Below, piece by piece: positions 1 through 64,000 of a stretch of DNA of 64,000 bases. The stretch is from Microgenomates group bacterium ADurb.Bin219. Its GTDB lineage: Bacteria > Patescibacteriota > Microgenomatia > UM-FILTER-40-11. Each line of letters starts with the position of its first letter. Positions within the stretch are counted from its first letter, which is position 1. Location: contig MWCH01000002.1 of assembly GCA_002069945.1 (NCBI GenBank), positions 79,164 to 143,163 of the forward strand, in the 5' to 3' direction. The notes beneath the pieces are model-generated. The model did not search any database, was not told the origin of the DNA, and was given only the letters and a program-made list of their open reading frames with translations. The position numbers were made by a program, and so were the translations under genes.

Positions 1-56
1 AGACCAGCTTTCGGGCCGAAGAAGTCATCGACAACAGCTTTCTGCCCGGAAAGTAA
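1..56 (+). CDS. 3' end of an upstream gene (partial, about 18 codons; stop TAA at 54-56); possibly the substrate-binding component preceding the ABC ATPase
   Basis: Open frame running into window start and ending 20 nt before the RBS (gaaggaggg) of the next gene; too short to assign. Confidence 0.2.
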   Translation, partial: TSFRAEEVIDNSFLPGK

Positions 57-75
57 ATCCGAAGAAGGAGGGAAG

Positions 76-840
76 ATGAACGCCGTCACGACGGAGAACC
101 TGAACCTTTGGTTCGGGAACCAACAAGTTCTTAACGGGATCACTTTCGCCGTCAATAAAGGCGAAGTGGTCGCCTTTCTGGGTCCCTCCGGCTGCGGTAA
201 ATCAACCCTCCTTCGCGTTCTTGGGGGTATCATTCCAAAAATTACCCCCGCCCGCGTTGAAGGCAAGGTTTACCTTTTCGATTCTCCTTTGGAGGAAACA
301 AAAGCCGGAGCGATTGATCTTATGTCCCAGGAAGGAAGTCTTCTTTCCTGGAGAACAGCCCTGGAAAATACTCAATTGGGAATGGAGATCCTTGGCCGAA
401 GAAACCATCGGAATAAGGCTCAGGAGCTTTTACAAAAAGTCGGCTTAAACGGCTTTTGCCAACGCTTACCCCGGGAACTTTCCGGCGGAATGCGCCAAAG
501 AGTCGCCCTGGCCGCCACTTTGATTACCCAACCCGAGCTGCTTTTGATGGACGAACCTTTAGCCAATCTGGATTCCTTAACCCGTGAATCAATGTGGCAA
601 CTGATAGAAGAGCTGATTAACCAGAACCTTATCAAAACCGCCCTTTTTGTCACTCACTCAATCGAAGAGGCGGTTGTTCTGGCCAACCGGATCTTCCGGA
701 TGTCAAGTTGCCCTTGCCGGATCATAGAAGACGTTCCCGTGGAAATACCCCGGCCGAGGATTAAGAGCAATGGTGCTCTTGATCCCAGTTGCCTGGAATT
801 GGCCAATTATCTCCGGGCAAAAATCCGAGGTGATCAATGA
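76..840 (+). CDS. ABC transporter ATP-binding protein (NitT/TauT nitrate/sulfonate/bicarbonate-type)
   Basis: Walker A GPSGCGKST, ABC signature LSGGMRQRVALA, Walker B LLLMDEP, H-loop; strong RBS aggagg upstream; stop overlaps next gene. Confidence 0.85.
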   Translation: MNAVTTENLNLWFGNQQVLNGITFAVNKGEVVAFLGPSGCGKSTLLRVLGGIIPKITPARVEGKVYLFDSPLEETKAGAIDLMSQEGSLLSWRTALENTQLGMEILGRRNHRNKAQELLQKVGLNGFCQRLPRELSGGMRQRVALAATLITQPELLLMDEPLANLDSLTRESMWQLIEELINQNLIKTALFVTHSIEEAVVLANRIFRMSSCPCRIIEDVPVEIPRPRIKSNGALDPSCLELANYLRAKIRGDQ

Positions 841-1580
841 AAGACAAAAGAATCCTGCTTCCCCTCTTGACTGCCTTGTTGCTGACCGTTGGCTTTGAAA
901 TCGGATTGGAATTAGCCAATGTCTCCCGGTTTATCTTACCGAAGCCGTCGCTGGTTTTGAAAGCACTTTCTGAAAACTGGCCCTGGATCTTTGCCAACCT
1001 CAAGGTTACGGTTCAGGAAGCAATTGTCGGCTTTGGTTTAAGTTTGATTTTGGGAGTTGGCCTGGCTCTAAGCTATCTATTTCTACCCCAGCTTGAGCCA
1101 ATAATCGTTCCCTTGGCGGTGGCCATCAGAAATGTTCCTTTCGTGGCGATCGCGCCGATTCTTTTTATCACTCTCGGCTACGGTCAAACCCCGAAAATTC
1201 TGATTGTCATGATTGTGAGTTTTTTCCCGATCATGGCCAACACCGCCGCCGGGTTCCAGTCAGTAAATAAGTATCAACTGGAACGTTTTACGGTTCTAAG
1301 GGCCAGTCGTTGGCAGTTGTTTACCAAGTTGCAATTGCCAACCGCCCTTCCTTTTTTTGCAACCGGTGTGGACGTAGCCGCCAGCAACATCATTATCTCG
1401 GCGATTGTCGGCGAGCTATTGGGAACTACCCAAGGACTAGGCTTTGTCATCTTGATGAGCGTCAGCCAATTCCGGTTCGCGCTCCTGATGGCGGCCGTAG
1501 TCGTGACAACCGTTGTTTCCATTTTGCTAACCTGGTTTTTTCAGATAGCAACCAGAAACCTCTTCAAAAAATGGCTCTAA
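837..1580 (+). CDS. ABC transporter permease (binding-protein-dependent transport system inner membrane component)
   Basis: About 6 predicted TM helices; ATGA start/stop overlap with the ATPase gene; typical NitT/TauT permease size. Confidence 0.8.
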   Translation: MKDKRILLPLLTALLLTVGFEIGLELANVSRFILPKPSLVLKALSENWPWIFANLKVTVQEAIVGFGLSLILGVGLALSYLFLPQLEPIIVPLAVAIRNVPFVAIAPILFITLGYGQTPKILIVMIVSFFPIMANTAAGFQSVNKYQLERFTVLRASRWQLFTKLQLPTALPFFATGVDVAASNIIISAIVGELLGTTQGLGFVILMSVSQFRFALLMAAVVVTTVVSILLTWFFQIATRNLFKKWL

Positions 1581-1590
1581 AGGAGGAGCG

Positions 1591-2547
1591 ATGAACGTGA
1601 ACACGATTGCCGACATCAAAGATCTGCTGCAAGGTTGTTATCAAGATAAGCCGGCTATTGTTGCCTCGGTCGGCGGCTCGGGAACCTGGGCCATGGACAT
1701 GGCCGGCCCAGGCTTTCCCGAAGGAATGCCGGAAACTGGAGTCAAAACCGCGGTCGCTTTCCGTCAGGTTCAGACTCCCTTCGGTCCAATTCCGGTAGTC
1801 AAGATTTTAATCGTTGACGGTTCCCCGGTTATCCGGATTCCGGTCCACGGCTGGCGTTTCCCCATTCCCAATCTCAACCACACCAATGCGACTTTCTGGC
1901 TGCTCTTCCATCTGGGCATCAAGGAAGTCATCGTTGATGCTAGTGTGGGCGGAATCAAGGCCAAACCTTGGGATGTCGTTGTTCCCGACGATGTTATCAT
2001 CAACAACGAAGCAAAGCTGAAGATCCTTGAACTCACTAGCCAGATTGACGGTGATTCCCGGAAGCGAATGGCAGAACCGTTCTGCCCAACCCTGCGTCAA
2101 TGCTTGATCGCCGCCGTCAAAAGGCTGCCGGGCCTACAAGAAGTTTTTCCTCATGCGCCGCTGGCCGACCTGCACGAAAAGGGCACCTATTACACAATGC
2201 CCTTAACCGTCTTTGAAACCCCGGCGGAGATAAAAGATCTGAAGAAAAGGGGTTTTCTTGTCGTTGGCCAATCTTCCGGCCAGGAAGCTTTGGCCGCCCG
2301 GCTCTGCGGCATGCATTTCGCCGTTGTCAACCCGGTAGTCAACTTCGCCGAAGGCTTGGAAGGAGCCAGCTGGTCGGCAGGAGAAACCATGGCCGATCTT
2401 TACACCAGAATCGCTCCAACAATGGGATTGGTAGTCATTGAAGCCTTGAGGCTCATCCTCCGAACAAAGACCAATTGCCGCTGTTCGGAATATGCCTCAG
2501 CTACCGACCTGACCGTGTTTACCAACTCAACCACCTATCGGGAATAG
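1591..2547 (+). CDS. mtnP: 5'-methylthioadenosine / purine nucleoside phosphorylase family protein (MTAP-like)
   Basis: Motif RMAEPFCPTLRQ matches the MTAP family signature (PMAEPFCP); a second PNP/MTAP-like block is GQSSGQEALAARLCGMHFAVVNPVVN; aggagg RBS. Confidence 0.7.
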   Translation: MNVNTIADIKDLLQGCYQDKPAIVASVGGSGTWAMDMAGPGFPEGMPETGVKTAVAFRQVQTPFGPIPVVKILIVDGSPVIRIPVHGWRFPIPNLNHTNATFWLLFHLGIKEVIVDASVGGIKAKPWDVVVPDDVIINNEAKLKILELTSQIDGDSRKRMAEPFCPTLRQCLIAAVKRLPGLQEVFPHAPLADLHEKGTYYTMPLTVFETPAEIKDLKKRGFLVVGQSSGQEALAARLCGMHFAVVNPVVNFAEGLEGASWSAGETMADLYTRIAPTMGLVVIEALRLILRTKTNCRCSEYASATDLTVFTNSTTYRE

Positions 2548-2632
2548 CCTTCAGTTTTACCTGCGGGAAGCGGAGATTCTACCTAAGCGGTAGAGTTTTA
2601 CTTCGCTTCCCGCAGGATGTTTTTAAAAAACT

Positions 2633-3523
2633 CTACTTTGCCTCCGGCGGCAAACTCCATTTCCCCATATCGCCAACCGTAAAATTTCCGTTATCCTCCA
2701 AAAGATAAAAATCCTCCGATAATCGATAAACCGGAACCGCCGCCACCGCCTCCATCCGACCAAAACCAAAATGCCGCCTGGATTCAATTGACAAAAGTGA
2801 AGTTAATCCTCTTTGGGTCGCCGCGCTAACGGCAATAATTACCCTTGCTTCCGATAAGGCGGATTCCTTTTGCAGCTCCTCTTTAATCATTTCTAAAGTT
2901 CCCCAGGCGCTGATATACGAAGCCAAACAATCATCGGCAAAAACAAAATTGCGGTAAGCGGAAATTTTTGGGTTTTTATCCGCCAGCCTGACTCCCACCA
3001 TCAATCGGCCATCTTTGCCTAAAAGCCGGCTCATCCGGTAATCAAGAAAGTTTTCGGCCGGAAACCCGATTTCTTGATAAACCTCTTGGACAAAAATTCC
3101 CCCGTTTTTGGGAGGAGTAATTAAAGCCGATTGAGGATCAATCCGGTTGGCAACCGACCGGGCCAGCTCTTGATAAACAATTTTTAGATGATTCCGGTAT
3201 TCTTCCCGATCGGCAGGATTATTAAAACTCCTGTTCGGATCATTCGCCAATCGACAAATATCTCTCATTCTTGAAGCCACAATCGGAATATCAAAACCAA
3301 GATAAGTTAAATCCGTCCGGCGGTTAGCGGTTATTCTGTTTTCCGGAGGAACTGTTTCGCGAACAGAATCGAGCGAGCTGCCAAAATCGATGACCCGGTC
3401 AAAAGGACCAAGAGAACCTTCTTTAAGAAAATCCTTATCCACAACTAAACGGCCATCCAGGCCGCGAGTTAAAAAAGACGGCAGATTGACTTCAGGATAT
3501 ACAATCGGTTTTTCAATTGACAT
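2633..3523 (-). CDS. Hypothetical protein, weak phosphoribosyltransferase-like motif (possible divergent uracil/nucleobase PRTase)
   Basis: 296 aa soluble protein; segment NFVFADDCLASYISAWG loosely resembles the PRPP-binding motif of type I PRTases/UPRT; sits next to an NCS2 permease as in upp-pyrP pairs; RBS aggaggt upstream. Confidence 0.35.
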   Translation of the reverse strand: MSIEKPIVYPEVNLPSFLTRGLDGRLVVDKDFLKEGSLGPFDRVIDFGSSLDSVRETVPPENRITANRRTDLTYLGFDIPIVASRMRDICRLANDPNRSFNNPADREEYRNHLKIVYQELARSVANRIDPQSALITPPKNGGIFVQEVYQEIGFPAENFLDYRMSRLLGKDGRLMVGVRLADKNPKISAYRNFVFADDCLASYISAWGTLEMIKEELQKESALSEARVIIAVSAATQRGLTSLLSIESRRHFGFGRMEAVAAVPVYRLSEDFYLLEDNGNFTVGDMGKWSLPPEAK

Positions 3524-3635
3524 CTTTTACCTCCTTTTAAACTAAAACAAAATAAATTGCAAATAATTAAAAAAATCCGGTAAGGAGAAAGGATTTGGGG
3601 TGGTAAACCCAATCTCCCTACCGGTGTCTGGAAAG

Positions 3636-5150
3636 CTACAAAGACGAGAACTCTGGCTCTTCCCGGGTAAGCTTGGGGTAGCGCTTTTCAAGAAAGCTGG
3701 CAAAGTAATAAATGACCAAGCCAAGGACGATAGAAAAAGAGATCCCGCTTAGCCATTCTTCGCCGCGAAACACCAGCTTGAGGTTTCCCACACCTACGAT
3801 TTGCATTACCGCCGTTACCATGAAGTTCTTGATGTTGCGAAAGTTCAAGTGCTCCCGAATCGCCAATTCAAATCCCTGCACGGCGATAGAGCCAAACATC
3901 ACCACGGCCGCACCGCCGAGAATCGCGGTCATTATGGAGGAGAGAAAGGCGTTCAGGTGACCAGAAAACCCAAATGCTATCGACCAAAACGCCGCCATCA
4001 AAACCACGACCGTGGAAAAAACGCGCACCAGAGCAAAGACGCCCAGACCCTCGGCATAGGTTGTATTCCCTGCAGTTCCCACCATTCCTCCTGCCGGATC
4101 TGCCAAAGCATCACCAAGCAACGCCCGCCAGAGCTTGTCCATCAGTGGCCGATTGAGCAAACCCTGCAATACCAGGATATGACCAAGAGTCTCAAAACTT
4201 GTCGCCAAACACACCGGTATCATCTGAACCAAGCTCGCCAAATCAAAACGCGGGAGGAAAAACCCCGGCATCCTGAATAAGGGAGCGTTGATTACCGGTC
4301 GAACATCGATCTGACCACTGATGGCTCCAACCAGATACACAACCCCAATGGCCAGGACAATTGGGATCGTTCCCAAATATCCCGGGATGAACCGAAAAAC
4401 CAAGATCAGCAAGATGGTGGCAATCCCATACACAAGATTGGTCTGAGCCATGCCGGTCCCAACGCCAGCTAAGCTTAATCCAATGTTGACAATGATATTG
4501 GCCGCCACCACCTTCGGTACAATCTTTGCCAACGTCTCGGCCGCCTTATTCGCACCGCTCCGCTTAGTTATAAGGTAGACAAGCAGCGCCAGAGACAAAG
4601 TTACCAGTGTTGATTGAACAACCGCTCCGGTTGCGTAAGCCAGTGGGTTCACTCCGGAAGGAACGACTTTTGCCGCTCTCACCGACACCGAAACGATAGC
4701 CGCAATGTAGGTAAAAGACGTTCCGACAAAGTTCGGCATCAAGCCTGCGGTCACGATCGTCCAAACAATCGTTCCCAGCCCGGCGGCGACCAAAGCAACC
4801 AATGGATCAAATTGGTACGTTGTAACCCCATTGTCGGCCAGATACTTGTTGATAGTCAGAACACCAACCACCGTTGCCGGAGCACAGGCCGCAAAGACCT
4901 GCAATCCCCAGATCAAACTCCGCCACAAAGGCGGAATTTCTTCCGGCATTACATCCCGTGTCTTTTGAGTATTCCCCAACAGTAAGGTTCTTAAAGCAAC
5001 CATGTCTTGGCCCAATCCTTTCTTGTTTAGAGTCTGCTCAGCTTCCACCCCGAGTCGTGTTTGATTTGACAAAGCAAGAGCAGCAGCAAAATTCCAAGAA
5101 ACACCGTCTTTGAAACTTGCTACTACCCTTGCTTTTATGTAACCTTCCAA
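3636..5150 (-). CDS. Nucleobase:cation symporter-2 (NCS2) family permease (uracil/xanthine permease-like)
   Basis: 504 aa, about 12 TM helices; NCS2-like motifs GLQVFAACAPATVVGVL and TAGNTTYAEGLGVFALVRV (compare the GxTxNTxYsENiG block). Confidence 0.6.
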   Translation of the reverse strand: MEGYIKARVVASFKDGVSWNFAAALALSNQTRLGVEAEQTLNKKGLGQDMVALRTLLLGNTQKTRDVMPEEIPPLWRSLIWGLQVFAACAPATVVGVLTINKYLADNGVTTYQFDPLVALVAAGLGTIVWTIVTAGLMPNFVGTSFTYIAAIVSVSVRAAKVVPSGVNPLAYATGAVVQSTLVTLSLALLVYLITKRSGANKAAETLAKIVPKVVAANIIVNIGLSLAGVGTGMAQTNLVYGIATILLILVFRFIPGYLGTIPIVLAIGVVYLVGAISGQIDVRPVINAPLFRMPGFFLPRFDLASLVQMIPVCLATSFETLGHILVLQGLLNRPLMDKLWRALLGDALADPAGGMVGTAGNTTYAEGLGVFALVRVFSTVVVLMAAFWSIAFGFSGHLNAFLSSIMTAILGGAAVVMFGSIAVQGFELAIREHLNFRNIKNFMVTAVMQIVGVGNLKLVFRGEEWLSGISFSIVLGLVIYYFASFLEKRYPKLTREEPEFSSL

Positions 5151-5375
5151 AATTTTAAAGAGCTTTTTGCCCGCAAAAAATACGCTTCAGTCCGCCTTCA
5201 CAAAACAAAAACCGTTTTCGGCGGATCTCCGTTCCTAATGGCAACGGACGAAATTTTCGGAAGCAATTTTCCGAAATTTCAATATTTTTCCGAGCGTAAA
5301 AATCTTGAGAAAAGATCCTGGTAAAAAAAATAACCACCTTTCGGTGGTTAAATTTGGCAGAATATTCTGCTGGTT

Positions 5376-5407
5376 AAAAAAAATCCCAGAATCTTCACTC
5401 TGGGATT
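5376..5407 (-). terminator. Rho-independent terminator downstream of obg
   Basis: Minus-strand reading gives an 8 bp stem (atcccaga/tctgggat) with 8 nt loop followed by a T9 run, 40 nt after the obg stop. Confidence 0.45.
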
Positions 5408-5448
5408 ATAGCTTAGCAAAAAAATCAAAAGTTTGTCAAGAGGAAATT

Positions 5449-6414
5449 TCAACCTTTGTTTATCGCTCTTAATCTGGCCTTAAGTTTTTCCAAACTTTCA
5501 AAATCATAAACAGAACAAACCAGGATTTCTTTTTTCAATTCACTCAAATCCCTTTTAACCAGATCAATTTTATCCTCAGAAACCAAATCGGATTTGGTTA
5601 AAAGAATTATTTCCTTCTTTTTTGACATTTCTTTGTCGTAGGCAAGAATCTCTCCGCGGATGGCCTGATAGTCTCGCCGGGCATCGTCCGTTTCCAAACT
5701 TAGGCAATGAATAAGCAGCTTGGTCCTTTTGATATGGCGCAGAAATTTAAAACCCAGGCCCTTCCCCGATCCGGCTCCTTCAATCAAACCCGGCAAATCG
5801 GCCAGAATTAAATTGTCTAACACTCCCAAATTTGGTTCCAAGGTCGTAAAAGGATAGGTCGCGACTTTGGCCCGCGCCTTGGTTAACTCGTTAAGCAAAC
5901 TGGATTTGCCGGCATTGGGTAAACCGATTAAACCGAAATCGGCAATCAATCTTAATTCCAAAAAAAGCCTTCTTTCCTGACCGGGAGTTCCTTTTTCTGC
6001 ATAACGGGGCGTTTGGTTGGTCGCCGAACGGAATTCCCAATTGCCTCGGCCGCCTTGGCCGGCCCTGGCCAGAAGAATTTTTTTCTCCAAATCGGTAATT
6101 TCCCAGGTTTCTTCCGAATCCAAATCTTTGATAAAAGTTCCCTTGGGCAAATAAAGAATCTTGTCCCGGCCGCCCCTTCCGGTTTTTTTTCTGCCGCTGC
6201 CGGGGAAACCGTTTTCCGCGCTGAAGGATTTTTGATAACGAAATTGCCTTAATCCGCCGATATCATCACTTCCTTGAAAATAAAAATTGCCGCCATTCCC
6301 CCCGTTTCCTCCATCCGGACCGCCTTTGGGAATAAATTTTTCCCGGCGAAAGGAAACCGCTCCGCCGCCGCCGTCACCGGCTTTAATTTCAATTGTCGCT
6401 TCGTCGATTAACAT
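5449..6414 (-). CDS. obg: GTPase Obg/CgtA
   Basis: N-terminal Obg fold with glycine-rich GGxGG repeats (GGPDGGNGGNGG); G1 motif GLPNAGKSSLL, G3 DLPGLIEGA, G4 TKSD. Confidence 0.9.
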   Translation of the reverse strand: MLIDEATIEIKAGDGGGGAVSFRREKFIPKGGPDGGNGGNGGNFYFQGSDDIGGLRQFRYQKSFSAENGFPGSGRKKTGRGGRDKILYLPKGTFIKDLDSEETWEITDLEKKILLARAGQGGRGNWEFRSATNQTPRYAEKGTPGQERRLFLELRLIADFGLIGLPNAGKSSLLNELTKARAKVATYPFTTLEPNLGVLDNLILADLPGLIEGAGSGKGLGFKFLRHIKRTKLLIHCLSLETDDARRDYQAIRGEILAYDKEMSKKKEIILLTKSDLVSEDKIDLVKRDLSELKKEILVCSVYDFESLEKLKARLRAINKG

Positions 6415-6475
6415 TTTCTTAGAGCAAGACAGAGGAAGAGAACAGAGTAAAAGTAGACTCTTTTTACCCTACCCG

Positions 6476-7414
6476 CTATCCTCTCTCGCGCTGCTCTTTT
6501 ACTCTATTATAATATTCTTTTAAAACCCACCCGCTGCAATCCTGCGGATGGAATAATACTCTACCTGCCTCTACTTTTTCAATGGTCTTTCTTGGTTTCA
6601 TATAAAGCAGTTGGAATTTAAAGGCGATTTTTTCCAAAAAATTGAAAAAGATATCGAAAATATCTTGTTTTTTTCTCTTGATATCATTATTTTTTAATCT
6701 TTTTGACTCCAAAAAATTGATCAGAAATTTCTTAACCCATCGGTTCTCTTCAAGGAACTTTTTATAAGTATCTTCCTTGTCCCACAATAATTTAACCTGG
6801 CAGACTTCATGGGCCGTATATAAATTTCTTTCCCCGGCCGGAATAGCCAAGTTGTCTTCGTCCAAAAACATATTTAAACAAACTTTGTTTTGCCAAATAT
6901 CCGAAGGCAAAGTTGAAGAAACGGACGGCTTTCTTCTTACCCTCAAAATTTCCGTCAGGCAAACCAGAAAAAAGCGGGTCAACCAAAGACGGCTTCCGGC
7001 AGTAACAATTAAAAAATCAAGATCATCCTCCGGAGCCGCATTGTCCATCGCCAAGCTCCCGGTCAAACCGACCATCTTAATCCAAGGAATCAGCTTAAAC
7101 CAGCGGCTTATCTTAGCGGCAATCTCCTGTTTTCTTTGGTTTTCTTTCTGTTTTTGCCGGCGAAGGGCGACCAACCGACGACGTCCTTTCAAAAAATAGA
7201 AATTCTTTTCGGTAAACAAAAAATGTTTCTCTTTCGCCAATTGGTTCAGTCCCGATTTAACCGCAGAAAAAGAAGTTGGCCGGAATAATTTGTCGGCGAT
7301 CAAATAACAATGGATTTCTTCTGCGGTCAAGCAATAATTAAAAATATCCGCGTATTGCAAGGTCCGAAGGATAGCCTTGTCTAAAAAAGAATCTTTTTTA
7401 TCTGACAATTTCAA
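6476..7414 (-). CDS. Hypothetical protein with nucleotidyltransferase (Pol-beta superfamily)-like motif
   Basis: GLTGSLAMDNAAPEDDLDFLIV fits the hG[GS]x9-13 DhD NTase signature; otherwise no recognisable family. Confidence 0.4.
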   Translation of the reverse strand: MKLSDKKDSFLDKAILRTLQYADIFNYCLTAEEIHCYLIADKLFRPTSFSAVKSGLNQLAKEKHFLFTEKNFYFLKGRRRLVALRRQKQKENQRKQEIAAKISRWFKLIPWIKMVGLTGSLAMDNAAPEDDLDFLIVTAGSRLWLTRFFLVCLTEILRVRRKPSVSSTLPSDIWQNKVCLNMFLDEDNLAIPAGERNLYTAHEVCQVKLLWDKEDTYKKFLEENRWVKKFLINFLESKRLKNNDIKRKKQDIFDIFFNFLEKIAFKFQLLYMKPRKTIEKVEAGRVLFHPQDCSGWVLKEYYNRVKEQRERG

Positions 7415-7462
7415 ATTCTTTTACCGGATTTTATTTTAAATCGGTTAACCCCGGTCCGAAGA

Positions 7463-9004
7463 TTATTTTAAACCGTACTTTGCCAAAACCTGATTAATCC
7501 CCATCGCCGCAGTCGCCAGAGAAGATTGACTGTTTTCTCCCCGGCCGATGGCATTAACCGCATCTTCATAATATTTAATTATTTCGTCATTAATACCGTT
7601 ATCGTAAGTCCTTGCGCAAAGATACCAACTCTTGGCTTTTACGGCCTGTTGAATATAGGCGCCGACATATAGCTCGTTGCGTAATAAATCCGCCATGTCC
7701 GTCCGACTATAGGGTTCGCCGAAAAGCCGCAACTGGCTTTGATTTTGATACAGTTTGGCTATCGTCTCTTTGGTAGCAAGAAACTGTAAGAAATCCCAAG
7801 CTTCTTTGGCGTGAGCCGATTTATTGGAGACTCCTTCAACCCAATAACTGGCCCAAGCTAGATCAACACCGGAAAGTTGAGGAACCGGAATAATTTTAAA
7901 CTTCAAGCCGGGGTTCAGGGTTTTAATGTCAAAAACCCGCCAGGACGGGCCGAAATACATCGCCAACCGACCGGAAGCAAAAGAATAGGTTGAAGGAGGT
8001 AAACTGCTGTCCCAAACCCGATGGTCGGAAACAAATTTCAAATAAAAAGAAATGGCATCCGCGGCAAAATTATCCGTCGGGTTGGCCAAATCGGCATTAT
8101 TTTGCAATAACATTAATCCTAAAATCTCGCTCCAATGATCAACATTATTGGTTGTTCCCAAGGCGGCACCGGCCGTTTGAATTTTTCCCGTTGAGTCCCT
8201 TACCGTCAACTCGACTGCCAGTTGGCGAAATTCTTCCCAGGTTTTCGGCGGTAATTTTCCGGCAGTGGCAAAAATGTCCTCATTATAGTAAAGGGCCAAG
8301 CCGTCCATCATCAAAGGTAAACCGACATAGCCGTTAGCCAGTTTCAAATCGGTTCTCGCCACCGGATAATAGGTTCTTTCAAAAGTGGCGGCATCCATAA
8401 CATTAGCCGGCACCGGAGAAAGCAAGTCTCTGAACATTGGTGTCCAGGTATTATGAAAACGAAAGATATCTATTTCCCCCCGATCCAAAGCCGCCCTTAA
8501 ACGCTGGCGGTAATTTTTGGTCGATTCGCCTAAATTCTGGACATAATTGATTTTTACTTTCGGATGAGATTTTTGGTATTCCTCAATAATTCCACTCAAG
8601 GTCGCTGCCGGTTCCCAAAGCCCCCAGTAAGTTAGCGTCACTTCGTTTTCCTTTTTTCCGGTCAGTTTCGGGAGAAGACTGCCAAAAAAGAGAACGATAA
8701 TTCCGATCAAAAATAAAGCGACCGCAAAAACCAAAAGGGTTTTTTTTATGGCTATTTTATTGGCCGGCGGTTCCGGATTTTCCGGTATGACCGGCGCCGG
8801 GGCGGCAACCGTCGGCGAAAAATCGGAAGCCGGAGACGGAGTTACCGATTCGGTATTGGTTTTTTCCACTACAACCTGATTAATTGGCGGCGGAGGGTAA
8901 TCAACCGGAGGCGTCAAATTCGGCGCCGATTCGGTTTGCGGATCAACCTTGGCAAAAAAATCGTTTAAATTACCGGTGTTGTTTTGAGTATCGGTCATCT
9001 TCAA
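7463..9004 (-). CDS. Membrane-anchored ABC transporter substrate-binding protein (family 1, sugar-type)
   Basis: N-terminal Pro-rich region and a single TM helix (LLVFAVALFLIGIIVLFFGSLL); SBP_bac_1-like body (TYWGLWEP..., KINYVQ..., periplasmic-binding fold length). Confidence 0.65.
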   Translation of the reverse strand: MKMTDTQNNTGNLNDFFAKVDPQTESAPNLTPPVDYPPPPINQVVVEKTNTESVTPSPASDFSPTVAAPAPVIPENPEPPANKIAIKKTLLVFAVALFLIGIIVLFFGSLLPKLTGKKENEVTLTYWGLWEPAATLSGIIEEYQKSHPKVKINYVQNLGESTKNYRQRLRAALDRGEIDIFRFHNTWTPMFRDLLSPVPANVMDAATFERTYYPVARTDLKLANGYVGLPLMMDGLALYYNEDIFATAGKLPPKTWEEFRQLAVELTVRDSTGKIQTAGAALGTTNNVDHWSEILGLMLLQNNADLANPTDNFAADAISFYLKFVSDHRVWDSSLPPSTYSFASGRLAMYFGPSWRVFDIKTLNPGLKFKIIPVPQLSGVDLAWASYWVEGVSNKSAHAKEAWDFLQFLATKETIAKLYQNQSQLRLFGEPYSRTDMADLLRNELYVGAYIQQAVKAKSWYLCARTYDNGINDEIIKYYEDAVNAIGRGENSQSSLATAAMGINQVLAKYGLK

Positions 9005-10810
9005 TATTTATGTTATCATACAGACAAAGAAATGGTAAACAAAAACCCAAAAAAAATATTTTCCTTTTTGCCTGCAGTGGCCGTCATTTTTTTGGGATTG
9101 CCCCTGATAATTTTGGTTGCCTATCAGCTTGCCTACCGCAACCGGACCTTGCCTAAAACTTATCTTTGCGAAGAAGATGTCAGCAATAAAAACCGGCAAG
9201 ATCTGCATAGTAAACTGGCGGAGATGATTTCTTTCCAAAAAAACTTCTACCGATTCCTAAGATTTTCTTACCAAAACGAAACCTGGGAAATCAACCTTGA
9301 GGAAATCAATTTCCGACCTAATCCGAACGAGACGTCCGAGAGAATTTTCCGGGTCGGGAGAGAGGCTAATCCCCTGGAAAATTTGCAAACCCGAATTAAA
9401 ATTTGGCAAAAAGGCCGGATTCTGCCTTTCCAATATTCCTTGGACAATAATCTTCTGGAGGAAAAAATCGCCACTCTTTCCGGCCGGATTTACGAACCGG
9501 AAATTGAGCCGAAAATTAACTTGGTTAAAGATGCCGGCGGCAACAAATCCGTCGAAATTGAACCCGGAAAAGACGGCCTGGAAGTTGATCGGGAGAAATT
9601 AATAAAGGAAATCAACCGCAGCTTGGGTTGCTTTGATCCTTCTTTTATTAATCTGCCGGTGAGAAAAATTTCTTCCGCCATTTCAACCGCAGAAAGGACC
9701 GCCGTTTTGAAAAGAGCGGAAAGTCTTTTGGATAAGTCATTAAAAATCACTTTTGGCAATCAGGCCTGGCAGTTAAACGACCAAAATCTGGTTGATTTTC
9801 TCTCTTTCAAAACCAGTGTTGCCGAAGAAAAAATCAATCAATATTTGGAAGAGCTTAAAAAAATTATTGAAACCGATCCCCAAAATGCAACTTTACAGAT
9901 TGAAAACGGGAAAGCGGTTGTTTTTACGCCTTCCCAAGACGGTTTTCTTCTTGATCGAAAAAAAACCAAGGAAAAATTCATCACTGCAATTGATGACCTG
10001 ATTAACCAAGCCGATCTAAAGCAAAAAGAAATTGAAGTTGTTGTCACGGTTGTCAGTCCTAAAATTACCACCGAATCGATCAATAATTTGGGCATAAAAG
10101 AAATTGTCGGGACCGGCAATTCAAAATTTGCCGGCTCCATCGAGCAACGAATTTTTAATATCGGCCTTGCCACTTCAAAATTGAACGGGGTGGTTATCGC
10201 TCCGGGTGAAATTTTTTCTTTTAACGAAGCCGTGGGCGATATTTCCGAAGCAACCGGCTACAAAAAAGCCTACATTATCCAACAAGGAAGAACGGTTTTG
10301 GGTGACGGCGGCGGTGTTTGCCAGGTTTCCACGACTCTTTTCCGGGCAGCTCTTGACGCCGGATTGCCGATAAAAGAACGCCATAGTCACGCCTATCGGG
10401 TTTCCTACTACGAGCAGGACAGCGGACCGGGACTTGACGCAACCGTTTTTTCGCCGACAGCGGATCTTAAATTTGAAAATGACACCGCCAATCATCTTTT
10501 AATTCAAGGGCAATTCAATAAAAAGGCAAAAACCTTATCCTTCAAGCTTTACGGCACGGCCGACGGCCGAAAGGCGGAAATCGGCAAGCCAATTATCAAA
10601 GACGTCAGTTCGCCGCCGCCCGATTTGTACCAGGACGATCCGACTTTGGCGTTAGGAACCGTCAAACAAATTGACTGGAAAGCCTGGGGCGCCAAGGTCA
10701 ATTTCCATTGGCGGGTTACCCGGGGCGAAGAAGTTCTCCAGGATAAAACCTTTTACTCCAACTATCAACCCTGGCAAGCAATCTTCCTCCGCGGCACAAA
10801 AACACAATAG
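8984..10810 (+). CDS. VanW family protein with N-terminal TM anchor
   Basis: C-terminal VanW block: GEIFSFNEAVG ... GYKKAYIIQQGRTVLGDGGGVCQVSTTLFRAALDAGLPIKERHSHAYRVSYY ... GLDATVF; N-terminal TM LPAVAVIFLGLPLIILVAY. Confidence 0.8.
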   Translation: MSIGHLQYLCYHTDKEMVNKNPKKIFSFLPAVAVIFLGLPLIILVAYQLAYRNRTLPKTYLCEEDVSNKNRQDLHSKLAEMISFQKNFYRFLRFSYQNETWEINLEEINFRPNPNETSERIFRVGREANPLENLQTRIKIWQKGRILPFQYSLDNNLLEEKIATLSGRIYEPEIEPKINLVKDAGGNKSVEIEPGKDGLEVDREKLIKEINRSLGCFDPSFINLPVRKISSAISTAERTAVLKRAESLLDKSLKITFGNQAWQLNDQNLVDFLSFKTSVAEEKINQYLEELKKIIETDPQNATLQIENGKAVVFTPSQDGFLLDRKKTKEKFITAIDDLINQADLKQKEIEVVVTVVSPKITTESINNLGIKEIVGTGNSKFAGSIEQRIFNIGLATSKLNGVVIAPGEIFSFNEAVGDISEATGYKKAYIIQQGRTVLGDGGGVCQVSTTLFRAALDAGLPIKERHSHAYRVSYYEQDSGPGLDATVFSPTADLKFENDTANHLLIQGQFNKKAKTLSFKLYGTADGRKAEIGKPIIKDVSSPPPDLYQDDPTLALGTVKQIDWKAWGAKVNFHWRVTRGEEVLQDKTFYSNYQPWQAIFLRGTKTQ

Positions 10811-10875
10811 GGTCGTTTTTGAAAAAATCCACGCCCTCTTTTGAAAATCCAACCCGGTTGGGTTAAAATACCCTC

Positions 10876-13149
10876 ATGGAAAAAGTCTATCAACCGGCAG
10901 AGTTTGAAGAAAAAATCTATTCTCAGTGGGAAGAAAAAAAATATTTTTCTCCAAAAATCGACAGGAAAAATAAAAATAATAAGAAAAATAAATCCTTTAC
11001 GATAATCTTACCTCCTCCGAACGCCAATGCCCCCTTGCATATGGGCCACGCCATGTATGTTATTGAAGATATCCTCTGCCGCTATCGCCGAATGACCGGC
11101 CGACCGACTTTATTTTTACCCGGAACCGACCATGCCGGAATCGAAACCCAATTCGTCTTTGAAAAAAAATTGAAATCCGAAGGCAAGTCCCGTTTTGATT
11201 TTGACCGGGAAACTCTTTTCCAAATGATTTGGAATTTTGTGGAAGAAAATCGGGGCACCGCCAAAAAACAAATGAAGAAGCTCGGCTTTTCCCTAGACTG
11301 GAGCCGGGAAAAATACACCTTAAATCCGGAAATTTTAAAAACCGTTTTGGCAACTTTTAACCGCCTTCACCAAGACGGCTTAATCTACCGCCAGGAAAAA
11401 ATGGTCAACTACTGTACCCGTTGCGGCACCGCTTTTTCCGACCTGGAAGTTGTTTATGAAGAGAGAAAAGATCCTCTTTTTTATTTAAAATACGGTCCTT
11501 TCGTTTTAGCCACCACCAGACCGGAAACAAAATTTGGGGACACCGCCGTAGCGGTTCATCCCCAAGATAAGCGCTACAAAAAATTGATTGGCACCGAGTT
11601 TATTTATCAATCTTTAATCGGGCCAAAAAAGATGAAAGTCGTAGCCGACGAAGCAGTTGATCCTAAATTTGGCACCGGCGCCGTTAAAGTTACCCCTGCC
11701 CACGACCCGACTGATTTTGAAATTGGCCAAAGACATCATCTCCCGATAATTAAGGTTATTGGACTGGATGGTCGTCTGACTGATCTAACCGGTCGTTTTG
11801 CCGGACTAAAAATTAACGAAGCCAGAGAAAGAGTAGTCAATGAATTGCAAGCAAAAGGCGACCTTGTCAAAATTGATGAACAATATACCCATCGTATAGG
11901 ACTGTGTTACCGCTGTAAAAATGTGATTGAACCCATGGTTATCCCCCAATGGTTCGTTAAAATCGAACCTTTGGCAAAACCGGCAATCGCCGCCGTCAAA
12001 AAAAATCAAGTTAAGATATTCCCCAATCGCTTTAAAAAGATTTACCTTAACTGGATGGAAAATATTCGCGATTGGAATATCAGCCGACAAATCGTCTGGG
12101 GTCCCCGGATTCCCGCCTGGTATTGCCTTGATTGTAATCCGAATATCAAAATCAGCTTCCTGGATAAAAGTAACGGCGAACCAAAAATCGTGACCGGTTT
12201 TTACAAAGATCTTAAAAAAAATTATTCTTTCGATATAATTCAAAAAGGATTACAAAGCCTGACCGCTCCGGTTACCGCAACTTATGAAATTCCCCAACCG
12301 AAAAGATGTTCCCGCTGCCAAGGCCAATCTCTTTTACAGGAAACGGATACTTTTGATACCTGGTTTTCTTCCGGCCAATGGCCGCTCACTACCTTAGGCT
12401 ACCCCGACTCCGAAGATTTTAAATATTTTTACCCGACTTCGGTTTTGGATACGATGTGGGATATTCTCTTCTTCTGGGTCGCCAGAATGATCATGTTCGG
12501 CCTTTATCTGACCGGAGAGGTTCCTTTTGAGATCGCCCACATGCACAGCCGCGTTGTTGACATAGAAAGAAAAAAAATGAGTAAATCTAAAGGAAATGTC
12601 ATTGATCCTTTGCAAATGGTGGAAAAATACGGCGCCGATGCTTTAAGGATGGCTTTGGTTTTCGGAACCGCTCCCGCTTCCGATATTGTTGTCACCGAAG
12701 AAAAAATCAAAGCGATGAGAAACTTTGCCAATAAAATCTGGAACGCCTCAAGGTTTGTCCTTAACAACCCACAAACCACAACTAATAACTCAATCTCACC
12801 TTCCGATTATCCGGACGATCAATGGATTTTGGCCGAATTGGAGAAAACCATTAAGGCCGTCACCAAAAATATTGAATCTTACCATTTCGGCCAAGCGGCA
12901 GAAGAAATTTATGAATTTTTCTGGCACAAATTTTGCGATCAATATATTGAAATGGTTAAGCCTCGTCTTTACCCTGTTCCGGAGAAAAAAGCGCTTGACA
13001 CTTTAAACTATACCCTTGGCACTTCTTTAAAATTACTTCATCCGTTTATGCCTTTTATCACCGAAGCAATTTGGCAAATAATTCCTGACCAAAAAGACGA
13101 TTTAATCGTGAGTCGATGGCCGGTGGCCGGGAAAGAGAAAGATGATTAA
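10876..13149 (+). CDS. valS: Valine--tRNA ligase (compact form lacking the C-terminal coiled coil)
   Basis: Class I HIGH motif PPPNANAPLHMGHA, KMSKS motif KMSKSKGNVIDP, ValRS-type WNISRQIVWGPRIP; 757 aa. Confidence 0.85.
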   Translation: MEKVYQPAEFEEKIYSQWEEKKYFSPKIDRKNKNNKKNKSFTIILPPPNANAPLHMGHAMYVIEDILCRYRRMTGRPTLFLPGTDHAGIETQFVFEKKLKSEGKSRFDFDRETLFQMIWNFVEENRGTAKKQMKKLGFSLDWSREKYTLNPEILKTVLATFNRLHQDGLIYRQEKMVNYCTRCGTAFSDLEVVYEERKDPLFYLKYGPFVLATTRPETKFGDTAVAVHPQDKRYKKLIGTEFIYQSLIGPKKMKVVADEAVDPKFGTGAVKVTPAHDPTDFEIGQRHHLPIIKVIGLDGRLTDLTGRFAGLKINEARERVVNELQAKGDLVKIDEQYTHRIGLCYRCKNVIEPMVIPQWFVKIEPLAKPAIAAVKKNQVKIFPNRFKKIYLNWMENIRDWNISRQIVWGPRIPAWYCLDCNPNIKISFLDKSNGEPKIVTGFYKDLKKNYSFDIIQKGLQSLTAPVTATYEIPQPKRCSRCQGQSLLQETDTFDTWFSSGQWPLTTLGYPDSEDFKYFYPTSVLDTMWDILFFWVARMIMFGLYLTGEVPFEIAHMHSRVVDIERKKMSKSKGNVIDPLQMVEKYGADALRMALVFGTAPASDIVVTEEKIKAMRNFANKIWNASRFVLNNPQTTTNNSISPSDYPDDQWILAELEKTIKAVTKNIESYHFGQAAEEIYEFFWHKFCDQYIEMVKPRLYPVPEKKALDTLNYTLGTSLKLLHPFMPFITEAIWQIIPDQKDDLIVSRWPVAGKEKDD

Positions 13150-13495
13150 TAAAATCAAAAATGTAAAAAAAATTCTCTCCCTTAAACTGTTAATCGGTTT
13201 GATTTTTTTTATCGTTGCTTTATCTTTTATCAACGCGGAAAACCAAAAGAGGGCTCAGAGAATTTTGGGAGCACAAACCCAACTTAAACTTGATCAAGGA
13301 ACGGTTGATTATTGGGAACAAATTCTTAAGGAGAGGCCGAATTACCGTGACGGTTGGGTCCAATTGGCCGCCTCTTATTATAAAACCGGTAATTTGGAAA
13401 AGTCCGAAGAGGCAATTGGCCGAGCCAGGCAACTGGATCCGCAAAACGAACTAATTCTCAATTTTGAAAAAATAATTAAAGAAACAAAGAAGTAA
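13142..13495 (+). CDS. Small secreted/membrane-anchored TPR-like protein
   Basis: N-terminal hydrophobic segment LLIGLIFFIVALSFI; TPR-like helices (WVQLAASYYKTGNLEKSEEAIGRARQLDP); 8 nt overlap with valS. Confidence 0.4.
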   Translation: MINKIKNVKKILSLKLLIGLIFFIVALSFINAENQKRAQRILGAQTQLKLDQGTVDYWEQILKERPNYRDGWVQLAASYYKTGNLEKSEEAIGRARQLDPQNELILNFEKIIKETKK

Positions 13496-13507
13496 TTTTC
13501 CGCGAGT

Positions 13508-14218
13508 TTAACCTTCGGTTTTTTCTTTCCCTTCCTCGGGTTTTGTTTCGGCCGGAGCCGCATCGGTTCCTTCGGTTTTTGGAGCTTCTCCCTCTGTTGG
13601 GGCAGTACCTTCTGCCGGAGCTTCGGCAGCCGGCGGAGGAGCAACCACTTCTTCTTTGGCCAAAGGCTCAATTTTGACAATAATCTGTTCCGGATCAGTT
13701 ATAATTTCAATTTTCTTCCGGTCAATTGTCAAATCTTTAAGAAAAATCGTTTGGTTAACCTCAGACAGCCCGGAAACATCAACCACAAAATGTTCGGGTA
13801 AATCTGCCGGTAAAGCTTCAATTTCAATTGCCGAAGTCTGTTGAACCAAAATTCCCAATTTTTGAGTTTCCGCCGGAGCCTCGCCGGTTATCTGAACCGG
13901 AATCGTGGCGGTAACCTTTTCCGTTAAAATTACCTGGCGAAAATCAACGTGAAGAAAATTTTCGCTAACCGGATCTTTTTGGATATTATGAATCAAAACC
14001 GGCCGAACTTCTTTTTCGCCGGCAACAGCAAGATCAATCATTCCGGTTTCACCCGCTTCTTGATAAATTTTACCAAATTCCTTTGCATCCAATTGCAAAG
14101 AAAGAGACTCTACTTTTTTACCATAAACGTTCGCCGGCAACAAACCTTCACGCCGGATTTTCTTAATCTTCCGACCGAGAACGGTTCTTTTTTCAGCTTT
14201 TAAATTCAATTTCCCCAT
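13508..14218 (-). CDS. rplY: 50S ribosomal protein L25 / general stress protein Ctc with long Ala/Pro/Glu-rich C-terminal tail
   Basis: N-terminus MGKLNLKAEKRTVLGRKIKKIRREGLLPANVYGK matches L25/Ctc; beta-barrel body; low-complexity acidic tail. Confidence 0.8.
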   Translation of the reverse strand: MGKLNLKAEKRTVLGRKIKKIRREGLLPANVYGKKVESLSLQLDAKEFGKIYQEAGETGMIDLAVAGEKEVRPVLIHNIQKDPVSENFLHVDFRQVILTEKVTATIPVQITGEAPAETQKLGILVQQTSAIEIEALPADLPEHFVVDVSGLSEVNQTIFLKDLTIDRKKIEIITDPEQIIVKIEPLAKEEVVAPPPAAEAPAEGTAPTEGEAPKTEGTDAAPAETKPEEGKEKTEG

Positions 14219-14239
14219 AACTTGGCTATTCTAGCAAAA

Positions 14240-16999
14240 TCAAAGACCGAAATCAATCCGGAAAACCCGGTCGCGATCAAGCTGATCGTTAATAATGACT
14301 TTCCGGCCGGATAAATTGCCTTGGGGTAAAATCTTTAGCGGCTTGGTCTTCGCCGGAAATTCAAAAGTAAAACTGGCAGTCGTCTCCCCGCTTCCGGATT
14401 GAATCTGGTGAACCAAAAGATAACTAAAAGTCTTCTTGAAATCGGCCTTAAAACCCGGCTGGTAATTAATCTCAAACGTCCGACCGCTCCGACTGGGCAC
14501 TTCAATTAAAAAACCAATCATTTCTTTCCCGTCCGCTCTTCTTTCTTTTTCAATTTCCGTTTTTTTAACTTCCACCCAATACCCCGGCTCTGCCGGATCG
14601 TTAACCAAAATACTTTTCAATTCCGAACCGGTTGGCAAAAATACCCTTAGATATGCCAAATACCGCCCCTGCGGCCAGGTTTCCGTCAAACTTAAGTTCT
14701 GATAGTCAATCTTTAAAGAATGATCAAATTGCCCGGTCTCCTTTAAAACTACGTCGTGGCGCAAATTCCTTTTCAAAAAAAAGTTGGCCCGATTGCCAGA
14801 TAAATTCGTTTCGTTAAAGGAAAGATAATCTTTTAAACAAGCCGAGACTAAATTTTCGCAAGGAAAATCCGGCAAAAGCGAGCCGTCCCAATTTAAAGAT
14901 TTAATCAGAGAAGCCAACGGCGGATCGTAGAAAAACAAAAGCAAATCCTTCTTTTCCAGGGAATCGCTTAAAATCTTTAAAAACGTTGTCTTTTGAAGAT
15001 AATTGTCTTTTTTCACTTTCTCCATAACCAATTTTCCAAACTCCGCAAAAAAATCCGTCTTCCTCAAAACTCCCGGAAATTCGCCGGCACTGGAATAGTA
15101 AGCCACTTTTTCAAAAAGATTTTGTTGATTTACCTTGCCCGGCAAAAATGAAGCTTCGATTTCTCCGGTCAAGCCGAGAATATCTTTTATCGTTTGGTAG
15201 TTTACCGCAATCACTCCGTCAATTCCCCGGCCGGTTTCTTTTTCAAAAAACCAGGCAATTCTTTCCCCGGAGAAGGAAAAATCCGGTTCCCAGTTCGCCT
15301 CTTTTAAATACCAATTTTCCTGACCAAGGTATTTTTTAATACCCGAAGGCGGCTCGACCTTCCCTCTTAATTGATCGTCAACCGAGCTGACATCCTGAAA
15401 TTCATAATCGGTTAGTTTCCCGTCGTTAAAATTTAAAATGGCGTAAGCGCCAATTCGACCTCCGGTCGGCCAAAGTTCCAAATTGTTTTGCAAAACCATC
15501 AAATAAGTTTTCTTTCCCTGTAAACCAATCAGCTGCGGCAAATATTGGCCGATCGCCCGAAGCCGAATAATTTCTTTTCTTAATCCTAAAAGAAGAGTTT
15601 CGCTCTTGGCAAAATAGGAGTCCATCCTGAGTAATTTTGCCGTTTCCGTCTCGGAAAGACGGTCTTTCAATCTTCCCCAAGCAAAAGAAATTTCCAGATA
15701 AGATTCTTCCAAGATCCGATTGGCTTCCTTAATTTTTGAGGAATAGTCAATCGGTTCACCGGCAATTGAAGAAGAAAAAACTTTTTCCAAAATCGTCACC
15801 CCTTCAAAAAAGGACTGAGCCGAATTCAAAGCTTCTCCCGCTCCGTTTAAGACCGGTTCAACCTGCCACAAAGAAGAATCCAAACCAATCAAACTGTAAA
15901 AAGGAGCCATCAGGTTAAATATCTTTTGCCCAGCGAATAATTTCTCTCCGGCCAATACTATCTTGTCCCGACCGTCCTGATAGTTGTTGGCCCCAAAATC
16001 GTTTAAGGCCAAACCAATCTCCTTGCCGGATTGAGACAAATTCAGCCAAAAAAAGCCAATCGGTAAAAGAAATAAAATAAAAGATAAAAATAAAAACAGG
16101 CTTAAACCAAAGGCAATTTTTTTCATTGGCCCGGACGACTTCCGGGTAAAAATTTGAATCGGCTTGGCCGTTTTTTCGGTTCCTTTCTCTTCCTTGTTCC
16201 GATCAAACCAGGAAATTGTTTTCAAAAGACCATCGCCTAAATTTACCTCCGGTTCCCAACCAAATCCCGAATCCGTCACCAATTCCGCCGAAAAAGAGCC
16301 GTCATTTTCTTCCGGTTTTTCGGCAAATTCAACCTCCAAATTTTTTTTGATTTTTCTTTCCAGCTCCGCCAAAAAAGACAAAGGGGTAAAAAAAGCTCCC
16401 TGGATATTTAAAACTCTTCCTGTAGTATCCGGAGAAAACATCGCCCGGTTAATAGCGGCAATAAAATCGGAGCAATAAACCAGGGGAAGATTTTCCGTCT
16501 GGTCTTTGGTAATAACGATCTTGTCTCCCCAAATGGCTTTTTCAATAATTGACGCGAAAAAACCCTCTTTTAATCTGGGCCCATAAATCTCCCCATAAAG
16601 ACAAATTCTGATATCAATCCCCTGCTGTTGAATTTCTCTAACCAATTTTTGAGCAAGCTCGTCTTTTTTGTTCAAAGCCAAAAGCAATTTTGCTTCTTTG
16701 TCTTTTACTTTTTTCAACAAATCGGCCAATAATTTCTCTCCCTCCACCGCCAAATAAAAAACATAGCTTAAGGAATTAATTTCATAAACGCGGTTAAGAT
16801 TTTCAATCAATTCGAAATTGCTTTTCCCCAAAAGATGCTGGATGGCGTCGTCTTTTTTACTGCCGCAATAATAAACCCGGCAACCAAAAGACAGAAGCGA
16901 ATCGGCCAAATGAGAGCCAATCGCTCCTTTTTCGTTAACGATTAACGCCGCCGGACCGGAAGAAACAAAACTGTTGATAATTTTAGGAGATTCGGGCAT
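14240..16999 (-). CDS. Fusion protein: N-terminal NAD(P)-binding Rossmann (epimerase/dehydratase-like) domain, central TM helix, C-terminal DUF4012-like extracytoplasmic domain
   Basis: N-terminus GAIGSHLADSLLSFGCRVYYCG (GxxGxxG Rossmann); TM FGLSLFLFLSFILFLLPIGFFWL; C-terminal LQGKKTYLMVLQNNLELWPTGGRIGAYAILNF typical of DUF4012. Confidence 0.55.
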   Translation of the reverse strand: MPESPKIINSFVSSGPAALIVNEKGAIGSHLADSLLSFGCRVYYCGSKKDDAIQHLLGKSNFELIENLNRVYEINSLSYVFYLAVEGEKLLADLLKKVKDKEAKLLLALNKKDELAQKLVREIQQQGIDIRICLYGEIYGPRLKEGFFASIIEKAIWGDKIVITKDQTENLPLVYCSDFIAAINRAMFSPDTTGRVLNIQGAFFTPLSFLAELERKIKKNLEVEFAEKPEENDGSFSAELVTDSGFGWEPEVNLGDGLLKTISWFDRNKEEKGTEKTAKPIQIFTRKSSGPMKKIAFGLSLFLFLSFILFLLPIGFFWLNLSQSGKEIGLALNDFGANNYQDGRDKIVLAGEKLFAGQKIFNLMAPFYSLIGLDSSLWQVEPVLNGAGEALNSAQSFFEGVTILEKVFSSSIAGEPIDYSSKIKEANRILEESYLEISFAWGRLKDRLSETETAKLLRMDSYFAKSETLLLGLRKEIIRLRAIGQYLPQLIGLQGKKTYLMVLQNNLELWPTGGRIGAYAILNFNDGKLTDYEFQDVSSVDDQLRGKVEPPSGIKKYLGQENWYLKEANWEPDFSFSGERIAWFFEKETGRGIDGVIAVNYQTIKDILGLTGEIEASFLPGKVNQQNLFEKVAYYSSAGEFPGVLRKTDFFAEFGKLVMEKVKKDNYLQKTTFLKILSDSLEKKDLLLFFYDPPLASLIKSLNWDGSLLPDFPCENLVSACLKDYLSFNETNLSGNRANFFLKRNLRHDVVLKETGQFDHSLKIDYQNLSLTETWPQGRYLAYLRVFLPTGSELKSILVNDPAEPGYWVEVKKTEIEKERRADGKEMIGFLIEVPSRSGRTFEINYQPGFKADFKKTFSYLLVHQIQSGSGETTASFTFEFPAKTKPLKILPQGNLSGRKVIINDQLDRDRVFRIDFGL

Positions 17000-17028
17000 T
17001 ACTCCAATTTTAATAAAAAAAGATCCTT

Positions 17029-17448
17029 TTAAGCAAGGCAGGAATTAACCAAACTGTCGGCCAGTTTGTTTTCTTCGCGAGGAATATGGTGGTAAAAAAT
17101 TTTGGCCCCGGTTTCCATTTCCAATTCTTTAACTTTTAAAATCAAAAGTCTTAGGTTGTGGTTTTTAATTTTATAAAGTCCGTTTAATTGACTGACCATC
17201 AGTTTTGAATCGGAAAAAAAATTTATTTCCAGACCCGGCGGTAAATTACTGGCAACCCATTTGAGAGCCTCTATCACTGCCGAATATTCCGCCACATTAT
17301 TGGTGGTTTCTCCCAGCACCCGACCAAATTTTTCCATAATTTTTCCGGATTCTTCGCCGAAAATAGCAACACCAATTGCCGCCGGACCGGGGTTTCCCCT
17401 AGCCCCTCCGTCGGTAAAAATTTTTATTTTTTTTTCATTGGTTTTCAT
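17029..17448 (-). CDS. rnhA: Ribonuclease HI
   Basis: FTDGGARGNPGPAAIGV ... NNVAEYSAVIEALKW ... DSKLMVSQ ... HIPREENKLADSL: RNase H catalytic DEDD pattern. Confidence 0.85.
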   Translation of the reverse strand: MKTNEKKIKIFTDGGARGNPGPAAIGVAIFGEESGKIMEKFGRVLGETTNNVAEYSAVIEALKWVASNLPPGLEINFFSDSKLMVSQLNGLYKIKNHNLRLLILKVKELEMETGAKIFYHHIPREENKLADSLVNSCLA

Positions 17449-17520
17449 ATAAGTAAAAATTTTTTATTAGTTTCACGTCAACCCGTGATTCATTTTTTAA
17501 CTTTGTTGCTGGTTAAATTT

Positions 17521-18762
17521 TTAATCAGATGATAATGATAACCCAATTAAAAGCGTAAGTAAAATCTGATTTTGTTGAAGGGTTAACCAGTAGTGATCGG
17601 TTGTTCCGGTTAGTAAAACAATTAGAAAAGCCAAAAACAAAAAATAATTATTTTTTCTTTTTTCTAAAAAATTTTTTAACAATAATGCAGTTATGAATAA
17701 ACCGATTAAACCGGTTTCGCCGGCAATTAACAAAAAAATATTATGAACCGGCTGAAGCCAATAAACATTTTCATTTTGACTAATTAAAACGGACAGCGCG
17801 GGAAGATAATTGTTTAAACCGACTCCCGAAAAAGGGGATTGGCAAATAATTTTTAAAGTCAAAAAAACCAAATTTTGTCGTCGTAAAAAACTTTCCTCTT
17901 CCCAAAAAAATGGCGGCATAATTTTTAAAAAAAAGGAAGCCAACAAAAAAGAAGATAAGGAAAATAGACCAGCTAAAATGATTATCTTTTTAAAAGCAAT
18001 TTGTTTTTTAACCAATATCCGTAAAACAGAAATTAAAAGGACAATTATTCCGGCGAGCCAAACAGTTCGGGAAAAAGTCAAAATCAAGGTGATTAAAATT
18101 AAAAATAAAGCCGGGAAAAAATATTTTTGATTTTTTAAAAAGGGGGGGATCATCACCAAACTGACCAAAAGAAAACCGGCTAGGGAATTGGGGTGAGAAA
18201 AGGTTGCGTAAGGCCTTAAGAAATAATGATCTCGCCAAATCGCCCTGGCAATTCCCGGAGTTGTCAAACTAAAAGTTCTTTCCCCAAACCACCAAAAAAT
18301 CCCGTTTAAGGAAGATTGTCTTAAAAATTGGCCCAAACCGATTAATGAAGAAAAAACTACCGCTAACGTTAAGACCGGCGAAATTTGCTTTAAAGTTATT
18401 TTTTCCTTTACCAAATAGCAGCCCAAGAAAAAAAATTCACAAATTTTAGCCAGTTTGTAAAAAGCGGCCGGCCGGTTTTTTGCCCAAAAACAATTAATTA
18501 AAAGAAAAACAAAACCAATAATAAAGACTGCTCCTTTTTTCCAATCGGCAAAAAATATTTTTTTAAATTTCCTTTCGGTCCATTTTTCCTTTAACCATAA
18601 AAGCAAAACGGCAATAATTAAAAGGTCGGTCAAATAAATAGTCGGGGAAAGGTAATCAATTCTCATCCCAAGAAGAAAAGACGACTTTGGCCAAAAATGA
18701 CGCCCCAGTTGGATCGGCGATAATAAAATCAGAAGCGAAAAAAGTTTTTGACGAAGCTTCAT
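17521..18762 (-). CDS. O-antigen ligase (Wzy_C)-like polytopic membrane protein
   Basis: About 11 TM helices; loop motif LTFSRTVWLAGIIV typical of the O-antigen ligase/Wzy_C family. Confidence 0.55.
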   Translation of the reverse strand: MKLRQKLFSLLILLSPIQLGRHFWPKSSFLLGMRIDYLSPTIYLTDLLIIAVLLLWLKEKWTERKFKKIFFADWKKGAVFIIGFVFLLINCFWAKNRPAAFYKLAKICEFFFLGCYLVKEKITLKQISPVLTLAVVFSSLIGLGQFLRQSSLNGIFWWFGERTFSLTTPGIARAIWRDHYFLRPYATFSHPNSLAGFLLVSLVMIPPFLKNQKYFFPALFLILITLILTFSRTVWLAGIIVLLISVLRILVKKQIAFKKIIILAGLFSLSSFLLASFFLKIMPPFFWEEESFLRRQNLVFLTLKIICQSPFSGVGLNNYLPALSVLISQNENVYWLQPVHNIFLLIAGETGLIGLFITALLLKNFLEKRKNNYFLFLAFLIVLLTGTTDHYWLTLQQNQILLTLLIGLSLSSD

Positions 18763-18816
18763 GAAGATATTATAGCGAGTTTAAGAAAAAAGAGGCAGGA
18801 AACAAGAAGCAGGTCT

Positions 18817-19278
18817 TTATTTCTTTTTCGGTTTAACAACCAGTCTTCTTTCTTCACCTTCACCCTCGGATTCGGAAAAGACATCCGGGTGGTCGGCCAA
18901 AGAAAGATGAATCATCCTTCTTTCTGACGGAGAAAGATTGGGGATTACCTGAGCTTCTCCGGAAAATTTAACCTTTTGGGCAACGTTTAAAGCCAGTTTT
19001 TTCAGTTGCTCCAAACGGTCTTCGCGATAATTGCCGACATTTACCACCAAACGCTTCCAGGTCGTCAATTTTTTGTAAACCATTAACGAGAGAAGCAACT
19101 GAAAAGCTTCCAAAGTTTCGCCGTGATATCCTATAAGATATCCGGAGTCTTCGGTTTCAATTTGTAAATTAACCACTTCGTTTTCTTCGTCCTGGGCCGC
19201 GGCAACCGATCCTTTAATCCCCAGTTTGTCCAAAAACTCTTCGGCGATTTTTTTTATTTCTTCAAGATAATTATCCAT
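18817..19278 (-). CDS. jag: Jag/KhpB-like RNA-binding protein (KH + R3H)
   Basis: C-terminal R3H motif LSPSERRMIHLSLADHPDV; conserved position downstream of yidC. Confidence 0.8.
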   Translation of the reverse strand: MDNYLEEIKKIAEEFLDKLGIKGSVAAAQDEENEVVNLQIETEDSGYLIGYHGETLEAFQLLLSLMVYKKLTTWKRLVVNVGNYREDRLEQLKKLALNVAQKVKFSGEAQVIPNLSPSERRMIHLSLADHPDVFSESEGEGEERRLVVKPKKK

Positions 19279-19280
19279 TT

Positions 19281-20096
19281 TTAATTCTTTTTGGTAATTT
19301 TTTTAATTTTCAAACTAGCCAATCCTCCCCAACCGTTAACGGAATACTGCTGGATTATAGAGAAAAAAGAAAACAAAAACCAGTAGATAACCAAACCGGA
19401 AGGAAAAGAAAGTCCCAAAAGCAAGGTTGTCAAAGGAATCATATAAACCATCTGGGTTTGCATTGCCGAAGAAAAATCATCGGTTTTGGTTTCGGTTTTT
19501 TTTGACTCTTCGGCCAACATCTTTGTTTGCGACGACATCATTTTCGCGGACATAAATTGAAGAACAGCCGACAAAATCAAAAAAATTCCCGGCAAGGCCG
19601 GCATTGAAGGCAACTTAATCACGTCCGGACGGCTGAGATCCAGCCAAAGAAATTTCAAATTTAAAGATTCTGAGGCGGGGAGTCGCAAAAGGGGATAAAG
19701 AATCTGGTTTAATTTGGTAATTACTTCGGTTCCGTCCGGCCTTAAAACCTGATTAAAAGCCTGAAAAAGAGCGATCAGGACCAGGTATTGAATAATTTGC
19801 GGCAAACAACCGGCAGCCGGATTAACACCGGCGTTCTTGTAAAGTTCCATTTGAGCCTGGGCCAATTTTTGTTTATCTTCGCCGTGCTTTTTTTTCAGTT
19901 TTTCCAGCTCGGGCGCCAAAGCTTGCATCTTTTTGGCCGCTTCCAATTGCGGTTTCATCAAGGGCATTACCAGAAGCCGAACCAAAGCCGTTAAGGCAAC
20001 AATTGCCCAGCCCAAATTATTGCCGAATAATTTATAAAAAAAGATTAACCCGTTAACCAAGGGCTGATAGAGTAATGTAGACCAAAGTTGAGACAT
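19281..20096 (-). CDS. yidC: Membrane protein insertase YidC/Oxa1 (short form)
   Basis: 5 TM core, conserved YidC C-terminal region (MQTQMVYMIPLTTLLLGLSFPSGLVIYWF), basic C-terminal tail; synteny with yidD/rnpA. Confidence 0.85.
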   Translation of the reverse strand: MSQLWSTLLYQPLVNGLIFFYKLFGNNLGWAIVALTALVRLLVMPLMKPQLEAAKKMQALAPELEKLKKKHGEDKQKLAQAQMELYKNAGVNPAAGCLPQIIQYLVLIALFQAFNQVLRPDGTEVITKLNQILYPLLRLPASESLNLKFLWLDLSRPDVIKLPSMPALPGIFLILSAVLQFMSAKMMSSQTKMLAEESKKTETKTDDFSSAMQTQMVYMIPLTTLLLGLSFPSGLVIYWFLFSFFSIIQQYSVNGWGGLASLKIKKITKKN

Positions 20097-20169
20097 AAAA
20101 TAAGTTAAAAATTAAAAAATGAAAAATTACAATTCAAAATTAAAAATTTTAAAATTTTTCCGTTGTTTT

Positions 20170-20406
20170 TCATTTTAAAGGATCAAAACCGCCTTTGTTC
20201 AAAGGGTGACACCGCGAGATCCTTTTGAGGCCTTTCCAGCCTCCAGCCAGTATACCATATTTCTCAATTGCCTGATAGGTATATTCGGAGCAGGTCGGAG
20301 TAAAACGACAAACTTTATCGGTGAGAAATAGGGTCTTTAAAATTCTTGACCGAAAGAACCAGGACTTTTGATAAAGCCGAATAAGCTTAAGAATAAACCT
20401 TTTCAT
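20170..20406 (-). CDS. yidD: Membrane protein insertion efficiency factor YidD
   Basis: [19 protein letters not shown] ... RCHP signature. Confidence 0.85.
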
Positions 20407-20431
20407 CTAGCTCTGTCTCTATCTCTTACCC

Positions 20432-23089
20432 TTACTTGCTTGTGTATTCAATTTTCTGTTTTTCCTCAATTACGGCCTGAGCGGCAGCCAAGCGGGCAAT
20501 CGGCACCCGGTAAGGGGAGCAGCTGACATAATTCATTCCGGCGCGATAACAGAATTTAACACTGTTTGGCTCGCCGCCGTGTTCTCCGCAAATACCGATT
20601 TCCAATTGGCGATTGGTCTGCCTTCCTTTTTCAATCCCAATTTTAACCAATTGACCGATACCTTCCTGGTCCAAAACCTGGAAAGGATCTTCTTTGAGGA
20701 TTTTTTTCTCAAGATAGACTCGGGTAAATTTTCCGGCGTCATCCCGGGAAAAACCCATTCCCATTTGGGTTAAATCGTTGGTACCGAAGGAAAAGAATTC
20801 CGCCTCGGTCGCCAATTGATCGGCGATTAAAGCCGCCCGCGGAACCTCAATCATCGTTCCCACCAGATATTTAATTTTTACTTGGTAACGAGCCATTGTT
20901 TCCTCGGCAACTTTTACGGCCAAGGCTTTTTGATCTTTTAATTCGTTTAAATGGCCCACCAAGGGAATCATAATTTCCGGAATCACCTTGATTTTTTCTT
21001 CTTTTTGAAGCTCGCAAGCGGCGGCAATAATTGCTTCAACCTGCATCTCGGTAATTTCCGGATAGGTAATTCCTAAACGGCAGCCGCGATGACCCAACAT
21101 TGGATTTTGCTCGTGCAATTCTTCGTCTCTGGCCCAAATTTTTTCGGCCGGAACGCCAATAATCTTTGAGAGTTCTTCCGCCTCTTTCTTTGTTTTGGGT
21201 AAAAACTCGTGCAAAGGCGGATCCAAAGTCCGGATGATCACCGGCAAACCGGCCATCTCACGGAACAGGCCTTTAAAATCTTCTTTTTGGAATTTTAACA
21301 ATTTGGCCAAAGCTTTTCGCCGAGTCTCTTCATTGTCCGCCACAATCATTTCCTGCATGTAAGGCAATCTCTCTTCGGCGAAAAACATATGTTCGGTCCG
21401 GCAAAGGCCGATTCCCTCAGCTCCAAATTGGCGGGCCGCTTTAGCATCCCGGGGAATATCCGCATTGGCCCTTACCGCCAGTTTCCGAATCCGATCCGCC
21501 CATTTCATAAATTTGCCGAAGTCGCCGGACAGAGTCGGTTGAATCGTCGCGACTTTGCCCAAAAAAACCTGGCCGAGAGAACCGTCCAAGGAAATCCAGT
21601 CGCCTTCCTTTATAACTACCTCGCCGACCTTAAAAAACTTTTCTTTTTCGTTGACTTTAATCTCTTCACAGCCGGCAACACAACATTTGCCCATGCCCCG
21701 GGCGACCACGGCTGCGTGGGAAGTCATTCCGCCCCGGGCAGTCAAAATCCCTTCGGAAACTTCCATCCCGTGAATATCGTCCGGACAAGTCTCCATCCTG
21801 ACCAAAACTACTTTTCTTTCTTTACTTTGGACAAGAGCCTCATCTGCCGAAAAAACAACCTGACCGACCGCGGCGCCAGGAGAAGCGGGTAGTCCCTTGG
21901 TCAAAACTTCGGTTTTGGCCTTCGGATCAATAACCGGATGTAATAACTGGTTAATCTGTTCCGGCTCAACCCGCATTAAGGCTTCTTCTTCCGTTATTAA
22001 TTTTTCCTTAACCATATCAACCGCAATTCTGACAGCCGCCAAAGCCGTCCTTTTCCCGGTTCTGGTTTGCAACATGTAAAGCTTGCCTTTTTCAATCGTA
22101 AATTCAAAATCCTGGACATCACGAAAGTGTTTTTCCAACCGATCGGTTATTTGACGCAATTGACGATAAACGGCCGGCATTTCCTTTTCCAGTTGGTTGA
22201 TCGGTCGGGGAGTCCGAACACCGGCAACCACATCCTCTCCCTGGGCATTGGTCAGATATTCGCCGTAAAATTTATTTTCGCCGGTTGAAGGATTGCGGGT
22301 AAAACCGACCCCGGTCGCGCAATCGTCACCCATATTACCGAAAACCATTGTCTGAACATTAACGGCCGTTCCGAGATTGTCGGAAATTTTATTCATCCGG
22401 CGATAGGTGATTGCCCGCGGATTGTTCCAGCTTTTGAAAACCGCGTCTCTGGCCAAAGCCAATTGTGTCAAAACTTCCTGGGGAAATTCCTTGCCGGTTT
22501 TTTCTTTAACCAACTTTTTATATTGAACAATTACGGACTGTAAATCTTCCGCCGCCAGTTGCGTATCCAGTTTAATTTTCAATTCCTCTTTCTTTTTACC
22601 CAAAATGTCCTCAAATTCCGCTTTTTCAATTCCCAAGACCACATTACCGAACATCTGGATAAAACGGCGATAGGAATCATAACCGAAGCGGGGATTACCC
22701 GTCTTTTCTATCAAGCCAACAACTGTTTCGTCGTTTAGCCCGAGATTTAAAACCGTATCCATCATCCCCGGCATGGAAAATTTGGCGCCGCTGCGAACGG
22801 AAACCAAAAGCGGGTCTTTGACATCGCCGAATTTTTTTCCGACGGTTTTCTCCAATTTAGCAATAGCTTGAAGAAATTGTTTATCAAATCCTGAAGGAAA
22901 ATTGCTTTTATTCTGAGCGAAATAGTTACAGACTTCGGTCGTGATCGTAAAACCCGGAGGTACCGGAACCCCGCTATTAACCATTTCCGCAATTAACGCA
23001 CCCTTACCTCCCAATAAATCCTTCATTTTACCGTTACCGTCGGCTTTGCCCTCGGCAAAGAAGTAAATAAATTTTTTAATTGTTGGCAT
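20432..23089 (-). CDS. ppdK: Pyruvate, phosphate dikinase
   Basis: 885 aa; phosphohistidine domain GGMTSHAAVVARGMGKCCVAG; PEP-utilising TIM-barrel motifs (LCRTEHMF, FSFGTNDLTQ). Confidence 0.9.
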   Translation of the reverse strand: MPTIKKFIYFFAEGKADGNGKMKDLLGGKGALIAEMVNSGVPVPPGFTITTEVCNYFAQNKSNFPSGFDKQFLQAIAKLEKTVGKKFGDVKDPLLVSVRSGAKFSMPGMMDTVLNLGLNDETVVGLIEKTGNPRFGYDSYRRFIQMFGNVVLGIEKAEFEDILGKKKEELKIKLDTQLAAEDLQSVIVQYKKLVKEKTGKEFPQEVLTQLALARDAVFKSWNNPRAITYRRMNKISDNLGTAVNVQTMVFGNMGDDCATGVGFTRNPSTGENKFYGEYLTNAQGEDVVAGVRTPRPINQLEKEMPAVYRQLRQITDRLEKHFRDVQDFEFTIEKGKLYMLQTRTGKRTALAAVRIAVDMVKEKLITEEEALMRVEPEQINQLLHPVIDPKAKTEVLTKGLPASPGAAVGQVVFSADEALVQSKERKVVLVRMETCPDDIHGMEVSEGILTARGGMTSHAAVVARGMGKCCVAGCEEIKVNEKEKFFKVGEVVIKEGDWISLDGSLGQVFLGKVATIQPTLSGDFGKFMKWADRIRKLAVRANADIPRDAKAARQFGAEGIGLCRTEHMFFAEERLPYMQEMIVADNEETRRKALAKLLKFQKEDFKGLFREMAGLPVIIRTLDPPLHEFLPKTKKEAEELSKIIGVPAEKIWARDEELHEQNPMLGHRGCRLGITYPEITEMQVEAIIAAACELQKEEKIKVIPEIMIPLVGHLNELKDQKALAVKVAEETMARYQVKIKYLVGTMIEVPRAALIADQLATEAEFFSFGTNDLTQMGMGFSRDDAGKFTRVYLEKKILKEDPFQVLDQEGIGQLVKIGIEKGRQTNRQLEIGICGEHGGEPNSVKFCYRAGMNYVSCSPYRVPIARLAAAQAVIEEKQKIEYTSK

Positions 23090-23212
23090 AAATACCTCCC
23101 GAAGAATATAGACAACAAAATAACCAAGTTATTTTAACAGAAGAAGATAAGTTTTTGAAGAGATAAGTGAGAAGTGGGGGAAAGAAGCAAGAGGCGGATC
23201 AGAAAAAGAGGA

Positions 23213-23578
23213 TCAGAATTCTCTCAATAATTTCGCCTTTCTAAAAATATTCTCCAGTTCTGGCTCTATCTCTGTCCTCTTTTTCCCGATTATGCCCCTT
23301 TTCCCCAAAAAAATACCATCAATGTCCGGTTTAATCGCTGGCAACAACGAACGAACGGACTCCGAAAGAACCCTTTTAATCCGATTCCTCTCTGTGGCCT
23401 TGATAGAAACTTTTTTGGAAACAATAAAAGCAAATCTGGGAGGAACAGAGAGAGAAACCGACTGGCCAGTTTTTTCTAAAATAAGGACTCCAAAAAGAGG
23501 GGATTGAGATAATTTTCCTTCCTTCTTGACTCTTTCAATTTCCTGATAGTCGTGTAAGCGGTATTGTTTAGGAAGCAC
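23213..23578 (-). CDS. rnpA: Ribonuclease P protein component
   Basis: Basic 121 aa protein, RNR-like motif ATERNRIKRVLSE; located between rpmH and yidD. Confidence 0.8.
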   Translation of the reverse strand: MLPKQYRLHDYQEIERVKKEGKLSQSPLFGVLILEKTGQSVSLSVPPRFAFIVSKKVSIKATERNRIKRVLSESVRSLLPAIKPDIDGIFLGKRGIIGKKRTEIEPELENIFRKAKLLREF

Positions 23579-23691
23579 AACGATAATGTTAAATGTTAAA
23601 ACTTAAACGTCAAATCCAAATTTAAAATGTTAAATCTTTAAAAATTTATAGTTTAGTTTTGGTTTTGAATTTTGAGATTTAAGCTTTGAGT

Positions 23692-23829
23692 TTAAACTGT
23701 TAGTTTTTTTCTTCCTACCTGTCTTCTTCTTCCCAAAGTTTTTCTGCCACCAACCGTTTTCATCCTTTGGCGAAAGCCGTGGACTCTTTTTCTTTTAAGT
23801 TTTTTTGGTTGCCAAGTTCGTTTAGGCAT
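23692..23829 (-). CDS. rpmH: 50S ribosomal protein L34 (45 aa; below the ORF-track size cutoff)
   Basis: Manual translation of the minus strand gives [45 protein letters not shown], a near-canonical L34; expected position upstream of rnpA. Confidence 0.85.
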
Positions 23830-23937
23830 AAAATAATATTACCACATTAAAGAATAAAAGAGAAGAGAAGATCGAGAAAAAAGTAAAAAAACTACTCCTT
23901 GTCTAATCTCTTTCCTCTCTTGCTCTAAATTCCCTGT

Positions 23938-23966
23938 TGACACATTGTGGATAACTATTTTATTAT
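23938..23966 (+). promoter_or_regulatory. Putative dnaA promoter (TTGACA, 17 nt spacer, TATTAT) with a consensus DnaA box inside the spacer
   Basis: ttgaca 23938-23943, tattat 23961-23966, perfect DnaA box tgtggataa (reverse of TTATCCACA) at 23946-23954; 75 nt upstream of the dnaA ATG. Confidence 0.4.
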
Positions 23967-24040
23967 GACTTCACCAGTCTAAACTTGAGTCTTCGTTTTA
24001 TTAAATCGTTAAACTAAATCTCCTGCTCAAATAAACCGAA

Positions 24041-25381
24041 ATGAATAACGAATCATTGTGGAAAAACGTATTAGAGGAAATCAAACTCTTCCTTTCCAAG
24101 GCCATCTTCCAAACTCTTTTTCAAAACTCCTGCCTTGTTTCTTTGGAAAATAATGTCGCCACTATCGGTTGCCCTTCCTCTTATATCCAAAACTTGATTG
24201 AGGCCCGTTATTACAGCCTGATTAAAGACATCTTGGACAGGCAAACCAAACAAAACAACAGCCTGGTTTTTACCGTTAAACCTTTGGTTAAAAAAACAGG
24301 GGATTTAGGTCCTTTGTTTTCGACGGAAGAACCGGCTCCGGCCGTCTTTGAAAGCCAAAGCGCTAACTTAAGAAAGGATTATACTTTCGAAAATTTTGCC
24401 GTTTCTTCAATTAACCAATTGGCTTACGCCGCCGCCACTGCGGTCGCCAAAAATCCGGGAAATGCCTATAATCCTCTTTTTTTCTGGGGCGGAACCGGGG
24501 TCGGTAAAACCCATTTGATGCAAGCGATTGGTCACGAAATCTTAAAAAACAAGCCGCAAACCAAAATAATTTATTGCATGGGCGAAGAATTTACCAACGA
24601 AATCATCAATGCCATCCGTTCCAAAACCACGGACGGATTTAAAAAGAAATACCGTTCCGCCAAGGTTTTATTGTTGGACGATGTGCAATTTATCGCCGGC
24701 AAAACCACGGTTCAGGAAGAATTTTTTCATACTTTCAATACTCTCCAGCGCGAAGGCGGTCAGATTGTCTTAACCTCCGACCGGCCGCCGGAGGAGATTC
24801 CCAAACTGGAAGAAAGACTGCGCTCCCGTTTTGAAGCCGGTTTGATTATTGATACTCCGGCCCCGGATTTTGAATTACGAACCGCAATTTTATTGATTAA
24901 AGCCAAGCAAAAGGGGATTGAATTACCGATGGATATTGCCCAGGCGATTTCCGCCAATATTGACTCCGTCAGAAAAATCGAAGGTTTTTTAATTAGATTA
25001 TTAACCGAGATGGAAGCCAAAAAAGTCAATCTGACTCCCGAACTGGTTAATTCGTTCCTGGGGAAAGCAACCGAAGAAACCGGTAAGCTCAAAAAACAAA
25101 TCAAGCCCAAAGAAGTGATTGAGGCGGTGGCGGAATATTATCACTTAAAAAGCAGCCAGTTAAAAAGCCCGACCCGTTTAAAAAATATTGTCCTTCCGCG
25201 CCAGGTTTTGATGTACCTATTGAGAACCGAATTGGGGATTCCTTTAATAGAAGTCGGTAATTTATTGGGAGGAAGAGATCATACCACTATTATGCACGGT
25301 GTGGAAAAAATTACCAATCTACTCACCAACAATGAGGATTTAAGGGTGGATATTTCCGGGATAAAACAAAGAATTATTTAG
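24041..25381 (+). CDS. dnaA: Chromosomal replication initiator protein DnaA
   Basis: AAA+ Walker A GGTGVGKTHL, Walker B LLLDDVQF, sensor motifs, C-terminal DNA-binding domain LKNIVLPRQVLMYLLRTELGIP ... TTIMHG. Confidence 0.95.
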   Translation: MNNESLWKNVLEEIKLFLSKAIFQTLFQNSCLVSLENNVATIGCPSSYIQNLIEARYYSLIKDILDRQTKQNNSLVFTVKPLVKKTGDLGPLFSTEEPAPAVFESQSANLRKDYTFENFAVSSINQLAYAAATAVAKNPGNAYNPLFFWGGTGVGKTHLMQAIGHEILKNKPQTKIIYCMGEEFTNEIINAIRSKTTDGFKKKYRSAKVLLLDDVQFIAGKTTVQEEFFHTFNTLQREGGQIVLTSDRPPEEIPKLEERLRSRFEAGLIIDTPAPDFELRTAILLIKAKQKGIELPMDIAQAISANIDSVRKIEGFLIRLLTEMEAKKVNLTPELVNSFLGKATEETGKLKKQIKPKEVIEAVAEYYHLKSSQLKSPTRLKNIVLPRQVLMYLLRTELGIPLIEVGNLLGGRDHTTIMHGVEKITNLLTNNEDLRVDISGIKQRII

Positions 25382-25402
25382 CCAAAAGCTAAAGTTATTA
25401 AC

Positions 25403-25640
25403 TTTTCCACAAGAAATCAGGTTTTATCCCCAAAAATATCCACATAAAAATCGGCAGGTATCAACAAAAAGATAACCCGAAAAATAAACAATAAATTGTA
25501 GAATTATTAACTTATAAACAATCTCTACTACTATTACTACTAATTAATAATCATAAGATTAAAGAATTAAAAAATTAACGAATTATTAATTTAATATTCA
25601 TGTTCCAAATCTTAAATTATCGCTACCTGTTACTGGCTAT
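25403..25640 (+). promoter_or_regulatory. Candidate oriC: cluster of three near-consensus DnaA boxes followed by an AT-rich unwinding region
   Basis: Same-orientation 9-mers TTTTCCACA (25403-25411), TTATCCCCA (25424-25432), ATATCCACA (25436-25444), each 8/9 to TTATCCACA; then about 130 bp of very AT-rich sequence (25480-25620) before dnaN. Confidence 0.45.
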
Positions 25641-25713
25641 TAGTCAACGATCGTGTTTATGTCTGTTGTTAAAAAGAAAGTTATAAACTAAAATTAATTA
25701 AAGAAAGGAACTT

Positions 25714-26859
25714 TTGATGAAAATACAAATTCTTCAGGAAAATTTGATTAAAGCTTTAAATACCGCTTCCCGATCAATCTCCGCCAAGGCCCAATTGCCT
25801 GTATTGGCCAATATCTTGATTTCCAGCGACAACAACCAATTGAAAATCAGCGCCACCAATTTAGAGATGGGCGTTAACCTTTGGTTGGGAGCCAAAGTTG
25901 AAGGCGAAGGTTCGGTGACTTTGCCGGCTAAAGTTTTTCAGGAGTATATTGCTTCTCTTCCGCCGGGAAAAATTGATCTGGAAATTAAAGAAAACACGGT
26001 TGAGCTTTCTTCCGGCTCTTATACCGCTTCTTTTAACGGCATCTCGGCCAAAGAGTTTCCTTTATTACCCTTACCGGAAAAGAAAATTTTTACTTTTCCC
26101 GCTAAAGTTTTGACGGAAGTAATTGCGCAAGTTGCTTTTGCTTCGGCTACCGATGAAGGTCGGCCGATTTTAACCGGAGTTTATATCAAAAAAGAAGGCC
26201 AATATCTTTCTTTTGCCGCCACCGACGGCTATCGCCTTTCGGTTAAAAAGATTGCCGGAGAAAAACCGAAAGAAAAAGACGAGATAAAAGAAGAAGAGGA
26301 GACTAAAAATTTGGTTATTCCCGCCCGGACTTTATTGGAAGTTTCCCGAATTATTGCCGACCAGGGAAGTTCTGAAGATACGGTAGTGGAAATGAGTTTG
26401 ACCAAAGACAATAACCAAGCTATCTTTTCCGTTGCCGGAACGGAATTGTCTACCCGGTTGTTGGAAGGCGAATTCCCGGATTACGAAAAAATTATTCCCG
26501 GTCCAAGCGATAGCGAAGTGTCTTTGGATAAAGAGACTTTTAATAAGGCCATTAAAACCGCTTCTATTTTTGCCCGTGATTCCGCTAATATAGTTAGGCT
26601 AAATTTCAAAGAAGGAAAATTAACGGTTTCGGCCAATTCGCCTCAGGTTGGCGAAAACAAAAGCGAGATGGAAGTTAAGATAAATAACGGCGGCGGCGAG
26701 ATTGCCTTCAACTTCCGCTTTTTACTGGATTTTTTAAATTCTATTGAAAGCGAGGAGATTCTTTTCGGGATGACCGGGCCTCTTAATCCCGGAAGTTTCA
26801 AAATAAAAGACGATCCTTCTTTCCTTCATGTAATTATGCCGGTGAGGTTGCAAAGTTAA
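25714..26859 (+). CDS. dnaN: DNA polymerase III beta sliding clamp
   Basis: Three-domain clamp architecture; N-terminus MKIQILQENLIKALNTASRSIS; conserved dnaA-dnaN synteny. Confidence 0.9.
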   Translation: MMKIQILQENLIKALNTASRSISAKAQLPVLANILISSDNNQLKISATNLEMGVNLWLGAKVEGEGSVTLPAKVFQEYIASLPPGKIDLEIKENTVELSSGSYTASFNGISAKEFPLLPLPEKKIFTFPAKVLTEVIAQVAFASATDEGRPILTGVYIKKEGQYLSFAATDGYRLSVKKIAGEKPKEKDEIKEEEETKNLVIPARTLLEVSRIIADQGSSEDTVVEMSLTKDNNQAIFSVAGTELSTRLLEGEFPDYEKIIPGPSDSEVSLDKETFNKAIKTASIFARDSANIVRLNFKEGKLTVSANSPQVGENKSEMEVKINNGGGEIAFNFRFLLDFLNSIESEEILFGMTGPLNPGSFKIKDDPSFLHVIMPVRLQS

Positions 26860-27275
26860 GGCTCTATTTTCCAGATAATTTCATGGGTAGCCGGATCAAT
26901 GCCTTTTTCTTTTACCCAATTTAAGGTTTCTTGGCGGTTGGCTAAAGTATCGGATTTTAAAATAATTTCCAAAGTTAGAGGCTTAAGATAGTCAATTTGC
27001 CAGTTTTTGCTTTTATAGGGAATATAATCAAAAAGAGGGTAATCTCTCTGAATTTCTTTCCGGATTTGCAAAGGAGCGTCAAGGTCTCCCTCGGGAGTCA
27101 TAATTTTTGGTGTCGGCGAAGGAAATAACATTGGCGAAGGCGCAGGAGAAGGGGGAAGGATAATCTTTTCCTGGCTTTTGTCGGTAGTCAGGATAATTTT
27201 CAAACCCAGCAATAACCCGGCGATAATCGCCAGAATCAGAATAAAACGGCTGGTTTTATTTTTAAAAAGATTCAT
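26856..27275 (-). CDS. Hypothetical membrane-anchored protein (N-terminal TM, Pro-rich linker)
   Basis: TM FILILAIIAGLLLGLKIIL followed by PSPAPSPMLFPSPTPK linker; 4 nt overlap with the upstream CHAP gene, suggesting co-transcription. Confidence 0.4.
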   Translation of the reverse strand: MNLFKNKTSRFILILAIIAGLLLGLKIILTTDKSQEKIILPPSPAPSPMLFPSPTPKIMTPEGDLDAPLQIRKEIQRDYPLFDYIPYKSKNWQIDYLKPLTLEIILKSDTLANRQETLNWVKEKGIDPATHEIIWKIEP

Positions 27276-28174
27276 TTGTATCTTAAAAAACCCTGATAAT
27301 TGGTAACAGCGTCATCACTTAAGAATATTTGGCCGGTAGCTCCCCAAGCCTGAGCAACAATAATCTTGGTCTTTCCTTTTGTTTCTACAATAATGCCAAT
27401 ATGACCATATTGGGTGCTGTTTCTTACTGCCAAATCGCCAGGTTTAAGGTCATTGGCGTCGGCTGTTTTAATTTTAGTATAGTTATCGGGGCAACTGCCG
27501 TTTCCGAAAAAATCCTTGGCATTGCCGCAACTTGCCAATAGATGACCAATCGAGGCTTCAATTCCCTTGACGAAGCCGACACATTGCAAATTACCGGCAT
27601 AATCACCGGTTAGATCCACTGATTTTTTAAATTCGTTTCGGATAAGTTCCGAGTTGGGGAAAGGACCAGCCAAAAGACATTTTTCCGTTGTTCCCCAGTT
27701 AGATAAAGTGACTTCCGTTATTTCCTGAGAACAGGCGGCACTGTTGACTTTAATGCCTTCTTTTAGCCAACAAATAACTTCTTCGGCTTTGTGCCTTGTT
27801 TTTTGGCATTGGGGAGGAGAAGTGATGACTTTAACCAGGGTTTTTTGGGAAATAGGAATTTGTTTTACACCAACAAAGTCGGCGAAGCCGGCAGTGATGG
27901 TTATTGCCGCCATTATCGGCAAGAAAAAAAAGACGCCAATACCGATAAGAACAAATTTAGTGGTATTGTCCTTTTCTTTTTCTTGGGGCTTGGCCGAACG
28001 GAGAAAGTCAAGAGCTTTTACTGCCTTGGGTAATTTAGTAGCTAAACTGGTTCCTCCCGTGACAATCGGCAAAAGAACATTCTCGGCCGCGAAGCGGACA
28101 ACTCTTCCGGCTGTTTGTAAAGAAGAATCAAGGGTATTTTTAACGGAATTTTCTTCAGCCATTGTCTTTGACAA
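27272..28174 (-). CDS. Membrane-anchored CHAP-domain peptidoglycan hydrolase (VirB1-functional analogue of Gram-positive-type T4SS)
   Basis: TM FVLIGIGVFFFLPIMAAITITAGF; C-terminal CHAP-like Cys/His block (NLQCVGFVKG ... GDLAVRNSTQYGHIGIIVE); overlaps the VirB4-like gene start. Confidence 0.6.
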   Translation of the reverse strand: MSKTMAEENSVKNTLDSSLQTAGRVVRFAAENVLLPIVTGGTSLATKLPKAVKALDFLRSAKPQEKEKDNTTKFVLIGIGVFFFLPIMAAITITAGFADFVGVKQIPISQKTLVKVITSPPQCQKTRHKAEEVICWLKEGIKVNSAACSQEITEVTLSNWGTTEKCLLAGPFPNSELIRNEFKKSVDLTGDYAGNLQCVGFVKGIEASIGHLLASCGNAKDFFGNGSCPDNYTKIKTADANDLKPGDLAVRNSTQYGHIGIIVETKGKTKIIVAQAWGATGQIFLSDDAVTNYQGFLRYK

Positions 28175-30179
28175 TCTCCGCCTTTAATCTTATTGCCGGT
28201 TGATTGGTTTTTGGTGGTTGATCGGCAGCTGGTGTCGGTATTTGTTCTATAACCGGTTTAATAGTCTCTTTTTTCTGGCTATCAACACTTTCGGTCTGAC
28301 TGCTGGCCGCTGACGACTGATTACTGACTGCCGATTGTTGATTGTTGTCAGCTTCTTTCTGACCAGCAGCTGATGACTGATTGCTGGCCTCCTGCTGTTT
28401 TAAAACATCCTTTGGGCTACTCGAAACCAAAAGATGTTCGTCTGGAGAAGCAACTACCTTAATCGCAACGTGGTTAAGTCCGGCAAAAAACAAACCCTCT
28501 CCGATATCGGCGGACAAAAGCATCTGTCTTTCTCCTTCGGAAAGATAAAAAACCTCGGCGATTTTATCGATCGCGGCCGGATGTTGTTTCATTAAAATCT
28601 GGATGGAAGAATTGGTGATAATCGCTTTCCCGAGGTCGGTAGAGAGAAAATCTTCAACGTTTTGGGAAATCGTCGTCAGACCGAGATAATATTTTCTGGC
28701 TCTTTTAGCGATGGAATTGATAAAATTGGCCGAATCCGGATATTTCATCAGATACCAGGCTTCATCAACAATTAAAACCCGTTTTTTAAGGTCACGGCGA
28801 ACCCTGGTCCAGATATAATCAAGAATAATAAACATTGCGATCGGCCTTAAAGTTTCTTCCAAATCGCGGATCGCAAAAACCGTAAAAGGATTTTTAATAT
28901 CAATATTGGATTTTTGATCAAAGATTCCGGTTAATGAGCCTTTGATAAACTTTTCAATTTTATCGGCCAAAGATTTGGCCTGGGGTTCTTCCATCCCAAT
29001 AAGGGTTTTGTAAAGGTCTTCCATCAGAGGCGGTTCGTTTTTTTGGCTGGCCGGATCGGGAGTAATTCCCTTCATTTTATAGGTGGCTACCAAAGCCCGG
29101 TCCAAAATTGCTTCCTGGGTGGAATCCAACTCGCCCATGATTACCTTAAAAAGAGAATGAAGCGACAAAAGCTTTAATCCCAGTTCGTTTTCTCCTTCGC
29201 TGTATACCTGGGAAAGATCAAAGGGGTTAATTTTGGTTTTGGAATTAAAGCCAAAACTGATAAATTCTCCGCCGACCGCCTCGCAAAGTGATTTGTATTC
29301 GTTTTCCGGATCAATAATGATGATTTCCGTTCCGAACATTAAAGAACGTAGAGCTTCCAATTTAACCAGATAGCTTTTGCCGGCGCCCGATTTGGCGAAA
29401 ATGACGGAATTGGCATTTTCCAAGGAAAAGCGGTCAAAAACAACCAAAGAATCGTTGTGTTGGTTGATTCCGTAAAGGATGCCTTCGTTGGCGGTCAATT
29501 CCGAAGAGGTGAAAGGAAAAGTTGTTCCCAGAGAAGTTGTATCCATATTTCGGGTAAAAAGAAGAGCGTCCTGACAAATCGGCAATGTTGATTTAAAACC
29601 GTTTTCCACCTCGCTTAAAGCGGTATTCTTGGTAATAATCATCAGCGCGCCGAGAGTTGACTCTATTTGTTTAGTAGTATGGTTAAGCTCTTCTAAAGAA
29701 TCGGCCGGAATAGTTATATACAAGGCAAATTGGAAAAACCTCTCTATTCCTTTAACCAGATCCTGTTGTAAAACCAGAGCGTCTTCCAGCTTAGCTTGGG
29801 TTGCCGGATTAATCATCACCCCCCGGCCGACATCCATGTTGATTTCCGCCTGCATCTCGGCAATTTTTCTTCTGAGATCGTCCAAAACTCCCTTGCCTTC
29901 GATTGGATAAATAAACATGGAAACTTCCAACGAATGGTCAAAGTTGATTAAAGGCGCCAGCCAGTTGGCGGAAACATAACGGGGGTATCCGACCACGAAA
30001 AGAGTCCGATAAAAACGGTTATTGATTTTTAAATAATCAAAATCAACTTCAATGGCCGCCGGAGCGACCAAATCCAAAACAGAAGTATTCCCTTGATTTG
30101 CAGGAACTTGCTTTGTTTCAACGGTTTTTGCCGGCGAACCGGATTGATTTTTTTTAAGGATGGGCAGGTTAAATTTCAT
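28155..30179 (-). CDS. VirB4/TrbE/CagE-family type IV secretion ATPase with Ser/Gln-rich C-terminal tail
   Basis: Walker A FAKSGAGKSYL, Walker B RVLIVDEAWYLM, VirB4-type C-terminal domain (LGLTTISQNVEDF); low-complexity tail SNQSSAAGQKEADNNQQSAVSNQSSAASSQTE. Confidence 0.8.
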   Translation of the reverse strand: MKFNLPILKKNQSGSPAKTVETKQVPANQGNTSVLDLVAPAAIEVDFDYLKINNRFYRTLFVVGYPRYVSANWLAPLINFDHSLEVSMFIYPIEGKGVLDDLRRKIAEMQAEINMDVGRGVMINPATQAKLEDALVLQQDLVKGIERFFQFALYITIPADSLEELNHTTKQIESTLGALMIITKNTALSEVENGFKSTLPICQDALLFTRNMDTTSLGTTFPFTSSELTANEGILYGINQHNDSLVVFDRFSLENANSVIFAKSGAGKSYLVKLEALRSLMFGTEIIIIDPENEYKSLCEAVGGEFISFGFNSKTKINPFDLSQVYSEGENELGLKLLSLHSLFKVIMGELDSTQEAILDRALVATYKMKGITPDPASQKNEPPLMEDLYKTLIGMEEPQAKSLADKIEKFIKGSLTGIFDQKSNIDIKNPFTVFAIRDLEETLRPIAMFIILDYIWTRVRRDLKKRVLIVDEAWYLMKYPDSANFINSIAKRARKYYLGLTTISQNVEDFLSTDLGKAIITNSSIQILMKQHPAAIDKIAEVFYLSEGERQMLLSADIGEGLFFAGLNHVAIKVVASPDEHLLVSSSPKDVLKQQEASNQSSAAGQKEADNNQQSAVSNQSSAASSQTESVDSQKKETIKPVIEQIPTPAADQPPKTNQPAIRLKAEIVKDNG

Positions 30180-31036
30180 GGGGTTTGTTTGGCGCTAATT
30201 TCTATTGGCGGAAAAACTTGGCCTTTCAGTTCAACTTTAATTATATCAAACTCCAAACCTTCCTTTTCCGGATAGAGGGTATAGACACCGTCCGGTAAAG
30301 GAGTGGCAATCCGGAATTGGCCCAATTTATTGGAACGGAGGGCTCTGACCGCCAGATCGTGAACATCTTTAATTTCCAAAATTACTCCGTCAATCAATTT
30401 TCCCTGCTTGTCCTTAATGACACCGTTAATAATATTAGGCAAGTCGGTAAAGAAGGGGCTGACTTTTCCCTTAGCCATTACCGGAGCAACCGCGGCGATC
30501 CTTTCTTCCAAATTGGCCGGTTTTACTTCCAGACCGTTAAGCTTTTCAATCCGGGGTTTGATTATCGGCCCGCTGGCAAAAAGAGATTGGATGTTTTGCA
30601 AAAAATCTTCTTCTTTGCGGTTATTATTGGTAGCCGATATCGGCGAACTGGCTAAATTAGGGCTTTCCCGGACCGTGGTTGCCGGCGGAACGGATGGTGT
30701 TACCGGAGAAGTTGGCGTTGTCGGCAGAGATTGGGGAGGGGGAGTCAGGTCTTTCTTTTTCCAGATGTATTGGGTAGGAGAGAAGATTGCCTTAAAAAAG
30801 GAAATAATCCAGACATCAAGAGGTCTTTCATTAATCGGCAAGAAGGCCAAACCGGCGCCCAAAAGAACAAAAAACCCGACCGCCGCGTATTTGATCAAAG
30901 ACGGCAGATCCAGGCCGTAAAAAACCAAAGCAACCAAACAACAGGCGGCCAATTTGGCAAATTGCCTTAAGGTCATATTTCCGATTAAACGGAATTCATA
31001 TGACGAAATAGGTTGTGGGACAGGATGTTGTTCCAA
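30176..31036 (-). CDS. Two-TM membrane protein (VirB3/PrgI-like position) fused to Pro/Thr-rich linker and a carboxypeptidase-regulatory-like beta-sandwich domain
   Basis: Two TMs (LAACCLVALVFYGL; AAVGFFVLLGAGLAFL) directly upstream of VirB4, as VirB3/PrgI in conjugative T4SS; linker TPPPQSLPTTPTSPVTPSVPPATT; C-terminal GVIKDKQGKLIDGVILEIKD ... GQFRIATPLPDGVYTL. Confidence 0.4.
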   Translation of the reverse strand: MEQHPVPQPISSYEFRLIGNMTLRQFAKLAACCLVALVFYGLDLPSLIKYAAVGFFVLLGAGLAFLPINERPLDVWIISFFKAIFSPTQYIWKKKDLTPPPQSLPTTPTSPVTPSVPPATTVRESPNLASSPISATNNNRKEEDFLQNIQSLFASGPIIKPRIEKLNGLEVKPANLEERIAAVAPVMAKGKVSPFFTDLPNIINGVIKDKQGKLIDGVILEIKDVHDLAVRALRSNKLGQFRIATPLPDGVYTLYPEKEGLEFDIIKVELKGQVFPPIEISAKQTP

Positions 31037-31386
31037 TGTGTAAAGCGCAGTTCAGAGCACATAGTTCATAGCTCAGAGAAACTATACTTGATGCGCTGGC
31101 CTCCTTTCTCAAAATTTTTCATTAAATTTGATGAACAAAAAAAATCTTTGTAACTATTCATTTCTTTCGTCTTCTATATCTCGCAATATGCCTATGTACT
31201 TCATTCTTAGTAATACATAACAACAACGATGCTCTCTGTACTATGTTCTATGCTACTGTGCTTTGCACAATCCTTCAAGATTAACAAAGTAGAACAAATA
31301 TATACTCCTCTTAATCAAGTTGAGAGAAGGAAAGAGGATGAAAAAACAGGGTTTTTCTGGAAGAAGGGTGGTATAATATAGGCAAG

Positions 31387-33234
31387 GTGAAAAATATGGC
31401 AGAAGGGGAACCAAAAGGAGTAATAGATAAATCCAAAACAGGAACTGCCTCGGAGGATAAAGGAAAAATTACGGGAATTAATCCTGGATTGGAAGCGCAG
31501 CTAAGAATTACAGAAGTACTTGCAGCCCTTCCCCCAGAGCAAAGGGGCAATTTTTTAAAGATCTTGGATAAAGAAGGTTCCATTTCGTCGGAAGGCGACA
31601 GAAGTAATAAAAGAATAAATCGTTCACTTGAAGATCTTACTGACGAAGACGAACAAGAAAGAGAAGCTTATAAATATTTACCACCAAATATTGCCGAAGT
31701 TGGGATTCCTGCCTTTACAAAAGAGTTTAACGATAGATTGTACGATTTAATAGAGAAACAACAGACTCGCAGTTTTGATGAAGATCGGCATCTTGTCTAC
31801 CCCCTTGAGATGATGATCAGGTCGTTGTGGCCGAGCAAAAGTTACAGGAAGTATAAAGGCCCAGATGGTGTTTATAGAGTAAAAGATACAAGTGAGATTA
31901 TTGATTTTGAAAAAATCCGCAAAGAATTAACAGATAAATTAAATGCCTATCGTTCCTGCCATAATGGAATCTATCTTTACCGAGACGCTGAACAAGCCGC
32001 ATCTTTAATAAGAGTTGCTCAATATTTTAAAGAAAATGTAGAAGCAGAGCTGTCAAGGAATGAGGAAATTAATAGAGCTTTTCAAAAAATAGCTTCAATC
32101 TTAGAAGACGACATCGAAGATAAGGACGTGAGACAGAAAAAAATTTCCGATTTAACTTCAATTGCTGGATTAGACAAAGATATTCCACTGTGGGCATTTA
32201 GAATGGCAAGTGGCTTAATTTGTATTTATAACGAAGCGGCAAGAGCTGATATTTCAATTAATCAAGCTGGAGATTTTTTTCAAAACAGACTTTTTAATAT
32301 GGGAAATCGTGCGGCGATTAATTGGGAAAAGATGGGGAGAGATCCAAATCCTGAATTTTGCCAATCTCTTGATTTGCGACTAAAAACCCTTTGGCAAAAG
32401 AGAATTGAGAGTCGACTGGAGAAATTAATAAAGGAAACAATGGAAGCGGAGACAGAGGTGGATAATTTAAAAAAGAGAATTGAGCTTGAAAAAGATGAAA
32501 ATAAAAAGAAAGAGCTGAAAAATAAGAAGGAGGAAATTGAGAAGAAGATTAGAGTTTCTAAAAAAGATGAAATTCTTAGAGAATTAGCGAATAAGTTTAG
32601 GGAGTATGGAATCGAATTGTCTGGCTTAACTTTTACGGACGCAGAAAAATCAAACGAAATCAATTTTGAAAAGTATTCATTAAAAAAGATTAATCTTAAG
32701 AAAATTAGTGAGGAGGATTTTTTCCAGCTCAAAAACTCTCAAGATAATGTTAAATTGCAATATTTGGATTTAGCCGACGCAGATGGAGTGAGAAAAGCAA
32801 TTTTTGATCCGACGGGATATTTGGATATGCCTAGTCCTTCCACTTTAGTAGGAATAGAAAAAGTAATGAAGCATCTCAAAGATAAAAAAAGAGCTGCGTG
32901 GTTTACAGGTGTTATTACAGAATTAGTAGGCCTTTATAAAAGTAATAAAAATTGGGTCAATGGTTTAGTTAACAATGAGGCTAAAAAATTTTTTGCCGGG
33001 GCTCCTGTTTTGGATGAAGAAGCAATTATTCGTCTCGTTAAATCTTATAGCCCTTATATTTCAGAGGAAAATATCGATCAAATTTTAATAGAGGCAATAG
33101 GGAAAAATAGAAAAGATATCGAGAACGAAGAAAAGATTAAATTTATTTTTGCTTTATTACTCGAAGCTCTCAAAGAATCTTTTAACGCCTCGTTGGCTTC
33201 CGAAGGAATCAAGATGGGGGGTTCCAAAAAATAA
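31387..33234 (+). CDS. Hypothetical Lys/Glu-rich coiled-coil protein
   Basis: 615 aa, highly charged, long predicted coiled-coil (EAETEVDNLKKRIELEKDENKKKELKNKKEEIEKKIRVSKKDE); no TM; only plus-strand gene inside the minus-strand T4SS-like cluster. Confidence 0.5.
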   Translation: MKNMAEGEPKGVIDKSKTGTASEDKGKITGINPGLEAQLRITEVLAALPPEQRGNFLKILDKEGSISSEGDRSNKRINRSLEDLTDEDEQEREAYKYLPPNIAEVGIPAFTKEFNDRLYDLIEKQQTRSFDEDRHLVYPLEMMIRSLWPSKSYRKYKGPDGVYRVKDTSEIIDFEKIRKELTDKLNAYRSCHNGIYLYRDAEQAASLIRVAQYFKENVEAELSRNEEINRAFQKIASILEDDIEDKDVRQKKISDLTSIAGLDKDIPLWAFRMASGLICIYNEAARADISINQAGDFFQNRLFNMGNRAAINWEKMGRDPNPEFCQSLDLRLKTLWQKRIESRLEKLIKETMEAETEVDNLKKRIELEKDENKKKELKNKKEEIEKKIRVSKKDEILRELANKFREYGIELSGLTFTDAEKSNEINFEKYSLKKINLKKISEEDFFQLKNSQDNVKLQYLDLADADGVRKAIFDPTGYLDMPSPSTLVGIEKVMKHLKDKKRAAWFTGVITELVGLYKSNKNWVNGLVNNEAKKFFAGAPVLDEEAIIRLVKSYSPYISEENIDQILIEAIGKNRKDIENEEKIKFIFALLLEALKESFNASLASEGIKMGGSKK

Positions 33235-33260
33235 TATCTCAAGGTAGTTGATTATTGATC

Positions 33261-34856
33261 TCAAGGAGATCTAAAGGCTCCACCAAGAATAGCTTTTGCT
33301 GTTCCTTCGGCTTGCTCTTTTGATATTGCAGCTCCTATTTTTTCTCTATCTCTTATATACTCAAAGGGTCCAATTCCTTTTTCTTTTGTGAAATTATAAA
33401 TATTCTGGGCGGTACCAGGTAGCCACCCAGCCTGTTCGGCTAATAAATTTGGACCTTTCTTGTATTTTTCGTCAAAGAGTTTTTTTACTGTTTCCGGGAT
33501 TTTATTGATATAGAGCAAAAGACCAAAGCTAATCAAGAAAGAAAATACTGAACCGAACTGTCCGCTACTGGCGAGCAATGGAGGCCCCCAAAGATTATTT
33601 AAATTGATATTGTCGGTAATCCCCTTGGCAATTATTAAATAACCGGCAATCGCCGGAAAAATCAAAAGATCAGAAAGCAAGTCGGTTATCCACTTGCCGA
33701 TTCCTCCGGATTTTGAGCCTGGAAGAGCGCTCATCATTAAGAGAATAGGAGAGAGAATGATGTTTATAATCACGCTGATATAAGCGCTTAAAAGACTTAA
33801 AAACAATTTAAAAAGAACAACGACGATAAGACACCCCAAAACAAGAACTCCGATACCAGCTCCGAGTCCAGTTATAGAAAGGGAAACAAGACTAGCGGAT
33901 AAACCACTTATTGTTCCAACTATTCCTCCTCCGAGAATACTAAGGAGGGCCCCGTCTCTTAAAACCAATCCGAAAATGGAACTAATTACTTCAGAGAAAC
34001 CATTGTTGATGAAAATATTTTGGACGTATCCAATTTCGTCAATCTTAACCAATCCGCTTATTCCGGAAACAACAACTGCCAGATTAATTAGTACATAGAC
34101 CATATCAATTAAAAAACCGGCAATTGCGTAGGAAAAAGTGACAGCAATTAGAGAAACAATAATTCCCGGTAAGGCGTTTTCTATGGTAATTACAGCCTGG
34201 GGAGAAATTTTTTTCCTGAACATTATCATTAAGCCAGTAAAGATAAAAATCAAAATATAAAAAACGTAGGCCATATTTTTAAAGGCGTTCCAAAGAGGTA
34301 AAATTGGCTGTAATCCTTTAGCTCCAATTCCTGTTTGGGCGTAGGCGGAAGGAATTCCCAAATTTTTTTTCAGACCGGCGAGATAATCAATTCCCGAGGC
34401 GGGAGGTTTAAGATAAAGAGATGCAATCAAATTTGAGGCTAGAGATATCGCGCCACCTGAAGGGAGAGAGCTCACTCCACTTTGACCGACTGAGGTCTTT
34501 CCAATAAGACTTAAACTTGCACTGTTAATCAGATTGTTGAAAATCCGAACAGAAAATCTTTGGTCCGAAACTTCCTCCTCTGGAAGATCGTAATATTCTT
34601 TTTGAAATTCTATTAAAGATTGTGGCTCAAACCAATATTTGCTTTGACGATTTTCAACACAAACGCTGGAAACACAAAGCCAATCCTCTGGGTTTTTACC
34701 ATAAAGAGTAACGCAGTCATTTTCGTTTTTACAATCTTGAACATAGCCCGCAGTTACAGAAGCATGGACTTTTAAGGAGAAATTTATTGAAAAATAAAAA
34801 AGAAGTAAAAGTAAAAAAAGAAAAAAATTTTTTTTAGAAAAACTTTGGGCAGACAT
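33261..34856 (-). CDS. Polytopic membrane protein, VirB6/TrbL-like by topology and context, with Cys-containing N-terminal extracytoplasmic domain
   Basis: Signal/TM FFLFLLLLLFYFSINFSL, Cys-rich ecto-region (CKNENDCVTLYGKNPEDWLCVSSVC), then at least 7 Gly-rich TM helices; part of the VirB4 cluster. Confidence 0.45.
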   Translation of the reverse strand: MSAQSFSKKNFFLFLLLLLFYFSINFSLKVHASVTAGYVQDCKNENDCVTLYGKNPEDWLCVSSVCVENRQSKYWFEPQSLIEFQKEYYDLPEEEVSDQRFSVRIFNNLINSASLSLIGKTSVGQSGVSSLPSGGAISLASNLIASLYLKPPASGIDYLAGLKKNLGIPSAYAQTGIGAKGLQPILPLWNAFKNMAYVFYILIFIFTGLMIMFRKKISPQAVITIENALPGIIVSLIAVTFSYAIAGFLIDMVYVLINLAVVVSGISGLVKIDEIGYVQNIFINNGFSEVISSIFGLVLRDGALLSILGGGIVGTISGLSASLVSLSITGLGAGIGVLVLGCLIVVVLFKLFLSLLSAYISVIINIILSPILLMMSALPGSKSGGIGKWITDLLSDLLIFPAIAGYLIIAKGITDNINLNNLWGPPLLASSGQFGSVFSFLISFGLLLYINKIPETVKKLFDEKYKKGPNLLAEQAGWLPGTAQNIYNFTKEKGIGPFEYIRDREKIGAAISKEQAEGTAKAILGGAFRSP

Positions 34857-34925
34857 GGTATTTAAAGTTTAAACAAATATATTTTAAAATTCAATCGCGA
34901 CTTACCAACAATGAACAATAAATCA

Positions 34926-37907
34926 TTAAAGAGTGCAATTTACAGCAAGTTGGTCATACCAGTATTTTAAATTTTTAGGGAAATCCGGATTAAGGGTAAA
35001 AGAATTACAAGGATAATGACCTTCGCTGTAATTACACATAAACCTTTCAAAATTTGTTTCCGAATCATAGTTTCTAAAAACGCAATCCAATTGAGATTCA
35101 ATTTCAAATTCTCCCGCCGTGCAACCAAGTCCCCAGTCTCCAACAGCATTTGCTCCCGATTCCTCAACCCAAAGGGCGGTCAAAAAGGCCGGATTCCAGT
35201 CGTGTCTTTTTGCTTGAGTTTGAACAACCTCCCATTTTTGCGCAATTTGGCTAGTGGGCCAGTTTTTAAGAACGTATTTACTAACACAATCCTTATTGGC
35301 CGCGGAAACAGAAATTGTCGGATCGCGGAAGGGTAAGTTATAAGTAAGAACTCCGGGTTGGCCGGGAGTTGTTGTCGGCGATCCGGGGTTGGGCGTTCCG
35401 GTTGAGCTTTCGGAATAAGGAGCTAGTAATTTTTGGGTAATAAACTCCTTGACGTTTATTAAGGTTCCCAGTTTGTAAAATAGCAGGCGGAGGGAACCGG
35501 TTATTGTCCCGCCGGTAGAGGAACCGGCGACTTTAACTTCTTGGATACTGGCCGGAGTCTTGGTAATTTGATTAACTTCAATTTTTAAATCGGCTTGGGA
35601 TTCACCGGCAACTTCTCTAAAAGCTTGATTGATTTCACTGTCCGGTTGTTTGTTTTTTTGGGAAGAGGGAACAAAAATATTGAAAAAGCCTTGTCCTCCA
35701 ACCGTATTTTCAATTATTTTGTCCAAAAAAGGAACTTTATTAATACTATTTATATTGGTATCGGTAAAGTCTTTGGTTTTAACAGGACTTTCCGGGACAC
35801 AACAATTGGTCTCGGATCTAATTTTGTTGCCGTTTTCTTCATACCAACAAGTTGCGCCCGGATGACATTCCAAACAGCGATAATAAGCGACGGCATAAGC
35901 TCCGCTTCCGGTCATACGGTCAAAAACATAATTTCCTCCGTCGCCGCAGCATTTGTTTGAAGGATCGCTGATTCCGTAATATCTTCTTATTTCATCGGAA
36001 GAATAAGTTTTACAACTTTTTCCGGCGTCGTTTTCCCATTCTCTCGTTCCTGATAATTGGATATCCTGTTTTCCCGGATCTTGAATTTCCGGCTTAACAC
36101 AGATTTTGTCACCAAACCCGGACCTTGTTTCCTTATTACTGGTTTGAACGGGAACGGAATTAGTAACCGGACAAACAGTCGCCGGCAAAACTTGTCCTAA
36201 AGAGTTTTTTACTCCTCGGACAATTCCCGCTTGAGTTGCCGGGACGGAATCGGGGACCAGCATTTTCTTTATCAGCTCGGTCGTCCGGTAAAGACGATAA
36301 ATTTCCGGAACGGAAGTATTGATTGTATTTTCCGCATCTTGAATTCCGCTGCCGTAAAAGGAAATATGGCCCTTGCTTTCTTCGTTGGCAAAAAGGGGGA
36401 CTTGAGGCCAGACCTTTTCCTTAAAGTCCAATTCGGCTTGGGTAAGAATTTTTCCGTTTTTGTTTTTTTCCGTAATGGTTGAAAAGATACTAACGATTTC
36501 CGCCGGTCCTTTTCCTTCAATTGTAAAAGACAAGTAACGGCCTTTGTAATTGGGATTGGCAATCTCGTTTAAAAATTCTAATTTCAGTTGGTTTTGTAAT
36601 TCAACCGGCGCCAGTTTTTCCAAAACGCCGCTTGTTTTTATTACCTGACCCGGAGTTTGGGTAATTTTTTGCTTCGGATTGTCTACCAGAGAACCCAGGA
36701 AATATTTATTCAGGGTTTTTGCAAAAGGAATGGAAAAATTGGAGACCTCAATTTTTCCCTGAAAATCAAAACTGAGGCAATCGCCGTCCGATTTCCGGTA
36801 GGTGGCGGATTCCGGCAGATTTAGGGAATCTTTACTTAATTCTTCTCCGAAAGTTGTTACCTCTTTTATTGGTTTGCAAAAGGAAACGGCGGAGCCGCAT
36901 TCGTTGCATTCCGATTCGTCGGTAACGTAGTAGCTGTATTTTTTTCCGGGACAAAGAGTAAGACTTCCTTTTGGCCCCGATTGAGAATAAGAAGAAGGGG
37001 TTGTTTTTCCGTCGGGAGCGCTTTTTAAAAGATTAATTACGTCTTCCGGTGAAAACAAGTCCCAAGTATGACCAACCTCTCCGGCCAAGTCGTAGGCGGG
37101 AACAGCAAACATGGTGACGTTACCGTTTTTTATAAATTCATTGACGTAACGGTAAAGAGGAGAATCTGACGAAGGGGGTTGTTTAAAATAAAAATTATTG
37201 CCGCCGGTTCCCGATTCAACCCCAAAGATTGGCTTGCCAGGAACGCCCATTTGGCTTAAAAGCTCTTGGGCCTTTTGTGGGTTTCTGTGTTTTTCTCCGC
37301 AAAGGGGGGCTCCGCAATCTTCTTCGCCGAAATCGTAAAGACTTAGGGCGATTCCATAGAATTGGTTAAAAAAAGAGCTGCCAAGATTGGCGACATAGTT
37401 ATCAAAACTAGGATTAGAGGGATTTATCATCGGAGAAAGAAGTAAAACCTTGGTATCAAGAATCCCATTTGTTGAGAATTGAGAAGAAAGAGTTTGGATG
37501 TATTTTTTTAAGGTTGACTCGTCAATATAATCATTGCTTCCGGTTTGGTTTGGTTCATTCCAGGGCATAAAATAAATTTTGTTTGAGCTGGGAATACTGG
37601 CCAAGGCGGCCGCCCATTGTTTAGCCCAGTTTTCATCAGGAGCGGTTCCCGGGTAATGACCCCTGATTACTAAGTTTATTTCCGGATGATTTTCTATCAT
37701 CTGGGCAATTTTGTCGGCGTCGCCCGGACAGGGCATAATGACAACCCAGCCGCCCGCTCCGACAATACCGGCGGCCGCATCAAAATCACCAAAATGGTCG
37801 CCAATATTAATGCCGGCTTTATTTTGAGCCAAAATTGGCCGGGGATTAAAAATTAAAAAGGAAAAAAGAAAGAAAAGAAAAACAAGAATTTTAGGCAGGG
37901 TTTTCAT
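34926..37907 (-). CDS. Large secreted protein: N-terminal glycoside-hydrolase-like (clan GH-A type WNEPN motif) region, Cys-rich middle, C-terminal lytic transglycosylase (SLT)-like domain
   Basis: Signal peptide MKTLPKILVFLFFLFSFLIFNPRPILAQ; motif KIYFMPWNEPNQ; C-terminal FLTALWVEESGANAVGDWGLGC resembles the SLT catalytic Glu-Ser block. Confidence 0.45.
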   Translation of the reverse strand: MKTLPKILVFLFFLFSFLIFNPRPILAQNKAGINIGDHFGDFDAAAGIVGAGGWVVIMPCPGDADKIAQMIENHPEINLVIRGHYPGTAPDENWAKQWAAALASIPSSNKIYFMPWNEPNQTGSNDYIDESTLKKYIQTLSSQFSTNGILDTKVLLLSPMINPSNPSFDNYVANLGSSFFNQFYGIALSLYDFGEEDCGAPLCGEKHRNPQKAQELLSQMGVPGKPIFGVESGTGGNNFYFKQPPSSDSPLYRYVNEFIKNGNVTMFAVPAYDLAGEVGHTWDLFSPEDVINLLKSAPDGKTTPSSYSQSGPKGSLTLCPGKKYSYYVTDESECNECGSAVSFCKPIKEVTTFGEELSKDSLNLPESATYRKSDGDCLSFDFQGKIEVSNFSIPFAKTLNKYFLGSLVDNPKQKITQTPGQVIKTSGVLEKLAPVELQNQLKLEFLNEIANPNYKGRYLSFTIEGKGPAEIVSIFSTITEKNKNGKILTQAELDFKEKVWPQVPLFANEESKGHISFYGSGIQDAENTINTSVPEIYRLYRTTELIKKMLVPDSVPATQAGIVRGVKNSLGQVLPATVCPVTNSVPVQTSNKETRSGFGDKICVKPEIQDPGKQDIQLSGTREWENDAGKSCKTYSSDEIRRYYGISDPSNKCCGDGGNYVFDRMTGSGAYAVAYYRCLECHPGATCWYEENGNKIRSETNCCVPESPVKTKDFTDTNINSINKVPFLDKIIENTVGGQGFFNIFVPSSQKNKQPDSEINQAFREVAGESQADLKIEVNQITKTPASIQEVKVAGSSTGGTITGSLRLLFYKLGTLINVKEFITQKLLAPYSESSTGTPNPGSPTTTPGQPGVLTYNLPFRDPTISVSAANKDCVSKYVLKNWPTSQIAQKWEVVQTQAKRHDWNPAFLTALWVEESGANAVGDWGLGCTAGEFEIESQLDCVFRNYDSETNFERFMCNYSEGHYPCNSFTLNPDFPKNLKYWYDQLAVNCTL

Positions 37908-37980
37908 TGATTTGATTATACATTAAGAAGTAAGAGATAAGAAAGAAACCGAAAGTATTTTCTGCCAATTTTTTTGTTTT

Positions 37981-38346
37981 TTATTGCCCGGTAACAATCT
38001 CAAAATTAAGAACATCAACGCCGGTAAATTCCTTAATCAAAAGAAAGATAATCCAGGCGCCGAGAATCACAACCAATCCGATAATGGCGTAAGTTAAAGT
38101 CTGTTGGGCTGCCTGGGATTTTTTGGGATCTCCGCCGCTGGTTAAATATTTAAAGCCGCCGACCAGAAACATTAAAAAAAGCGCAATTCCGGCAAAACGA
38201 ACAACAATATTCAAAATGTTGGCAAAAATACACTCAAATCCTTTAATGGTAGCGACCTTAATTGGGTCGCCGCCGCCGGGAGGAGTAATTTCGGTATAAC
38301 AGCCGGTTTTCCAGTCTTGAGCCAATAAAATCTTTTCTGCCGCCAT
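37981..38346 (-). CDS. Pilin-like two-TM protein, paralog 1 (VirB2/TrbC-type topology)
   Basis: TM1 FLMFLVGGFKYL, loop TSGGDPKKSQAAQQ, TM2 LTYAIIGLVVILGAWIIFLLI; shares [ST]-[GA]-G-D-x-K ... I-x-x-A-[LI]-I-G core with 7 neighbours. Confidence 0.6.
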   Translation of the reverse strand: MAAEKILLAQDWKTGCYTEITPPGGGDPIKVATIKGFECIFANILNIVVRFAGIALFLMFLVGGFKYLTSGGDPKKSQAAQQTLTYAIIGLVVILGAWIIFLLIKEFTGVDVLNFEIVTGQ

Positions 38347-38399
38347 AAAATTATTTCTTCCCTTAACGAAACCTTTTTCTTGATTTTTCTAAAGGTAAG

Positions 38400-38762
38400 T
38401 TATTTCGGTGTCGGAATACTAATCGGACCGCTGATTACTGTTATTTTGAAGAATTTTTCCAAAATAAGCATAATTGCCCAGGACGCGGCGACAATTCCCA
38501 ATCCGATTAAGGCGTTGGTAATTTGTTTGCCGGCCGCTTCGGTCTTTTTTGAATCACCGCCGGACATAATCCATTGCAAACCACCGAGCAGTAAATAGAA
38601 AAAGGTTGCCAGAGCGGCAATGGTCATCAATAATCTGACAAGAGCGCTGATAACCGAGCCCAAATCCGTCCAACCGACACCCGGTTCCGCAACTTGCGAC
38701 AAAGGAATTCCCGAAATTTGTTGAGCTTGTGCAATCAAATTAAAAAAACTAACTCCTAACAT
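38400..38762 (-). CDS. Pilin-like two-TM protein, paralog 2
   Basis: LLGGLQWIMSGGDSKKTEAAGKQITNALIGLGIVAASWAI conserved core. Confidence 0.6.
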   Translation of the reverse strand: MLGVSFFNLIAQAQQISGIPLSQVAEPGVGWTDLGSVISALVRLLMTIAALATFFYLLLGGLQWIMSGGDSKKTEAAGKQITNALIGLGIVAASWAIMLILEKFFKITVISGPISIPTPK

Positions 38763-38867
38763 TTATTTTTTGTTTTTCACCCCCTTTTATTTTATATTTA
38801 TTTTTTTAATTGTTACCTAAAGACCAGTGTATTTTTTAAAAACATTCGTGTCAATAAGTAAGAAAGA

Positions 38868-39191
38868 TTAAAGGGTGGGAATAATAAATCCGGAACCGAG
38901 GATATCCAAACCGACAACAATACCGACAACTTTAATAATTGCCCAGGCGCTAAAAAGAATTATCATGCCGATAATGGCGCCGGAAATTTGTTTCCCTGCC
39001 GCCTCCGCCCGTTTTGAATCTCCACCACTGGTAATCCACATTACCCCTCCCCAGACAAGATAAAAGATCAAGGCAATTGAACCGATAATCATAAAAGCCC
39101 TAACAAAAACGACGATTGCCTTCGGCAGCCATTCGCCGACGGTTTTGTCTTTAGAATTGGGGATTAAGGGATTATAAATTTGTTTAGCCAT
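38868..39191 (-). CDS. Pilin-like two-TM protein, paralog 3
   Basis: LVWGGVMWITSGGDSKRAEAAGKQISGAIIGMIILFSAWAI conserved core. Confidence 0.6.
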   Translation of the reverse strand: MAKQIYNPLIPNSKDKTVGEWLPKAIVVFVRAFMIIGSIALIFYLVWGGVMWITSGGDSKRAEAAGKQISGAIIGMIILFSAWAIIKVVGIVVGLDILGSGFIIPTL

Positions 39192-39194
39192 AAA

Positions 39195-39674
39195 TTATTT
39201 CCAAATATTTTTTAAAAATTCAAAAGGATTAAGAAGTTCAATTCCCAAAACCATTCCTACTAATTCAATGATAAAAATCGCGGAAACAACAATGACCAGG
39301 CCGATTAAAGAATTGGTAATTTGTTTTTGAGCTCCTTCTATGGATTTTTGGTCGCCGCCGGCCGTAATCCACTTTAAAGCAGCGGTAAAAAATTGAAGGA
39401 TAAAGTAAAGAAAGGCAAAAAGAGTAATCAGGCCGATTCCGATAGAAATGATCCTGTTTAAAAGATCCAAAGGTAAAGTAATATTTGTGCCGATTAGGTT
39501 CTTGAAATTTTCACCTAAAGGACCTAGCCCTTCAAGACGGCCCAGCTCTTTTGCACCGGGAGCCAAAGTTGGCGTTTGAGAATAAGCAGGCTTAGAAAAA
39601 CCCGTAATCAAAAATAAGAAAAAGGTAAAAGCAAAAAAATTTTTATTGAAAAATGTTTTTCTATTGTGGCCCAT
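39195..39674 (-). CDS. Pilin-like two-TM protein, paralog 4 (with cleavable-looking signal peptide and longer N-terminal region)
   Basis: Signal FFAFTFFLFLITGFSKPAYSQ; core AALKWITAGGDQKSIEGAQKQITNSLIGLVIVVSAIFI. Confidence 0.6.
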   Translation of the reverse strand: MGHNRKTFFNKNFFAFTFFLFLITGFSKPAYSQTPTLAPGAKELGRLEGLGPLGENFKNLIGTNITLPLDLLNRIISIGIGLITLFAFLYFILQFFTAALKWITAGGDQKSIEGAQKQITNSLIGLVIVVSAIFIIELVGMVLGIELLNPFEFLKNIWK

Positions 39675-40086
39675 AAATTTTTGGATTCAAAATGGCAGTA
39701 GCATCGCCGAAAACAATAAAGCCGATAATCGCAGCCGTAACCAGAGAGCCGGCCATAATTACCAAACCGACTACCGAGTAAATAATTTTATTGGTAGCTT
39801 GCTCTATTTTTTTGGAATCGCCGCCTGCGGAGATATAAGTTAGACCGGCCAATAAAATGTTAACAAAAGTAAAGATGCCACCGCCCACAATAAGAAGTTT
39901 TATTAAAACATTGGCAAAGCCGATTAATCCTCCTTTGCCGCCAACCCCAATATCTCCCCATTTTTCAACTCCGGGCGGCGGAGAAATTTTTCCGATGACA
40001 TCGGCAATATCGGCAATGAGCAGTTTTTCCGTCATTTTCCCAAGATATTTAAGCCGGTAACTATTTGAATAATTTGAATTATCCAA
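39661..40086 (-). CDS. Pilin-like two-TM protein, paralog 5 (true start more likely the internal Met at 40035, giving an ATGA overlap with the next paralog)
   Basis: Core LLAGLTYISAGGDSKKIEQATNKIIYSVVGLVIMAGSL; the 40086 start would overlap paralog 6 by 55 nt. Confidence 0.55.
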   Translation of the reverse strand: MDNSNYSNSYRLKYLGKMTEKLLIADIADVIGKISPPPGVEKWGDIGVGGKGGLIGFANVLIKLLIVGGGIFTFVNILLAGLTYISAGGDSKKIEQATNKIIYSVVGLVIMAGSLVTAAIIGFIVFGDATAILNPKIYGPQ

Positions 40087-40367
40087 TAGCTGGCAAAAAT
40101 AATGCCAAACCCGACCAAAGCAGAGGTGACCGCCTGCTGGCCCTGAGAAGTTTTTTTCGGGTCACCCCCTCCAGCTCCCATAATAATGCCGAGGCCTCCG
40201 AATAACAAGAGGAAAAACAAGAGAACCCCGGCCAAAATAAAAGCGTTTTTTAAAAAAATGGAAACAAGACCACCTAAAGATTGATATTCCGTTACTCTAC
40301 CGATCGGAACAGAAGGTTTGAGCAAAAGTTCATCGCCGATGTTAACGGCAGACAAAAGGTCAGACAT
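40032..40367 (-). CDS. Pilin-like two-TM protein, paralog 6
   Basis: Core FGGLGIIMGAGGGDPKKTSQGQQAVTSALVGFGIIFASYWI. Confidence 0.6.
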   Translation of the reverse strand: MSDLLSAVNIGDELLLKPSVPIGRVTEYQSLGGLVSIFLKNAFILAGVLLFFLLLFGGLGIIMGAGGGDPKKTSQGQQAVTSALVGFGIIFASYWIIQIIQIVTGLNILGK

Positions 40368-40519
40368 AGTTTAATAATAACACTACATTAGTGCAAAGCG
40401 CAAAATACAGAGAACAGAGGTTAGAGGGTGGAGTAAAAGAAGAAGCGAAGGATTAATTGTGTTTTTCCGACTCAATATTTAGCGAAAATTATAATTTTTT
40501 ATGCTAGAATGCTTTCAAA

Positions 40520-41785
40520 ATGAAGGATAAAAAAGAAAAAAATTTACCTGAAGGAACTTTGGTTCCTAACCATTTGGCGATAATTTGTGACGGCAACCGG
40601 CGTTGGGCGAGAGCGAGGGGGAAACCGGCTTTTGAAGGCCACCGGCGCGGTTTTGATATTACCCCTTCACTTTCCCGGGCTTGCCGCGATTTTGGAATTC
40701 ATACTTTAACCTTTTGGGTTTTTTCAACGGAAAATTGGGACCGGCCTAAAGAAGAAATTGCTTTTTTGATGAAGAAATTTGAAGAATTTATTGATGTTCA
40801 TCTTAAAGAAGCCAAAAAAAGCGAAGTTCGGATAATTCACTTGGGACGGAAAGACCGGATTCCTTCTTCTTTGGCAAAAAAAATTATTAAGGCAGAGAAA
40901 GAAACAAAAGAAAACAAGAAATTCGTTTTAAATATTGCCTTGGATTACGGCGGCCGGGATGAAATTTTAAGGGCAATCGGAAAAATGACTGGAGAAAAAT
41001 TAACCAAAGAAAGTTTAAGTGAAGAAACCTTTCAAAAGTATTTGGACACCGGTTCCCAACCATTTCCCTATCCTGATTTGATTATCAGGCCTTCGGGCGA
41101 ACAAAGGACAAGCGGGCTTTTAATTTGGCAGGGAGCTTACAGCGAAACTTATTGGCTTCCTGATCATTTCCCGGAGTTAACCCCGGAAATTTTAAAAGAA
41201 GCTTTAATAGATTTTTCCAAAAGAAGGCGCCGTTTCGGCGGCAACGATAACGTTCCCCGCGTTAAGTTTTCTCCGGAAAAACTGGCCAAGTTGGAGAGCG
41301 TCTATTTACAAGAGGGCGATTGGGAGAATCAGGAAAAAAAGGAAGAAAAAATCGGGAATTGGTTAAAAGAGCTTTACGGTCTAGATCTCCAAAATTCTTC
41401 GTCCGCGGCCCAATTCTATTGTGAAGGGTTAATTCTTGCCGGAAAGGAAGATTGGGCCAAGGCAGAAGAAAAAATGAAAGATTTTTATCAAATAATTAAG
41501 GAAGCAACCGGTTATGTTTTTAGCCCGGAAGCGGTCGCCAAATTGGAAGTTGATTTAAAAAAGACCGAAAAGAAAACCAGGGAGAGCTTGGATAAAGCTG
41601 AATTGGAAAAAGCCTTGCGGAATTATTACGGCGAGATTTACCGGCTTTCCGACCTGCAATCGCGGCGGACGGCTTATTATAAAACCCTGGCGATAACAGC
41701 TTTTAATTCGGCCGGAGACAATTCGGCGACAGCAGAAAAATATTTGGTTAAAACCTACGAGACACTTCGTGAAGTTGCTTCCTAA
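40520..41785 (+). CDS. uppS: Undecaprenyl-diphosphate synthase (cis-prenyltransferase) fused to a ~180 aa C-terminal helical domain of unknown function
   Basis: UppS motifs HLAIICDGNRRWA, FWVFSTENWDRPKEEI, LNIALDYGGRDEI, IRPSGEQRTSGLLIWQGAYSE in the first ~240 aa; 421 aa total. Confidence 0.8.
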   Translation: MKDKKEKNLPEGTLVPNHLAIICDGNRRWARARGKPAFEGHRRGFDITPSLSRACRDFGIHTLTFWVFSTENWDRPKEEIAFLMKKFEEFIDVHLKEAKKSEVRIIHLGRKDRIPSSLAKKIIKAEKETKENKKFVLNIALDYGGRDEILRAIGKMTGEKLTKESLSEETFQKYLDTGSQPFPYPDLIIRPSGEQRTSGLLIWQGAYSETYWLPDHFPELTPEILKEALIDFSKRRRRFGGNDNVPRVKFSPEKLAKLESVYLQEGDWENQEKKEEKIGNWLKELYGLDLQNSSSAAQFYCEGLILAGKEDWAKAEEKMKDFYQIIKEATGYVFSPEAVAKLEVDLKKTEKKTRESLDKAELEKALRNYYGEIYRLSDLQSRRTAYYKTLAITAFNSAGDNSATAEKYLVKTYETLREVAS

Positions 41786-41802
41786 GGTATAATATTTTTG
41801 CT

Positions 41803-42321
41803 GTGGTTTCGGAAAATACTTCTATCGATAAAGCGACGTTAAACCGTCTGAAACAATATATCGCCAAAAGGGTCCATCAGCCGGAAGAGGCGGAGGAAAT
41901 TTTTCAGGATGTTTTGGTTGATACGGTTGACAGTCTGCCTCTTTTTCGCGGAGAATCAGCTCTTTTTACTTTCATTTGCGGGATTGCGAACCATACGATT
42001 GTTGATTATTACCGGAAAAAGAAATTAAAGACGCTTCTTTTTTCCCGATTCCCTTTTTTAGAGGAAGTCGCTTCTCAAGCTCTCGGACCGGACGAAAAAT
42101 TGGAAAAGGAAGAATTGAGAAAGGAGGTGAAAATTGTTTTGGCTGCCCTGAGCGAAGGATATCGGGAGGTTTTGCGACTTAAATATATAGACGGAATGAC
42201 CGTCAACCAAATTGCCAAGAAATTCAATACAAGCTTTAAGTCGGTTGAATCAAAATTATCAAGGGCACGCAGTTCGTTCAGAAAAATTTGGTTGATTGGT
42301 AAATCAAAATTTAAAATTTAA
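41803..42321 (+). CDS. ECF-type RNA polymerase sigma factor
   Basis: Region 2 (EEAEEIFQDVLVDTVDSL ... IANHTIVDYYRKK) and region 4 HTH (LRLKYIDGMTVNQIAKKFNTSFKSVESKLSRARSSFRK). Confidence 0.75.
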   Translation: MVSENTSIDKATLNRLKQYIAKRVHQPEEAEEIFQDVLVDTVDSLPLFRGESALFTFICGIANHTIVDYYRKKKLKTLLFSRFPFLEEVASQALGPDEKLEKEELRKEVKIVLAALSEGYREVLRLKYIDGMTVNQIAKKFNTSFKSVESKLSRARSSFRKIWLIGKSKFKI

Positions 42322-42727
42322 AATGAAAAATTACAATTCAAAATTAAAAATTAAAGAAGCGTCGGGAAAGATCTTCAAGACAATTTTTTTATTAGTAATT
42401 CGCGAATTTTATCTTTTTTTTAGAAATATATACGGTTTGGCTTGTCATCCTTTCTTGACGATAAGGAGGATTAGAAGAGAAAAAGATTATTTTCAGGTTT
42501 TATTGGTTTTTGGACTGCCGGTATATTTTTGGCTCGCCGCCATTGTCTCTTTGGCGGTTTTAAGATTTTTAATTGGGATTAGGGGCAGGTTGGGTTGGAT
42601 TGCTCATTCTTTACTTTGGTTGGTTTCCGGTCTTACGGGCTTAATTTGCTTTTATCTTTTTTATTGGCTTTGGTTAACTTATTTTAATCAGAAAAAAATC
42701 AAAGAAGGAGGCCAAAGTGCCGGTTGA
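42296..42727 (+). CDS. Hypothetical membrane protein (3 TM), possible cognate anti-sigma/partner of the ECF sigma
   Basis: Overlaps the sigma gene end; TMs VLLVFGLPVYFWLAAIVSLAVL, IAHSLLWLVSGLTGLICFYLFYWLWL. Confidence 0.35.
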   Translation: MVNQNLKFKMKNYNSKLKIKEASGKIFKTIFLLVIREFYLFFRNIYGLACHPFLTIRRIRREKDYFQVLLVFGLPVYFWLAAIVSLAVLRFLIGIRGRLGWIAHSLLWLVSGLTGLICFYLFYWLWLTYFNQKKIKEGGQSAG

Positions 42728-42962
42728 AAAAGGTAACTATTCGGCTCGGTATTGGCGAGGGCAAAAGGAAAGGTATTCTTTGGTTGGACCGGAAATCCAT
42801 TTGCCTAATCCCGGAGACTTAGTCGTTTTTCAAGGCCAGCCTTTTCATTTGGAAGATGAAGGCAAGACTTTGAGGGCTTTTGGGGAGGAGGAAAAAAGAA
42901 AGTTTGTTTTAAAGAACACCTCAAAAATCTATAAGCTATCACACAACGAGGTTAAGAGATGA
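42717..42962 (+). CDS. Hypothetical small protein
   Basis: 81 aa ORF overlapping the previous gene by 11 nt; no recognisable motifs. Confidence 0.3.
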   Translation: MPVEKGNYSARYWRGQKERYSLVGPEIHLPNPGDLVVFQGQPFHLEDEGKTLRAFGEEEKRKFVLKNTSKIYKLSHNEVKR

Positions 42963-43277
42963 CTATTTCAAAATTGAAATTCCCAACACCACTTCAACAA
43001 TCTGGATCACCCAGTAGGAGACAAAAAGGATAAAGAAACCGACAACGGCATTGGTAATTGATTTTCCGGCACTTTCTTTCGCTTTGGGATCATTGGCTCC
43101 GGTCATCATTTGAAAACCGGCCATTATTAAAGATACAAGAAGGATAATTCCGGCAAGAACATAAACAATTTTTAATCCTTCGGAAATAATTTCACCGAGA
43201 TTTAAATCTCCTCCTAAACCGATCGCTCCCTTGGTCGGGAAGGCGCTTGCTTTAATATCGTTGAAATTAATTGCCAT
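42963..43277 (-). CDS. Pilin-like two-TM protein, paralog 7
   Basis: Core IMAGFQMMTGANDPKAKESAGKSITNAVVGFFILFVSYWVI. Confidence 0.6.
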   Translation of the reverse strand: MAINFNDIKASAFPTKGAIGLGGDLNLGEIISEGLKIVYVLAGIILLVSLIMAGFQMMTGANDPKAKESAGKSITNAVVGFFILFVSYWVIQIVEVVLGISILK

Positions 43278-43297
43278 TTTTCTTTAAATTTTAAAAT

Positions 43298-44194
43298 TTA
43301 TAAACCGGGAATTCCCAATATCTTAACTCCAATTAGTTCCAGCAAAAAGACGGAAAAAATTATAAACAATAAGCCGATCAAGGCGGAGGTGATTGTTTCT
43401 TTAGCGGCTTGAACTCCTTTGGGGTCGCCGGCAGAAGTAATTATCCGGAAACCGCCGAAGATAACCAAAAAGAAAGCGATTCCGCCGGCAACAGCAATTA
43501 TTCTTTTTAAAAGCCAGGCAGTAAATTCGCTAAAATCACCGGTTGGGATACAACCCAAGGCAGTCCAAGCGCCGCCTTTATAGTTCTTGTCTGGAGTTAC
43601 ACATTTTCTACAATCTTCGTTACATTCCCTCGGGCAATCGAAATTATCAACCTTACATCCGCAGACGTCACAATGTGGAGCAACGAGAGCATTATCTCCT
43701 CCACAAATCCAATTGCCAGTTTTTCCTGAAGTGTGAAGGCATTTACATTCTTTCGGACACGTTTGATCATTTGGTCCGGAACACGGATTTCCACAGCCGG
43801 GAGCCAAAGCCGGGATAACCCCTAAAGGACAACAACACGCATTTCCGTTTGCCACGGTAAAAGTTTTATAGATACACTGTGGATTAAGACTGGAACATGA
43901 TTTCATTGTAAATTTTACTTCTTGTCCCTGCTCACAGTACGAACCAGCAGATGTTGGACAACAGCACTGAACCTCTGTAGTAATTAACCAACCCTTTGTT
44001 GCTCCGGAACGCTTGCATCCTACAGGGCAGCTTTCGGTGGGTTTAATCCAACGCACGGTATCAGTCGAGTTACAAGAAAACGAACCGTAGGTAGTAGTCG
44101 TTATGAATGGTAGTTTAAAAAGAGGAGAAAAAATTAATAAACTAAAAATTAGAAGAATAATAAATATTATTGGGGAAATTTTAAGACATTTCAT
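43298..44194 (-). CDS. Secreted Cys-rich (about 30 Cys) domain fused to a C-terminal pilin-like two-TM module (paralog 8)
   Basis: Signal IIFIILLIFSLLIFSPLF; Cys-rich CxxC/CC-rich ecto-domain (CCCPTSAGSYCEQG ... CPKECKCLH ... CDVCGCKVDNFDCPRECNEDCRKC); C-terminal FGGFRIITSAGDPKGVQAAKETITSALIGLLFIIFSVFL. Confidence 0.6.
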   Translation of the reverse strand: MKCLKISPIIFIILLIFSLLIFSPLFKLPFITTTTYGSFSCNSTDTVRWIKPTESCPVGCKRSGATKGWLITTEVQCCCPTSAGSYCEQGQEVKFTMKSCSSLNPQCIYKTFTVANGNACCCPLGVIPALAPGCGNPCSGPNDQTCPKECKCLHTSGKTGNWICGGDNALVAPHCDVCGCKVDNFDCPRECNEDCRKCVTPDKNYKGGAWTALGCIPTGDFSEFTAWLLKRIIAVAGGIAFFLVIFGGFRIITSAGDPKGVQAAKETITSALIGLLFIIFSVFLLELIGVKILGIPGL

Positions 44195-44301
44195 CCTTTT
44201 TAGTTTAACACCTTCAGTAAAAAGAGAGCAAGAGACAGGGCAAAGATCTAGGCTGAGGAAGAAAAGAAGAGATTAAGTCAGAATGGGTTATAATTAATCC
44301 A

Positions 44302-46038
44302 ATGTTAGTAACAAGTTTAAACTTAAAATTTAAAAGGGTAAAAATCAATTCTGCGGTTAAGATTTTTTTTATTCTCCTTTGCGCTTTCTACTATGCACTT
44401 TGCGCTCTGCCAATCAGGGCCGAATGTGCCGCTACCGATTATGACTGCCAGATTAGGGAGTTGCAAAAAGAAGTTGATGCGAGGACGGAAGCCCACGAAA
44501 AAAACAAATTAAGCCTGGCCGCTTACGAAAAAGAATTAAGCCGGATCGCCAATACTTTAACTTTATTGGCCGGCAAATTAAAAGCAACGGAAAAGGAAAT
44601 TTTTCAAAGGGAAGTTGATCTGGCGACCCAAAAAGAATTATTGGAAGTGCGGATTAGGGATTTATACAAAAAAAGCCGGAACTCTTCCCCTCTTTTCCTT
44701 CTGCTTTCTTCCCGCTCTGCCGGCGAATTTACGCAGCAATTGGGGTTAAGACGGGCGGCGGCCAACGAAGACTTAAGAATTATCAATCTTTTATCAAAGG
44801 ACATTTCCCGTTTGGAAACGGACAAAACGAATTTTAAAAAAAGTCAGGTTTCCTTGGCCGCTTTGCAAAAAAAAGTTGACAGCCAGGCTTCCTTTTTAAG
44901 ACAGGAAGTTCAAAAAACCGAAAGCTTCTTTTCCCAAATTGCTGCCAAGCAAAAAGATCTTTTGGCTTTAAAATCAGGCGGCTTTTCCACTTCGGTTGGC
45001 GACGTGCCACCGGCCGACGATCCGGCTTCCCGGCCGGATTATAATCCGGGCTTTTCGCCCGCTTTTGCCGTCTTTTCCTTTGGCGCTCCCCATCGGAAAG
45101 GGATGAGCCAATATGGAGCTTACGGCCGGGCTAAGGCCGGGCAATCGGCGGAGGATATTTTACGCGCTTATTACGGCAATATTGAAATTAAAAAGGATTA
45201 TTCAACGGCGATTAATATTCGGGTAACCGGGTACGGTACCGTTGATATTGAAACTTACGTCAAAAGAATTTACGAAATGCCTTCTTCTTGGGGAGACAGC
45301 GGCGGTTTTGAAGCCCTTAAGGCCCAGGCAGTGGCGGCCCGATCTTACGCTTTGGCTTATACCAATAACGGCAGTGGTTCAATTTGTGCGACCGAATCCT
45401 GTCAGGTTTATAAACCGGCCAACAAAGGCGGTAAATGGGACGAAGCGGTTAACGCGACCCGGGGCTGGGTTTTAATTGCCGGCGGCAAACCCTTTTCCGC
45501 CTGGTATGCTTCTACGGCCGGCGGCTATACTTTTTCCTATTCTCACAATGGCCATACAACTCCCGGTCTCTGGGATACAGCCAAAGGTAGGGAGGGTTGG
45601 ACCTCGGAAGCTTACGAAAAGACCGCCGGCTCGCCTTGGTTTTATAAAGCCTGGTATCGCTTAAGAAGCGGCGGATCATACGGTCGTTCCCATCCCTGGT
45701 TGACCGAAACGGAATTTAGCGATGTTGTTAATGCCCTTTTAATTTACAAAGGGAATTCCAGCGAGGTTTCCCATCTTTCTTCTTTGGACGCGGGGATTTC
45801 CGATACTTGGAGTATGGCCAAAGTTAAGGAAGAAGCGGCCAGATACGGTGGACCAGTCGGGAAAATTAATTCGGTTGAACAAGTCTATTCAAACGACGGC
45901 TATACCAAAATTGTTTATTTGGAAACGGACAAAGGCAGGAAGGAATTTTCTGGAGAGGATTTTAAATATATGTATAATTTGCGCGCTCCGGGAGCCATCG
46001 GCATCAAATCAAGTTTGTTTGATATCAGAAGAAAGTGA
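44302..46038 (+). CDS. SpoIID/LytB-domain protein with N-terminal signal anchor and coiled-coil region
   Basis: SpoIID signature SFGAPHRKGMSQYGAYGRAKAGQSAEDILRAYYGN; N-terminal coiled coil (QIRELQKEVDARTEAHEKNKL ...). Confidence 0.7.
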   Translation: MLVTSLNLKFKRVKINSAVKIFFILLCAFYYALCALPIRAECAATDYDCQIRELQKEVDARTEAHEKNKLSLAAYEKELSRIANTLTLLAGKLKATEKEIFQREVDLATQKELLEVRIRDLYKKSRNSSPLFLLLSSRSAGEFTQQLGLRRAAANEDLRIINLLSKDISRLETDKTNFKKSQVSLAALQKKVDSQASFLRQEVQKTESFFSQIAAKQKDLLALKSGGFSTSVGDVPPADDPASRPDYNPGFSPAFAVFSFGAPHRKGMSQYGAYGRAKAGQSAEDILRAYYGNIEIKKDYSTAINIRVTGYGTVDIETYVKRIYEMPSSWGDSGGFEALKAQAVAARSYALAYTNNGSGSICATESCQVYKPANKGGKWDEAVNATRGWVLIAGGKPFSAWYASTAGGYTFSYSHNGHTTPGLWDTAKGREGWTSEAYEKTAGSPWFYKAWYRLRSGGSYGRSHPWLTETEFSDVVNALLIYKGNSSEVSHLSSLDAGISDTWSMAKVKEEAARYGGPVGKINSVEQVYSNDGYTKIVYLETDKGRKEFSGEDFKYMYNLRAPGAIGIKSSLFDIRRK

Positions 46039-46131
46039 TACAATGAGAGTCAAAGAGCAGGAGAGCAGGAGGGTAAAAATTTTCATTTAAGAATTACACT
46101 CTTTTACTCTTTCATTCTTCTACTCTCCGAT

Positions 46132-46773
46132 ATGCCCGATCTTTATACCGCCAAAACCGATGCCGATAAACCGATAAATTCCGTTAGTCCAACTAAGCCG
46201 GAAACTTCCATCAGTGAAAAAAAATTAAAAATTATCAATGAATTGCCGGTCTCAACCAATCCTTTTTCCGCCTTTGCCTTAAATCCGTCTGGAGTCAATT
46301 TTGAAAACCAAAAAAACGACGAGACGGTTTTATTGCTTTTAAGACAGCATTGGGGAGTTAATACCGCTTGGATTTTGGCCGGGATTCTCTTTTTCTTCCT
46401 TCCTTGGTTATTTAAGTATTTTCCCGGATATTATCTTTTGCCGGAAAAATATCAGCTGGCGGTTTTTATCGGCTGGTATCTTTTGTTGGCCGCCTTTGTT
46501 TTTGAGAAGTTCTTATCCTGGTTTTTTAATGTCGGTATTGTTACTGACCGCCGGGTGGTGGATGTTGATTTCTTTGGCCTTTTATATAAGGAAATAAGCG
46601 ATGCCGAATTGGATAAAATTGAGGATGTAACTCTAAAACAAGTCGGGGCGATTAGGACGGTTTTTGATTTTGGGGATATTAATATTCAAACTGCCGGGGA
46701 AAAGGCCAATATTGAGTTTAATGACGTTCCTCATCCCCGCCGGGTCGTCAAGCTCTTGGAGGATTTAAGATAA
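46132..46773 (+). CDS. Membrane protein with bacterial PH (YdbT/bPH_2-like) domain
   Basis: Two TMs followed by VGIVTDRRVVDVDFFGLLYKEISDAELDKIEDVTLKQ, typical of bPH_2. Confidence 0.45.
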   Translation: MPDLYTAKTDADKPINSVSPTKPETSISEKKLKIINELPVSTNPFSAFALNPSGVNFENQKNDETVLLLLRQHWGVNTAWILAGILFFFLPWLFKYFPGYYLLPEKYQLAVFIGWYLLLAAFVFEKFLSWFFNVGIVTDRRVVDVDFFGLLYKEISDAELDKIEDVTLKQVGAIRTVFDFGDINIQTAGEKANIEFNDVPHPRRVVKLLEDLR

Positions 46774-47004
46774 ATGGAAAATTTAACCAATTTTTTACTG
46801 TCCGCCAATGTTTGGTTAATCGCCAAGTTTTTTGTCTTGCTGGCTTTTTTTGTTTACGCCTGTTTTGCTTTTATCCTGGTCCGCCAGGTTTCCATGATGA
46901 TTGAAGTTGTTGTTACCAATTTGGGATCTTTAATAAAGATGATTTCAATCGGTCTTTTGATTGTGGCGATTGCCGCTTTTATTGCCATGATTTTGTTTTT
47001 GTAA
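46774..47004 (+). CDS. Small two-TM membrane protein
   Basis: 76 aa, two hydrophobic helices, starts immediately at the stop of the previous gene. Confidence 0.3.
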   Translation: MENLTNFLLSANVWLIAKFFVLLAFFVYACFAFILVRQVSMMIEVVVTNLGSLIKMISIGLLIVAIAAFIAMILFL

Positions 47005-47040
47005 TTTATTTAAATTTATTTGTTAAAAATTTCTTAAAAG

Positions 47041-48984
47041 ATGGAAAAGATAAAATTGGAGATTGCCAAGATTGTCGGAACTCCCGGCTCTTCCAGTTGG
47101 GCTCAGATACATACTTTTACTCCCGAAGAGAAGGAGAAATTAAATTTAAGAGGAGAGCTTTTGGCGGTTATCGGTCTAAGGTCGGTTGAGGCCGGCATGG
47201 AAACAGTGGCTTTGGGTCGGGAAATTTTATCCCGTCTTCATGAAGAGTATTTTGGCAATTTGGAAGGCGGGGCTTTACCGAGATTAAAAAGTTCTTTGGA
47301 AAAAATTCACGAAGAATGGCCCGAGGTGGAAATTGTCAGCGGAGTTCTCTTTTCCTCAACAAAAGCGGAAAGTCTTGGCGCCCGGGTTTTGTATTTGGCC
47401 ATTTTAGGCAAAGGCAGGGTAGTCGTTAAAAGAGATAATTTATTAAACCAGGTTTTAAAGGGCAGCGCCGAAGACAAGATTGAAACGGCCAGTGGATTGG
47501 TATATCCCGGAGATATCTTTTTATTGGGGACGGAAAGTTTTTTTGAAATAGTTTCACCCGGAGTTTTAAGAGCCTCTTTAAATTTATCCGAACCCCAAGC
47601 GATGGTTGAAGCGATCGCCCCCTTGGTTTTAAGCCGGACCGACTTAAATCAGGCGGCGGCTGTTATTAATCTTTTGGTAAAGGAAAAAGAAGAAGAAATT
47701 GCCTTTGAAGAGACGGAAAAACTTCCGGAGGGAGAAGCCCCTGCCGGAAAAATTTCAATCAAGGACCGCTTTGCCAATCTTGGGCAAAAAATTTTTTTAA
47801 GTAAATTCCGACCGCGATTCGGCCAAATAAGATTAGGCAAAAAAGAACCCTCTTTTTATGTAAAAAACGAAAAGGAAAAAGGAAACCGGTTGATTTTTTC
47901 CGTGGCCGTGATTTTAATTATTCTTTTTTTAAGCAGTCTGTTTTTGGGTTTCAACAAGAGGAAACAGGCGGAAAAGGAAAACCGAATTCGGGAATATTAT
48001 TCCCGGGCAGAGATTCTTTACAACCAGGCAAAAGAAGCGGTTGATTTGGACAATGAAGCCGCCGTCAATTATTTAAAAGAAGCGGAAGGTCTTTTGGCGG
48101 AAGCCAAGAAAATTAAACCCGGCCAGTTCGAGGACTTGGATCATCTTTTCCAGGAAATCAATAATCTGGCGGTTAAGGCCGGTCGGGAAAAAGATTTGGG
48201 CGAATTGCCGGTTTTCTTTGATTTGCAATTGATCGTTCCCGAAGCGAAAGCGGACGGGATCGCTCTTTTGCCGGAAAAAATTGCCGCCCTAAACAAGGAA
48301 AAAAATTCGGTTTATTTTGTTGATTTGGAGAAGAAATCAACCATCACCGTTACTGACGAAAAGCTGAAGTCTAGCGAGGTTATTTTTTCTTCGGCTAAAG
48401 AGGTCTTTGTTTTAACCGCTCAGGGGCTTTGGCAAATTGATTATGAAAATAAAAAGGTTAATTCGGTTTTCGGGTCCGATCAGGATTTGCAAAACATTAT
48501 TGGCGGCGCAACCTTTGCTGGGAATTTTTATTTTTTGGACCAGGAGAGAAAAAATATTTGGCAATACGGCAAAACCGAAACCGGTTTTAGCGGTCCGAAA
48601 AGATGGGCGGCCGAAGATGCCTTTGAGGGAAAAAGCTTGATTTCTTTTGCCGTTGACGGCTCAATTTGGGTTTTTAGCGATAAAGGCATTGAAAAGTTTA
48701 TCCGGGGCCAAAGCGACAACTTCAGTTTAAAAGGAATTAAACCGGAAAAAATTGCCGGGTTTAATCTCTTCTTTTCCGGAGAAACCAATAACTATCTTTA
48801 TTTTGTTAATTCTTCGGAAAAGAAAGTCCTTCTTTTTTCCAAAGACGGCCAGTTAAAAGCGCAATATCTTTGGCAGGGCAAATTGGACCAGCCGAGATTT
48901 CTGGCAGTTTCCGCCGAAGACAAAAAGGTTTACTTTGGCCAAGACAATTTAATTTTTACCTTCCCCGTTGCTTCTTTGGAATGA
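47041..48984 (+). CDS. Hypothetical bitopic protein with C-terminal beta-propeller-like repeats
   Basis: Central TM LIFSVAVILIILFLSSLFLGF; C-terminal repeated YF[VL]D/N blades (VYFVDLEKK, FYFLDQERKNIWQYG, LYFVNSSEKKVLLF, VYFGQDNLIFTF). Confidence 0.5.
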   Translation: MEKIKLEIAKIVGTPGSSSWAQIHTFTPEEKEKLNLRGELLAVIGLRSVEAGMETVALGREILSRLHEEYFGNLEGGALPRLKSSLEKIHEEWPEVEIVSGVLFSSTKAESLGARVLYLAILGKGRVVVKRDNLLNQVLKGSAEDKIETASGLVYPGDIFLLGTESFFEIVSPGVLRASLNLSEPQAMVEAIAPLVLSRTDLNQAAAVINLLVKEKEEEIAFEETEKLPEGEAPAGKISIKDRFANLGQKIFLSKFRPRFGQIRLGKKEPSFYVKNEKEKGNRLIFSVAVILIILFLSSLFLGFNKRKQAEKENRIREYYSRAEILYNQAKEAVDLDNEAAVNYLKEAEGLLAEAKKIKPGQFEDLDHLFQEINNLAVKAGREKDLGELPVFFDLQLIVPEAKADGIALLPEKIAALNKEKNSVYFVDLEKKSTITVTDEKLKSSEVIFSSAKEVFVLTAQGLWQIDYENKKVNSVFGSDQDLQNIIGGATFAGNFYFLDQERKNIWQYGKTETGFSGPKRWAAEDAFEGKSLISFAVDGSIWVFSDKGIEKFIRGQSDNFSLKGIKPEKIAGFNLFFSGETNNYLYFVNSSEKKVLLFSKDGQLKAQYLWQGKLDQPRFLAVSAEDKKVYFGQDNLIFTFPVASLE

Positions 48985-49427
48985 AAATTTTCAACCGGAA
49001 AGCCAGATTTGAATACCAACTTTTTGAGCAGATTGAAGCGGGGATCAGCTTGGACGGTCAGGAGACGAAGTCGGCTTTTTTGGGTCGGATAAACCTCGAT
49101 GATGCCTTTGTCAAAATAAAAGATGGCCAGGCTTATCTTCTTAATGCCGGTTTGCCGGCTTACGAATCGGCCAGAACTTTTGGCTATGATCCCAAAAGGA
49201 ATCGGCGATTGCTTTTACACCGGAAGGAAATTTTGGCCTTGGAAACAAAAATGAAGCAGAAAAACTTGCTGCTCGTGCCTGTGGCGTGCTATAATAAGGG
49301 CCGGCGGATCAAGATTGAGCTGGCTTTGGCCAGAGGTAAGGGAAAGTTTGAAAAGAAAGCGGTAATTAAAAAACGGGAATTGGAAAGAAAAGCGGACTTA
49401 GAGTATAAAAATGGGAGAACAGAATAA
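48981..49427 (+). CDS. smpB: SsrA-binding protein SmpB (start set at the in-frame ATG 48981 rather than the extended ORF start 48870)
   Basis: FEYQLFEQIEAGISLDGQE ... AYLLNAGLPAY ... DPKRNRRLLLHRKEI ... RRIKIELALARGKGKFEKK; the 48870 extension would overlap the upstream gene by 115 nt. Confidence 0.85.
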   Translation: MKIFNRKARFEYQLFEQIEAGISLDGQETKSAFLGRINLDDAFVKIKDGQAYLLNAGLPAYESARTFGYDPKRNRRLLLHRKEILALETKMKQKNLLLVPVACYNKGRRIKIELALARGKGKFEKKAVIKKRELERKADLEYKNGRTE

Positions 49428-49800
49428 GGGGATGACAGGCTTCGACGGAAAGCGCTCTTTTAAAACGGCAAGCCCCCGTTGATTCATCGGGGCTAAACAG
49501 GATCAAAAAATAAAAGTCAACGATACTGTTGATTCCGCAGTCAGCGAGAAATTCGCTGTCAATTACGCATTCGCGTAAACGGCATTCGGTGGGTTTTTTC
49601 TCAACGGAACCTTCCGGGTGTAAACAAAGTTGAGACGTAACCCCGGCGTTTGATTTCACCGGCGGGGCCAAAGATAAAAAAATCTAGCCCGGACTTTCTC
49701 GCCGATTGGATCAGGTTCGGGTGAAAAAATAAATTTCGGCTAAGCTTGTAGAAGTTTTAGAAAAGTCTTTTCGGATCCCGGTTCAATCCCGGGCATCTCC
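49428..49800 (+). ncRNA. ssrA: tmRNA (ssrA), standard one-piece form, directly after smpB
   Basis: 5' GGGGATGACAGGCTTCGACG pairs with 3' CATCTCC as a tRNA-Ala-like acceptor stem including the G3:U wobble; T-arm GGTTCAATCCCGG; candidate tag ORF ...GCAGTCAGCGAGAAATTCGCTGTCAATTACGCATTCGCGTAA (AVSEKFAVNYAFA*). Confidence 0.8.
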
Positions 49801-49959
49801 ACTTTGACTCGCCCTTCGCCATGACTCAAGGCTCGCTTGGTGTAAACACTTTGTCCGGATATAAATATATAAGGGGGTAGAACAAGCGAGTCGAAACCCT
49901 GGGTGAAGTCGAAGGGCTTTCGTCTTAGTTAAGTGTAAAAACAACGAGAGGATAAAAGT

Positions 49960-50250
49960 GTGGTTAACTTGGCAAACAAAAAAGCCATTTCTGTTCAAAG
50001 CCCATGGTTTACTTATATTCTTCTTTGTAAAGACAATTGTTTTTACGTTGGTATTACAAATAACCTTTTCAATAGAGTTAAAAAACATAATTTGGGAAAA
50101 GGGAGTAAATACATTGTTCCTTCAAAAAGACCCGTCAAATTAGTTTATTCTGAAAAACATTTTACAAAATCAGAAGCGAGAAAAAGAGAAATTCAGCTTA
50201 AAAAATGGACAAAAAAGAAAAAAATTTTGTTGGTTGAAGGGAAGTTGTGA
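49960..50250 (+). CDS. GIY-YIG nuclease family protein (UPF0213-like)
   Basis: WFTYILLCKDNCFYVGITNNLFNRVKKHN ... ARKREIQLKKW matches the GIY-YIG core. Confidence 0.7.
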   Translation: MVNLANKKAISVQSPWFTYILLCKDNCFYVGITNNLFNRVKKHNLGKGSKYIVPSKRPVKLVYSEKHFTKSEARKREIQLKKWTKKKKILLVEGKL

Positions 50251-50948
50251 CCGTTATTGATTTTCTTTTTCCCAAAAAATGTTTAGGTTGCCCCAATGAA
50301 GGCAATTATTTTTGTTCTTCCTGTCGTTCAAAAATTAAATCAATAGACCGGTTGGTTTGTCCGGTATGCGAGAACCCTTCGCCTTTCGGTAAAACCCATT
50401 TTTCCTGCCGTTCCCGATATGGTTTTAACGGATTGATTTCCTTTTTTGCCTACGAGGGGATTATCCGCGAAGCGATTCATCAATTGAAATTTAAATATGT
50501 TACCGATTTGGCTGATGAGTTTTTTGAAATATTATTGAAGATTTGGAATGAAGATAAAGACAACCGCTTTCTTCAAATAAAGCGGTTTATTAAAGAAAAA
50601 AATCCGGTTCTGGTTGCCGTTCCCTTGTTTTGGTATAAGGAAAACCAGCGTGGTTTTAACCAGGCGGAAATATTTGCCGAAAAATTTGCTCAATTATGGA
50701 GTTTGGAATTTAAAAAAGATTATTTGATTCGTTCTAAATTTACTCCTCCCCAGGCCGGCTTAACGCAAGAACAAAGAAAGAAAAACATAGAGGATGTCTT
50801 TTCTCTTAATTACAATATCCAATCTCCAATCTCTAATATCATCTTGGTTGACGATATCTGGACCACCGGCGCAACCTTAAAAACCTGCGGCGCTATTCTT
50901 AAAAAATCGGGAATAAAAAAGGTTTGGGGTTTAACGATAGCCAGGTGA
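50247..50948 (+). CDS. comFC: ComF family protein (ComFC-type phosphoribosyltransferase-fold)
   Basis: N-terminal double CxxC zinc-finger (CLGCP ... CSSC ... CPVC ... HFSC) and C-terminal PRTase motif ILVDDIWTTGATL. Confidence 0.75.
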   Translation: MTVIDFLFPKKCLGCPNEGNYFCSSCRSKIKSIDRLVCPVCENPSPFGKTHFSCRSRYGFNGLISFFAYEGIIREAIHQLKFKYVTDLADEFFEILLKIWNEDKDNRFLQIKRFIKEKNPVLVAVPLFWYKENQRGFNQAEIFAEKFAQLWSLEFKKDYLIRSKFTPPQAGLTQEQRKKNIEDVFSLNYNIQSPISNIILVDDIWTTGATLKTCGAILKKSGIKKVWGLTIAR

Positions 50949-50984
50949 AAAGAAGGTCAATTTTTGATAAAATTAGACCCGCAA

Positions 50985-51069
50985 GGAGGGTATCCCGAAC
51001 GGTTGAGGGAATGGTTTGCTAAACCATGGCCGCGAAAGTGGTCGGTGGGTTCGACTCCCACACCCTCCG
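50985..51069 (+). tRNA. tRNA-Ser (anticodon GCT), class II with long variable arm
   Basis: Acceptor GGAGGGT/ACCCTCC, anticodon stem ATGGT/ACCAT with loop TTGCTAA, T-arm GGTGGGTTCGACTCCCAC; position 8 is A (atypical). Confidence 0.7.
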
Positions 51070-51100
51070 CCTTCGGCGGATGCAGTCCGCTATAATTCAA

Positions 51101-51187
51101 GGAGAGGTGCTAGAGTGGTTGAATAGGTCGGTCTTGAAAACCGATATAGCCGCAAGGTTATCGCGAGTTCGAATCTCGCCCTCTCCG
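51101..51187 (+). tRNA. tRNA-Ser (anticodon TGA), class II
   Basis: Acceptor GGAGAGG/CCTCTCC, anticodon stem TCGGT/ACCGA with loop CTTGAAA, T-arm GCGAGTTCGAATCTCGC. Confidence 0.8.
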
Positions 51188-51189
51188 CT

Positions 51190-51236
51190 TTCGCCCGCCA
51201 AAACTTTATGGCGGCGGCGACTGTTGATTTTATTTC
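51190..51236 (+). terminator. Probable rho-independent terminator after the tRNA-Ser pair
   Basis: GC-rich imperfect hairpin GCCCGCCA...TGGCGGCGGC followed by T-rich tract ttgattttatttcc. Confidence 0.3.
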
Positions 51237-51258
51237 CCCTTTCCGTTAGTCTTTAATT

Positions 51259-51900
51259 ATGCCCGAAGAAAATCTGCCCCCATCTCAATTAGAGGGAAAT
51301 CAAACCCCGGAATTATCCGATCCCGAGCCTCAGCCGATTGAAGTAATGGCGGTTCGTCAATTAAAAGTCCTTTTTGCTTGGAAGGCGGCGGTAAGACCCT
51401 TCAAGAAAAGAGATAAGGAATATTGGACAACCGTTTTTGCAATTCTTTTTTTGCTTGTTTTAATTTTGTTTTTCGTTAAAGAGTGGTTTTTGATCGCGGC
51501 GATAATTTCCTTGGCTTTTGTTTATTATGTTCTTTCTACTGTTCCGCCGGAGGAGATTGAATACCGGATTACCAATAAAGGAGTTGCTTTTGAAGATAAA
51601 AGCTATGATTGGGAATATCTTTGGCGTTTTTGGTTTTCCAACAAGTATGATCAAAGATTATTAAATATTGATACCCGGCTAAACCTTCCCGGCCGGTTGC
51701 TTTTTGTTATCAAAAAAGAAAACGAAAAACAGATTAAGGAAATTTTGGAAAAATATTTGCTTAACGAAGAAGCGCCGTTGACTTTCTTTGACAAGGCTTC
51801 GGCCTGGCTGGCCAAAAAAGTTCCTCTAGATTTAGAAGAGAAAGAGGAAAAAAAAGATCCTCCCTCGGGGCCAATTTTACCCACTTCTTCTCCGGCTTAA
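51259..51900 (+). CDS. Hypothetical two-TM membrane protein
   Basis: 213 aa; TMs TTVFAILFLLVLILFFV and FLIAAIISLAFVYYVL; lies between the two tRNA groups. Confidence 0.45.
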   Translation: MPEENLPPSQLEGNQTPELSDPEPQPIEVMAVRQLKVLFAWKAAVRPFKKRDKEYWTTVFAILFLLVLILFFVKEWFLIAAIISLAFVYYVLSTVPPEEIEYRITNKGVAFEDKSYDWEYLWRFWFSNKYDQRLLNIDTRLNLPGRLLFVIKKENEKQIKEILEKYLLNEEAPLTFFDKASAWLAKKVPLDLEEKEEKKDPPSGPILPTSSPA

Positions 51901-51974
51901 CTTTTGAACCTAAATTTTGGTATAATCTAGAGGTTTACCTGGAGTATCTCGACTTTTCTTAGTATAAGTTTGAT

Positions 51975-52049
51975 GTGCCTGTAGCTCAGATTGGATAGAG
52001 CGCAGCCCTGCGGAGGCTGAAGTCGGGCGTTCGAATCGCCCCAGGCACG
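51975..52049 (+). tRNA. tRNA-Arg (anticodon GCG)
   Basis: Acceptor GTGCCTG/CAGGCAC, D-arm GCTCAGATTGGATAGAGC, anticodon stem CAGCC/GGCTG with loop CTGCGGA, T-arm GGGCGTTCGAATCGCCC. Confidence 0.75.
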
Positions 52050-52056
52050 CATTATT

Positions 52057-52138
52057 GGAGGGTGGGCAGGACGGTAATGCGTTGGTTTCGAAAACCAATG
52101 TCCGTAAGGGCTAACAGGTTCGACTCCTGTACCCTCCG
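52057..52138 (+). tRNA. tRNA-Ser (anticodon CGA), class II
   Basis: Acceptor GGAGGGT/ACCCTCC, anticodon stem TTGGT/ACCAA with loop TTCGAAA, long variable arm, T-arm ACAGGTTCGACTCCTGT. Confidence 0.7.
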
Positions 52139-52248
52139 CACTTCGACTTGCATTCCTTTGCAGAGAGCAAGCCGTAAGTACAGTTTGAAGGGCGGCAAGT
52201 CTGGCTTGGCAAAGCCGAAGGATGGTTTACTCCGAACAAACGTGAGGA

Positions 52249-52322
52249 GCGCCCATAGTTTAACGGATAAAATGCTGGGTTCCGGACCCAGAGACTTGGG
52301 GGTTCAATTCCCTCTGGGCGCA
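52249..52322 (+). tRNA. tRNA-Arg (anticodon CCG)
   Basis: Acceptor GCGCCCA/TGGGCGC, anticodon stem CTGGG/CCCAG with loop TTCCGGA, T-loop TTCAATT. Confidence 0.7.
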
Positions 52323-52462
52323 CAAAAGATAGAGAGGAGAGGCCAGAGAACTGAGAAAAGTGTTTTTTTCTTTTACTCCTAATAAGACAGAAATTAACCA
52401 AGTCTCGCTTTTTGCTTCAAAAAAAGATAAAATTATGCTCTAAAGATCAATTTAGTTTACCC

Positions 52463-52552
52463 GGAGAGGTCGCATAGTGGTCGAGTGCACACGCTTGGAG
52501 AGCGTGCAGGGCCGAAAGGCTCTCGAGGGTTCGAATCCCTCTCTCTCCGCCA
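52463..52552 (+). tRNA. tRNA-Ser (anticodon GGA), class II, CCA encoded
   Basis: Acceptor GGAGAGG/TCTCTCC (one G:U), anticodon stem CACGC/GCGTG with loop TTGGAGA, long variable arm, T-arm GAGGGTTCGAATCCCTC, discriminator G + CCA. Confidence 0.8.
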
Positions 52553-53188
52553 ATGAAAAAAATTATTATTTTTATTTTATTATTTTTATTATTAATTTTG
52601 GGTTTTTGGGTTTTAAGGCCGGGTAATTCAAAGGAAGAAAAAACTCCAGCCTTGCCGACGGAAATTCTTCAACCCACCAAAACCGAAACACCCAATTTGG
52701 AAATTAATATGAAGAAAAAATATACGGCGATTCTTGAAACCAGCAAGGGAAAAATCGAAATTGAGCTTTTTAGCGATAAAACGCCAATCACCGTTAATAA
52801 TTTTGTCACTTTGGCAAAGAAAAATTTTTACGACAATACGATTTTTCACCGGGTAATCAAAGGATTTATGATTCAAGGAGGAGATCCCGACGGCAACGGC
52901 AGCGGCGGACCGGGTTATACTTTTGCGGACGAACCCTTTGAGGGAGAATACACGCGGGGGACTTTGGCAATGGCCAACGCCGGACCCAATACCAACGGCA
53001 GCCAGTTTTTTATCATGCACCAGGACAATCCGCTGCCGAAAAATTATGTAATTTTCGGCCGGGTGGTTAAAGGGATGGAAACGGTTGATAAAATCGCGGA
53101 AGCTCCGGTTAAAGCCAACCGCTTCGGAGAAAACTCAACTCCGGTTAATCCCGATAAAATACTTTCAATTCTTATTAAAGAAGAATAA
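52553..53188 (+). CDS. ppiB: Cyclophilin-type peptidyl-prolyl cis-trans isomerase with N-terminal signal anchor
   Basis: FHRVIKGFMIQGGDP ... GTLAMANAGPNTNGSQFFI cyclophilin signature; N-terminal TM IIIFILLFLLLILGFWVL. Confidence 0.85.
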   Translation: MKKIIIFILLFLLLILGFWVLRPGNSKEEKTPALPTEILQPTKTETPNLEINMKKKYTAILETSKGKIEIELFSDKTPITVNNFVTLAKKNFYDNTIFHRVIKGFMIQGGDPDGNGSGGPGYTFADEPFEGEYTRGTLAMANAGPNTNGSQFFIMHQDNPLPKNYVIFGRVVKGMETVDKIAEAPVKANRFGENSTPVNPDKILSILIKEE

Positions 53189-53226
53189 CTTCCAAGACGG
53201 TTATTCAAAGCCAATTTCTGCTATAA

Positions 53227-55056
53227 TTGGGCTGCTTGCCTGCGGATATGGATCAGATTGAAGAAATTAAAGCCAAAATTGATTTAGTCCAATTTATTTC
53301 CGGCTATATGCCCCTACAAAAAGCCGGCCGCAATTTTAAGGCTCCTTGCCCTTTTCATACGGAAAAAACGCCTTCCTTTATTGTTTCTCCGGAAAGACAG
53401 ATTTGGCATTGTTTTGGTTGCCAAAAGGGCGGAGATGTTTTTCGTTTTTTGATGGAGTATGACCGGATGGATTTCGGCGAGGCTTTAAGACTTTTGGCCA
53501 AAAAAACCGGCGTGGTTTTAAAAAGTTACCAGCCAAGTGAAGACGAAGCTCAAAAAGAAAAACTTTACCAGATTAATCATCTGGCGATGGAGTTTTTCCA
53601 TTATCTTTTGTTAAACCATCAGGCGGCCAAGCCGGCTTTGGAATATATCTTAAGCCGGGGAATAAGCAAAGATTCTTTAAAGCTTTTTAAAATCGGGTAT
53701 TCTCCCCATCTTTGGGACGGATTACAACAATATTTGGTCGGTAAAAAGGGCTATCGTTCCCCTGATCTTGAGGCCGCCGGTCTGATTATCCCTACTTCCC
53801 GCGTCTCGTCTCCCGCTTCCCGCTCCCAATACTATGATCGTTTCCGCCACCGGCTGATGTTTCCCTTGATTGATCACCGCGGTAATGTCCGCGGTTTTGC
53901 CGGCCGGGTTTTGGACCCTTTGGCAAAAGAAGCAAAGTATGTCAATACGCCGGAAACTTTGGTTTATCACAAAAGCGAGTTGCTCTACCCCTTGGATTTA
54001 ACCAAAGAGGAAATCAAAAAAGAAAATCAGGCGGTTGTGGTCGAGGGCGAGCTGGACGCAATTTCTTCCTTCCAAATCGGAATTAAAAACGTCGTGGCCA
54101 TTAAAGGGAGCGCCTTAACCGAAGCTCAGGTAAAGCTTTTAAAAAGATTTACGGACAATTTGGTCTTGGCTTTGGATGCGGATATCGCCGGCGACCAGGC
54201 GGTCAGAAGAGGGATTGAAATTGCCGACAAAGAAGGATTAAACATCAGAGTTTTGGAATTGGAAAAATATAAAGATCCGGACGAAGCGGCCCAAAAAGAG
54301 CCGAAATATTACCGCGATTGTCTTAAAAAAGCCGTTCCCTATTATGATTTTTTAATTGATTCCTCTTTTAAAAGAAACGCCGGAGAAACGCCGGAAGGGA
54401 AACGGAAAATCGGCGAAGAATTGATTCCGCCGTTGTCCCGGATTGAAAACGAAATCGTCAAAGACCACTATTTAAGAAAATTGGCGGACAAATTGGGGGT
54501 TAGCGAGGAGGCGATCGGTATCCAGATAAAAAAATATTTGGCTAATCAAAATTTGGTTAAACCGGCCTTGGCGCCCGAAAAAACAAACCGCAGTCGGGAG
54601 GAGATTTTGGAAGAATATTTACTCGCGCTTTGTTTCCAGTCGGGAAAAATCCGAGCCTTATCGGTTGAGGAAAATCGCAACCTGTTTCAATTGCCCGGTT
54701 ATCGGAAAATGATAGATTTGTTAAATCCTTTTTTTGAAAAGAAATTTTCCAGTGCCGAGTTTGCCGCGGTTTTACCCTTGGAGCTGACGGATCTTTTTAA
54801 TAATATCTATCTGGTTGATTTGGGGAAAAATAACGAAAGAATTGAAGACGAAGATTGGTTGGATAAGGAAATCGGCCAAACGCTTCAGCAGATGAAGATT
54901 TTAAAAATTAAAAAGGATTTGGTCTCGGTTTCCGAGGAAATTAAAAAAATGGAGAAAGAAGACCGTTCCGGCAGCAGCGATTGGAAAGAGGCGGAAAACA
55001 GATTTAAAAACCTTTCGGAACAGCTAGCTTCAATAAAAGAAGAAAAAAGTGTATAA
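53227..55056 (+). CDS. dnaG: DNA primase DnaG
   Basis: CHC2 zinc finger CPFHTEKTPSFIV ... HCFGCQKGGD, TOPRIM domain (VVVEGELDAIS ... LALDADIAGDQA). Confidence 0.9.
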   Translation: MGCLPADMDQIEEIKAKIDLVQFISGYMPLQKAGRNFKAPCPFHTEKTPSFIVSPERQIWHCFGCQKGGDVFRFLMEYDRMDFGEALRLLAKKTGVVLKSYQPSEDEAQKEKLYQINHLAMEFFHYLLLNHQAAKPALEYILSRGISKDSLKLFKIGYSPHLWDGLQQYLVGKKGYRSPDLEAAGLIIPTSRVSSPASRSQYYDRFRHRLMFPLIDHRGNVRGFAGRVLDPLAKEAKYVNTPETLVYHKSELLYPLDLTKEEIKKENQAVVVEGELDAISSFQIGIKNVVAIKGSALTEAQVKLLKRFTDNLVLALDADIAGDQAVRRGIEIADKEGLNIRVLELEKYKDPDEAAQKEPKYYRDCLKKAVPYYDFLIDSSFKRNAGETPEGKRKIGEELIPPLSRIENEIVKDHYLRKLADKLGVSEEAIGIQIKKYLANQNLVKPALAPEKTNRSREEILEEYLLALCFQSGKIRALSVEENRNLFQLPGYRKMIDLLNPFFEKKFSSAEFAAVLPLELTDLFNNIYLVDLGKNNERIEDEDWLDKEIGQTLQQMKILKIKKDLVSVSEEIKKMEKEDRSGSSDWKEAENRFKNLSEQLASIKEEKSV

Positions 55057-55109
55057 TTCTTAAAGGCAAAAAAGAAAAGTTATAATTTATCTCCAATTGT
55101 AATTAAAAG

Positions 55110-56240
55110 ATGAAAACCTTGAAAATTAAAAAAGGAAAAGAAAAGAACAAACCGGAAGACAAAGAGTTGGATAAGACGATTAAGAGATTGATTGAAAAAG
55201 GTAAAAAACAGGGCTTTTTAACCCAGGACGAAATTTTGGAATGTTTTCCTCAGGCAGAAGACCATCTGGACAAGCTTGATTATTTTTACGGTCGGCTTAT
55301 AAACGCCGGAATTGACGTTTTTGATAACGTTACTGAAGAAGAAATAAAAAGCGACGAAAAATCCGCCAAGGAGTTAAGCAAGGAAATTGAAGTTATCTCT
55401 CGTCTGGAAACGCCGACGACGACGGATCCGGTCCGGATGTATTTGCGGGAAATCGGCAAAATTAATCTTTTAGTGGCCAAAGAGGAAATCGAGCTGGCCA
55501 AAAAAATTGAGAAAAATTCCCTGGCGGCGAAAAAGAAATTGACCGAATCAAATTTAAGGTTGGTTGTTTCCATCGCCAAGAAATACGTTGGCCGGGGATT
55601 ATCGCTTTTGGATTTAATTCAGGAGGGCAACCAGGGATTAATCCGGGCAGTTGAAAAATACGATTGGCGCCGCGGTTATAAATTTTCCACTTATGCGACC
55701 TGGTGGATCAGGCAGGCGATTACCCGCGCGATTGCCGACCAAGCCAGAACAATCAGAATTCCGGTTCATATGGTGGAAACGATTAACCGGCTGATCAGAA
55801 CTTCGCGGAAATTGATGCAGGATTTGGGCCGTGAGCCCTCACCGGAAGAAATTGCCGAAAAGATGGCGATTTCCACTTCCAGGGTCAGGGAAATTATGAA
55901 AATTTCCCAGGACACGACTTCTTTGGAAACGCCGGTTGGGGACGACGAAGATTCGATTTTGGGCGATTTTATCGCCGATACGGCGCCGTCTCCTTACGAT
56001 ACCGCCTCGCGCCAGCTATTAAAAGACAATATTAACGAAGTATTGGAAACCCTTTCCGGCCGGGAGGCAAACGTTTTGCGATATCGGTTTGGACTTGGCG
56101 GAGAAAGACCGATGACTTTGGAAGAAGTCGGAAAAAAATTCGGCGTCACCAGAGAAAGAATCAGACAAATTGAAGCGAAAGCCTTAAGAAAACTTAAACA
56201 CCCCTCTCGGAGAAAAAAACTTCAAGACTACTTGGAGTAA
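55110..56240 (+). CDS. rpoD: RNA polymerase primary sigma factor (sigma-70/RpoD)
   Basis: Region 2.4/RpoD box [27 protein letters not shown], region 3 and 4.2 HTH ([26 protein letters not shown]); dnaG-rpoD synteny. Confidence 0.9.
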
Positions 56241-56264
56241 TAGAATAATTTAAAGAAGAAAAAT

Positions 56265-56762
56265 CTATTGACCTTTGGGCAGACTTTCGCAAGCTTTTCC
56301 ATCCTTGTCGCCGTCAAGTCGGTAAAGATCATTGCCGATTCCGCCGACTTTGAGGAAAAATCTTTGCGCTTCGGGTTGAGTTGAAAAATCGTCGCAATTA
56401 TAATCGCCGGCTTTTTTACCCTTGGTGCTGTCGGTGGTAATATTGCCCAATTTATCAAAAAGAAGATTCCCTTCGGTATCGCGGGAAACTTTTGATTCCT
56501 GAAATGATTTTGTTTCCAAAAGTTTTCCCAAATCCCAATCGTTTTGTGAGACCTCAAGACCCAAAGCCGCCAAAAGGGCGATAAAAGCAACAACCAACGC
56601 CAGTCGAAGTTTTTTGACGAAAATAAAAAGAACGGCGACAATTGCCATCAGGATAATAATCAAAATCAGCCGGAATTTATGCGAACCCCTTAAATTTTGA
56701 GCTTTTGAGGGTTTGTTTTCTTCCTTAATTTCGGGATCGGAATTAACCTTTTCTTTTACCAT
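56265..56762 (-). CDS. Membrane-anchored protein with C-terminal Excalibur (extracellular Ca-binding) domain
   Basis: [20 protein letters not shown] ... ; C-terminus [17 protein letters not shown] ... [13 protein letters not shown]. Confidence 0.5.
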
Positions 56763-56846
56763 AATTAAATTATAGAGTTTAGTTGGTAGATTTCAAGTAA
56801 GCGAATGTAGAAAAGAGAAGACACCCCAAGCGTAAGTTAGAAAGAT

Positions 56847-57872
56847 TTATTTAAGAAGAAACGTTGTTTCAAAAAGATTAAGCAGGTAGCCGATTAAGAC
56901 TATTCCCATTGCGGTTAAGCCAAAAAAGATTGCCAGCAATTGCCACTTCATGATTTTTTTTAGCATCAGGGCTTCGGGTATTGATAAGGTGACGATGGAG
57001 GTCATAAAAGCCAAAGCAGTTCCCAAGGGAACTCCTTTTTTTACCAGTGCTTCCATAATGGGAATTACACTTACGGAATTGGCATAGAGGGGTAACCCCG
57101 AGAGAGTTGCCAGTGGAATAGCCCACCAACTCCTCGTTGATAGATATTTTTCAATTATATTGGCGGGGACAAAACCGTGTATAAGAGCACCGATTCCTAC
57201 GCCCGCGATGACATATGGGAATACATTTTTGGTGATAATTATTGAATCGTGCCAAAAATATTTTACAAGTTCCTTAAAAGGCAAAGATTTTTCGCCATTT
57301 TCTTTTTCAACCTGGATTTTGGATTTAAATTTAAGCAATTCGGTTTTAACATACTTTTCAACTCGCAACTTTTGGATAAGCAGACCACTTAAAATTGCTA
57401 CAGCCATTCCAATCAGATTGTAAAAGATGGTTACTTTCATCCCAAAAAGGGCGGGGAAAAGATACAGCGAAGATTCGTTAACTAAAGGAGAACTAATTAA
57501 AAAAGTAAACGTTACCCCTAAGGGTATTCCTGCTCCCACAAAGCCGATAAATAAAGGAATGGAAGAGCAGGAGCAAAAGGGGGTTATCGCACCCAGCGCC
57601 GCCGCGAAAAAATAATCCAATCCAAACCAACGGCGCCTGGTAAGAAAATCCCTTACTTTTTCCATCGGAAAGTAATAGCGGGTTACCGCCATAAAATAGT
57701 TAATGACAGCCAGCAGCAATCCAATCTTGATGGTATCGTAGATAAAAAAATTAAGAGAGCTGCCGAAATAAGATTGGCTGTCCAAGCCAAGCCATTGATT
57801 GGTTATTAAATTTGCCAATTGTTGGACAAATTGGAATATCTTCATAGTTAGCAATTGCCCCCGCAACTGCAA
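56847..57872 (-). CDS. ArsP-like/DUF318 family permease
   Basis: Polytopic; conserved ITPFCSCSSIPLF motif characteristic of ArsP/DUF318 permeases. Confidence 0.65.
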   Translation of the reverse strand: MQLRGQLLTMKIFQFVQQLANLITNQWLGLDSQSYFGSSLNFFIYDTIKIGLLLAVINYFMAVTRYYFPMEKVRDFLTRRRWFGLDYFFAAALGAITPFCSCSSIPLFIGFVGAGIPLGVTFTFLISSPLVNESSLYLFPALFGMKVTIFYNLIGMAVAILSGLLIQKLRVEKYVKTELLKFKSKIQVEKENGEKSLPFKELVKYFWHDSIIITKNVFPYVIAGVGIGALIHGFVPANIIEKYLSTRSWWAIPLATLSGLPLYANSVSVIPIMEALVKKGVPLGTALAFMTSIVTLSIPEALMLKKIMKWQLLAIFFGLTAMGIVLIGYLLNLFETTFLLK

Positions 57873-58138
57873 TTGCCCGTCTTTGGTTGGCTGGCGATTA
57901 AAGAACCGGATGAGATTGCCTGTTTAATTTTTTCCAAATTCGGGAGAGAACCCACCAGTACCGGTTTGTCATCAACGACCAATACCGGACTTGACATTAT
58001 TCCCATTTGGATAATTTTAGATATGTCGGTTATATATTCTACTTCATCTTTTAAACCGAGTTCTTTTACTGCCTGCTTGGTGGTCTCGAAAAACTGTTTA
58101 CAGGTTGTACAGCCGGAACCCAAAACTTGAATTTTCAT
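57848..58138 (-). CDS. Thioredoxin-fold redox-active disulfide protein 2-like, with C-terminal Cys cluster
   Basis: MKIQVLGSGCTTCKQ N-terminus (CxxC in thioredoxin fold); C-terminal NCSCGGNC. Confidence 0.65.
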   Translation of the reverse strand: MKIQVLGSGCTTCKQFFETTKQAVKELGLKDEVEYITDISKIIQMGIMSSPVLVVDDKPVLVGSLPNLEKIKQAISSGSLIASQPKTGNCSCGGNC

Positions 58139-58164
58139 AATTTTTTTTGTAAATTAAATTATTA

Positions 58165-58281
58165 TTATTTTTTTTCTGCGTTTTCCGAATTTTCTTTTTG
58201 GCCAGAACATTGGCAGTCTTTTCCGCAATCGCAGCCGCAATTGCAGCAGCAACAACATGAACATTTTTTATCGTCTTTCAT
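58165..58281 (-). CDS. Small Cys-rich metallothionein-like peptide (38 aa, 11 Cys); not in the ORF track
   Basis: Manual minus-strand translation MKDDKKCSCCCCCNCGCDCGKDCQCSGQKENSENAEKK*; RBS aaggaggtg 7 nt upstream; ATG shares one base with the ArsR stop (TAATG). Confidence 0.5.
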   Translation of the reverse strand: MKDDKKCSCCCCCNCGCDCGKDCQCSGQKENSENAEKK

Positions 58282-58622
58282 TATTTTTTCACCTCCTTTC
58301 CTGAAATTGTCAGTAAAGCTTTTAAAAAGCGGACGCCTTTAGGCGTCAGCCGGTAATCAATAAATTTTCCCTGTCTTTCTTTTTTAACCATATCGGCCTT
58401 GGTCAGATCCGCCAGGTGGTGGGAAACCAGACTTTGGGAAAGGTCGGTATGTTTTTCCAAATCGCAAACGCAATGATTTTTTTGATAAAGCAAAAATAAA
58501 ATCTCCAGCCGCGATTGAGCAGAAAGAAGAGCCAGATCTTGGCTTAACTTTTTGGTTTCCTTTCCCGCCAAAGAACAACGGCAGTCTTTCGATGAACAAT
58601 GACAGCGCTTAGATATGAACAT
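58281..58622 (-). CDS. ArsR/SmtB family metal-sensing transcriptional repressor with Cys-rich N-terminus
   Basis: HTH LEILFLLYQKNHCVCDLEKHTDLSQSLVSHHLADL (ArsR signature incl. CVC metal site); N-terminal CHCSSKDCRC. Confidence 0.75.
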   Translation of the reverse strand: MFISKRCHCSSKDCRCSLAGKETKKLSQDLALLSAQSRLEILFLLYQKNHCVCDLEKHTDLSQSLVSHHLADLTKADMVKKERQGKFIDYRLTPKGVRFLKALLTISGKEVKK

Positions 58623-58671
58623 ATGTTCATATATTAATTCAAAGATTGGGTTTTGTCAAGAGGAATATTAA

Positions 58672-59547
58672 CTAAATTTCCAAATGAAGAAAGTTGCGGA
58701 CGATTAAACCGATAAAAAAGCTTAAAAAAGCAACCCCAAAACTTAAGGAAAGATTTTCAAGAAATCTTTTTTTGAAAGAAACATCCTGGGTAATGGAGGT
58801 ATATAAGGAAAAAAAGAAAATTATCAGGCCGGCATTGGCTAAGGTTAAAGCAAGGGAAAGGTAATAATTTCGGGAAATAAAATAAGGACTTATCAATAAA
58901 ATTACCGTCATAACGTAGGTAATTCCGGTATATAAAGAAGCCTTTAGCGGGTTGCGGATAGTTTTCTCGCTTTTTGTAGAAAGATATTCGGAAGAGGCCA
59001 TTGATAATGAGGCAGCCAAACCGGTAATTAAGCCGGTAGCGCCGATTAATTGGTTGTTTTGCAGGGCCAAAGTTAATCCGGCTAAGGTTCCGGTCAATTC
59101 AACCAAGGCGTCGCTTGAACCGAGAACAATGGAGCCCATATATTTCAACAAATCCTCGTTTATCAGGCCGACGACCTCTTTTTCGTGCTTTTTTTCTTCA
59201 TCAATAATCCAGGCGAATTCTTTATTGGATTTAGCGAGCTCTTCATAGATATTTCTGATCGCCTCTTCTGTATGCTCCATTACTTTTACCCCAAAAGTCA
59301 GACCAAAAACTTTTCCGAGGTTAGAGTAAAACCAGACGCGCAATTTCTTTTGGCCGACTTCCTTTTGCGTAATATTTTGCCAATATTGGTAGTGTTTTAA
59401 AGAATCTTCAGCTAGATGGGTTAAGGTTTTTTTTGTTTCCTGGTTTTTTACTCTTTTGGTGAGGTTTTTATAGATTTGATATTCGGAGATTTCCAGTTGT
59501 TGGAGGTGAAGAATTTTATCAACGGTTTCTTTTGGAAGCGATTCCAT
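58672..59547 (-). CDS. Ferritin-like domain fused to VIT1/CCC1-family membrane transporter (iron/manganese)
   Basis: N-terminal rubrerythrin/ferritin-like helices (EYQIYKNL ... HLAEDSLKHYQYWQ ... EHTEEAIRNIYEELAK); C-terminal VIT-type TMs with GSSDALVELTGTLAGL and LITGLAASLSMASSEYLSTKSE. Confidence 0.65.
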   Translation of the reverse strand: MESLPKETVDKILHLQQLEISEYQIYKNLTKRVKNQETKKTLTHLAEDSLKHYQYWQNITQKEVGQKKLRVWFYSNLGKVFGLTFGVKVMEHTEEAIRNIYEELAKSNKEFAWIIDEEKKHEKEVVGLINEDLLKYMGSIVLGSSDALVELTGTLAGLTLALQNNQLIGATGLITGLAASLSMASSEYLSTKSEKTIRNPLKASLYTGITYVMTVILLISPYFISRNYYLSLALTLANAGLIIFFFSLYTSITQDVSFKKRFLENLSLSFGVAFLSFFIGLIVRNFLHLEI

Positions 59548-59694
59548 AAAGTAATATTACTACAAATGAAATTTACAATTTAGAAGGCATGATGTATAAT
59601 TTTGAGCGTAGACTAGTTGAGAATTGACCAGAGGTCTTTGAAAATTAAATAAACAAATTTGTACATTGTAACTTATCAATGGTACATTTTTTAA

Positions 59695-59989
59695 TCCCCT
59701 GTAGCTCAATGGTAGAGCGGCTCCCTGTCGAAGAGTAGGCAGCTTCCCGAAGTAATTCGGGTTGAAAAATCTGGCTAATTCGGGGAAGTCCTGAATTTAT
59801 CGAAGGATAATCCCGAGCTAAATTCCGAACGCAATGAAGGACTCGTCCTGAGCTTGCTGAAGGATAAACGTGTAGAGACTATATACCAGAGTCCGATTTT
59901 AATCGGACATAAGATAGTCCAAACCTTTTGGTAACAAGAGGGCTTTTGTAAGGAGAAGGTTAGAGGTTCGAGTCCTCTCGGGGGAGCCA
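59695..59989 (+). tRNA. tRNA-Asn (anticodon GTT, tentative) interrupted by a 220 nt group I intron in the anticodon loop; CCA encoded
   Basis: Exon 1 TCCCCTGTAGCTCAATGGTAGAGCGGCTCCCTGT (59695-59728), exon 2 TAAGGAGAAGGTTAGAGGTTCGAGTCCTCTCGGGGGAGCCA (59949-59989); joined they give a cloverleaf with loop CTGTTAA and T-loop TTCGAGT; one G:A mismatch at 27:43. Confidence 0.65.
59729..59948 (+). ncRNA. Group I self-splicing intron (small, IC3-like) inside the tRNA
   Basis: Conserved core elements: P AATTCGGG(G), Q AATCCCGAGC, R GTAGAGACTATA, S AAGATAGTCC (R GACTA pairs S TAGTC to form P7); IGS GCAG can pair with exon end CTGT giving the U:G at the 5' splice site; intron ends in G. Confidence 0.7.
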
Positions 59990-61564
59990 GATGGGACGCA
60001 GAGGCAACAAAGCGTCCTTTTGTGTTGAATCGTCGGGATTTTTTGTTAGTTCGAATTTTCCATTTTCCAAGTCGTCAATTTTTTCCACTTTCGGACCATT
60101 TGTTTCTATCACTGCTTCGGAGAGTAATTTAAAGGTTTTACTGTAGGTGTAGCTGAGTTTTCCTTCATCAACTGTTAAGGACCCGAAGACAAAGCGGATT
60201 AACGATCTCTGTTCATCGATCATGTCCTTGCTCTTGGCTTCCAGATAAATTTCTTTGGCTCTTTGAGAGAGTTCATAAATGCTCATGCCTAAGTTTAAGA
60301 AGCCAGTGCTGGCATTAGCATGCTTTTTAATCGACCCGGTGATTTCGTCTTTCTCCTCTGAATACTGTTTAAACTTGCGGTTATAAAACTCGGGGGTGAT
60401 TTTCTCATCGAGCTTATCGTCGTAGAGTCTGTCCATTCGTTTCTGCACCGCTTCATAACGGGTGTTCAGCTCGCCCATGGTGTCATTATGATATTCGACT
60501 TCGTCTTTGTGACTTTCCTTTAAGGCTTTACGGAGCCAGTCGGTAATCCGGGCGTTTTTGATACGAAGGTTTTCAAAGCCGCTAATAAGCTGAGATTCGA
60601 CCTCATCTTCTTTGACCCAGGTGGTCTGTGGGCATTCATGATAATGGTTACAATGGCCGTAAATGTATTGACCCTTAGCGATTTCGAAGGTAATGGAATT
60701 GTGGCACCCAGCGCATTTAATCAGTCCTCTAAAGAGAAAGTTGTGCTTGCGGTATTTGGGTGTAGTTCTGCTCGTTAGCATCGCCTGGACCTTATTAAAT
60801 TGCTCAACAGTAATCAATGGCTGGTGTTTACCTTCAAATAGTTCGTCGTTCCATTTGATTTTACCAATATAAAAAGGCTCACGGAGAAGGGAGTGGATCC
60901 GACTGTGTGGCAGCTTGTGTCCTAATTGGGATCTCATGCCTTCGGCGTACATTTTTTTGGAGAGCCGTTTAGTTGAGTAGTTGCCGGTGAGATAGAGTTC
61001 AAACATTTTCCTCACAAAAGGAGCGGTGTCCTCGTCGATGACATGGATTTTATGCCCAGTTTCGCCAATGGTCTTGTAACCGTTTGGTGGTTTGGTTGGT
61101 AGCCAGCCCTGGGCGATTTTCTCTTTCTGTCCTTTCTTAACGTTCTCTGATAATAGTCGTACATAATACTCGGCGGTAGCGACCTTTACTCGCCACATAA
61201 ACCATTCATGGGACCGGGAGGTGTTGTGGAGGATGCAGCCTTCTTTAGCCAAGTGGACCTGATGGGTTTCGTTCTCGGTAATCCAGAGATCAATCATGGG
61301 AACATCGGCAAAGTTCCTGGTCAGCCGGTCCGTAGTCTCAACAATAATGGTGGGGATATCGTGCTTGCGAACATAGGCCACCATCTCGATAAAGACTTTT
61401 CTCTGGGTTTTCCCAGCAGCCGATTCGGAAATGGCAAAGACTTTGGCTACTTCCAATCCTTGTTTCTCAGCATAATCGCGCAAGAACTTCTCCTGGGCTG
61501 GTAATGAGTAGCCCGTGTCTTCTTGTTCTTTGCTGCTGACTCGGCAGAAAATGGCAGTTTTCAT
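59960..61564 (-). CDS. Large serine recombinase (integrase), C-terminal codons overlap the tRNA 3' end
   Basis: N-terminal resolvase catalytic domain (IFCRVSSKEQ with catalytic Ser), recombinase domain, zinc ribbon CAGCHNSITF ... HCNHYHEC, coiled-coil; last 10 codons (WLPREDSNL*) are the reverse complement of tRNA exon 2. Confidence 0.85.
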   Translation of the reverse strand: MKTAIFCRVSSKEQEDTGYSLPAQEKFLRDYAEKQGLEVAKVFAISESAAGKTQRKVFIEMVAYVRKHDIPTIIVETTDRLTRNFADVPMIDLWITENETHQVHLAKEGCILHNTSRSHEWFMWRVKVATAEYYVRLLSENVKKGQKEKIAQGWLPTKPPNGYKTIGETGHKIHVIDEDTAPFVRKMFELYLTGNYSTKRLSKKMYAEGMRSQLGHKLPHSRIHSLLREPFYIGKIKWNDELFEGKHQPLITVEQFNKVQAMLTSRTTPKYRKHNFLFRGLIKCAGCHNSITFEIAKGQYIYGHCNHYHECPQTTWVKEDEVESQLISGFENLRIKNARITDWLRKALKESHKDEVEYHNDTMGELNTRYEAVQKRMDRLYDDKLDEKITPEFYNRKFKQYSEEKDEITGSIKKHANASTGFLNLGMSIYELSQRAKEIYLEAKSKDMIDEQRSLIRFVFGSLTVDEGKLSYTYSKTFKLLSEAVIETNGPKVEKIDDLENGKFELTKNPDDSTQKDALLPLRPIWLPREDSNL

Positions 61565-62331
61565 AGGCTTTGACCTGGCAACACAACATAAACGGAAACT
61601 CGAGCAATATCAAACAGAGAGAAGAAGGGTTCAAATCCGGTCGCATTTGGTCGCAATTGGTAGCATTCCTGGTGTAGCGTTGGTGTAACCTTGGTGTAGC
61701 CATAGGACACTCGTTTGTTGTGGGCTATAAGCGAGTGGGCAATAAATGAGAGGGGTTGGATGACTTGGATAATTGCTGGGTAAAAGGCTCGTAAATCCAC
61801 ACCAGTTTTACCCAAGAATTGCACAACCTTTAATGCCTGTAGATACCGAACCCACACCGAAACCTTGCCGAACCCTGTCATCAACATTTCACCGACAAAC
61901 CGCCGACTTATTTTTGTACCGATTTCATGCTGATTTTGTCCTGATTTATTCAGGTTGAAGTCCATATTTTCTGGGTAATCATTGGGTAACTCTTGGGAAA
62001 CCTTTTTCAGGCTAAATCTCTCATATTTTGGTGTAGGGTTGGTGTAGCTTCGGCGTAGCCTTTGACCGGTTATTTCTGGAGTAATATTGGAGTAAAGTTG
62101 GAGTAATTTATCTGTACTAATTTTGTACGAGCGTTGTCCTAATTTATCTCCAAAATCTGTCCAACTTTTGTCCAAGTATTGTCCAACCTCATTAGCCTTA
62201 AAAGCTGACCAACTTTTGACCAACAATTGACCAACCTTCATCCACATCTCATCCACCTTTTGTCCCACCTTAAAAGGTTCTTTTCCTAGCCAACTTTTAG
62301 CCAAGTTTCGGCCAACCTTGTTTTTCTTCAT
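61561..62331 (-). CDS. Doubtful ORF (256 codons) spanning a dense array of 10-12 bp phased DNA repeats; possibly non-coding or only partly coding
   Basis: Frame stays open largely because the repeat unit lacks stop codons in all minus-strand frames; protein shows irregular KSW/VGQ repeats that simply mirror the DNA repeats; stop overlaps integrase ATG. Confidence 0.25.
   Translation of the reverse strand: MKKNKVGRNLAKSWLGKEPFKVGQKVDEMWMKVGQLLVKSWSAFKANEVGQYLDKSWTDFGDKLGQRSYKISTDKLLQLYSNITPEITGQRLRRSYTNPTPKYERFSLKKVSQELPNDYPENMDFNLNKSGQNQHEIGTKISRRFVGEMLMTGFGKVSVWVRYLQALKVVQFLGKTGVDLRAFYPAIIQVIQPLSFIAHSLIAHNKRVSYGYTKVTPTLHQECYQLRPNATGFEPFFSLFDIARVSVYVVLPGQSL
61639..62320. repeat. Helically phased short direct repeats (iteron/centromere-like): several families at 10-12 bp spacing
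   Basis: GGTCGCATTT/GGTCGCAATT/GGTAGCATTCCT/GGTGTAGCGTT/GGTGTAACCTT/GGTGTAGCC (61639-61701); GGTGTAGGGTT/GGTGTAGCTTC/GGCGTAGCC (62030-62060); TGGAGTAATA/TGGAGTAAAG/TGGAGTAATT (62077-62107); at least 8 copies of TTG(T/A)CCAAC-like units (62150-62320), all at about 11 bp periodicity. Confidence 0.6.
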
Positions 62332-62360
62332 AGCGTTTTCGTTTTGTTAATTATTTTTCG

Positions 62361-62858
62361 TTAAAAACTCCTTCTAGTTAGTTTGTCGTCATCTCGCTTC
62401 TCGCGTATAACACCCGAGTCTATTAACTTAGTCTTGAATTCATCCCAACTACTCGTTTGTTGTTCACGACATACGGGATTTGAGGCGTGGGGAGCAAAGA
62501 TGGTGACGATTGCCTGGTTAAGCAAGTAGGAGTTATTAGCAAAGACATGGACCCCCTTCTTGTTCGTTTGTTTCTTCTTACTGATTTCGATGAGTGGTTT
62601 CCCTTCAAACCGTGCTTTGGCGAGAGAAGTAATTCGTCTGCTGACACTAGCTATACTGCCAAGGCCTAAAATCTGCTTGAGCTTGCTGAGGGAAGGGTGG
62701 CATTCGCCTTTATCATTGATGAATACTGCCAGAGCAGTGAAGGTATGCCATTGATCGGCGCTCACAGAGGCTAAGAGCCCCTTGAAAAAGATGGGGTTTC
62801 TCCAGAATTGGAGATACAAGTTTTCCGTTATTTCTTTTTGTTTCATTGACATATTCAT
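62361..62858 (-). CDS. Hypothetical protein of the integrated element
   Basis: 165 aa ORF with reasonable codon usage; no recognisable motifs. Confidence 0.4.
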   Translation of the reverse strand: MNMSMKQKEITENLYLQFWRNPIFFKGLLASVSADQWHTFTALAVFINDKGECHPSLSKLKQILGLGSIASVSRRITSLAKARFEGKPLIEISKKKQTNKKGVHVFANNSYLLNQAIVTIFAPHASNPVCREQQTSSWDEFKTKLIDSGVIREKRDDDKLTRRSF

Positions 62859-62884
62859 TTATTTGTTTCGGGCTTAAGCTACGT

Positions 62885-63034
62885 GCTGCTCTGTTTGGCT
62901 TCGATCTTCATCGCCGTTTCCGCAAAGCCAATCAAGACCAGGGCAACATCCAAGACTTCCTCTAGTTTTAGCTCTACGCCGTAGTCCTCTTTGAGAATCG
63001 CCCTGAGCTCGAGCAGGAGTTTCTGGCTTACCAT
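62885..63034 (-). CDS. Small hypothetical protein (49 aa), not in the ORF track
   Basis: Manual translation MVSQKLLLELRAILKEDYGVELKLEEVLDVALVLIGFAETAMKIEAKQSST*; start 1 nt after the stop of the upstream gene. Confidence 0.25.
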
Positions 63035-63291
63035 AGGCTCCTTTCGGCGTAGAGGCGCGATTTAATATCTCTTAACTGGTTAAAGAAAGTCTGGGGTGAG
63101 ATCTTGAGTTCGTTGCGAAAGTAGCCCTCAACGAGTTCTTCCAGTTCTGGGGATCGGAAGAAAACGAAGACGGCTTTGTGGGGATTGGACCGATCAATGT
63201 CTTGGATAGGAAACTGAAGGGAAATGGTAGTGGCTAAAGCTAAGTCACTGGTAACGTAAGTGTCGGAGTTTATTTGCTGATTCATAGTCAT
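63028..63291 (-). CDS. Hypothetical small protein of the integrated element
   Basis: 87 aa ORF; no recognisable motifs. Confidence 0.35.
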   Translation of the reverse strand: MTMNQQINSDTYVTSDLALATTISLQFPIQDIDRSNPHKAVFVFFRSPELEELVEGYFRNELKISPQTFFNQLRDIKSRLYAERSLW

Positions 63292-63488
63292 TTAATCGAA
63301 CTAGAATCAGTCTAGGAAAAAAGTTGTGTCCGTCTCAATAAACTTTGTGGTGATTTATGTTTACCTTTGTAAACAACGCGTATTATTTAAGTTGAGGTAT
63401 CTTGAAAAATAAATTGATTTGACAATCTCTTGTGAAGGAAGCTAACATCTCGACACGTTATTAGTTAGCCCTTGAGGAGTATAAAAAT

Positions 63489-64000
63489 ATGACAATGAAA
63501 ATAATTCAAAACAAACCCCTGGCTATTGCCTTCGTTTTCCTGGTATTACTTGGTTCTGCTTTCTGGCTGATTCAGCCTAAGACTCAGTCCGTTAAGGTTC
63601 AACAAGCCCAGGACCAAAAACTCCAACAAATTAAAGAGCTTACAGACCTGGCTAATAATGACCCTAAATATCGTGAGCATAACTCTCAAGCCAGCCGTGA
63701 ATTGTCTGACAAGCTCTGCTCTTTGACTGCTCGTTCTGCAGAAGAGCGGGAGAAAGCGGTGGCTGCTGTCCGTGATTTTCTGGAAATGCCCACAGTCAAT
63801 GTGAAGTATGAATGTAACGACGCTTTCTATAATCTGGAAGAGGACCGACTTATCGCTGCCAAGAGTGAAACCTACTTGGTAGATTCCACCTATTTTGTCG
63901 TGAATTCTGTAACAAACCATATCATGCAAGTGGATGAAACTCCTGGGACATGGGGATACAAAGCCGATGGCTCCCGTTGGTTTAGCGATCAGAAACAGTA
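63489..64000 (+). CDS. Partial CDS (N-terminal 170 codons) of a membrane-anchored/secreted hypothetical protein, running off the window end
   Basis: ATG at 63489 after AT-rich promoter-like region; N-terminal TM LAIAFVFLVLLGSAFWLI; open to the end of the window, so absent from the ORF track; the overlapping minus-strand ORF 63546-63929 is probably spurious. Confidence 0.4.
   Translation, partial: MTMKIIQNKPLAIAFVFLVLLGSAFWLIQPKTQSVKVQQAQDQKLQQIKELTDLANNDPKYREHNSQASRELSDKLCSLTARSAEEREKAVAAVRDFLEMPTVNVKYECNDAFYNLEEDRLIAAKSETYLVDSTYFVVNSVTNHIMQVDETPGTWGYKADGSRWFSDQKQ

Follow-up and report, generated by a model that had tools for sequence, protein, structure and literature searches.

Classical group I introns of bacterial tRNA genes reside in the genes for tRNA-Leu(UAA), tRNA-fMet, tRNA-Ile(CAU) and tRNA-Arg(CCU); the tRNA-Leu(UAA) intron of cyanobacteria has long been studied, and its inheritance is largely vertical. 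A preprint by K. P. Williams reports a scan of 80,413 bacterial genomes, by which four tRNA intron classes were extended to 21; its seed alignment includes Pam37.Asn.4Ug and Wba81.Asp.4Ug, the label '4Ug' encoding the site (behind the fourth nucleotide of the loop), the U that precedes the intron and the G in which it ends (bioRxiv 10.1101/2020.01.27.920355). Within the Patescibacteria (CPR), 16S and 23S rRNA genes carry group I introns with homing endonucleases, usually of the LAGLIDADG type (PMC11270868), and Lui et al. remarked that some tRNAs in circularised genomes (34 of 36 being CPR) carried group I introns, hard to detect (PMC8172020). A peer-reviewed description of a CPR tRNA-Asn group I intron was not found, the mentions that the literature searches gave being the Williams preprint and the remark in PMC8172020.

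The locus described here belongs to this setting. It lies in a stretch of 64,000 nucleotides, all of which was analysed and which we call the window. We read positions 59695-59989 as a CPR tRNA-Asn(GUU) gene split by a 220-nt, ORF-less, IC3-like intron that would be spliced by group I chemistry and passively inherited, and give this reading a probability of about 0.9. The features at gene level are the following.

59572-59600, + strand: candidate promoter of sigma-70 type, TTTACA-17-TATAAT, some 95 nt before the tRNA (11 of 12 consensus positions matched in a scan; a pattern match, putative in function)
59695-59728, + strand: 5' exon of tRNA-Asn (ARAGORN on the joined exons; conserved in 30 relatives)
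59729-59948, + strand: group I intron, 220 nt, ORF-less (Rfam RF00028; boundaries from the exons, P1 and the terminal G)
59949-59989, + strand: 3' exon of tRNA-Asn, starting with TAAGGAGA and ending with GCCA (ARAGORN)
59960-61564, - strand: large serine recombinase ORF, overlapping the last 30 nt of the tRNA

The covariance-model check with Rfam favoured the original prediction of a group I intron, which had been made from the sequence: RF00028 (Intron_gpI) scores 64.8 bits at the locus, the gathering score being 50, and E is 3.6e-14 over the 64-kb window. A match of this strength is well outside what chance would give, and it is the only group I match in the 64 kb. The alignment to the model is sensible over the core, from P3 to P9; P1 and P2 are misplaced upstream of the tRNA, where the match starts at 59641. 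This position was rejected as the start of the intron, the P1 and P2 of the model being aligned upstream of the tRNA across an insertion of more than 70 nt. The boundaries were taken instead from the exons, the P1 pairing and the comparison with relatives. No ORF is found inside 59729-59948, hence no encoded homing endonuclease. The covariance-model score, the tRNA obtained by splicing and the covariation in 30 homologous pre-tRNAs support the reading of 59729-59948 as a group I intron that splits tRNA-Asn(GUU) between anticodon positions 35 and 36.

The 5' exon contains the 5' strand of the acceptor stem, the D arm, the 5' strand of the anticodon stem and the loop positions C32, U33, G34 and U35, and thus ends in CTGT. 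The 3' exon provides U36, A37 and A38, the 3' strand of the anticodon stem, the variable loop, the T arm, the 3' strand of the acceptor stem, a discriminator G and an encoded CCA. It had been claimed that the two halves assemble into a standard tRNA, and this is borne out: ARAGORN calls the joined exons a 75-nt tRNA-Asn(gtt), with a 7-bp acceptor stem, a 4-bp D stem, a 5-bp T stem and the 7-nt loop CU-GUU-AA. The spliced tRNA aligns over its full length, colinearly and with 75% identity, with annotated E. coli tRNA-Asn genes. It is flawed only by a mismatch, G27·A43, in the uppermost pair of its anticodon stem; this mismatch is kept in 28 of the 30 aligned pre-tRNAs and therefore looks like a trait of the lineage rather than damage. 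On the unspliced DNA, ARAGORN in default mode finds no intron-free tRNA at the locus: its scan of the 64-kb window reports one tmRNA and six tRNAs (Ser, Arg), none of them at 59695-59989 and none a tRNA-Asn.

Relatives of the intron were collected with a motif scan for the P7-flanking sequences TGTAGAGACTA and TAAGATAGTCC, separated by 24 to 54 nt, in one genome per GTDB species. At each locus every U...G combination was spliced, and a solution was kept if ARAGORN accepted it with the junction in the loop. The GTDB species representatives gave 31 loci: 29 are tRNA-Asn(GUU) genes with the junction after U35, one is a tRNA-Asp(GUC) gene with the junction at the same place, in a complete Woesebacteria genome (CP011214.1), and one lies at a contig end. 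Other complete CPR genomes among the matches are, for instance, JACPKY010000002.1 and CAWJTN010000001.1. The same motifs gave 84 stretches in metagenomes, 80 of which (L044-L123) were analysed; among these 80 loci, 53 are tRNA-Asn and four tRNA-Asp genes with the same junction, one has a doubtful call, and the others are contig ends or of the phage tRNA-Leu type. In total, 82 tRNA-Asn and five tRNA-Asp genes were resolved (30 of 31 GTDB loci, 57 of the 80 metagenome loci), and in every one of them the intron follows loop position 4, is preceded by U and ends in G. The two sets hold 72 distinct introns, of 173 to 289 nt when ORF-less and 520 to 543 nt when ORF-bearing.

Two statements of the original prediction do not survive this comparison. 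Insertion between positions 35 and 36 of a tRNA-Asn had been thought uncommon; it is common in CPR (29 of 31 GTDB matches, and 53 of the 58 resolvable among the 80 metagenome loci) and is catalogued as Asn.4Ug. The length of 220 nt, which had been ranked among the smallest for group I introns, is unremarkable within the range of the ORF-less members.

The GTDB records with informative titles are all Patescibacteria (Gottesman-, Woese-, Davies-, Levy-, Roizman- and Yanofskybacteria, Paceibacterota), and the remaining ones are third-party assemblies titled "uncultured Gammaproteobacteria". The latter label looks wrong, because several of these records share the gene order of the named CPR loci and all resolved ones carry the same split tRNA. 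Among the matches obtained here, the intron family is almost wholly found in Patescibacteria genomes or in metagenomes. Seventy introns were placed in a rough neighbour-joining tree, in which the four tRNA-Asp introns that it includes group together; closest to the window intron is L108, from a metagenome, with 83% identity over 186 core columns. A blastn search of the pre-tRNA against 50,697 phage genomes gave no intron match; the sole similarity is over 47 nt of the 5' exon, to tRNA-Asp genes of Arthrobacter phages. Viral contigs scanned with looser motifs yielded 11 matches, none of them a tRNA-Asn intron: seven are chance matches in coding sequence, and four are tRNA-Leu(UAA) introns of large phages (L005, L007, L008 and L012), missed by Rfam at its gathering threshold.

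The position of the junction determines the anticodon. Thirty pre-tRNAs were aligned, and pairs were counted over the intron structure and the four tRNA stems. The P1 hairpin has only five pairs, in which exon CUGU and the first intron base, C (59725-59729), pair with the guide GGCAG (59738-59742). An internal guide GCAG with a U·G pair at the 5' splice site had been proposed; it is found at 59739-59742, and the wobble at the splice site is formed by U35·G (59728:59739), which all 30 relatives have as U·G. None of the four exon pairs varies among the 30 sequences, because the loop must be GUU or GUC. The fifth pair, between the first base of the intron and the guide, covaries (CG 19, AU 4, UG 4, GC 2, GU 1; n = 30), and therefore fixes the 5' splice site independently of the tRNA argument. 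At the other end, T253 and G254 of the pre-tRNA are invariant (30 of 30), and the terminal G, which is G59948 here, as the original prediction had it, is also present in every resolved metagenome copy. The base that follows is U in Asn hosts and C in tRNA-Asp hosts, giving GUU and GUC respectively, which fixes the 3' splice site. The claimed insertion between positions 35 and 36 is thus pinned to the same junction by covariation in the relatives, with GUU as the anticodon of the Asn hosts.

Could the junction nevertheless lie elsewhere in the loop, and the anticodon be another one? In its intron mode, ARAGORN offers a tRNA-Val(aac) with a 205-nt intron at 32/33, and brute-force splicing yields many formally foldable alternatives. 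The tRNA-Val solution was rejected, as it has neither a U·G pair nor a terminal G and is unconserved. Only the junction between CUGU and UAA combines U·G at the 5' site with G at the end of the intron, is backed by the covarying P1 pair, and gives the standard 7-nt loop and a 75-nt tRNA in all relatives; moreover, the same rule applied to the tRNA-Asp hosts yields GUC together with matching Asp-type exons. We therefore give almost no credence to another junction, and retain the split after U35.

The elements of the intron are listed below, all on the + strand; the guide and the P, Q, R and S elements were read from the sequence.

59725-59742, + strand: P1 hairpin, as described above
59739-59742, + strand: internal guide GCAG
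59746-59761, + strand: P2 hairpin, 6 bp, GUAA tetraloop at 59752-59755 (covariation; minimum-free-energy fold); 6 of 6 pairs with compensatory changes, 97.8% of cells paired
59770-59774, + strand: 5' strand of P3, UCUGG, pairing with 59886-59890
59776-59816, + strand: J3/4-P4-P5-J5/4, which contains the P and Q elements of the classical scheme (P4/P5 of RF00028 align here)
59777-59784, + strand: P element AATTCGGG
59809-59818, + strand: Q element AATCCCGAGC
59817-59871, + strand: P6, P6a and P6b (covariation; the minimum-free-energy fold forms P6a and P6b)
59872-59883, + strand: R element GTAGAGACTATA
59875-59881, + strand: 5' strand of P7, formed by G, bulged A59876 and GACUA (paired in 30 of 30, invariant)
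59886-59890, + strand: 3' strand of P3, CCAGA (covariation count); 3 of 5 pairs with compensatory changes, 99.3% of cells paired
59891-59908, + strand: P8 hairpin, 7 bp (covariation; minimum-free-energy fold); 7 of 7 pairs with compensatory changes; 78.7% of cells are paired in the MAFFT alignment, in a region of variable length
59909-59920, + strand: J8/7 (AUAAGA) and the 3' strand of P7, UAGUCC (59915-59920), the classical S element (invariant in the family)
59911-59920, + strand: S element AAGATAGTCC
59924-59941, + strand: P9 hairpin, 7 bp, GUAA tetraloop at 59931-59934 (covariation); 6 of 7 pairs with compensatory changes, 97.6% of cells paired
59948, + strand: terminal G (omega G), last nucleotide of the intron (invariant in the 30 aligned sequences)

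All four of the P, Q, R and S elements that had been proposed are present where they were placed. A second copy of AATTCGGG, at 59754-59761, is merely the 3' strand of P2. J3/4 is UAA (59776-59778) and J5/4 is AA (59809-59810); between them, P4 is formed by 59780-59785 with 59811-59816 (UCGGGG/UCCCGA) and is invariant, and the P5 hairpin, 59788-59792 with 59804-59808, covaries. P6 consists of 2 bp, GC (59817-59818) with GU (59870-59871), and is invariant; the three pairs of P6a (59824-59826 with 59862-59864) all covary, and the distal P6b hairpin spans 59835-59852. P3 encloses P4-P6 and the 5' strand of P7. Downstream of P9 the intron continues as GCUUUUG, the last base of which is the terminal G. 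A P10 was looked for, and amounts to 2 bp at most.

Over the 30 pre-tRNAs, 94.8% of pair cells form standard pairs, compared with 35 to 46% when the 3' partners are slid by one to three columns. Compensatory changes are seen in 44 of 73 pairs, and none of 500 shuffles matches any of the observed measures. The core helices are 90 to 100% paired in the 30 homologues, with compensatory changes in P3, P5, P6a and P8. P4, P6 and P7 never vary in this sample, in the case of P7 partly because the search pattern required its sequence; for these three helices the support therefore comes from homology and the Rfam model instead of covariation. The free-energy fold of the intron alone (-66.3 kcal/mol, z = -2.9 relative to 200 shuffles) recovers P1, P2, P3, P4, P5, P6a/b, P8 and P9. 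Together, the Rfam model, the free-energy fold and covariation give a group I layout from P1 to P9 that includes the P3/P7 pseudoknot, in agreement with the original prediction of a group I intron.

Since the group I anatomy is complete and evolutionarily maintained, we infer a guanosine-initiated self-splicing that would restore the GUU anticodon; its steps are modelled on established group I intron chemistry. In the precursor, C32-U35 and the first intron base would pair with the guide GGCAG to form P1. By what is generally known of group I introns, the guanosine-binding pair of P7 is predicted to be G59877-C59919; the sequence G59875-C59920, bulged A59876, G59877-C59919 is present in the aligned relatives (n = 30). 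A free guanosine bound there would attack the bond on the 3' side of U35, the wobble-paired U. The terminal G59948 would next occupy the same guanosine site, and the 3'-OH of U35 would attack the bond after G59948, so that the exons are joined with the loop CU-GUU-AA and the intron is released. By analogy with Azoarcus, the GUAA tetraloops L2 and L9 probably dock into helical receptors and clamp the fold. The GUAA tetraloops of the family may have a natural receptor in a hairpin module that recurs, CCUGAR...YGAAGG.

An alternative is that the intron is a decayed relic that no longer splices, in which case the split gene would be a pseudogene and another tRNA-Asn elsewhere would serve translation. 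Splicing at this locus is deduced from sequence, the intron is without an endonuclease ORF and P10 is weak; in addition, strains whose RpoD is 99% identical lack, at this position, the segment from 56758 on, this gene included. However, the core elements are all intact, with no deviation from the family consensus, and the pairing of the peripheral helices is kept by compensatory changes over about 30 lineages, which points to selection on the fold. The exons, moreover, give a tRNA with an encoded CCA in which the G27·A43 mismatch is the one flaw, a strong promoter-like site lies upstream, and the window holds no second tRNA-Asn. A relic is therefore highly improbable, and a spliced intron remains our reading.

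The surroundings of the gene raise a different question, namely whether it belongs to the chromosome proper. Pfam hits in the window (DnaG, RpoD, pyruvate phosphate dikinase, DUF4012) show an ordinary bacterial chromosome, and its RpoD is 100% identical to the sigma factor of Microgenomates group bacterium ADurb.Bin219, which we accordingly take as the host, and 99% identical to proteins named Candidatus Woesebacteria. The material comes from an anaerobic digester; the same contig is present in DNA run SRR17648133. By tblastn, the order dnaG-rpoD-tRNA-Asn(intron) is found in at least 12 of the 31 genome loci, with RpoD 63 to 72% identical; in these CPR genomes (at least 12) the intron-bearing tRNA-Asn lies a few hundred bases downstream of rpoD. 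RpoD homologues were also used for a sampling blind to the intron, in which the corresponding contigs were scanned for tRNAs and Rfam families. One of them (L131; RpoD 87% identical) carries an uninterrupted tRNA-Asn(GUU) about 620 nt downstream of rpoD, that is, an empty site. Given this gene order, common to at least 12 CPR loci, and the intronless copy at the same place in L131, the split gene appears to be the ancestral chromosomal tRNA-Asn at its usual location. The order is common, not universal, as no tRNA-Asn lies within 6 kb in five of the nine loci sampled through RpoD.

Between rpoD and the tRNA, the window has an insertion of 3.4 kb with genes on the minus strand (ArsP permease, thioredoxin, ArsR, VIT1/rubrerythrin), and beyond the serine recombinase lies an island with restriction-modification (defence) genes. 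A repeat of the tRNA 3' end, which would mark the far border of the island, was not found within the 10 kb available. The contigs of two strains with 99% identical RpoD (L129 and L130) stop matching the window at 56757, so that the segment from 56757/56758 on, tRNA included, lies in a strain-variable region. The repeated use of the 3' end of this tRNA gene by serine-recombinase islands is worth specialist attention in itself.

In such an environment the gene could be, instead of the housekeeping one, an accessory copy of tRNA-Asn borne by a mobile genomic island, a view compatible with a functional intron. The recombinase ORF overlapping the end of the tRNA, the defence genes beyond it, the metal-resistance genes between rpoD and the tRNA and the early end of the match in the two strains would all fit. 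Against this, at least 12 other CPR genomes carry an intron-bearing tRNA-Asn just downstream of rpoD, L131 has its intronless tRNA-Asn at the same site, and the recombinase lies outside the tRNA, on its 3' side, where it should be if integration targets the tRNA and does not carry it as cargo. We consider an accessory copy improbable, and favour the chromosomal gene at its ancestral place.

The same site is found in other states. In another locus from the RpoD sampling (L137; RpoD 75% identical), the intron that interrupts tRNA-Asn at this position belongs to a second core type, GCAGAGACUA ... GAUGAGAUAGUCC; it scores 88.6 bits in Rfam and matches the preprint seed Pam37.Asn.4Ug. In L137, where it was read by eye, and in L043, L056 and L083, the P1 loop contains an ORF of about 106 to 108 aa with the motif CxxC..HH..CANCHREIH; we call it HNH-like, its Pfam HNH score of 19.9 bits being below the cut-off of 21.4. 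Empty, ORF-less and ORF-bearing states thus appear to represent the usual life cycle of a homing intron, with the window copy at the ORF-less stage. Because a close relative has an empty site and some members have HNH-like ORFs, the intron family probably is or was mobile; the window copy is without an endonuclease gene, and its inheritance would now be passive.

Taken jointly, these data suggest a broader picture, which we hold tentatively and somewhat short of even odds: that of a lineage of very small ribozymes (down to 173-179 nt) that may have spread in Patescibacteria guided by CUGU, a loop sequence common to tRNAs with G34-U35 anticodons (Asn, Asp), with at least one move between Asn and Asp hosts, and that would often reside in the sole tRNA-Asn gene, making translation dependent on a ribozyme.

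There are practical consequences. Standard tRNA finders miss the gene, as ARAGORN did in default mode, so that the genome would seem to be without tRNA-Asn and completeness estimates for metagenome-assembled CPR genomes would be distorted. The family provides many natural compact group I ribozymes (173 to 220 nt) with rich covariation, possible alternatives to the Azoarcus model; its members of 173 to 179 nt are shorter than the 205-nt Azoarcus intron. A single site with an empty allele, ORF-less and ORF-bearing introns and a second core type also makes a tidy system for intron gain and loss in reduced genomes. The smallest members, the CUGU target common to Asn and Asp tRNAs and the possible GUAA receptors are points for specialists.

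How, then, does the window intron relate to those already described? With Asn.4Ug and Asp.4Ug of Williams it shares the insertion point, the U before and the G at the end; its host is tRNA-Asn(GUU), with CUGU before the intron and UAA after its final G, as in Asn.4Ug. It shares with the Wba81.Asp.4Ug seed the guide GGCAG, the GUAA loop of L2 and the blocks CUAAUUCGGGGAA, GUGUAGAGACUAUAUACC and AUAAGAUAGUCC, and the two clearly belong to the same intron lineage. The Pam37.Asn.4Ug seed, in contrast, is of the second core type (GCAGAGACUA ... AUGAGAUAGUCC), found at the same site in L137. The window copy differs from the Williams class in coming from a separate genome, in its extended P6 and in a P5 with tandem G·A pairs. 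It is a further member of a class already catalogued in 2020, and not unexpected in kind.

The rRNA introns of CPR are found in the same bacterial group and are likewise self-splicing-type introns in structural RNA genes; they usually encode LAGLIDADG proteins, whereas the window intron lies in a tRNA gene and is ORF-less, and its ORF-bearing relatives are HNH-like. The tRNA-Leu(UAA) intron of cyanobacteria and plastids (Leu.3Ug), also represented by the four phage copies, resembles it by its place in the anticodon loop, by the U that precedes it and by its terminal G, and the phage introns share the exact P7 motifs of the search; the tRNA and the junction, however, are different.

As for the IC3 subgroup, P2 is present, P5abc is absent and P9 is simple, an architecture like that of the four classical bacterial tRNA introns, and two core blocks match the IC3 seeds of the Williams alignment, whereas J3/4, P6, J7/3 and J8/7 are consistently unlike them; we describe the window intron as a compact, IC3-like intron of the bacterial-tRNA type. 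The IC3 intron of Azoarcus sp. BH72 tRNA-Ile(CAU) (205 nt; Aol6.Ile2.5Ug in the Williams alignment) is similarly compact and ORF-less, lies in a tRNA anticodon loop, has a short P1, no P5abc and GNRA tetraloops on P2 and P9, and has the blocks AAUUCGG.GAA and GUGUAGAGACUA in common with it. The two differ in their site (loop position 5 of tRNA-Ile in Azoarcus, loop position 4 of tRNA-Asn in the window), in J3/4 (AAA versus UAA), in P6 (GCC-AAG...GGU versus GC/GU with a UAAA internal loop), in J7/3 (GAC versus UAUA), in J8/7 (AAGGCA versus AUAAGA) and in their tetraloops, which are GAAA in Azoarcus and GUAA in the window.

A large serine recombinase gene lies convergent with the split tRNA-Asn gene, and its final 10 codons overlap the 3' 30 nt of the tRNA. 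The features of the window discussed here are the following:

49428-49804 and 50985-52552: one-piece tmRNA with tag VNDTVDSAVSEKFAVNYAFA, then a tRNA cluster
56758-59547, minus strand: genes for ArsP permease, thioredoxin, ArsR regulator and VIT1/rubrerythrin
59679-59685: conserved GTACATT motif, some 10 nt before the 5' end of tRNA-Asn
59788-59808: first copy of a small RNA module, in P5 of the intron
59835-59852: second, inverted copy of the module, in P6b
59960-61564, minus strand: large serine recombinase, 534 aa
61561-64000 and beyond (L128, 1-10000): island downstream of the recombinase in window orientation

Seven other CPR genomes (L015, L016, L017, L031, L033, L036 and L043) have homologues of the recombinase, at 25 to 30% identity, in the same convergent position beside a tRNA-Asn gene that carries the intron. 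This recurrence suggests that the 3' end of tRNA-Asn has been used repeatedly as an attachment site for serine-recombinase islands. In the window, the island encodes a DUF5659 protein, an excisionase-like HTH_17 protein, RhuM, a DUF87 ATPase and a restriction-modification pair, the latter made of an HSDR/DEAD helicase and an N6_Mtase/Eco57I/Methylase_S fusion. A second copy of the tRNA-Asn 3' end, sought as the far border of the island, is absent from the 10 kb searched, and that border was therefore not found.

The adjacency of rpoD and tRNA-Asn, otherwise conserved, is broken in the window by the genes running from ArsP to VIT1/rubrerythrin. Two contigs whose RpoD is 99% identical to that of the window (L129 and L130) part from it exactly at position 56757, and L130 carries, where the window has these genes, an rve transposase followed by rpsB-tsf. 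Further upstream, the tRNA cluster that precedes dnaG-rpoD comprises four tRNA-Ser and two tRNA-Arg genes, and the same Ser/Arg cluster is found 5' of dnaG in most of the CPR loci selected by RpoD (L129, L133, L135, L136 and L137). Closer to the tRNA, the GTACATT motif is conserved in L026, L027, L029, L037 and L041 as well, and in relatives a TAAAAT or TATAAT box stands ahead of it. GTACATT may correspond to the transcription start region or to a leader motif. Partial copies of the tRNA-Asn 5' end and leader were also observed just upstream of the real gene in L036 (around 1930-2060, minus strand) and in L039. Unrelated sequence breaks these copies up, and they may be traces left by past insertions on the 5' side. 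Separately, in the relative with 87% identical RpoD (L131), a T-box leader (7898-8185, 100.8 bits) lies directly 3' of an intronless tRNA-Asn.

The intron site itself has received more than one kind of ribozyme. In L137, a relative with 75% identical RpoD, the tRNA-Asn gene is interrupted exactly where that of the window is, but by a clearly different, second type of group I core (7464-8090, Rfam 88.6 bits), and the P1 loop of this intron holds an HNH-like ORF of the family also seen in L043 and L056. A single homing site and a single endonuclease family are thus common to two ribozyme lineages.

Within the window intron, a small module with the sequence CCUGAR ... YGAAGG is present twice; it combines a CC/GG helix with a U-A pair and tandem G·A pairs. 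Many relatives have it in P5, and two others, L015 and L042, carry it in a 60-nt insert of the P1 loop. In relatives with a GAAA L9 loop, P5 tends rather to be of the CCUAAG or CCUUAA type. A possible role of the module is that of receptor for the GUAA tetraloops.

Group I introns were also found in tRNA-Leu(UAA) of large phages with tRNA arrays (105 to 166 kb contigs), namely four from IMG/VR sample 3300045988 (L005, L007, L008 and L012) and one human-gut contig (L089); the L012 and L089 contigs are both 166,340 bp long. Our splicing script places these introns after U33; Rfam, at its gathering threshold, does not report them. The minus strand of a metagenome contig (L105, 1250-2050) has a tandem array of three group I cores, spaced about 290 nt apart. 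These cores lie outside any recognisable tRNA, and may point to a gene heavily invaded by introns.

Third-party assemblies entitled 'uncultured Gammaproteobacteria bacterium' (L014, L015, L019, L021 and others) contain the split tRNA-Asn, with the same intron as in named Patescibacteria. Several such assemblies (for example L021, L031, L032 and L038) keep the dnaG-rpoD order, with RpoD 63 to 72% identical to that of the window. The organism named in these titles is probably wrong.

Some introns of the family measure only 173 (L077), 176 (L075), 178 (L099) and 179 nt (L017), and inspection by eye of the last of these revealed a complete set of core helices. The example usually quoted for a small natural group I intron is that of Azoarcus, at 205 nt; all four family members are shorter.

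Follow-up and report, generated by a model that had tools for sequence, protein, structure and literature searches.

Our analysis of the 64,000-nt stretch of DNA studied here (referred to as the window) strongly suggests that its right-hand end is occupied by an integrative island, which was inserted at the 3' end of a tRNA-Asn(GTT) gene and encodes a large serine recombinase (LSR) of an undescribed, Patescibacteria-wide family. We consider this reading highly probable. An integrated element with the LSR as its integrase had already been proposed in a preliminary description of the sequence; the proposal is now backed by the same arrangement at 52 loci, by a sharp identity breakpoint at the junction and by two complete related elements.

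The recombinase and its tRNA-Asn target

The 534-aa protein is a large serine recombinase by its domains: a catalytic domain, a recombinase domain (RD) and a zinc ribbon into which a coiled coil is inserted. Pfam identified the N-terminal catalytic domain (Resolvase, PF00239, E = 2.8e-19), a Recombinase domain (PF07508, E = 4.1e-17) and a Zn_ribbon_recom domain (PF13408, 27.7 bits at a cut-off of 25.3). In an alignment of 47 homologues, R8 and S10 of the catalytic motif R8-V-S10-S-K-E-Q and the zinc-ribbon residues C284, C287, C305 and C311 are invariant. The AlphaFold model (pLDDT 80) displays a long alphaE helix (119-151), followed by the RD fold (160-264), and, at 353-445, an inserted long coiled coil made of two helices (353-385 and 391-445), which lie between beta-strands. 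Pfam and the model accordingly agree with the RVSSKEQ motif, zinc ribbon and coiled coil recognized earlier from the sequence. Full-length Foldseek matches to the model were LSR-DNA complexes, namely of SPbeta-type, Bxb1, phiC31 and LI integrases (E = 1e-12 to 6e-19), and the catalytic domains of TP901-1 and TnpX matched as well; at the sequence level, solved structures were matched by the catalytic domain only. Phage LSRs (Listeria A118/LI Int, SPbeta SprA, Bxb1, phiC31, TP901-1) thus share the domain architecture, but their structural-alignment identity to the window LSR is only 13-17%. The nearest NCBIfam models are XisF and SCCmec Ccr, which also comprise large serine recombinases of chromosomal elements; membership in either was rejected (XisF, 99 bits at a cut-off of 375; CcrB, 89.5 at 900).

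At E <= 1e-20, 1550 LSR homologues were found, the named ones in CPR bacteria, and the C-terminal tails of many are translations of antisense tRNA. Of 80 genome loci, 52 from Patescibacteria have a tRNA-Asn(GTT) gene (41 without and 11 with an intron) that stops precisely at a conserved Trp/Leu codon of the LSR, so that this codon sits on the tRNA 3' end (CCA position); apart from these, one tRNA-Ser (L076) is the sole tRNA seen. These alignments point to a large, undescribed, Patescibacteria-wide LSR family with specificity for the tRNA-Asn(GTT) 3' end, a proposition that shares the high confidence placed in the island reading as a whole. MAGs named Woese-, Roizman- and Levybacteria contain LSRs that are 87-92% identical, which implies recent mobility.

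After in silico removal of the intron, ARAGORN recognized the 75-nt spliced product as a canonical and intact tRNA-Asn(gtt). On the unspliced sequence no tRNA was reported by ARAGORN at the LSR terminus, because the 220-nt group I intron splits the gene. The intron scored 64.8 bits with the RF00028 covariance model (gathering threshold 50); the final U of the 5' exon CCUGU is able to pair with intron GUAGG by a U.G wobble, and the intron 3' terminus reads ...UUUUG, with a terminal G. It is host DNA and lies outside the element; the tRNA-Asn of a relative, L088, carries the same intron at 98% identity. Within the DNA seen, this is the only tRNA-Asn gene. The LSR gene and exon 2 overlap by 30 nt (59960-59989), corresponding to nine sense codons (WLPREDSNL) and the stop, in line with the initial observation that the gene ends inside the tRNA and that its last ten codons are antisense to the exon.

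Table 1. Positions of the features at the right-hand end of the window.
Feature	Position	Strand	Remarks
tRNA-Asn(GTT) exon 1	59695..59728	+	nt 1-35, end ...CUGU; host DNA; ARAGORN on spliced product
Group I intron, 220 nt	59729..59948	+	between anticodon nt 35 and 36; Rfam RF00028
tRNA-Asn exon 2	59949..59989	+	T-arm, acceptor 3' strand, G73, CCA
attL, ~50 bp	59960..60010		alignment of junctions from >70 loci
Predicted crossover (central) dinucleotide	59984..59985		GA in tRNA sense (G71-A72), TC in LSR sense
Terminator-like hairpin	59993..60027	+	tRNA strand, inside LSR CDS; GGGACGC, 12-nt loop, GCGUCCU, then UUUGUGUUG
Large serine recombinase (integrase), 534 aa	59960..61564	-	ORF list, Pfam, PHROG, AlphaFold/Foldseek
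256-aa ORF	61561..62331	-	contains mini-arrays; overlaps LSR start (ATGA)
Eight mini-arrays	61639..62316	-	about three copies each of a 7-8-nt word, 10-11 nt apart; TRF
165-aa DNA-binding protein (HTH), conserved core	62361..62858	-	phrog_12720 'DNA binding protein', E = 2e-17
51-aa small conserved core ORF	62879..63034	-	gene call; syntenic in L001-L003
87-aa DUF5659 core protein	63028..63291	-	Pfam PF18903, E = 8.8e-10
298-aa core protein, N-terminal part	63495..64000	+	divergent; runs past window edge; Logan contig L001 7174-8070

Extent, content and relatives of the island

The island stretches rightwards from ~59985 past the window edge and exceeds 11.6 kb; its attR does not occur in the 7.5 kb that follow the window, so that the right end, correctly placed outside the window at the outset, lies more than 7.5 kb further on. 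Two relatives are complete: L032, with attR at 715 and attL at 11561 (~10.85 kb), and L038 (~10.4 kb), in which both junctions are present and attR has methyltransferase-family and glyoxalase genes on one side and defence cargo on the other. The window and its closest relatives are 90-95% identical over the last 60 element-side nt, up to the core TGGCTC; past the core, similarity is at the tRNA level only and the flanks show no homology. L088 has flanks ~91% identical to those of the window, and the sequence differs immediately after ...GGGGGAGC; it extends 31 nt past the tRNA, and its site may be occupied by another element. In L087, where the VIT1 neighbour is 94% identical, 4.7 kb beyond tRNA-Asn contain no LSR of this family. 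Comparison with related genomes, as had been suggested, thus favours an insertion in that L088 diverges at this point and L087 lacks this LSR, but neither provides a strict empty-site control; for L086, L087 and L091 this is because the tRNA-Asn allele differs.

Since the attR was not encountered within 11.6 kb, although complete relatives span 10-11 kb, the window might instead hold an element that has decayed or become immobilized, or that is one of several in a tandem stack; its attR would then be missing or be that of a different element, and it would no longer excise as a unit. Tandem stacks and decayed copies indeed exist among relatives (L079, L063, L052, L054, L015, L050), and a circular or free form of the element was searched for and not found. 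However, the LSR ORF is intact and has every invariant residue, its element-side arm is nearly identical to those of other elements, the LSRs shared among differently named MAGs imply recent mobility, and cargo size simply varies among elements. We therefore regard a remnant or stack member as unlikely.

The conserved core of the integrative island consists of the 298-aa protein, the DUF5659 protein, the 51-aa ORF, the HTH protein, the array field and the LSR, so that small hypothetical genes are present beyond the LSR, as initially noted. The HTH protein has a weak Pfam HTH_36 match and is syntenic in L002/L003, the DUF5659 protein occupies the same position in L002, L003, L032 and L038, and homologues of the 298-aa protein in L002/L003 have 296-300 aa. 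No family match was obtained for the 51-aa ORF, nor for the 298-aa protein in PHROGs, Pfam, NCBIfam and PADLOC. Serine integrases recombine attP with attB unidirectionally and need a recombination directionality factor (RDF) to excise; candidate RDFs are the small ORFs of the core and, beyond the window, a 55-aa HTH_17 protein. The cargo is made up of defence genes (RhuM/PDC-S05, type I R-M, DUF87). No phage structural or conjugation genes occur in the island sequence seen, and searches of the 11.6 kb and of the complete L032 and L038 with Pfam, PHROGs, NCBIfam and PADLOC turned up neither capsid or tail genes nor terminase or lysis genes, indicating an integrative island rather than a prophage. 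A temperate prophage with the LSR as its integrase and the remaining phage beyond the window would accommodate the LSR match to PHROG 95 'integrase' as well as the HTH_17 excisionase-like ORF and the RhuM/anti-repressor-like protein close by. It is nevertheless very improbable, as structural, packaging and lysis genes are lacking also from the two complete relatives, which carry R-M systems, HEPN, KAP NTPase, nitroreductase and glycosyltransferase genes instead, and as the patterns used in an IMG/VR search retrieved no viral-contig relatives. The distinct composition claimed for the region was found in its strand-symmetrised tetranucleotide signature, which is shifted from 60 kb onward (z = 5-5.7), but not in its GC content (0.40-0.44 vs 0.418 +/- 0.025).

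The block of phased repeats described before resolves into the eight mini-arrays, located directly upstream of the recombinase gene. Their words are TTGGCTA, TTGGTCA, TTGGACA, TTACTCCA, CTACACCA, TTACCCA and TGCGACCA, separated by A-rich spacers at a period of mostly 11 nt (TRF). The 72 kb that precede LSR genes contain 28 exact triple 7-mers at 10/11-nt spacing, the other 1.13 Mb none; the phased mini-arrays are specific to the LSR element family. Across elements, the words are invariant and the spacers variable, and each element has 5-10 separate triplets, each with a different word from a shared repertoire. Direct repeats one helical turn apart are likewise found in the binding-site arrays of small RDFs and regulators (186 Apl, P2 Cox, lambda Xis) and in plasmid/phage iterons, from which the present family differs in that its separate triplets have words of their own. 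The 256-aa ORF has no family match (Pfam, PHROGs, NCBIfam, PADLOC), is conserved only in its last 25-60 codons, directly upstream of the LSR, and has counterparts of 22-304 aa among close relatives, and it probably does not represent a conserved gene.

Attachment sites and predicted crossover

Within attL, the B arm (59960-59983) is the tRNA acceptor/T-arm and the P' arm (59986-60010) the element side. The recombination core, TGGCTC in LSR sense and GAGCCA in tRNA sense, lies within the last integrase codons (526-527), i.e. inside the int ORF. As L038 has TGGCTC in attL and TTTGCTC in attR, the crossover is bounded to GCTC, of which TC is the centre of a dyad, (G/A)TCCCA-N14-TGGGAC, in P'-core-P sites; the homology between the window and L088 likewise stops after ...GGGGGAGC. 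Strand exchange is thus predicted at G71-A72, and for this reason the element start is placed at ~59985 and not at 59960; 59949-59985 of exon 2 would be host DNA and 59986-59989 (G73-CCA) supplied by the element. The outer element arm (P arm) contains TGGGAC and (C/T)CGAAC, the latter 5 bp further out than TCGAAC of the tRNA T-loop; relative to P arms, the RD-type GAGGAC and ZD-type TCGAAC motifs of the B arm are shifted by 5 bp towards the centre. In serine integrases, the ZD motif is 5 bp closer to the centre in attB than in attP (Rutherford et al. 2013, PMC3783163). With an imperfect dyad, a central dinucleotide and the 5-bp ZD offset, the sites appear to be those of an LSR, and in sequence the outer element arm mimics the tRNA T-arm with the canonical offset. 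The native host B' arms of L032 and L038 have no clear half-site motif. Phage LSRs similarly use short dyad att sites with a central dinucleotide and a ZD offset of 5 bp (PMC3783163), but they target a protein-coding gene, while the window LSR targets a tRNA gene 3' end, has its attP core inside the integrase ORF and resides in a small island without phage genes in Patescibacteria hosts.

The element had been thought to regenerate the tRNA 3' exon, a view that the predicted crossover does not uphold: only G73-CCA, and possibly A72, would be element-derived, and the remaining ~25 nt of the 30-nt overlap are host tRNA read through by the integrase ORF. A direct repeat of the tRNA 3' terminus, looked for as had been suggested, is present neither in the window nor in the 7.5 kb that follow. 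By serine-recombinase chemistry a long repeat is not to be expected at attR, the shared core of attL and attR in L032 and L038 being 6-9 bp; the attR should rather be recognizable by the P-arm motif TGGGAC-N5-(C/T)CGAAC. An element-borne copy of the whole or most of the exon, with a displaced fragment marking attR in the manner of tyrosine integrases, was rejected and is hardly credible: the ORF/tRNA overlap is superficially similar, but in elements with near-identical P' arms the tRNA part starts to differ between hosts at the 7th base past TGG, attL and attR of L032 and L038 have no more than 6-9 bp in common, and P'-core-P sites have only TGGCTC(CCC) in common with the tRNA. Islander-type tRNA islands (PMC4383910) are also located at a tRNA 3' end, with the gene left intact and the integrase abutting it, as here; they employ a tyrosine integrase and an identity block of tens of nt, in contrast to the serine integrase and 6-9 bp of the present family. 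Their displaced tRNA fragment is not seen at the other end of L032/L038, and only ~4-5 nt (G73-CCA) would be island-derived in the window. Practically no weight remains for a resident, vertically inherited LSR that merely adjoins tRNA-Asn with no mobile element, since, although the adjacency is conserved phylum-wide, past the tRNA the flanking sequences of different loci are unrelated, cargo varies, relatives possess attR junctions, the LSR is missing from close relatives of the window's host and the tetranucleotide signature is shifted.

Predicted consequences of integration

The hairpin downstream of the tRNA has a 7-bp stem (-10.7 kcal/mol, weak z = -1.4) followed by UUUUGUGUU. Equivalent hairpins, with a T-run directly after them, reach z = -4 to -7.5 in 11 of 14 subfamily representatives, whose stems are wholly different in sequence and compensatory. 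A simple consensus terminator scan did not call the window hairpin, because its loop exceeds 8 nt. The element thus appears to supply a terminator-like hairpin 3' of the tRNA.

LSR residues 528-534 and the stop are probably encoded by antisense host tRNA, which would make the tail PREDSNL* fortuitous. The ~40-residue tail is predicted to be disordered, and the catalytic and DNA-binding domains are all unaffected by integration; the attR of L032 retains an intact 33-aa tail-coding segment, but a long tail is conserved in a subset of the family only, so that a regulatory role is at most a possibility. In SSV1-type archaeal integrases attP lies inside the int gene, and in mycobacteriophage integration-dependent immunity it lies inside the repressor gene; in both, integration changes the protein C-terminus and excision restores it. 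As in these systems, the att core of the window element is located within its own coding sequence, but SSV1-type enzymes are tyrosine recombinases of archaeal viruses, while a serine recombinase of CPR bacterial hosts is found here, and only the disordered tail is affected.

It might be hypothesized that integration keeps nt 1-72 of the tRNA as host sequence, swaps G73-CCA for the identical nucleotides of the element and puts the element hairpin and U-tract in place of the native downstream region. The hairpin would stop tRNA transcription from proceeding antisense into the integrase gene. After integration, the ORF of the integrase would read through attL into the antisense tRNA, while the original tail-coding segment would sit at the unseen attR, to be rejoined upon excision.

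The integrase and its tRNA-Asn target

By its chemistry and site architecture, the integrase is a classical large serine recombinase (LSR). The 534-residue protein comprises Resolvase, Recombinase and Zn_ribbon_recom domains with the motif R8-V-S10-SKEQ, and modelling with AlphaFold from 47 homologues (pLDDT 80) gave the catalytic domain, alphaE, the RD, the zinc ribbon and, in addition, a long two-helix coiled coil. Full-length structural matches are the SPbeta-type, Bxb1, phiC31 and LI integrase complexes, at 13-17% identity. The preliminary description is confirmed in all details: the gene ends inside a tRNA-Asn gene, its last nine codons (WLPREDSNL) and the stop being the reverse complement of the tRNA 3' end. 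ARAGORN did not call a tRNA near 59.9 kb of the window; splicing in silico yields a canonical 75-nt tRNA-Asn(GTT), interrupted between anticodon nucleotides 35 and 36 by a 220-nt group I intron. Within this intron GUAGG is able to pair with exon CCUGU, giving a 5' splice site with a U.G wobble, and the last intron nucleotide is G. Introns of 190-599 nt occupy the same position in at least 11 of about 56 tRNA-Asn genes of related Patescibacteria. Group I introns in CPR tRNAs have received only passing mention (PMC8172020).

The overlap is not confined to the window. Among 1550 LSR homologues (E <= 1e-20), those with names belong to CPR/Patescibacteria. The motif RPIWL is conserved, and many tails continue as P-R-x-D-S-N-x-x-P, the antisense translation of the tRNA acceptor and T-arm, while others read xxW(D/E)xFRT. 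We compared 80 loci from species-representative genomes with an LSR identity of 43-92%. A tRNA-Asn(GTT) ends exactly at the LSR Trp/Leu codon, the position of the tRNA CCA, in 41 loci without and 11 loci with a tRNA intron, those with an intron having been checked by in-silico splicing; tRNA-Asn-like 3' halves occur in four more. Thus, the overlap of reading frame and tRNA is a family trait, and the recombination site lies in the last integrase codons. The only other tRNA among the 80 loci is a tRNA-Ser(TGA) in L076, which one divergent LSR reads into and which appears to represent a target switch within the family. LSRs that are 87-92% identical reside in MAGs named Woese-, Roizman- and Levybacteria beside different tRNA-Asn sequences, indicating recent horizontal spread.

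The tRNA-Asn gene is itself variable. Three related contigs (L086, L087 and L091) carry a different, intronless allele (TCCGCGGTGGCGC...) beside a VIT1 gene 91-94% identical to that of the window, and their homology with the window ends at 59520; replacement of the tRNA-Asn gene itself seems to have occurred among close relatives. In several hosts (L032, L038, L088) the native tRNA-Asn has no encoded CCA and reads ...GAGCAAA or ...GAGCTCA.

Coordinates of features in the window and in related loci (strand given where reported)
Locus	Feature	Position	Remarks
Window	GC-rich stretch	1-5000	GC 0.46-0.52, markedly above the rest (~0.42); no rRNA by Rfam
Window	tmRNA	49428-49802	unusual tag peptide (VNDTVDSAVSEKFAVNYAFA)
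Window	six tRNA genes after the tmRNA	50985-52552	Ser-GCT, Ser-TGA, Arg-GCG, Ser-CGA, Arg-CCG, Ser-GGA; similar cluster in L088
Window	sigma-70-like promoter	59572-59600	TTTACA-17-TATAAT, 11/12 consensus match, ~95 nt upstream of tRNA-Asn
Window	Rfam group I intron match	59641-59941	64.8 bits
Window	tRNA-Asn exons	59695-59728, 59949-59989	
Window	tRNA-Asn intron	59729-59948	
Window	LSR gene	59960-61564 (-)	
Window	LSR/tRNA overlap	59960-59989	
Window	predicted crossover dinucleotide	59984-59985	
Window	hairpin (putative terminator)	59993-60018	12-nt loop
Window	array-bearing 256-aa ORF	61561-62331 (-)	
Window	promoter match	61613-61585 (-)	weaker (9/12), just upstream of LSR start, in conserved end of array region
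Window	eight mini-arrays	61639-62316	
L015	decayed copy	~4400-4470	LSR without last ~40 codons (P' arm and hairpin deleted), fused directly to tRNA-Asn end
L024	P arm and tail-coding segment	11573-11680	
L032	attR; attL	715; 11561	complete element, ~10.85 kb
L032	P arm and tail-coding segment	715-830	
L038	attR; attL	1157; 11570	complete element, ~10.4 kb
L050	decayed copy	~1740-1800	frameshift just upstream of core
L076	tRNA-Ser(TGA)	~1248-1400	
L086; L087; L091	intronless tRNA-Asn	677-750; 4757-4830; 9808-9882	
L088	copy of window intron	~100-420, reverse complement	98% identity; extra ~320-nt insert with HNH-like ORF, missing from window copy

The recombination site and the extent of the element

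Several observations bear on the position of the crossover. The window matches its closest relatives at 90-95% identity over the final 60 nt before the core, on the LSR side, while beyond TGGCTC similarity is 0.69-0.83, the generic level for tRNAs, or 0.20-0.49 where the partner is not a tRNA; no flank homology was found beyond the tRNA. In the junction alignment the acceptor-stem bases are host-dependent from the first base past TGGCTC. In the complete element L038, attL reads TGGCTC and attR TTTGCTC, which confines strand exchange to GCTC. Junctions outside tRNAs (L002, L024, L025, L044, L060, L081 and others) share the P arm N6-TGGGAC-N5-(C/T)CGAAC, which together with the LSR side forms the dyad (G/A)TCCCA-N14-TGGGAC centred on the TC of TGGC-TC. 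On the tRNA arm, GAGGAC is as far from this centre as TGGGAC is on the P arm, and the T-loop TCGAAC is 5 bp nearer than the CGAAC of the P arm. In known serine integrases, attP has the ZD motif at positions 16-24 and attB has it 5 bp nearer the centre, the same offset as seen here between P arm and tRNA arm (PMC3783163). All these lines of evidence converge, and we infer that the crossover dinucleotide is tRNA G71-A72. Accepting this position, tRNA nucleotides 1-72 would be host DNA and G73-CCA would come from the element. In L038, the CCA supplied by the element has no counterpart in the native tRNA gene; by providing GCCA, integration would thus change the genome encoding of CCA. In the course of evolution the attP arm has become a copy of the T-arm of the tRNA, set off by the 5 bp that distinguish attP from attB.

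The proposal that the element regenerates the tRNA 3' exon does not agree with this crossover, which leaves only G73-CCA to the element. As the identity block in complete relatives comprises only 6-9 bp, no long attR repeat is to be expected; the direct repeat of the tRNA 3' end envisaged in the preliminary description was not found, and direct searches of the window and of its extension by L001, a Logan contig of the same strain, revealed no second tRNA 3' end. L001, part of a 43-kb Logan contig (logan:SRR17648133_52841) that continues for about 27 kb past window-equivalent coordinate 71,564, reaches 7.5 kb past the window and encodes an HTH_17 protein, RhuM/PDC-S05, a type I HsdR, a fused HsdM-S and DUF87. 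No attR occurs in these 7.5 kb either, so that the element exceeds 11.6 kb and its right end lies outside, as had been assumed. The compositional difference put forward earlier holds for tetranucleotide usage, which departs from the chromosome beginning at the tRNA (z = 5-5.7), but not for GC content, which is unremarkable.

Both ends are present in L032 and L038. At attR of L032 the left flank is non-coding and the P arm is almost the same as that of L024; attR of L038 has a 3-dmu-9_3-mt family gene and a glyoxalase gene on one side and KAP NTPase, type IIG R-M and DUF5659 genes on the other. P arm and tail-coding segment of L024 and L032 share more than 90% DNA identity, while their LSR bodies are far more divergent (72% and 58% identity to the window LSR), indicating mosaic exchange of att arms between elements. 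None of 17 complete short contigs showed terminal overlaps in a circularity test, hence no sign of a free form.

The metagenome contig L088, whose flanks are ~91% identical to the window and which carries the same intron-containing tRNA-Asn at 98%, departs from the window directly after ...GGGGGAGC, reads TCACTGTCTCACAGGTGGAAC past the tRNA (tRNA sense) and stops 31 nt further on. It is either an empty site or occupied by something else; under either reading, close relatives differ in what follows the predicted core on its right. The native flank of L088 was found neither in the window nor in any of the loci. L087, with a VIT1 neighbour 94% identical, has no LSR of this family in the 4.7 kb beyond tRNA-Asn, but its tRNA allele differs, and L086, L087 and L091 were therefore dropped as strict empty-site controls. 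Exact-protein look-ups with VIT1 and ArsR led back to the same contig or to a 1.1-kb fragment, and to nothing else. Protein-index matches reached 62-72% identity for DUF87 and at most 90% for the LSR.

Hairpin, integrase tail and mini-arrays

In almost every locus, the 40 nt following the CCA (tRNA sense) form a hairpin followed by a T-run, with a mean dG of -16.9 kcal/mol. A fixed-column covariation count was abandoned, as subfamilies differ by 1-3 columns in the register of the stem, and was replaced by shuffle z-scores: compared to dinucleotide shuffles, 11 of 14 subfamily representatives score between -4 and -7.5. The stems are wholly different among subfamilies, e.g. AGCAGAGC/GCTCTGCT, ACATCAGC/GCTGGTGT and AACGGACG/CGTCCGTT. 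We infer from these sequences that the element family carries a putative intrinsic terminator; for the window copy this is tentative, since its hairpin is weak (z = -1.4). Such an element-borne terminator would replace the native 3' flank of the tRNA and might shield the integrase gene from convergent tRNA transcription.

The last ~42 LSR residues, which overlie hairpin and att site, are disordered in the AlphaFold model, and this predicted disorder fits a constraint at the DNA rather than the protein level. A functional switch by swapping of C-terminal tails was considered and is weakened by this disorder and by the universal part of the tail being only eight residues that mirror the P-arm motif. 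At attR of L032, the P arm still encodes an intact 33-residue tail, so that excision would rebuild a longer reading frame. Some 60 bp hold integrase C-terminus, att site and a putative terminator of the host tRNA, an instructive case of sequence economy.

The phased repeats of the preliminary description were recovered as eight mini-arrays, each of about three copies of a 7-8-nt word with a 3-4-nt A-rich spacer. In most arrays the words recur every 11 nt, in one every 10 nt. Three exact copies of a 7-mer at 10/11-nt spacing were counted 28 times in the 72 kb within 1 kb upstream of LSR genes and zero in the other 1.13 Mb of the loci, with none elsewhere in the window. Words are invariant within arrays and across elements (TTGGTCA is found in nine), while spacers vary. 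The 256-residue ORF bearing the arrays was rejected as a gene: relatives have ORFs of 22-304 residues, most arrays of L006 lie outside it, the 11-nt unit, hence each word, is read in all three frames, and it is the words that stay constant and the spacers that change. Lack of conservation and three-frame reading indicate that the arrays are DNA-level sites.

Binding to direct repeats at a spacing of one helical turn is known for iterons and also for small RDF/regulator proteins, among them Apl (PMC7498355). In the mini-arrays, however, each triplet has a different word. It is possible, if rather doubtful, that the five to ten mini-arrays upstream of the integrase constitute a novel type of module for combinatorial control or replication, with a word repertoire shared and reshuffled among elements. 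Each triplet might then be bound cooperatively by a small DNA-binding protein of its own, contributed either by the element or by other islands stacked at the tRNA-Asn hotspot, and the triplets could jointly set integrase expression, excision or episomal replication. The field is a conserved DNA feature worth experiment.

Nature of the element and implications

The conserved core comprises the 298-residue protein gene in divergent orientation, DUF5659, an ORF of ~50 residues, an HTH protein of ~165 residues (phrog_12720), the array field and the LSR. The variable cargo is mostly defence: R-M systems, AbiU2/HEPN, KAP NTPase, PycTM and RhuM. Phage structural or conjugation genes are not present in the 11.6 kb covered, and a scan of IMG/VR with the LSR gave no matches. 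We therefore class the element as an integrative island rather than a prophage.

Islands are stacked at this site: the family LSR has a second, distant LSR (26-32% identity) beside it in L035, L054, L063, L070 and L079; with L091 and L052 included, such LSRs adjoin the family LSR or lie near tRNA-Asn, and tRNA-Asn looks like a stacking hotspot for several families of serine-integrase elements. In L052 the LSR is followed by tRNA-Asn after 5.4 kb. The upstream LSR of L079 reads into the P arm of the downstream element; the attR candidate of this locus was rejected, as it lies inside the tail of the second, distant LSR and is a joint between tandem elements. A P'-core-P junction within a chromosome is thus not proof of a free attP.

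Full-text literature searches returned no description of this LSR family and no serine integrases targeting tRNA-Asn in these bacteria. The new features are the target, the att-in-ORF arrangement, the T-arm mimicry, the embedded putative terminator and the array field. Targeting of tRNA genes has been regarded as the domain of tyrosine integrases (e.g. PMC4383910). The integrases described here are serine recombinases, and their entire clade, distributed over Patescibacteria MAGs from many named lineages, targets a single invariant site at the G71-A72-G73 end of tRNA-Asn. The T-arm-like attP arm with its 5-bp offset is a natural illustration of the model of site recognition by serine integrases, and the site is identified as a main landing pad for defence islands in ultra-small Patescibacteria. 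These ultra-small bacteria are hard to cultivate and difficult to manipulate genetically, and an integrase whose 50-bp target is universal and conserved among them could be developed into a genetic tool.

Follow-up and report, generated by a model that had tools for sequence, protein, structure and literature searches.

In the 64-kb stretch of DNA analysed here (the window), an integrative element of a candidate-phyla-radiation (CPR) bacterium carries a repeat array in which short words are conserved as nucleotides inside an open reading frame (ORF). The array consists of at least 13 successive triplets, each made of three copies of its own 7-9-nt word at 11-nt spacing. Purifying selection acts on the nucleotides of the words but not on the 3-nt spacers, and apart from about 40 N-terminal residues there is almost no constraint on the encoded amino acid sequence. 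Stop codons are kept out of this frame specifically, and its own stop overlaps the integrase start codon (ATGA). Flat substitution patterns, frozen 4-fold degenerate sites in the words, drifting spacers and a stop-free frame lead us to read the array, tentatively and somewhat short of probably, as a cis element that works at the nucleic-acid level within a frame obliged to remain open, namely a phased protein-binding platform whose leader would be translationally coupled to the integrase gene.

The element is inserted in a tRNA-Asn gene, with the recombinase gene at its end, and this end of it is organized as follows.
59695-59989 (+): tRNA-Asn(GTT) gene in which the element is integrated; interrupted by a group I intron at 59729-59948
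59960-61564 (-): large serine recombinase of 534 aa (Pfam Resolvase, Recombinase and Zn_ribbon_recom; PHROG integrase)
61561-62331 (-): array ORF of 256 codons, carrying the whole repeat array
62361-62858 (-): winged-helix protein (HTH_36-like) of 165 aa, directly upstream of the array; candidate binder
62879-63034 (-): ORF of 51 aa in the same operon, conserved in position
63028-63291 (-): DUF5659 protein of 87 aa (Pfam PF18903, E = 8.8e-10), first gene of the conserved operon

The group I intron was recognized by Rfam (RF00028, 64.8 bits), and the spliced exons were read as tRNA-Asn(GTT) by ARAGORN. The last 10 codons of the recombinase gene overlap the 3' end of this target tRNA gene, and homology between loci stops at ...RPIW|L of the recombinase, which corresponds to ATCTGGCTC. 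A tRNA-Asn or tRNA-Gln gene also adjoins the recombinase gene in four related loci (L003, L010, L005 and L016). The DUF5659 gene is found in most related loci, and the variable cargo of the related integrative elements includes several genes of defence-type families. The 165-aa protein, the sole candidate for DNA binding in the vicinity, falls under the cut-off for Pfam HTH_36 and matches PHROG 12720 ('DNA binding protein', E = 2e-17), while a profile search of PDB sequences returned no match. AlphaFold2 predicts a single winged-helix domain, not two, plus a C-terminal helix (pLDDT 74), for which Foldseek matches in the PDB are weak (E of at least 6e-3, TM about 0.3), with RepE54/Rep-DNA complexes prominent and MarR and TFIIE also present.

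The periodicity of the array is strong and confined to this locus. Between 61639 and 62320, base identity at lag 11 is 0.472, compared with 0.257 ± 0.017 after shuffling (z = 12.5), and an echo of 0.39 appears at lag 22. When the lag-11 scan was slid over the 64 kb, the 13 best windows all fell within 61600-62500, which makes this the sole such signal. In addition, a stringent search for triplets of 8-mers (at most one mismatch, spacing 10-12) retrieved five triplets in the window, every one inside the array, and none in three shuffles; in 18 related loci the triplets were likewise internal to the array except for one AT-rich chance match. The period of about 11 bp reported in the initial annotation is thus borne out and extends further than was noted, and all the repeat families listed there were recovered by Tandem Repeats Finder and a repeat search. 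They do not follow one another at random, though, but are sets of three that keep one 11-nt register over long runs, which in the array of locus L012 comprise 19, 8 and 44 units. The triplets T2, T5, T10, T11, T13 and T14 had been overlooked. Each unit is a 7-9-nt core followed by a 3-nt spacer, and on the sense strand the spacers are purine/A-rich. The triplets and the two further conserved segments of the ORF are listed in sense-strand order.
T1, 62287-62316 (-): word TTGGCTA, three copies of TAGCCAAC type; the first copy reads TTGGCCG, avoiding an in-frame TAA
T2, 62239-62268 (-): word GTGGATG / GTGGGAC; steps of 12 and 11 nt
T3, 62206-62235 (-): word TTGGTCA in three copies (three TGACCAAC)
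T4, 62158-62187 (-): word TTGGACA in three copies (three TGTCCAAC)
T5, 62113-62142 (-): degenerate word TAGGACA / CGTACAA / TAGTACA; GGTTACAA in most homologues
T7/8, 62077-62107 (-): word TTACTCCA in three copies (three TGGAGTAA)
T9, 62029-62060 (-): word CTAC(G/A)CC in three copies (three of TGGTGTAG type)
T10, 61972-62001 (-): word TT(T/A)CCCA in three copies
T11, 61915-61946 (-): word AATC(A/G)G... in three copies
T13, 61878-61908 (-): word GTCGG(C/T)G, the third copy degenerate
T14, 61844-61873 (-): word TTCGG(C/T)(A/G) in three copies; TTCGTCA in three copies here in other loci
Non-repeat segment, 61708-61737 (-): conserved in its nucleotides; contains the short inverted repeat CACTCG...CGAGTG
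T17, 61670-61701 (-): word (C/T)TACACCA in three copies (three TGGTGTAG), of the same word family as T9
T18, 61639-61667 (-): word TGC(G/T)ACC in three copies (GGTCGCA-type), at 10-nt steps
Conserved 3' end of the array ORF, 61561-61592 (-): the TGA stop overlaps the recombinase ATG (ATGA, 61561-61564)

About 20 distinct words occur, and a position matrix built over them reaches at most 0.58 bit per position, so that there is no common consensus. They fall into TYGG-type and CCA-type classes, which resemble mutual reverse complements and stand in alternating blocks.

Homologous loci retain the array, its order and its position, and comparison among them separates constraint on nucleotides from constraint on protein. 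Entropies at codon positions 1, 2 and 3 are 0.32, 0.34 and 0.37 in the array, compared with 0.14, 0.07 and 0.69 in the recombinase gene and 0.33, 0.23 and 0.82 in the winged-helix gene of the same loci, the latter being a classic coding signature. DNA identity is 84% and protein identity 72% for the array; the corresponding values for the recombinase are 85% and 93%. Within the word columns the entropy H is 0.15 at each codon position, and it rises to about 0.64-0.73 in columns that are repeated only in part, the spacers among them. The 4-fold degenerate sites of the array have a mean H of 0.24 and 60% of them are invariant, whereas mean H is 0.82 and 1.02 in the two flanking genes. An omega-like ratio of 0.72 (0.75 in word columns) likewise contrasts with 0.04 and 0.12 in the two neighbouring genes. 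The word of T3, for instance, is constant, 4-fold sites included, in nearly all loci that bear this triplet; only L015 departs, with TTGGACA in two copies. These values support the earlier suggestion that the signal lies in the nucleic acid (DNA or RNA) and does not come from codon structure, and the strong coding signature that would have spoken against it is absent from the array ORF, since substitutions are flat, 4-fold sites frozen and the omega-like ratio far from those of the neighbouring genes.

Triplets are gained and lost as whole units, which is the expectation for redundant sites, and the smallest version of the ORF encodes 82 aa. Among 14 aligned loci the indels comprise entire modules and preserve the frame. 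Words have occasionally switched in concert between loci. Three near-identical contigs from different samples (L012-L014) encode an identical array ORF product and agree in all seven triplets and their positions.

The frame itself is under selection for openness. The array ORF contains no stop codon in any of the 14 loci, a set gathered mostly via predicted proteins and therefore biased toward intact ORFs, and each of the other five frames has 7-24 stops per locus. Of 303 variant alleles none creates a stop in the ORF frame, compared with 11.7 expected; in the two other sense frames 17 and 13 do so, for expectations of 14.7 and 14.0. Every word is read in all three frames across the ORF, and the T1 copy that would read as an in-frame TAA is altered, being TTGGCCGA in place of TTGGCTAA. 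The ATGA stop/start overlap with the recombinase gene is present in 11 of 11 readable loci and in the sequence-checked distant modules L020, L021 and L023, which carry partly different words; a conserved overlap behind an upstream frame kept open is the arrangement expected of a coupled upstream ORF. This evidence contradicts the view, held in the initial annotation, of a dubious ORF that is open mainly because the repeat unit lacks stop codons. In one long-read genome (L002) the array ORF is frameshifted by a 1-nt insertion; slippage by 11 nt as its cause was considered and dismissed.

The ORF has 56 homologues, which come from CPR metagenomes only, and its product matched no family in Pfam, PHROG or NCBIfam. 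The AlphaFold2 model built from 54 sequences has a mean pLDDT of 45 and a pTM of 0.28, with 200 of 256 residues below 50. Residues 25-65, however, are predicted with confidence as a helical hairpin (pLDDT 86-90), the rest not. The omega-like ratio there is 0.35 and the linkers show synonymous variation. Because some protein-level constraint coincides with a confident hairpin, this portion of the product may be functional in itself.

The same hairpin can be cited for a genuine repeat protein, in which 11-residue (hendecad) repeats would form amphipathic helices and the 11-nt period would be the trace of an origin by slippage, in which only changes amounting to a multiple of three units would have kept the frame and survived. 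The ORF is present throughout with its frame open, 33 nt equal 11 codons, and one word read in three frames supplies GTT, TTG and TGG, that is V, L or W every 3.67 residues. Ohno's model deals with internally repetitious coding sequences whose unit length is not divisible by three; as there, the 11-nt unit in three frames yields an 11-residue period and multiples of three units keep the frame. The repeats of that model decay under protein-level selection, whereas the array conserves nucleotide words and its other frames are closed. A repeat protein is, in our judgement, unlikely, since protein-level selection cannot explain frozen synonymous sites: the 4-fold sites of the words are invariant where those of neighbouring genes are saturated, and the omega-like ratio and the flat codon-position entropy point the same way. 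About 80% of residues are predicted with pLDDT below 50, and entire modules are dispensable. Constraint on nucleotides in a leader that would be transcribed, translated and directly coupled to the integrase start could act on RNA, the words being single-stranded sites on the mRNA leader for an oligomeric RNA-binding protein or another RNA that tunes coupled translation of the integrase. The purine/A-rich spacers of the sense strand fit this idea, and words that lack stable secondary structure would stay accessible. Nevertheless, the array has no Rfam family and no structural signal, its 11-nt spacing equals the helical repeat of DNA, and the alternating blocks of words like mutual reverse complements fit double-stranded DNA better, so that an RNA-level element also seems improbable. 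A slipped-strand contingency switch, in which gain or loss of one 11-nt copy would shift the frame, truncate the leader and reversibly turn off the coupled integrase, is very improbable. The unit is not a multiple of three, its copies are identical, the array would be coupled to an integrase gene, a need for identical copies would presumably freeze the synonymous sites of the words, and the occasional concerted word switches are in keeping with it. Identity is nevertheless limited to the 7-9-nt core, and spacers that differ between copies and drift make a poor design for slippage, for which three copies are also a low number. No variant of plus or minus 11 nt was seen, as all 14 aligned ORF-bearing loci are in frame with indels of whole modules only, L012-L014 share their array ORF product and triplet positions, and the sole frameshift is the single-base insertion in L002.

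The initial annotation had proposed an iteron origin of the classical single-protein kind or a type II parC-like partition centromere, and this has become highly unlikely. In its favour stand the helically phased 11-bp direct repeats (lag-11 z = 12.5), the adjoining winged-helix gene with weak RepE-like fold matches, and the precedents of phage lambda and pMV158. The ori of lambda lies inside gene O, RepE acts at the theta-plasmid iteron origin ori2 of F, and the repeats of lambda ori and of iterons are protein-binding DNA sites; the array resembles them in its phased direct repeats inside an ORF with poorly constrained residues and in the winged-helix gene alongside. Iterons, however, are 17-22 bp copies of one consensus, whereas the array has 11-nt units grouped in threes and about 20 words; no initiator C-terminal domain or replication gene was identified at the locus, and the gene to which the array would be coupled encodes a serine integrase, not a replication protein. 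At the parC site of plasmid R1, ten copies of a single iteron surround a promoter, and the genes parM and parR come next. Its 11-bp direct repeats, bound cooperatively by a small DNA-binding protein, are in helical phase like those of the array, and the period fits; the words nevertheless vary between triplets instead of forming clusters of one 10-11 bp iteron, and neither an actin-like nor any other partition NTPase is encoded in the flanks. RepB of pMV158-family rolling-circle plasmids binds three 11-bp direct repeats at the bind locus, so that the binding unit is likewise exactly three tandem repeats, whose sequence varies among plasmids. The array differs in that more than 12 different triplets are concatenated and in having no HUH/Rep_2 initiator or nick-site hairpin. 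Classical iterons and a parC centromere do not fit, therefore, because the words share no consensus and no Par genes occur: precomputed Pfam lists for about 6-8 kb to either side in the annotated related loci contain no ParR, ParM, ParA, TubZ or Rep family. The array has no relatives in phage, plasmid or IMG/VR collections. A further argument for an origin came from DnaA-box-like 9-mers (at most two mismatches from TTATCCACA), which are enriched in the window locus (8 versus 2.8 ± 1.6) and in L023 (8 versus 1.6 ± 1.2); the enrichment is absent or weak in L012 (6 versus 3.1), L010 (4 versus 2.6) and L020 (2 versus 1.5), and a DnaA-box array was rejected as inconsistent and weak across these loci.

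A nucleic-acid-level cis element in a frame-maintained leader accommodates these observations, and the likeliest role for it is as a phased platform for protein binding, with the winged-helix protein encoded next to it as a possible binder. Translation of the ORF would serve mainly to bring ribosomes to the integrase start codon and/or to keep the long leader translated. The words would be binding sites on double-stranded DNA, for a protein that may line up head-to-tail in threes, each subunit occupying one helical turn. Winged-helix microfilaments of this kind are formed by lambda Xis on X1-X1.5-X2 and by P2 Cox on its boxes, and tandem OmpR/PhoB or SARP sites are similar: subunits bind head-to-tail to direct repeats about 10-11 bp apart, often three. 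A conserved core followed by a free spacer is the architecture that would suit such tandem winged-helix binders, as their sites have a conserved core of about 7 bp and then a free spacer of 3-4 bp, and Xis and Cox share with the array an association with recombination modules. Those sites, however, carry one motif and lie in attachment-site arms or promoters of tyrosine-recombinase systems, whereas the array has many words, extends over 0.7 kb within an ORF and lies some 1.6 kb away from a serine recombinase's attachment site. The winged-helix protein of 165 aa from the neighbouring gene would be the first candidate binder. By covering the integrase leader, a nucleoprotein filament of this sort might control integrase expression, or might serve the excised circle as an origin or handcuffing site.

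The protein-binding model gives no reason for different words in successive triplets. About 20 different words without a shared motif are hard to square with a single sequence-specific binder; the winged-helix protein has a weak fold match, and the conserved module has no replication or partition genes. The array could also represent a kind of cis element that has not been described before and goes with serine integrases, a modular 'lexicon' of numerous short words in which each word would need three helically phased copies and which would control integration or excision of CPR integrative islands while staying translatable, although we consider this rather unlikely. Its reader might be several readers, an oligomer sensing shape or sameness, or a nucleic-acid partner, with a specificity other than that of a single fixed DNA-binding domain.

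Several further readings were tried and rejected. A structured regulatory RNA is not indicated, as the whole leader gains no folding stability over shuffled sequences (z = -0.07), the consensus fold of its 3' part reaches -4.5 kcal/mol with no compensatory pairs and no covariation, and an Rfam search of the array gave no match beyond chance. Intrinsic curvature or A-tract phasing was dismissed because AAA/TTT power at period 11 is nil; the end-to-end ratio in a wedge model is slightly lower than the window median (0.91 against 0.95), an approximate figure. Mimicry of tRNA 3' ends by the ...NCCA words was discarded, since the tRNA genes of the window mostly lack an encoded CCA and their 3' ends are unlike the words. 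A role of the words as dispersed operators was rejected, since they show no notable enrichment elsewhere in 219 kb of related loci, and their likeness to the attachment core GAGCCAGATGGG amounts, by inspection, to chance-level matches of 5-6 nt. Long perfect 11-nt satellites, some with the same words (proteins P0128, P0131 and P0132), were judged to be artefacts of selection by profile search. A missing Shine-Dalgarno motif before the integrase gene is uninformative on coupling, because this motif precedes just 5 of 43 genes of the genome.

The literature on DUF5659, on 11-bp repeats with serine recombinases and on CPR integrative elements yielded no description of the array, nor of the combination of DNA-conserved word triplets within a frame kept open. 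We know of no iteron, centromere or operator arrangement that fits many different words in three copies each. The array is a clean case of two overlapping codes, in which the frame is selected only for openness and the nucleotides are selected as phased words. In annotation pipelines the array ORF is labelled a hypothetical protein, and its family would be mistaken for a repeat protein that evolves fast. The usual view of large serine recombinases is that short attachment sites and a directionality factor suffice for them. A cis array of 0.2-0.9 kb that is conserved and apparently coupled to the integrase gene points to an unknown control layer for these enzymes, in a family of CPR integrative elements that carry defence-type cargo and whose hosts are so far uncultured. 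Identifying the reader of the words could reveal a new mode of DNA recognition.

The 11-nt periodicity noted for positions 61639–62320 was borne out and extended. Base identity at lag 11 reached 0.472 in this region vs 0.257 ± 0.017 in shuffles (z = 12.5), accompanied by an echo at lag 22, and periodicity this strong was confined to this region within the 64-kb window. All repeat families listed in the initial annotation were recovered using Tandem Repeats Finder and a repeat finder, and writing the sequence 11 bases per line revealed that the stretches between them, including the middle of the region, are periodic as well. The repeats therefore stand, but their description as families of 10–12 bp was too loose. 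The array is a chain of triplets, in each of which a word (a short repeated DNA unit) of 7–9 nt occurs in three copies spaced 11 nt apart (33 nt per triplet), the word changing from one triplet to the next. The linkers joining triplets are about 11 nt long, so that one register is kept over long runs of the array. A stringent triplet search returned five triplets in the window, all within the array region, whereas shuffled sequences gave none. The minus-strand words are TTGGCTA, GTGGATG, TTGGTCA, TTGGACA, a degenerate ...ACA, TTACTCCA, CTACRCC, TTWCCCA, AATCRG, GTCGGYG, TTCGG, YTACACCA and, at 10-nt steps, TGCKACC. The array and its surroundings comprise the following features.

59695–59989, plus strand: tRNA-Asn(GTT) gene, split by a 220-nt group I intron (59729–59948)
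59960–61564, minus strand: large serine recombinase, 534 aa, with Resolvase, Recombinase and zinc ribbon domains
61561–62331, minus strand: array ORF, 256 codons, holding the entire array
Upstream of the array ORF, same orientation: 165-aa HTH_36-like (winged-helix) protein, 51-aa ORF and DUF5659 protein

A codon alignment of the array ORF from 14 loci was set against the genes on either side of it in those loci.

Variation in the array ORF, the recombinase and the winged-helix gene (values in that order). The omega-like ratio is that of non-synonymous to synonymous variants.
Column entropy, codon positions 1/2/3: 0.32/0.34/0.37; 0.14/0.07/0.69; 0.33/0.23/0.82
Mean pairwise DNA identity: 84%; 85%; 78%
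Mean pairwise protein identity: 72%; 93%; 79%
Mean entropy, 4-fold degenerate sites: 0.24 (60% invariant); 0.82; 1.02
Omega-like ratio: 0.72; 0.04; 0.12

Conservation of the array ORF tracks the 11-nt repeat rather than the codon. Word columns have an entropy of 0.15 at each of the three codon positions, and partly repeated columns, spacers included, reach about 0.64–0.73, near the neutral benchmark. AlphaFold2, run with a 54-sequence alignment, gave the product a mean pLDDT of 45 and a confident prediction for residues 25–65 only, a helical hairpin in which the omega-like ratio is lower (0.35). Given the flat codon-position entropy, the frozen 4-fold sites, the omega-like ratio and the pLDDT, most of the encoded sequence is outside protein-level selection. 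The words are under selection as nucleotides, and the initial annotation was right to read them as a DNA-level signal.

The suggestion that the ORF is open by accident proved wrong. Its frame contains no stop in 14/14 loci whereas each of the other five frames contains 7–24, although most loci were found via predicted proteins, which favors intact ORFs. Of the 303 single-nucleotide variant alleles, 11.7 would be expected to introduce a stop into the array ORF frame, yet none does; in the two other sense frames, 17 and 13 do (14.7 and 14.0 expected). In the first triplet, the copy that would read GGC TAA in frame is GGC CGA in every locus. The TGA stop of the array ORF overlaps the recombinase ATG, and this ATGA overlap was seen wherever readable. 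Less biased sets were provided by loci confirmed by tblastn and by loci found via the neighboring gene; those whose sequence was inspected stay in frame to the limit of their contigs, except for one long-read genome (L002) with a 1-nt insertion. Another locus, L003, contains a masked stretch. Shine-Dalgarno motifs are scarce in this genome and are therefore uninformative on translational coupling. The data establish that what is maintained in this leader ORF is solely its openness up to the integrase start, and we have high confidence that the segment is dual-coded, the leader ORF also carrying a cis-acting, helically phased word array.

The product has 56 homologues, forming a small family with 19 cluster representatives among 1.84 billion proteins; no relatives were found in phage, plasmid or IMG/VR collections. 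Four of the 56 carry an organism name, namely Microgenomates, Roizmanbacteria, Woesebacteria and a Gammaproteobacteria-labelled MAG that may be mis-binned. Every homologous locus shows lag-11 periodicity, always restricted to the array ORF, whose length ranges from 82 to 310 codons as entire triplets are gained or lost. More distant modules, with a winged-helix gene of only 55–60% identity, still have a 131–147-codon ORF, retain the ATGA coupling and show a lag-11 identity of 0.38–0.48, mixing shared words (including TTGGTCA, CTTCTCCA and TTACTCCA) with new ones (including TTCACC, CTTCGG, GTCGGC and CTTATCCA). Three predicted proteins from the profile search (P0128, P0131 and P0132) repeat VGQKLVRSWSE or ILGQYLDNTWT many times without variation; they are long perfect 11-nt satellites with the words of the third (TTGGTCA) and fourth (TTGGACA) triplets, and may be a selection artefact of that search.

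The group I intron sits between anticodon positions 35 and 36 of tRNA-Asn(GTT), which ARAGORN calls only with the exons joined. The last 10 recombinase codons overlap the 3′ 30 nt of this tRNA gene, which is therefore the attachment site and marks the end of an integrated element; the element extends past the right edge of the window. In 11 independently fetched loci the module runs in the order DUF5659, small ORF, winged-helix gene, array ORF and recombinase, and beyond it lie a divergently transcribed protein of roughly 260–300 aa and variable cargo. Among the cargo are restriction-modification genes, AbiU2, RloB/AAA_21, OLD-like nuclease (TOPRIM/AAA_15), GmrSD and LexA-like repressors. This suggests that the CPR elements are integrative islands with defence genes and a conserved five-gene integration module. 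Where recognisable, the tRNA adjoining the recombinase gene is tRNA-Asn (L003, L010) or tRNA-Gln (L005, L016); none was called there in L011, L012, L015, L017 and L001. Elements lose homology to one another at ATCTGGCTC, which is complementary to the ...GAGCCA end of the tRNA.

Several further observations concern these elements. A junction ...GAGCCAGATGGG is common to related elements despite different targets, and the recombinase C-terminus past ...RPIW varies with the host sequence; this suggests a relaxed or multi-target attachment specificity centered on a tRNA-like ...GGGAGCCA end. Defence-type families, SLFN_AlbA_2 among them, occur within the 6–8 kb on the cargo side of the module in L010–L018 and L019–L022. 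The region 63292–63489, between the DUF5659 operon and an oppositely oriented gene for a membrane-anchored protein, holds the palindrome GTTTAC-CTTT-GTAAAC and a promoter-like site, TTGACA-N18-TAACAT, and is likely the operator-promoter region of the module. At 13.9–16.9 kb, some 5 kb away from the first element, L015 has another large serine recombinase, adjoining a SpoVG-like gene and a rolling-circle initiator of the Phage_CRI type; together they may represent an inovirus-like element integrated in tandem. Elsewhere in the window (49428–52552), a tmRNA gene precedes a cluster of six tRNAs, four for Ser and two for Arg, only one of which has an encoded CCA end.

Regarding the role of the array, a structured RNA is contradicted by folding (z = −0.07), by absent covariation and by the lack of an Rfam family, and curvature prediction did not indicate strongly curved DNA. 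The array also differs from a typical slippage switch, as the copies have differing spacers and the loci compared showed no ±11-nt variants. Mimicry of tRNA ends or attachment sites and dispersed operator sites gave nothing above chance, and enrichment of DnaA-box-like 9-mers was slight and varied between loci. The proposed iteron or partition-centromere identity holds as functional analogy and not as membership, since the distinct words share no common motif (≤0.58 bit per position) and no partition or replication gene families were identified in 6–8 kb of flank in the annotated related loci. Literature searches turned up no account of an element of this kind.

Tandem binding by winged-helix domains is known from lambda Xis on X1–X1.5–X2, P2 Cox, OmpR/PhoB and SARPs, and RepE places two such domains on one iteron. 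The array unit matches this architecture, pairing a conserved ~8-bp core with a free ~3-bp spacer, arranged head-to-tail, one unit per helical turn and in groups of three. The product of the gene directly upstream is a winged-helix protein that also has a C-terminal helix, and RepE-type initiators are prominent among its PDB fold matches, all weak. From the unit architecture and this adjacent gene, we propose that the array may be a redundant protein-binding platform spanning the integrase leader. Such a platform could control integrase expression, e.g., by roadblock or occlusion, while translation across it would bring ribosomes to the integrase start; alternatively, it might provide an origin or handcuffing site for the excised circle. 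Both the candidate binder and the function are put forward tentatively, with a probability that at best falls somewhat short of even.

The array alternates between blocks of TYGG-containing and blocks of CCA-containing words. These two classes resemble a single degenerate motif, N4-CCAA, and its reverse complement, which suits recognition of double-stranded DNA in two orientations. AAGG usually precedes the first copy of a word and G(AA) follows the third. In some triplets, two or even three copies change together between loci, e.g., TTCGGTG vs TTCGTCA, and column pairs at lag 11 and lag 22 covary more than at other lags. Mosaics also occur and alignment ambiguity explains part of the concerted signal; strict sameness of the copies is therefore not enforced. 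Three copies per word and about 20 different words lie outside all the models considered, as do the two word classes, the module 'grammar' and the concerted changes, and it is these features that make the finding merit attention.
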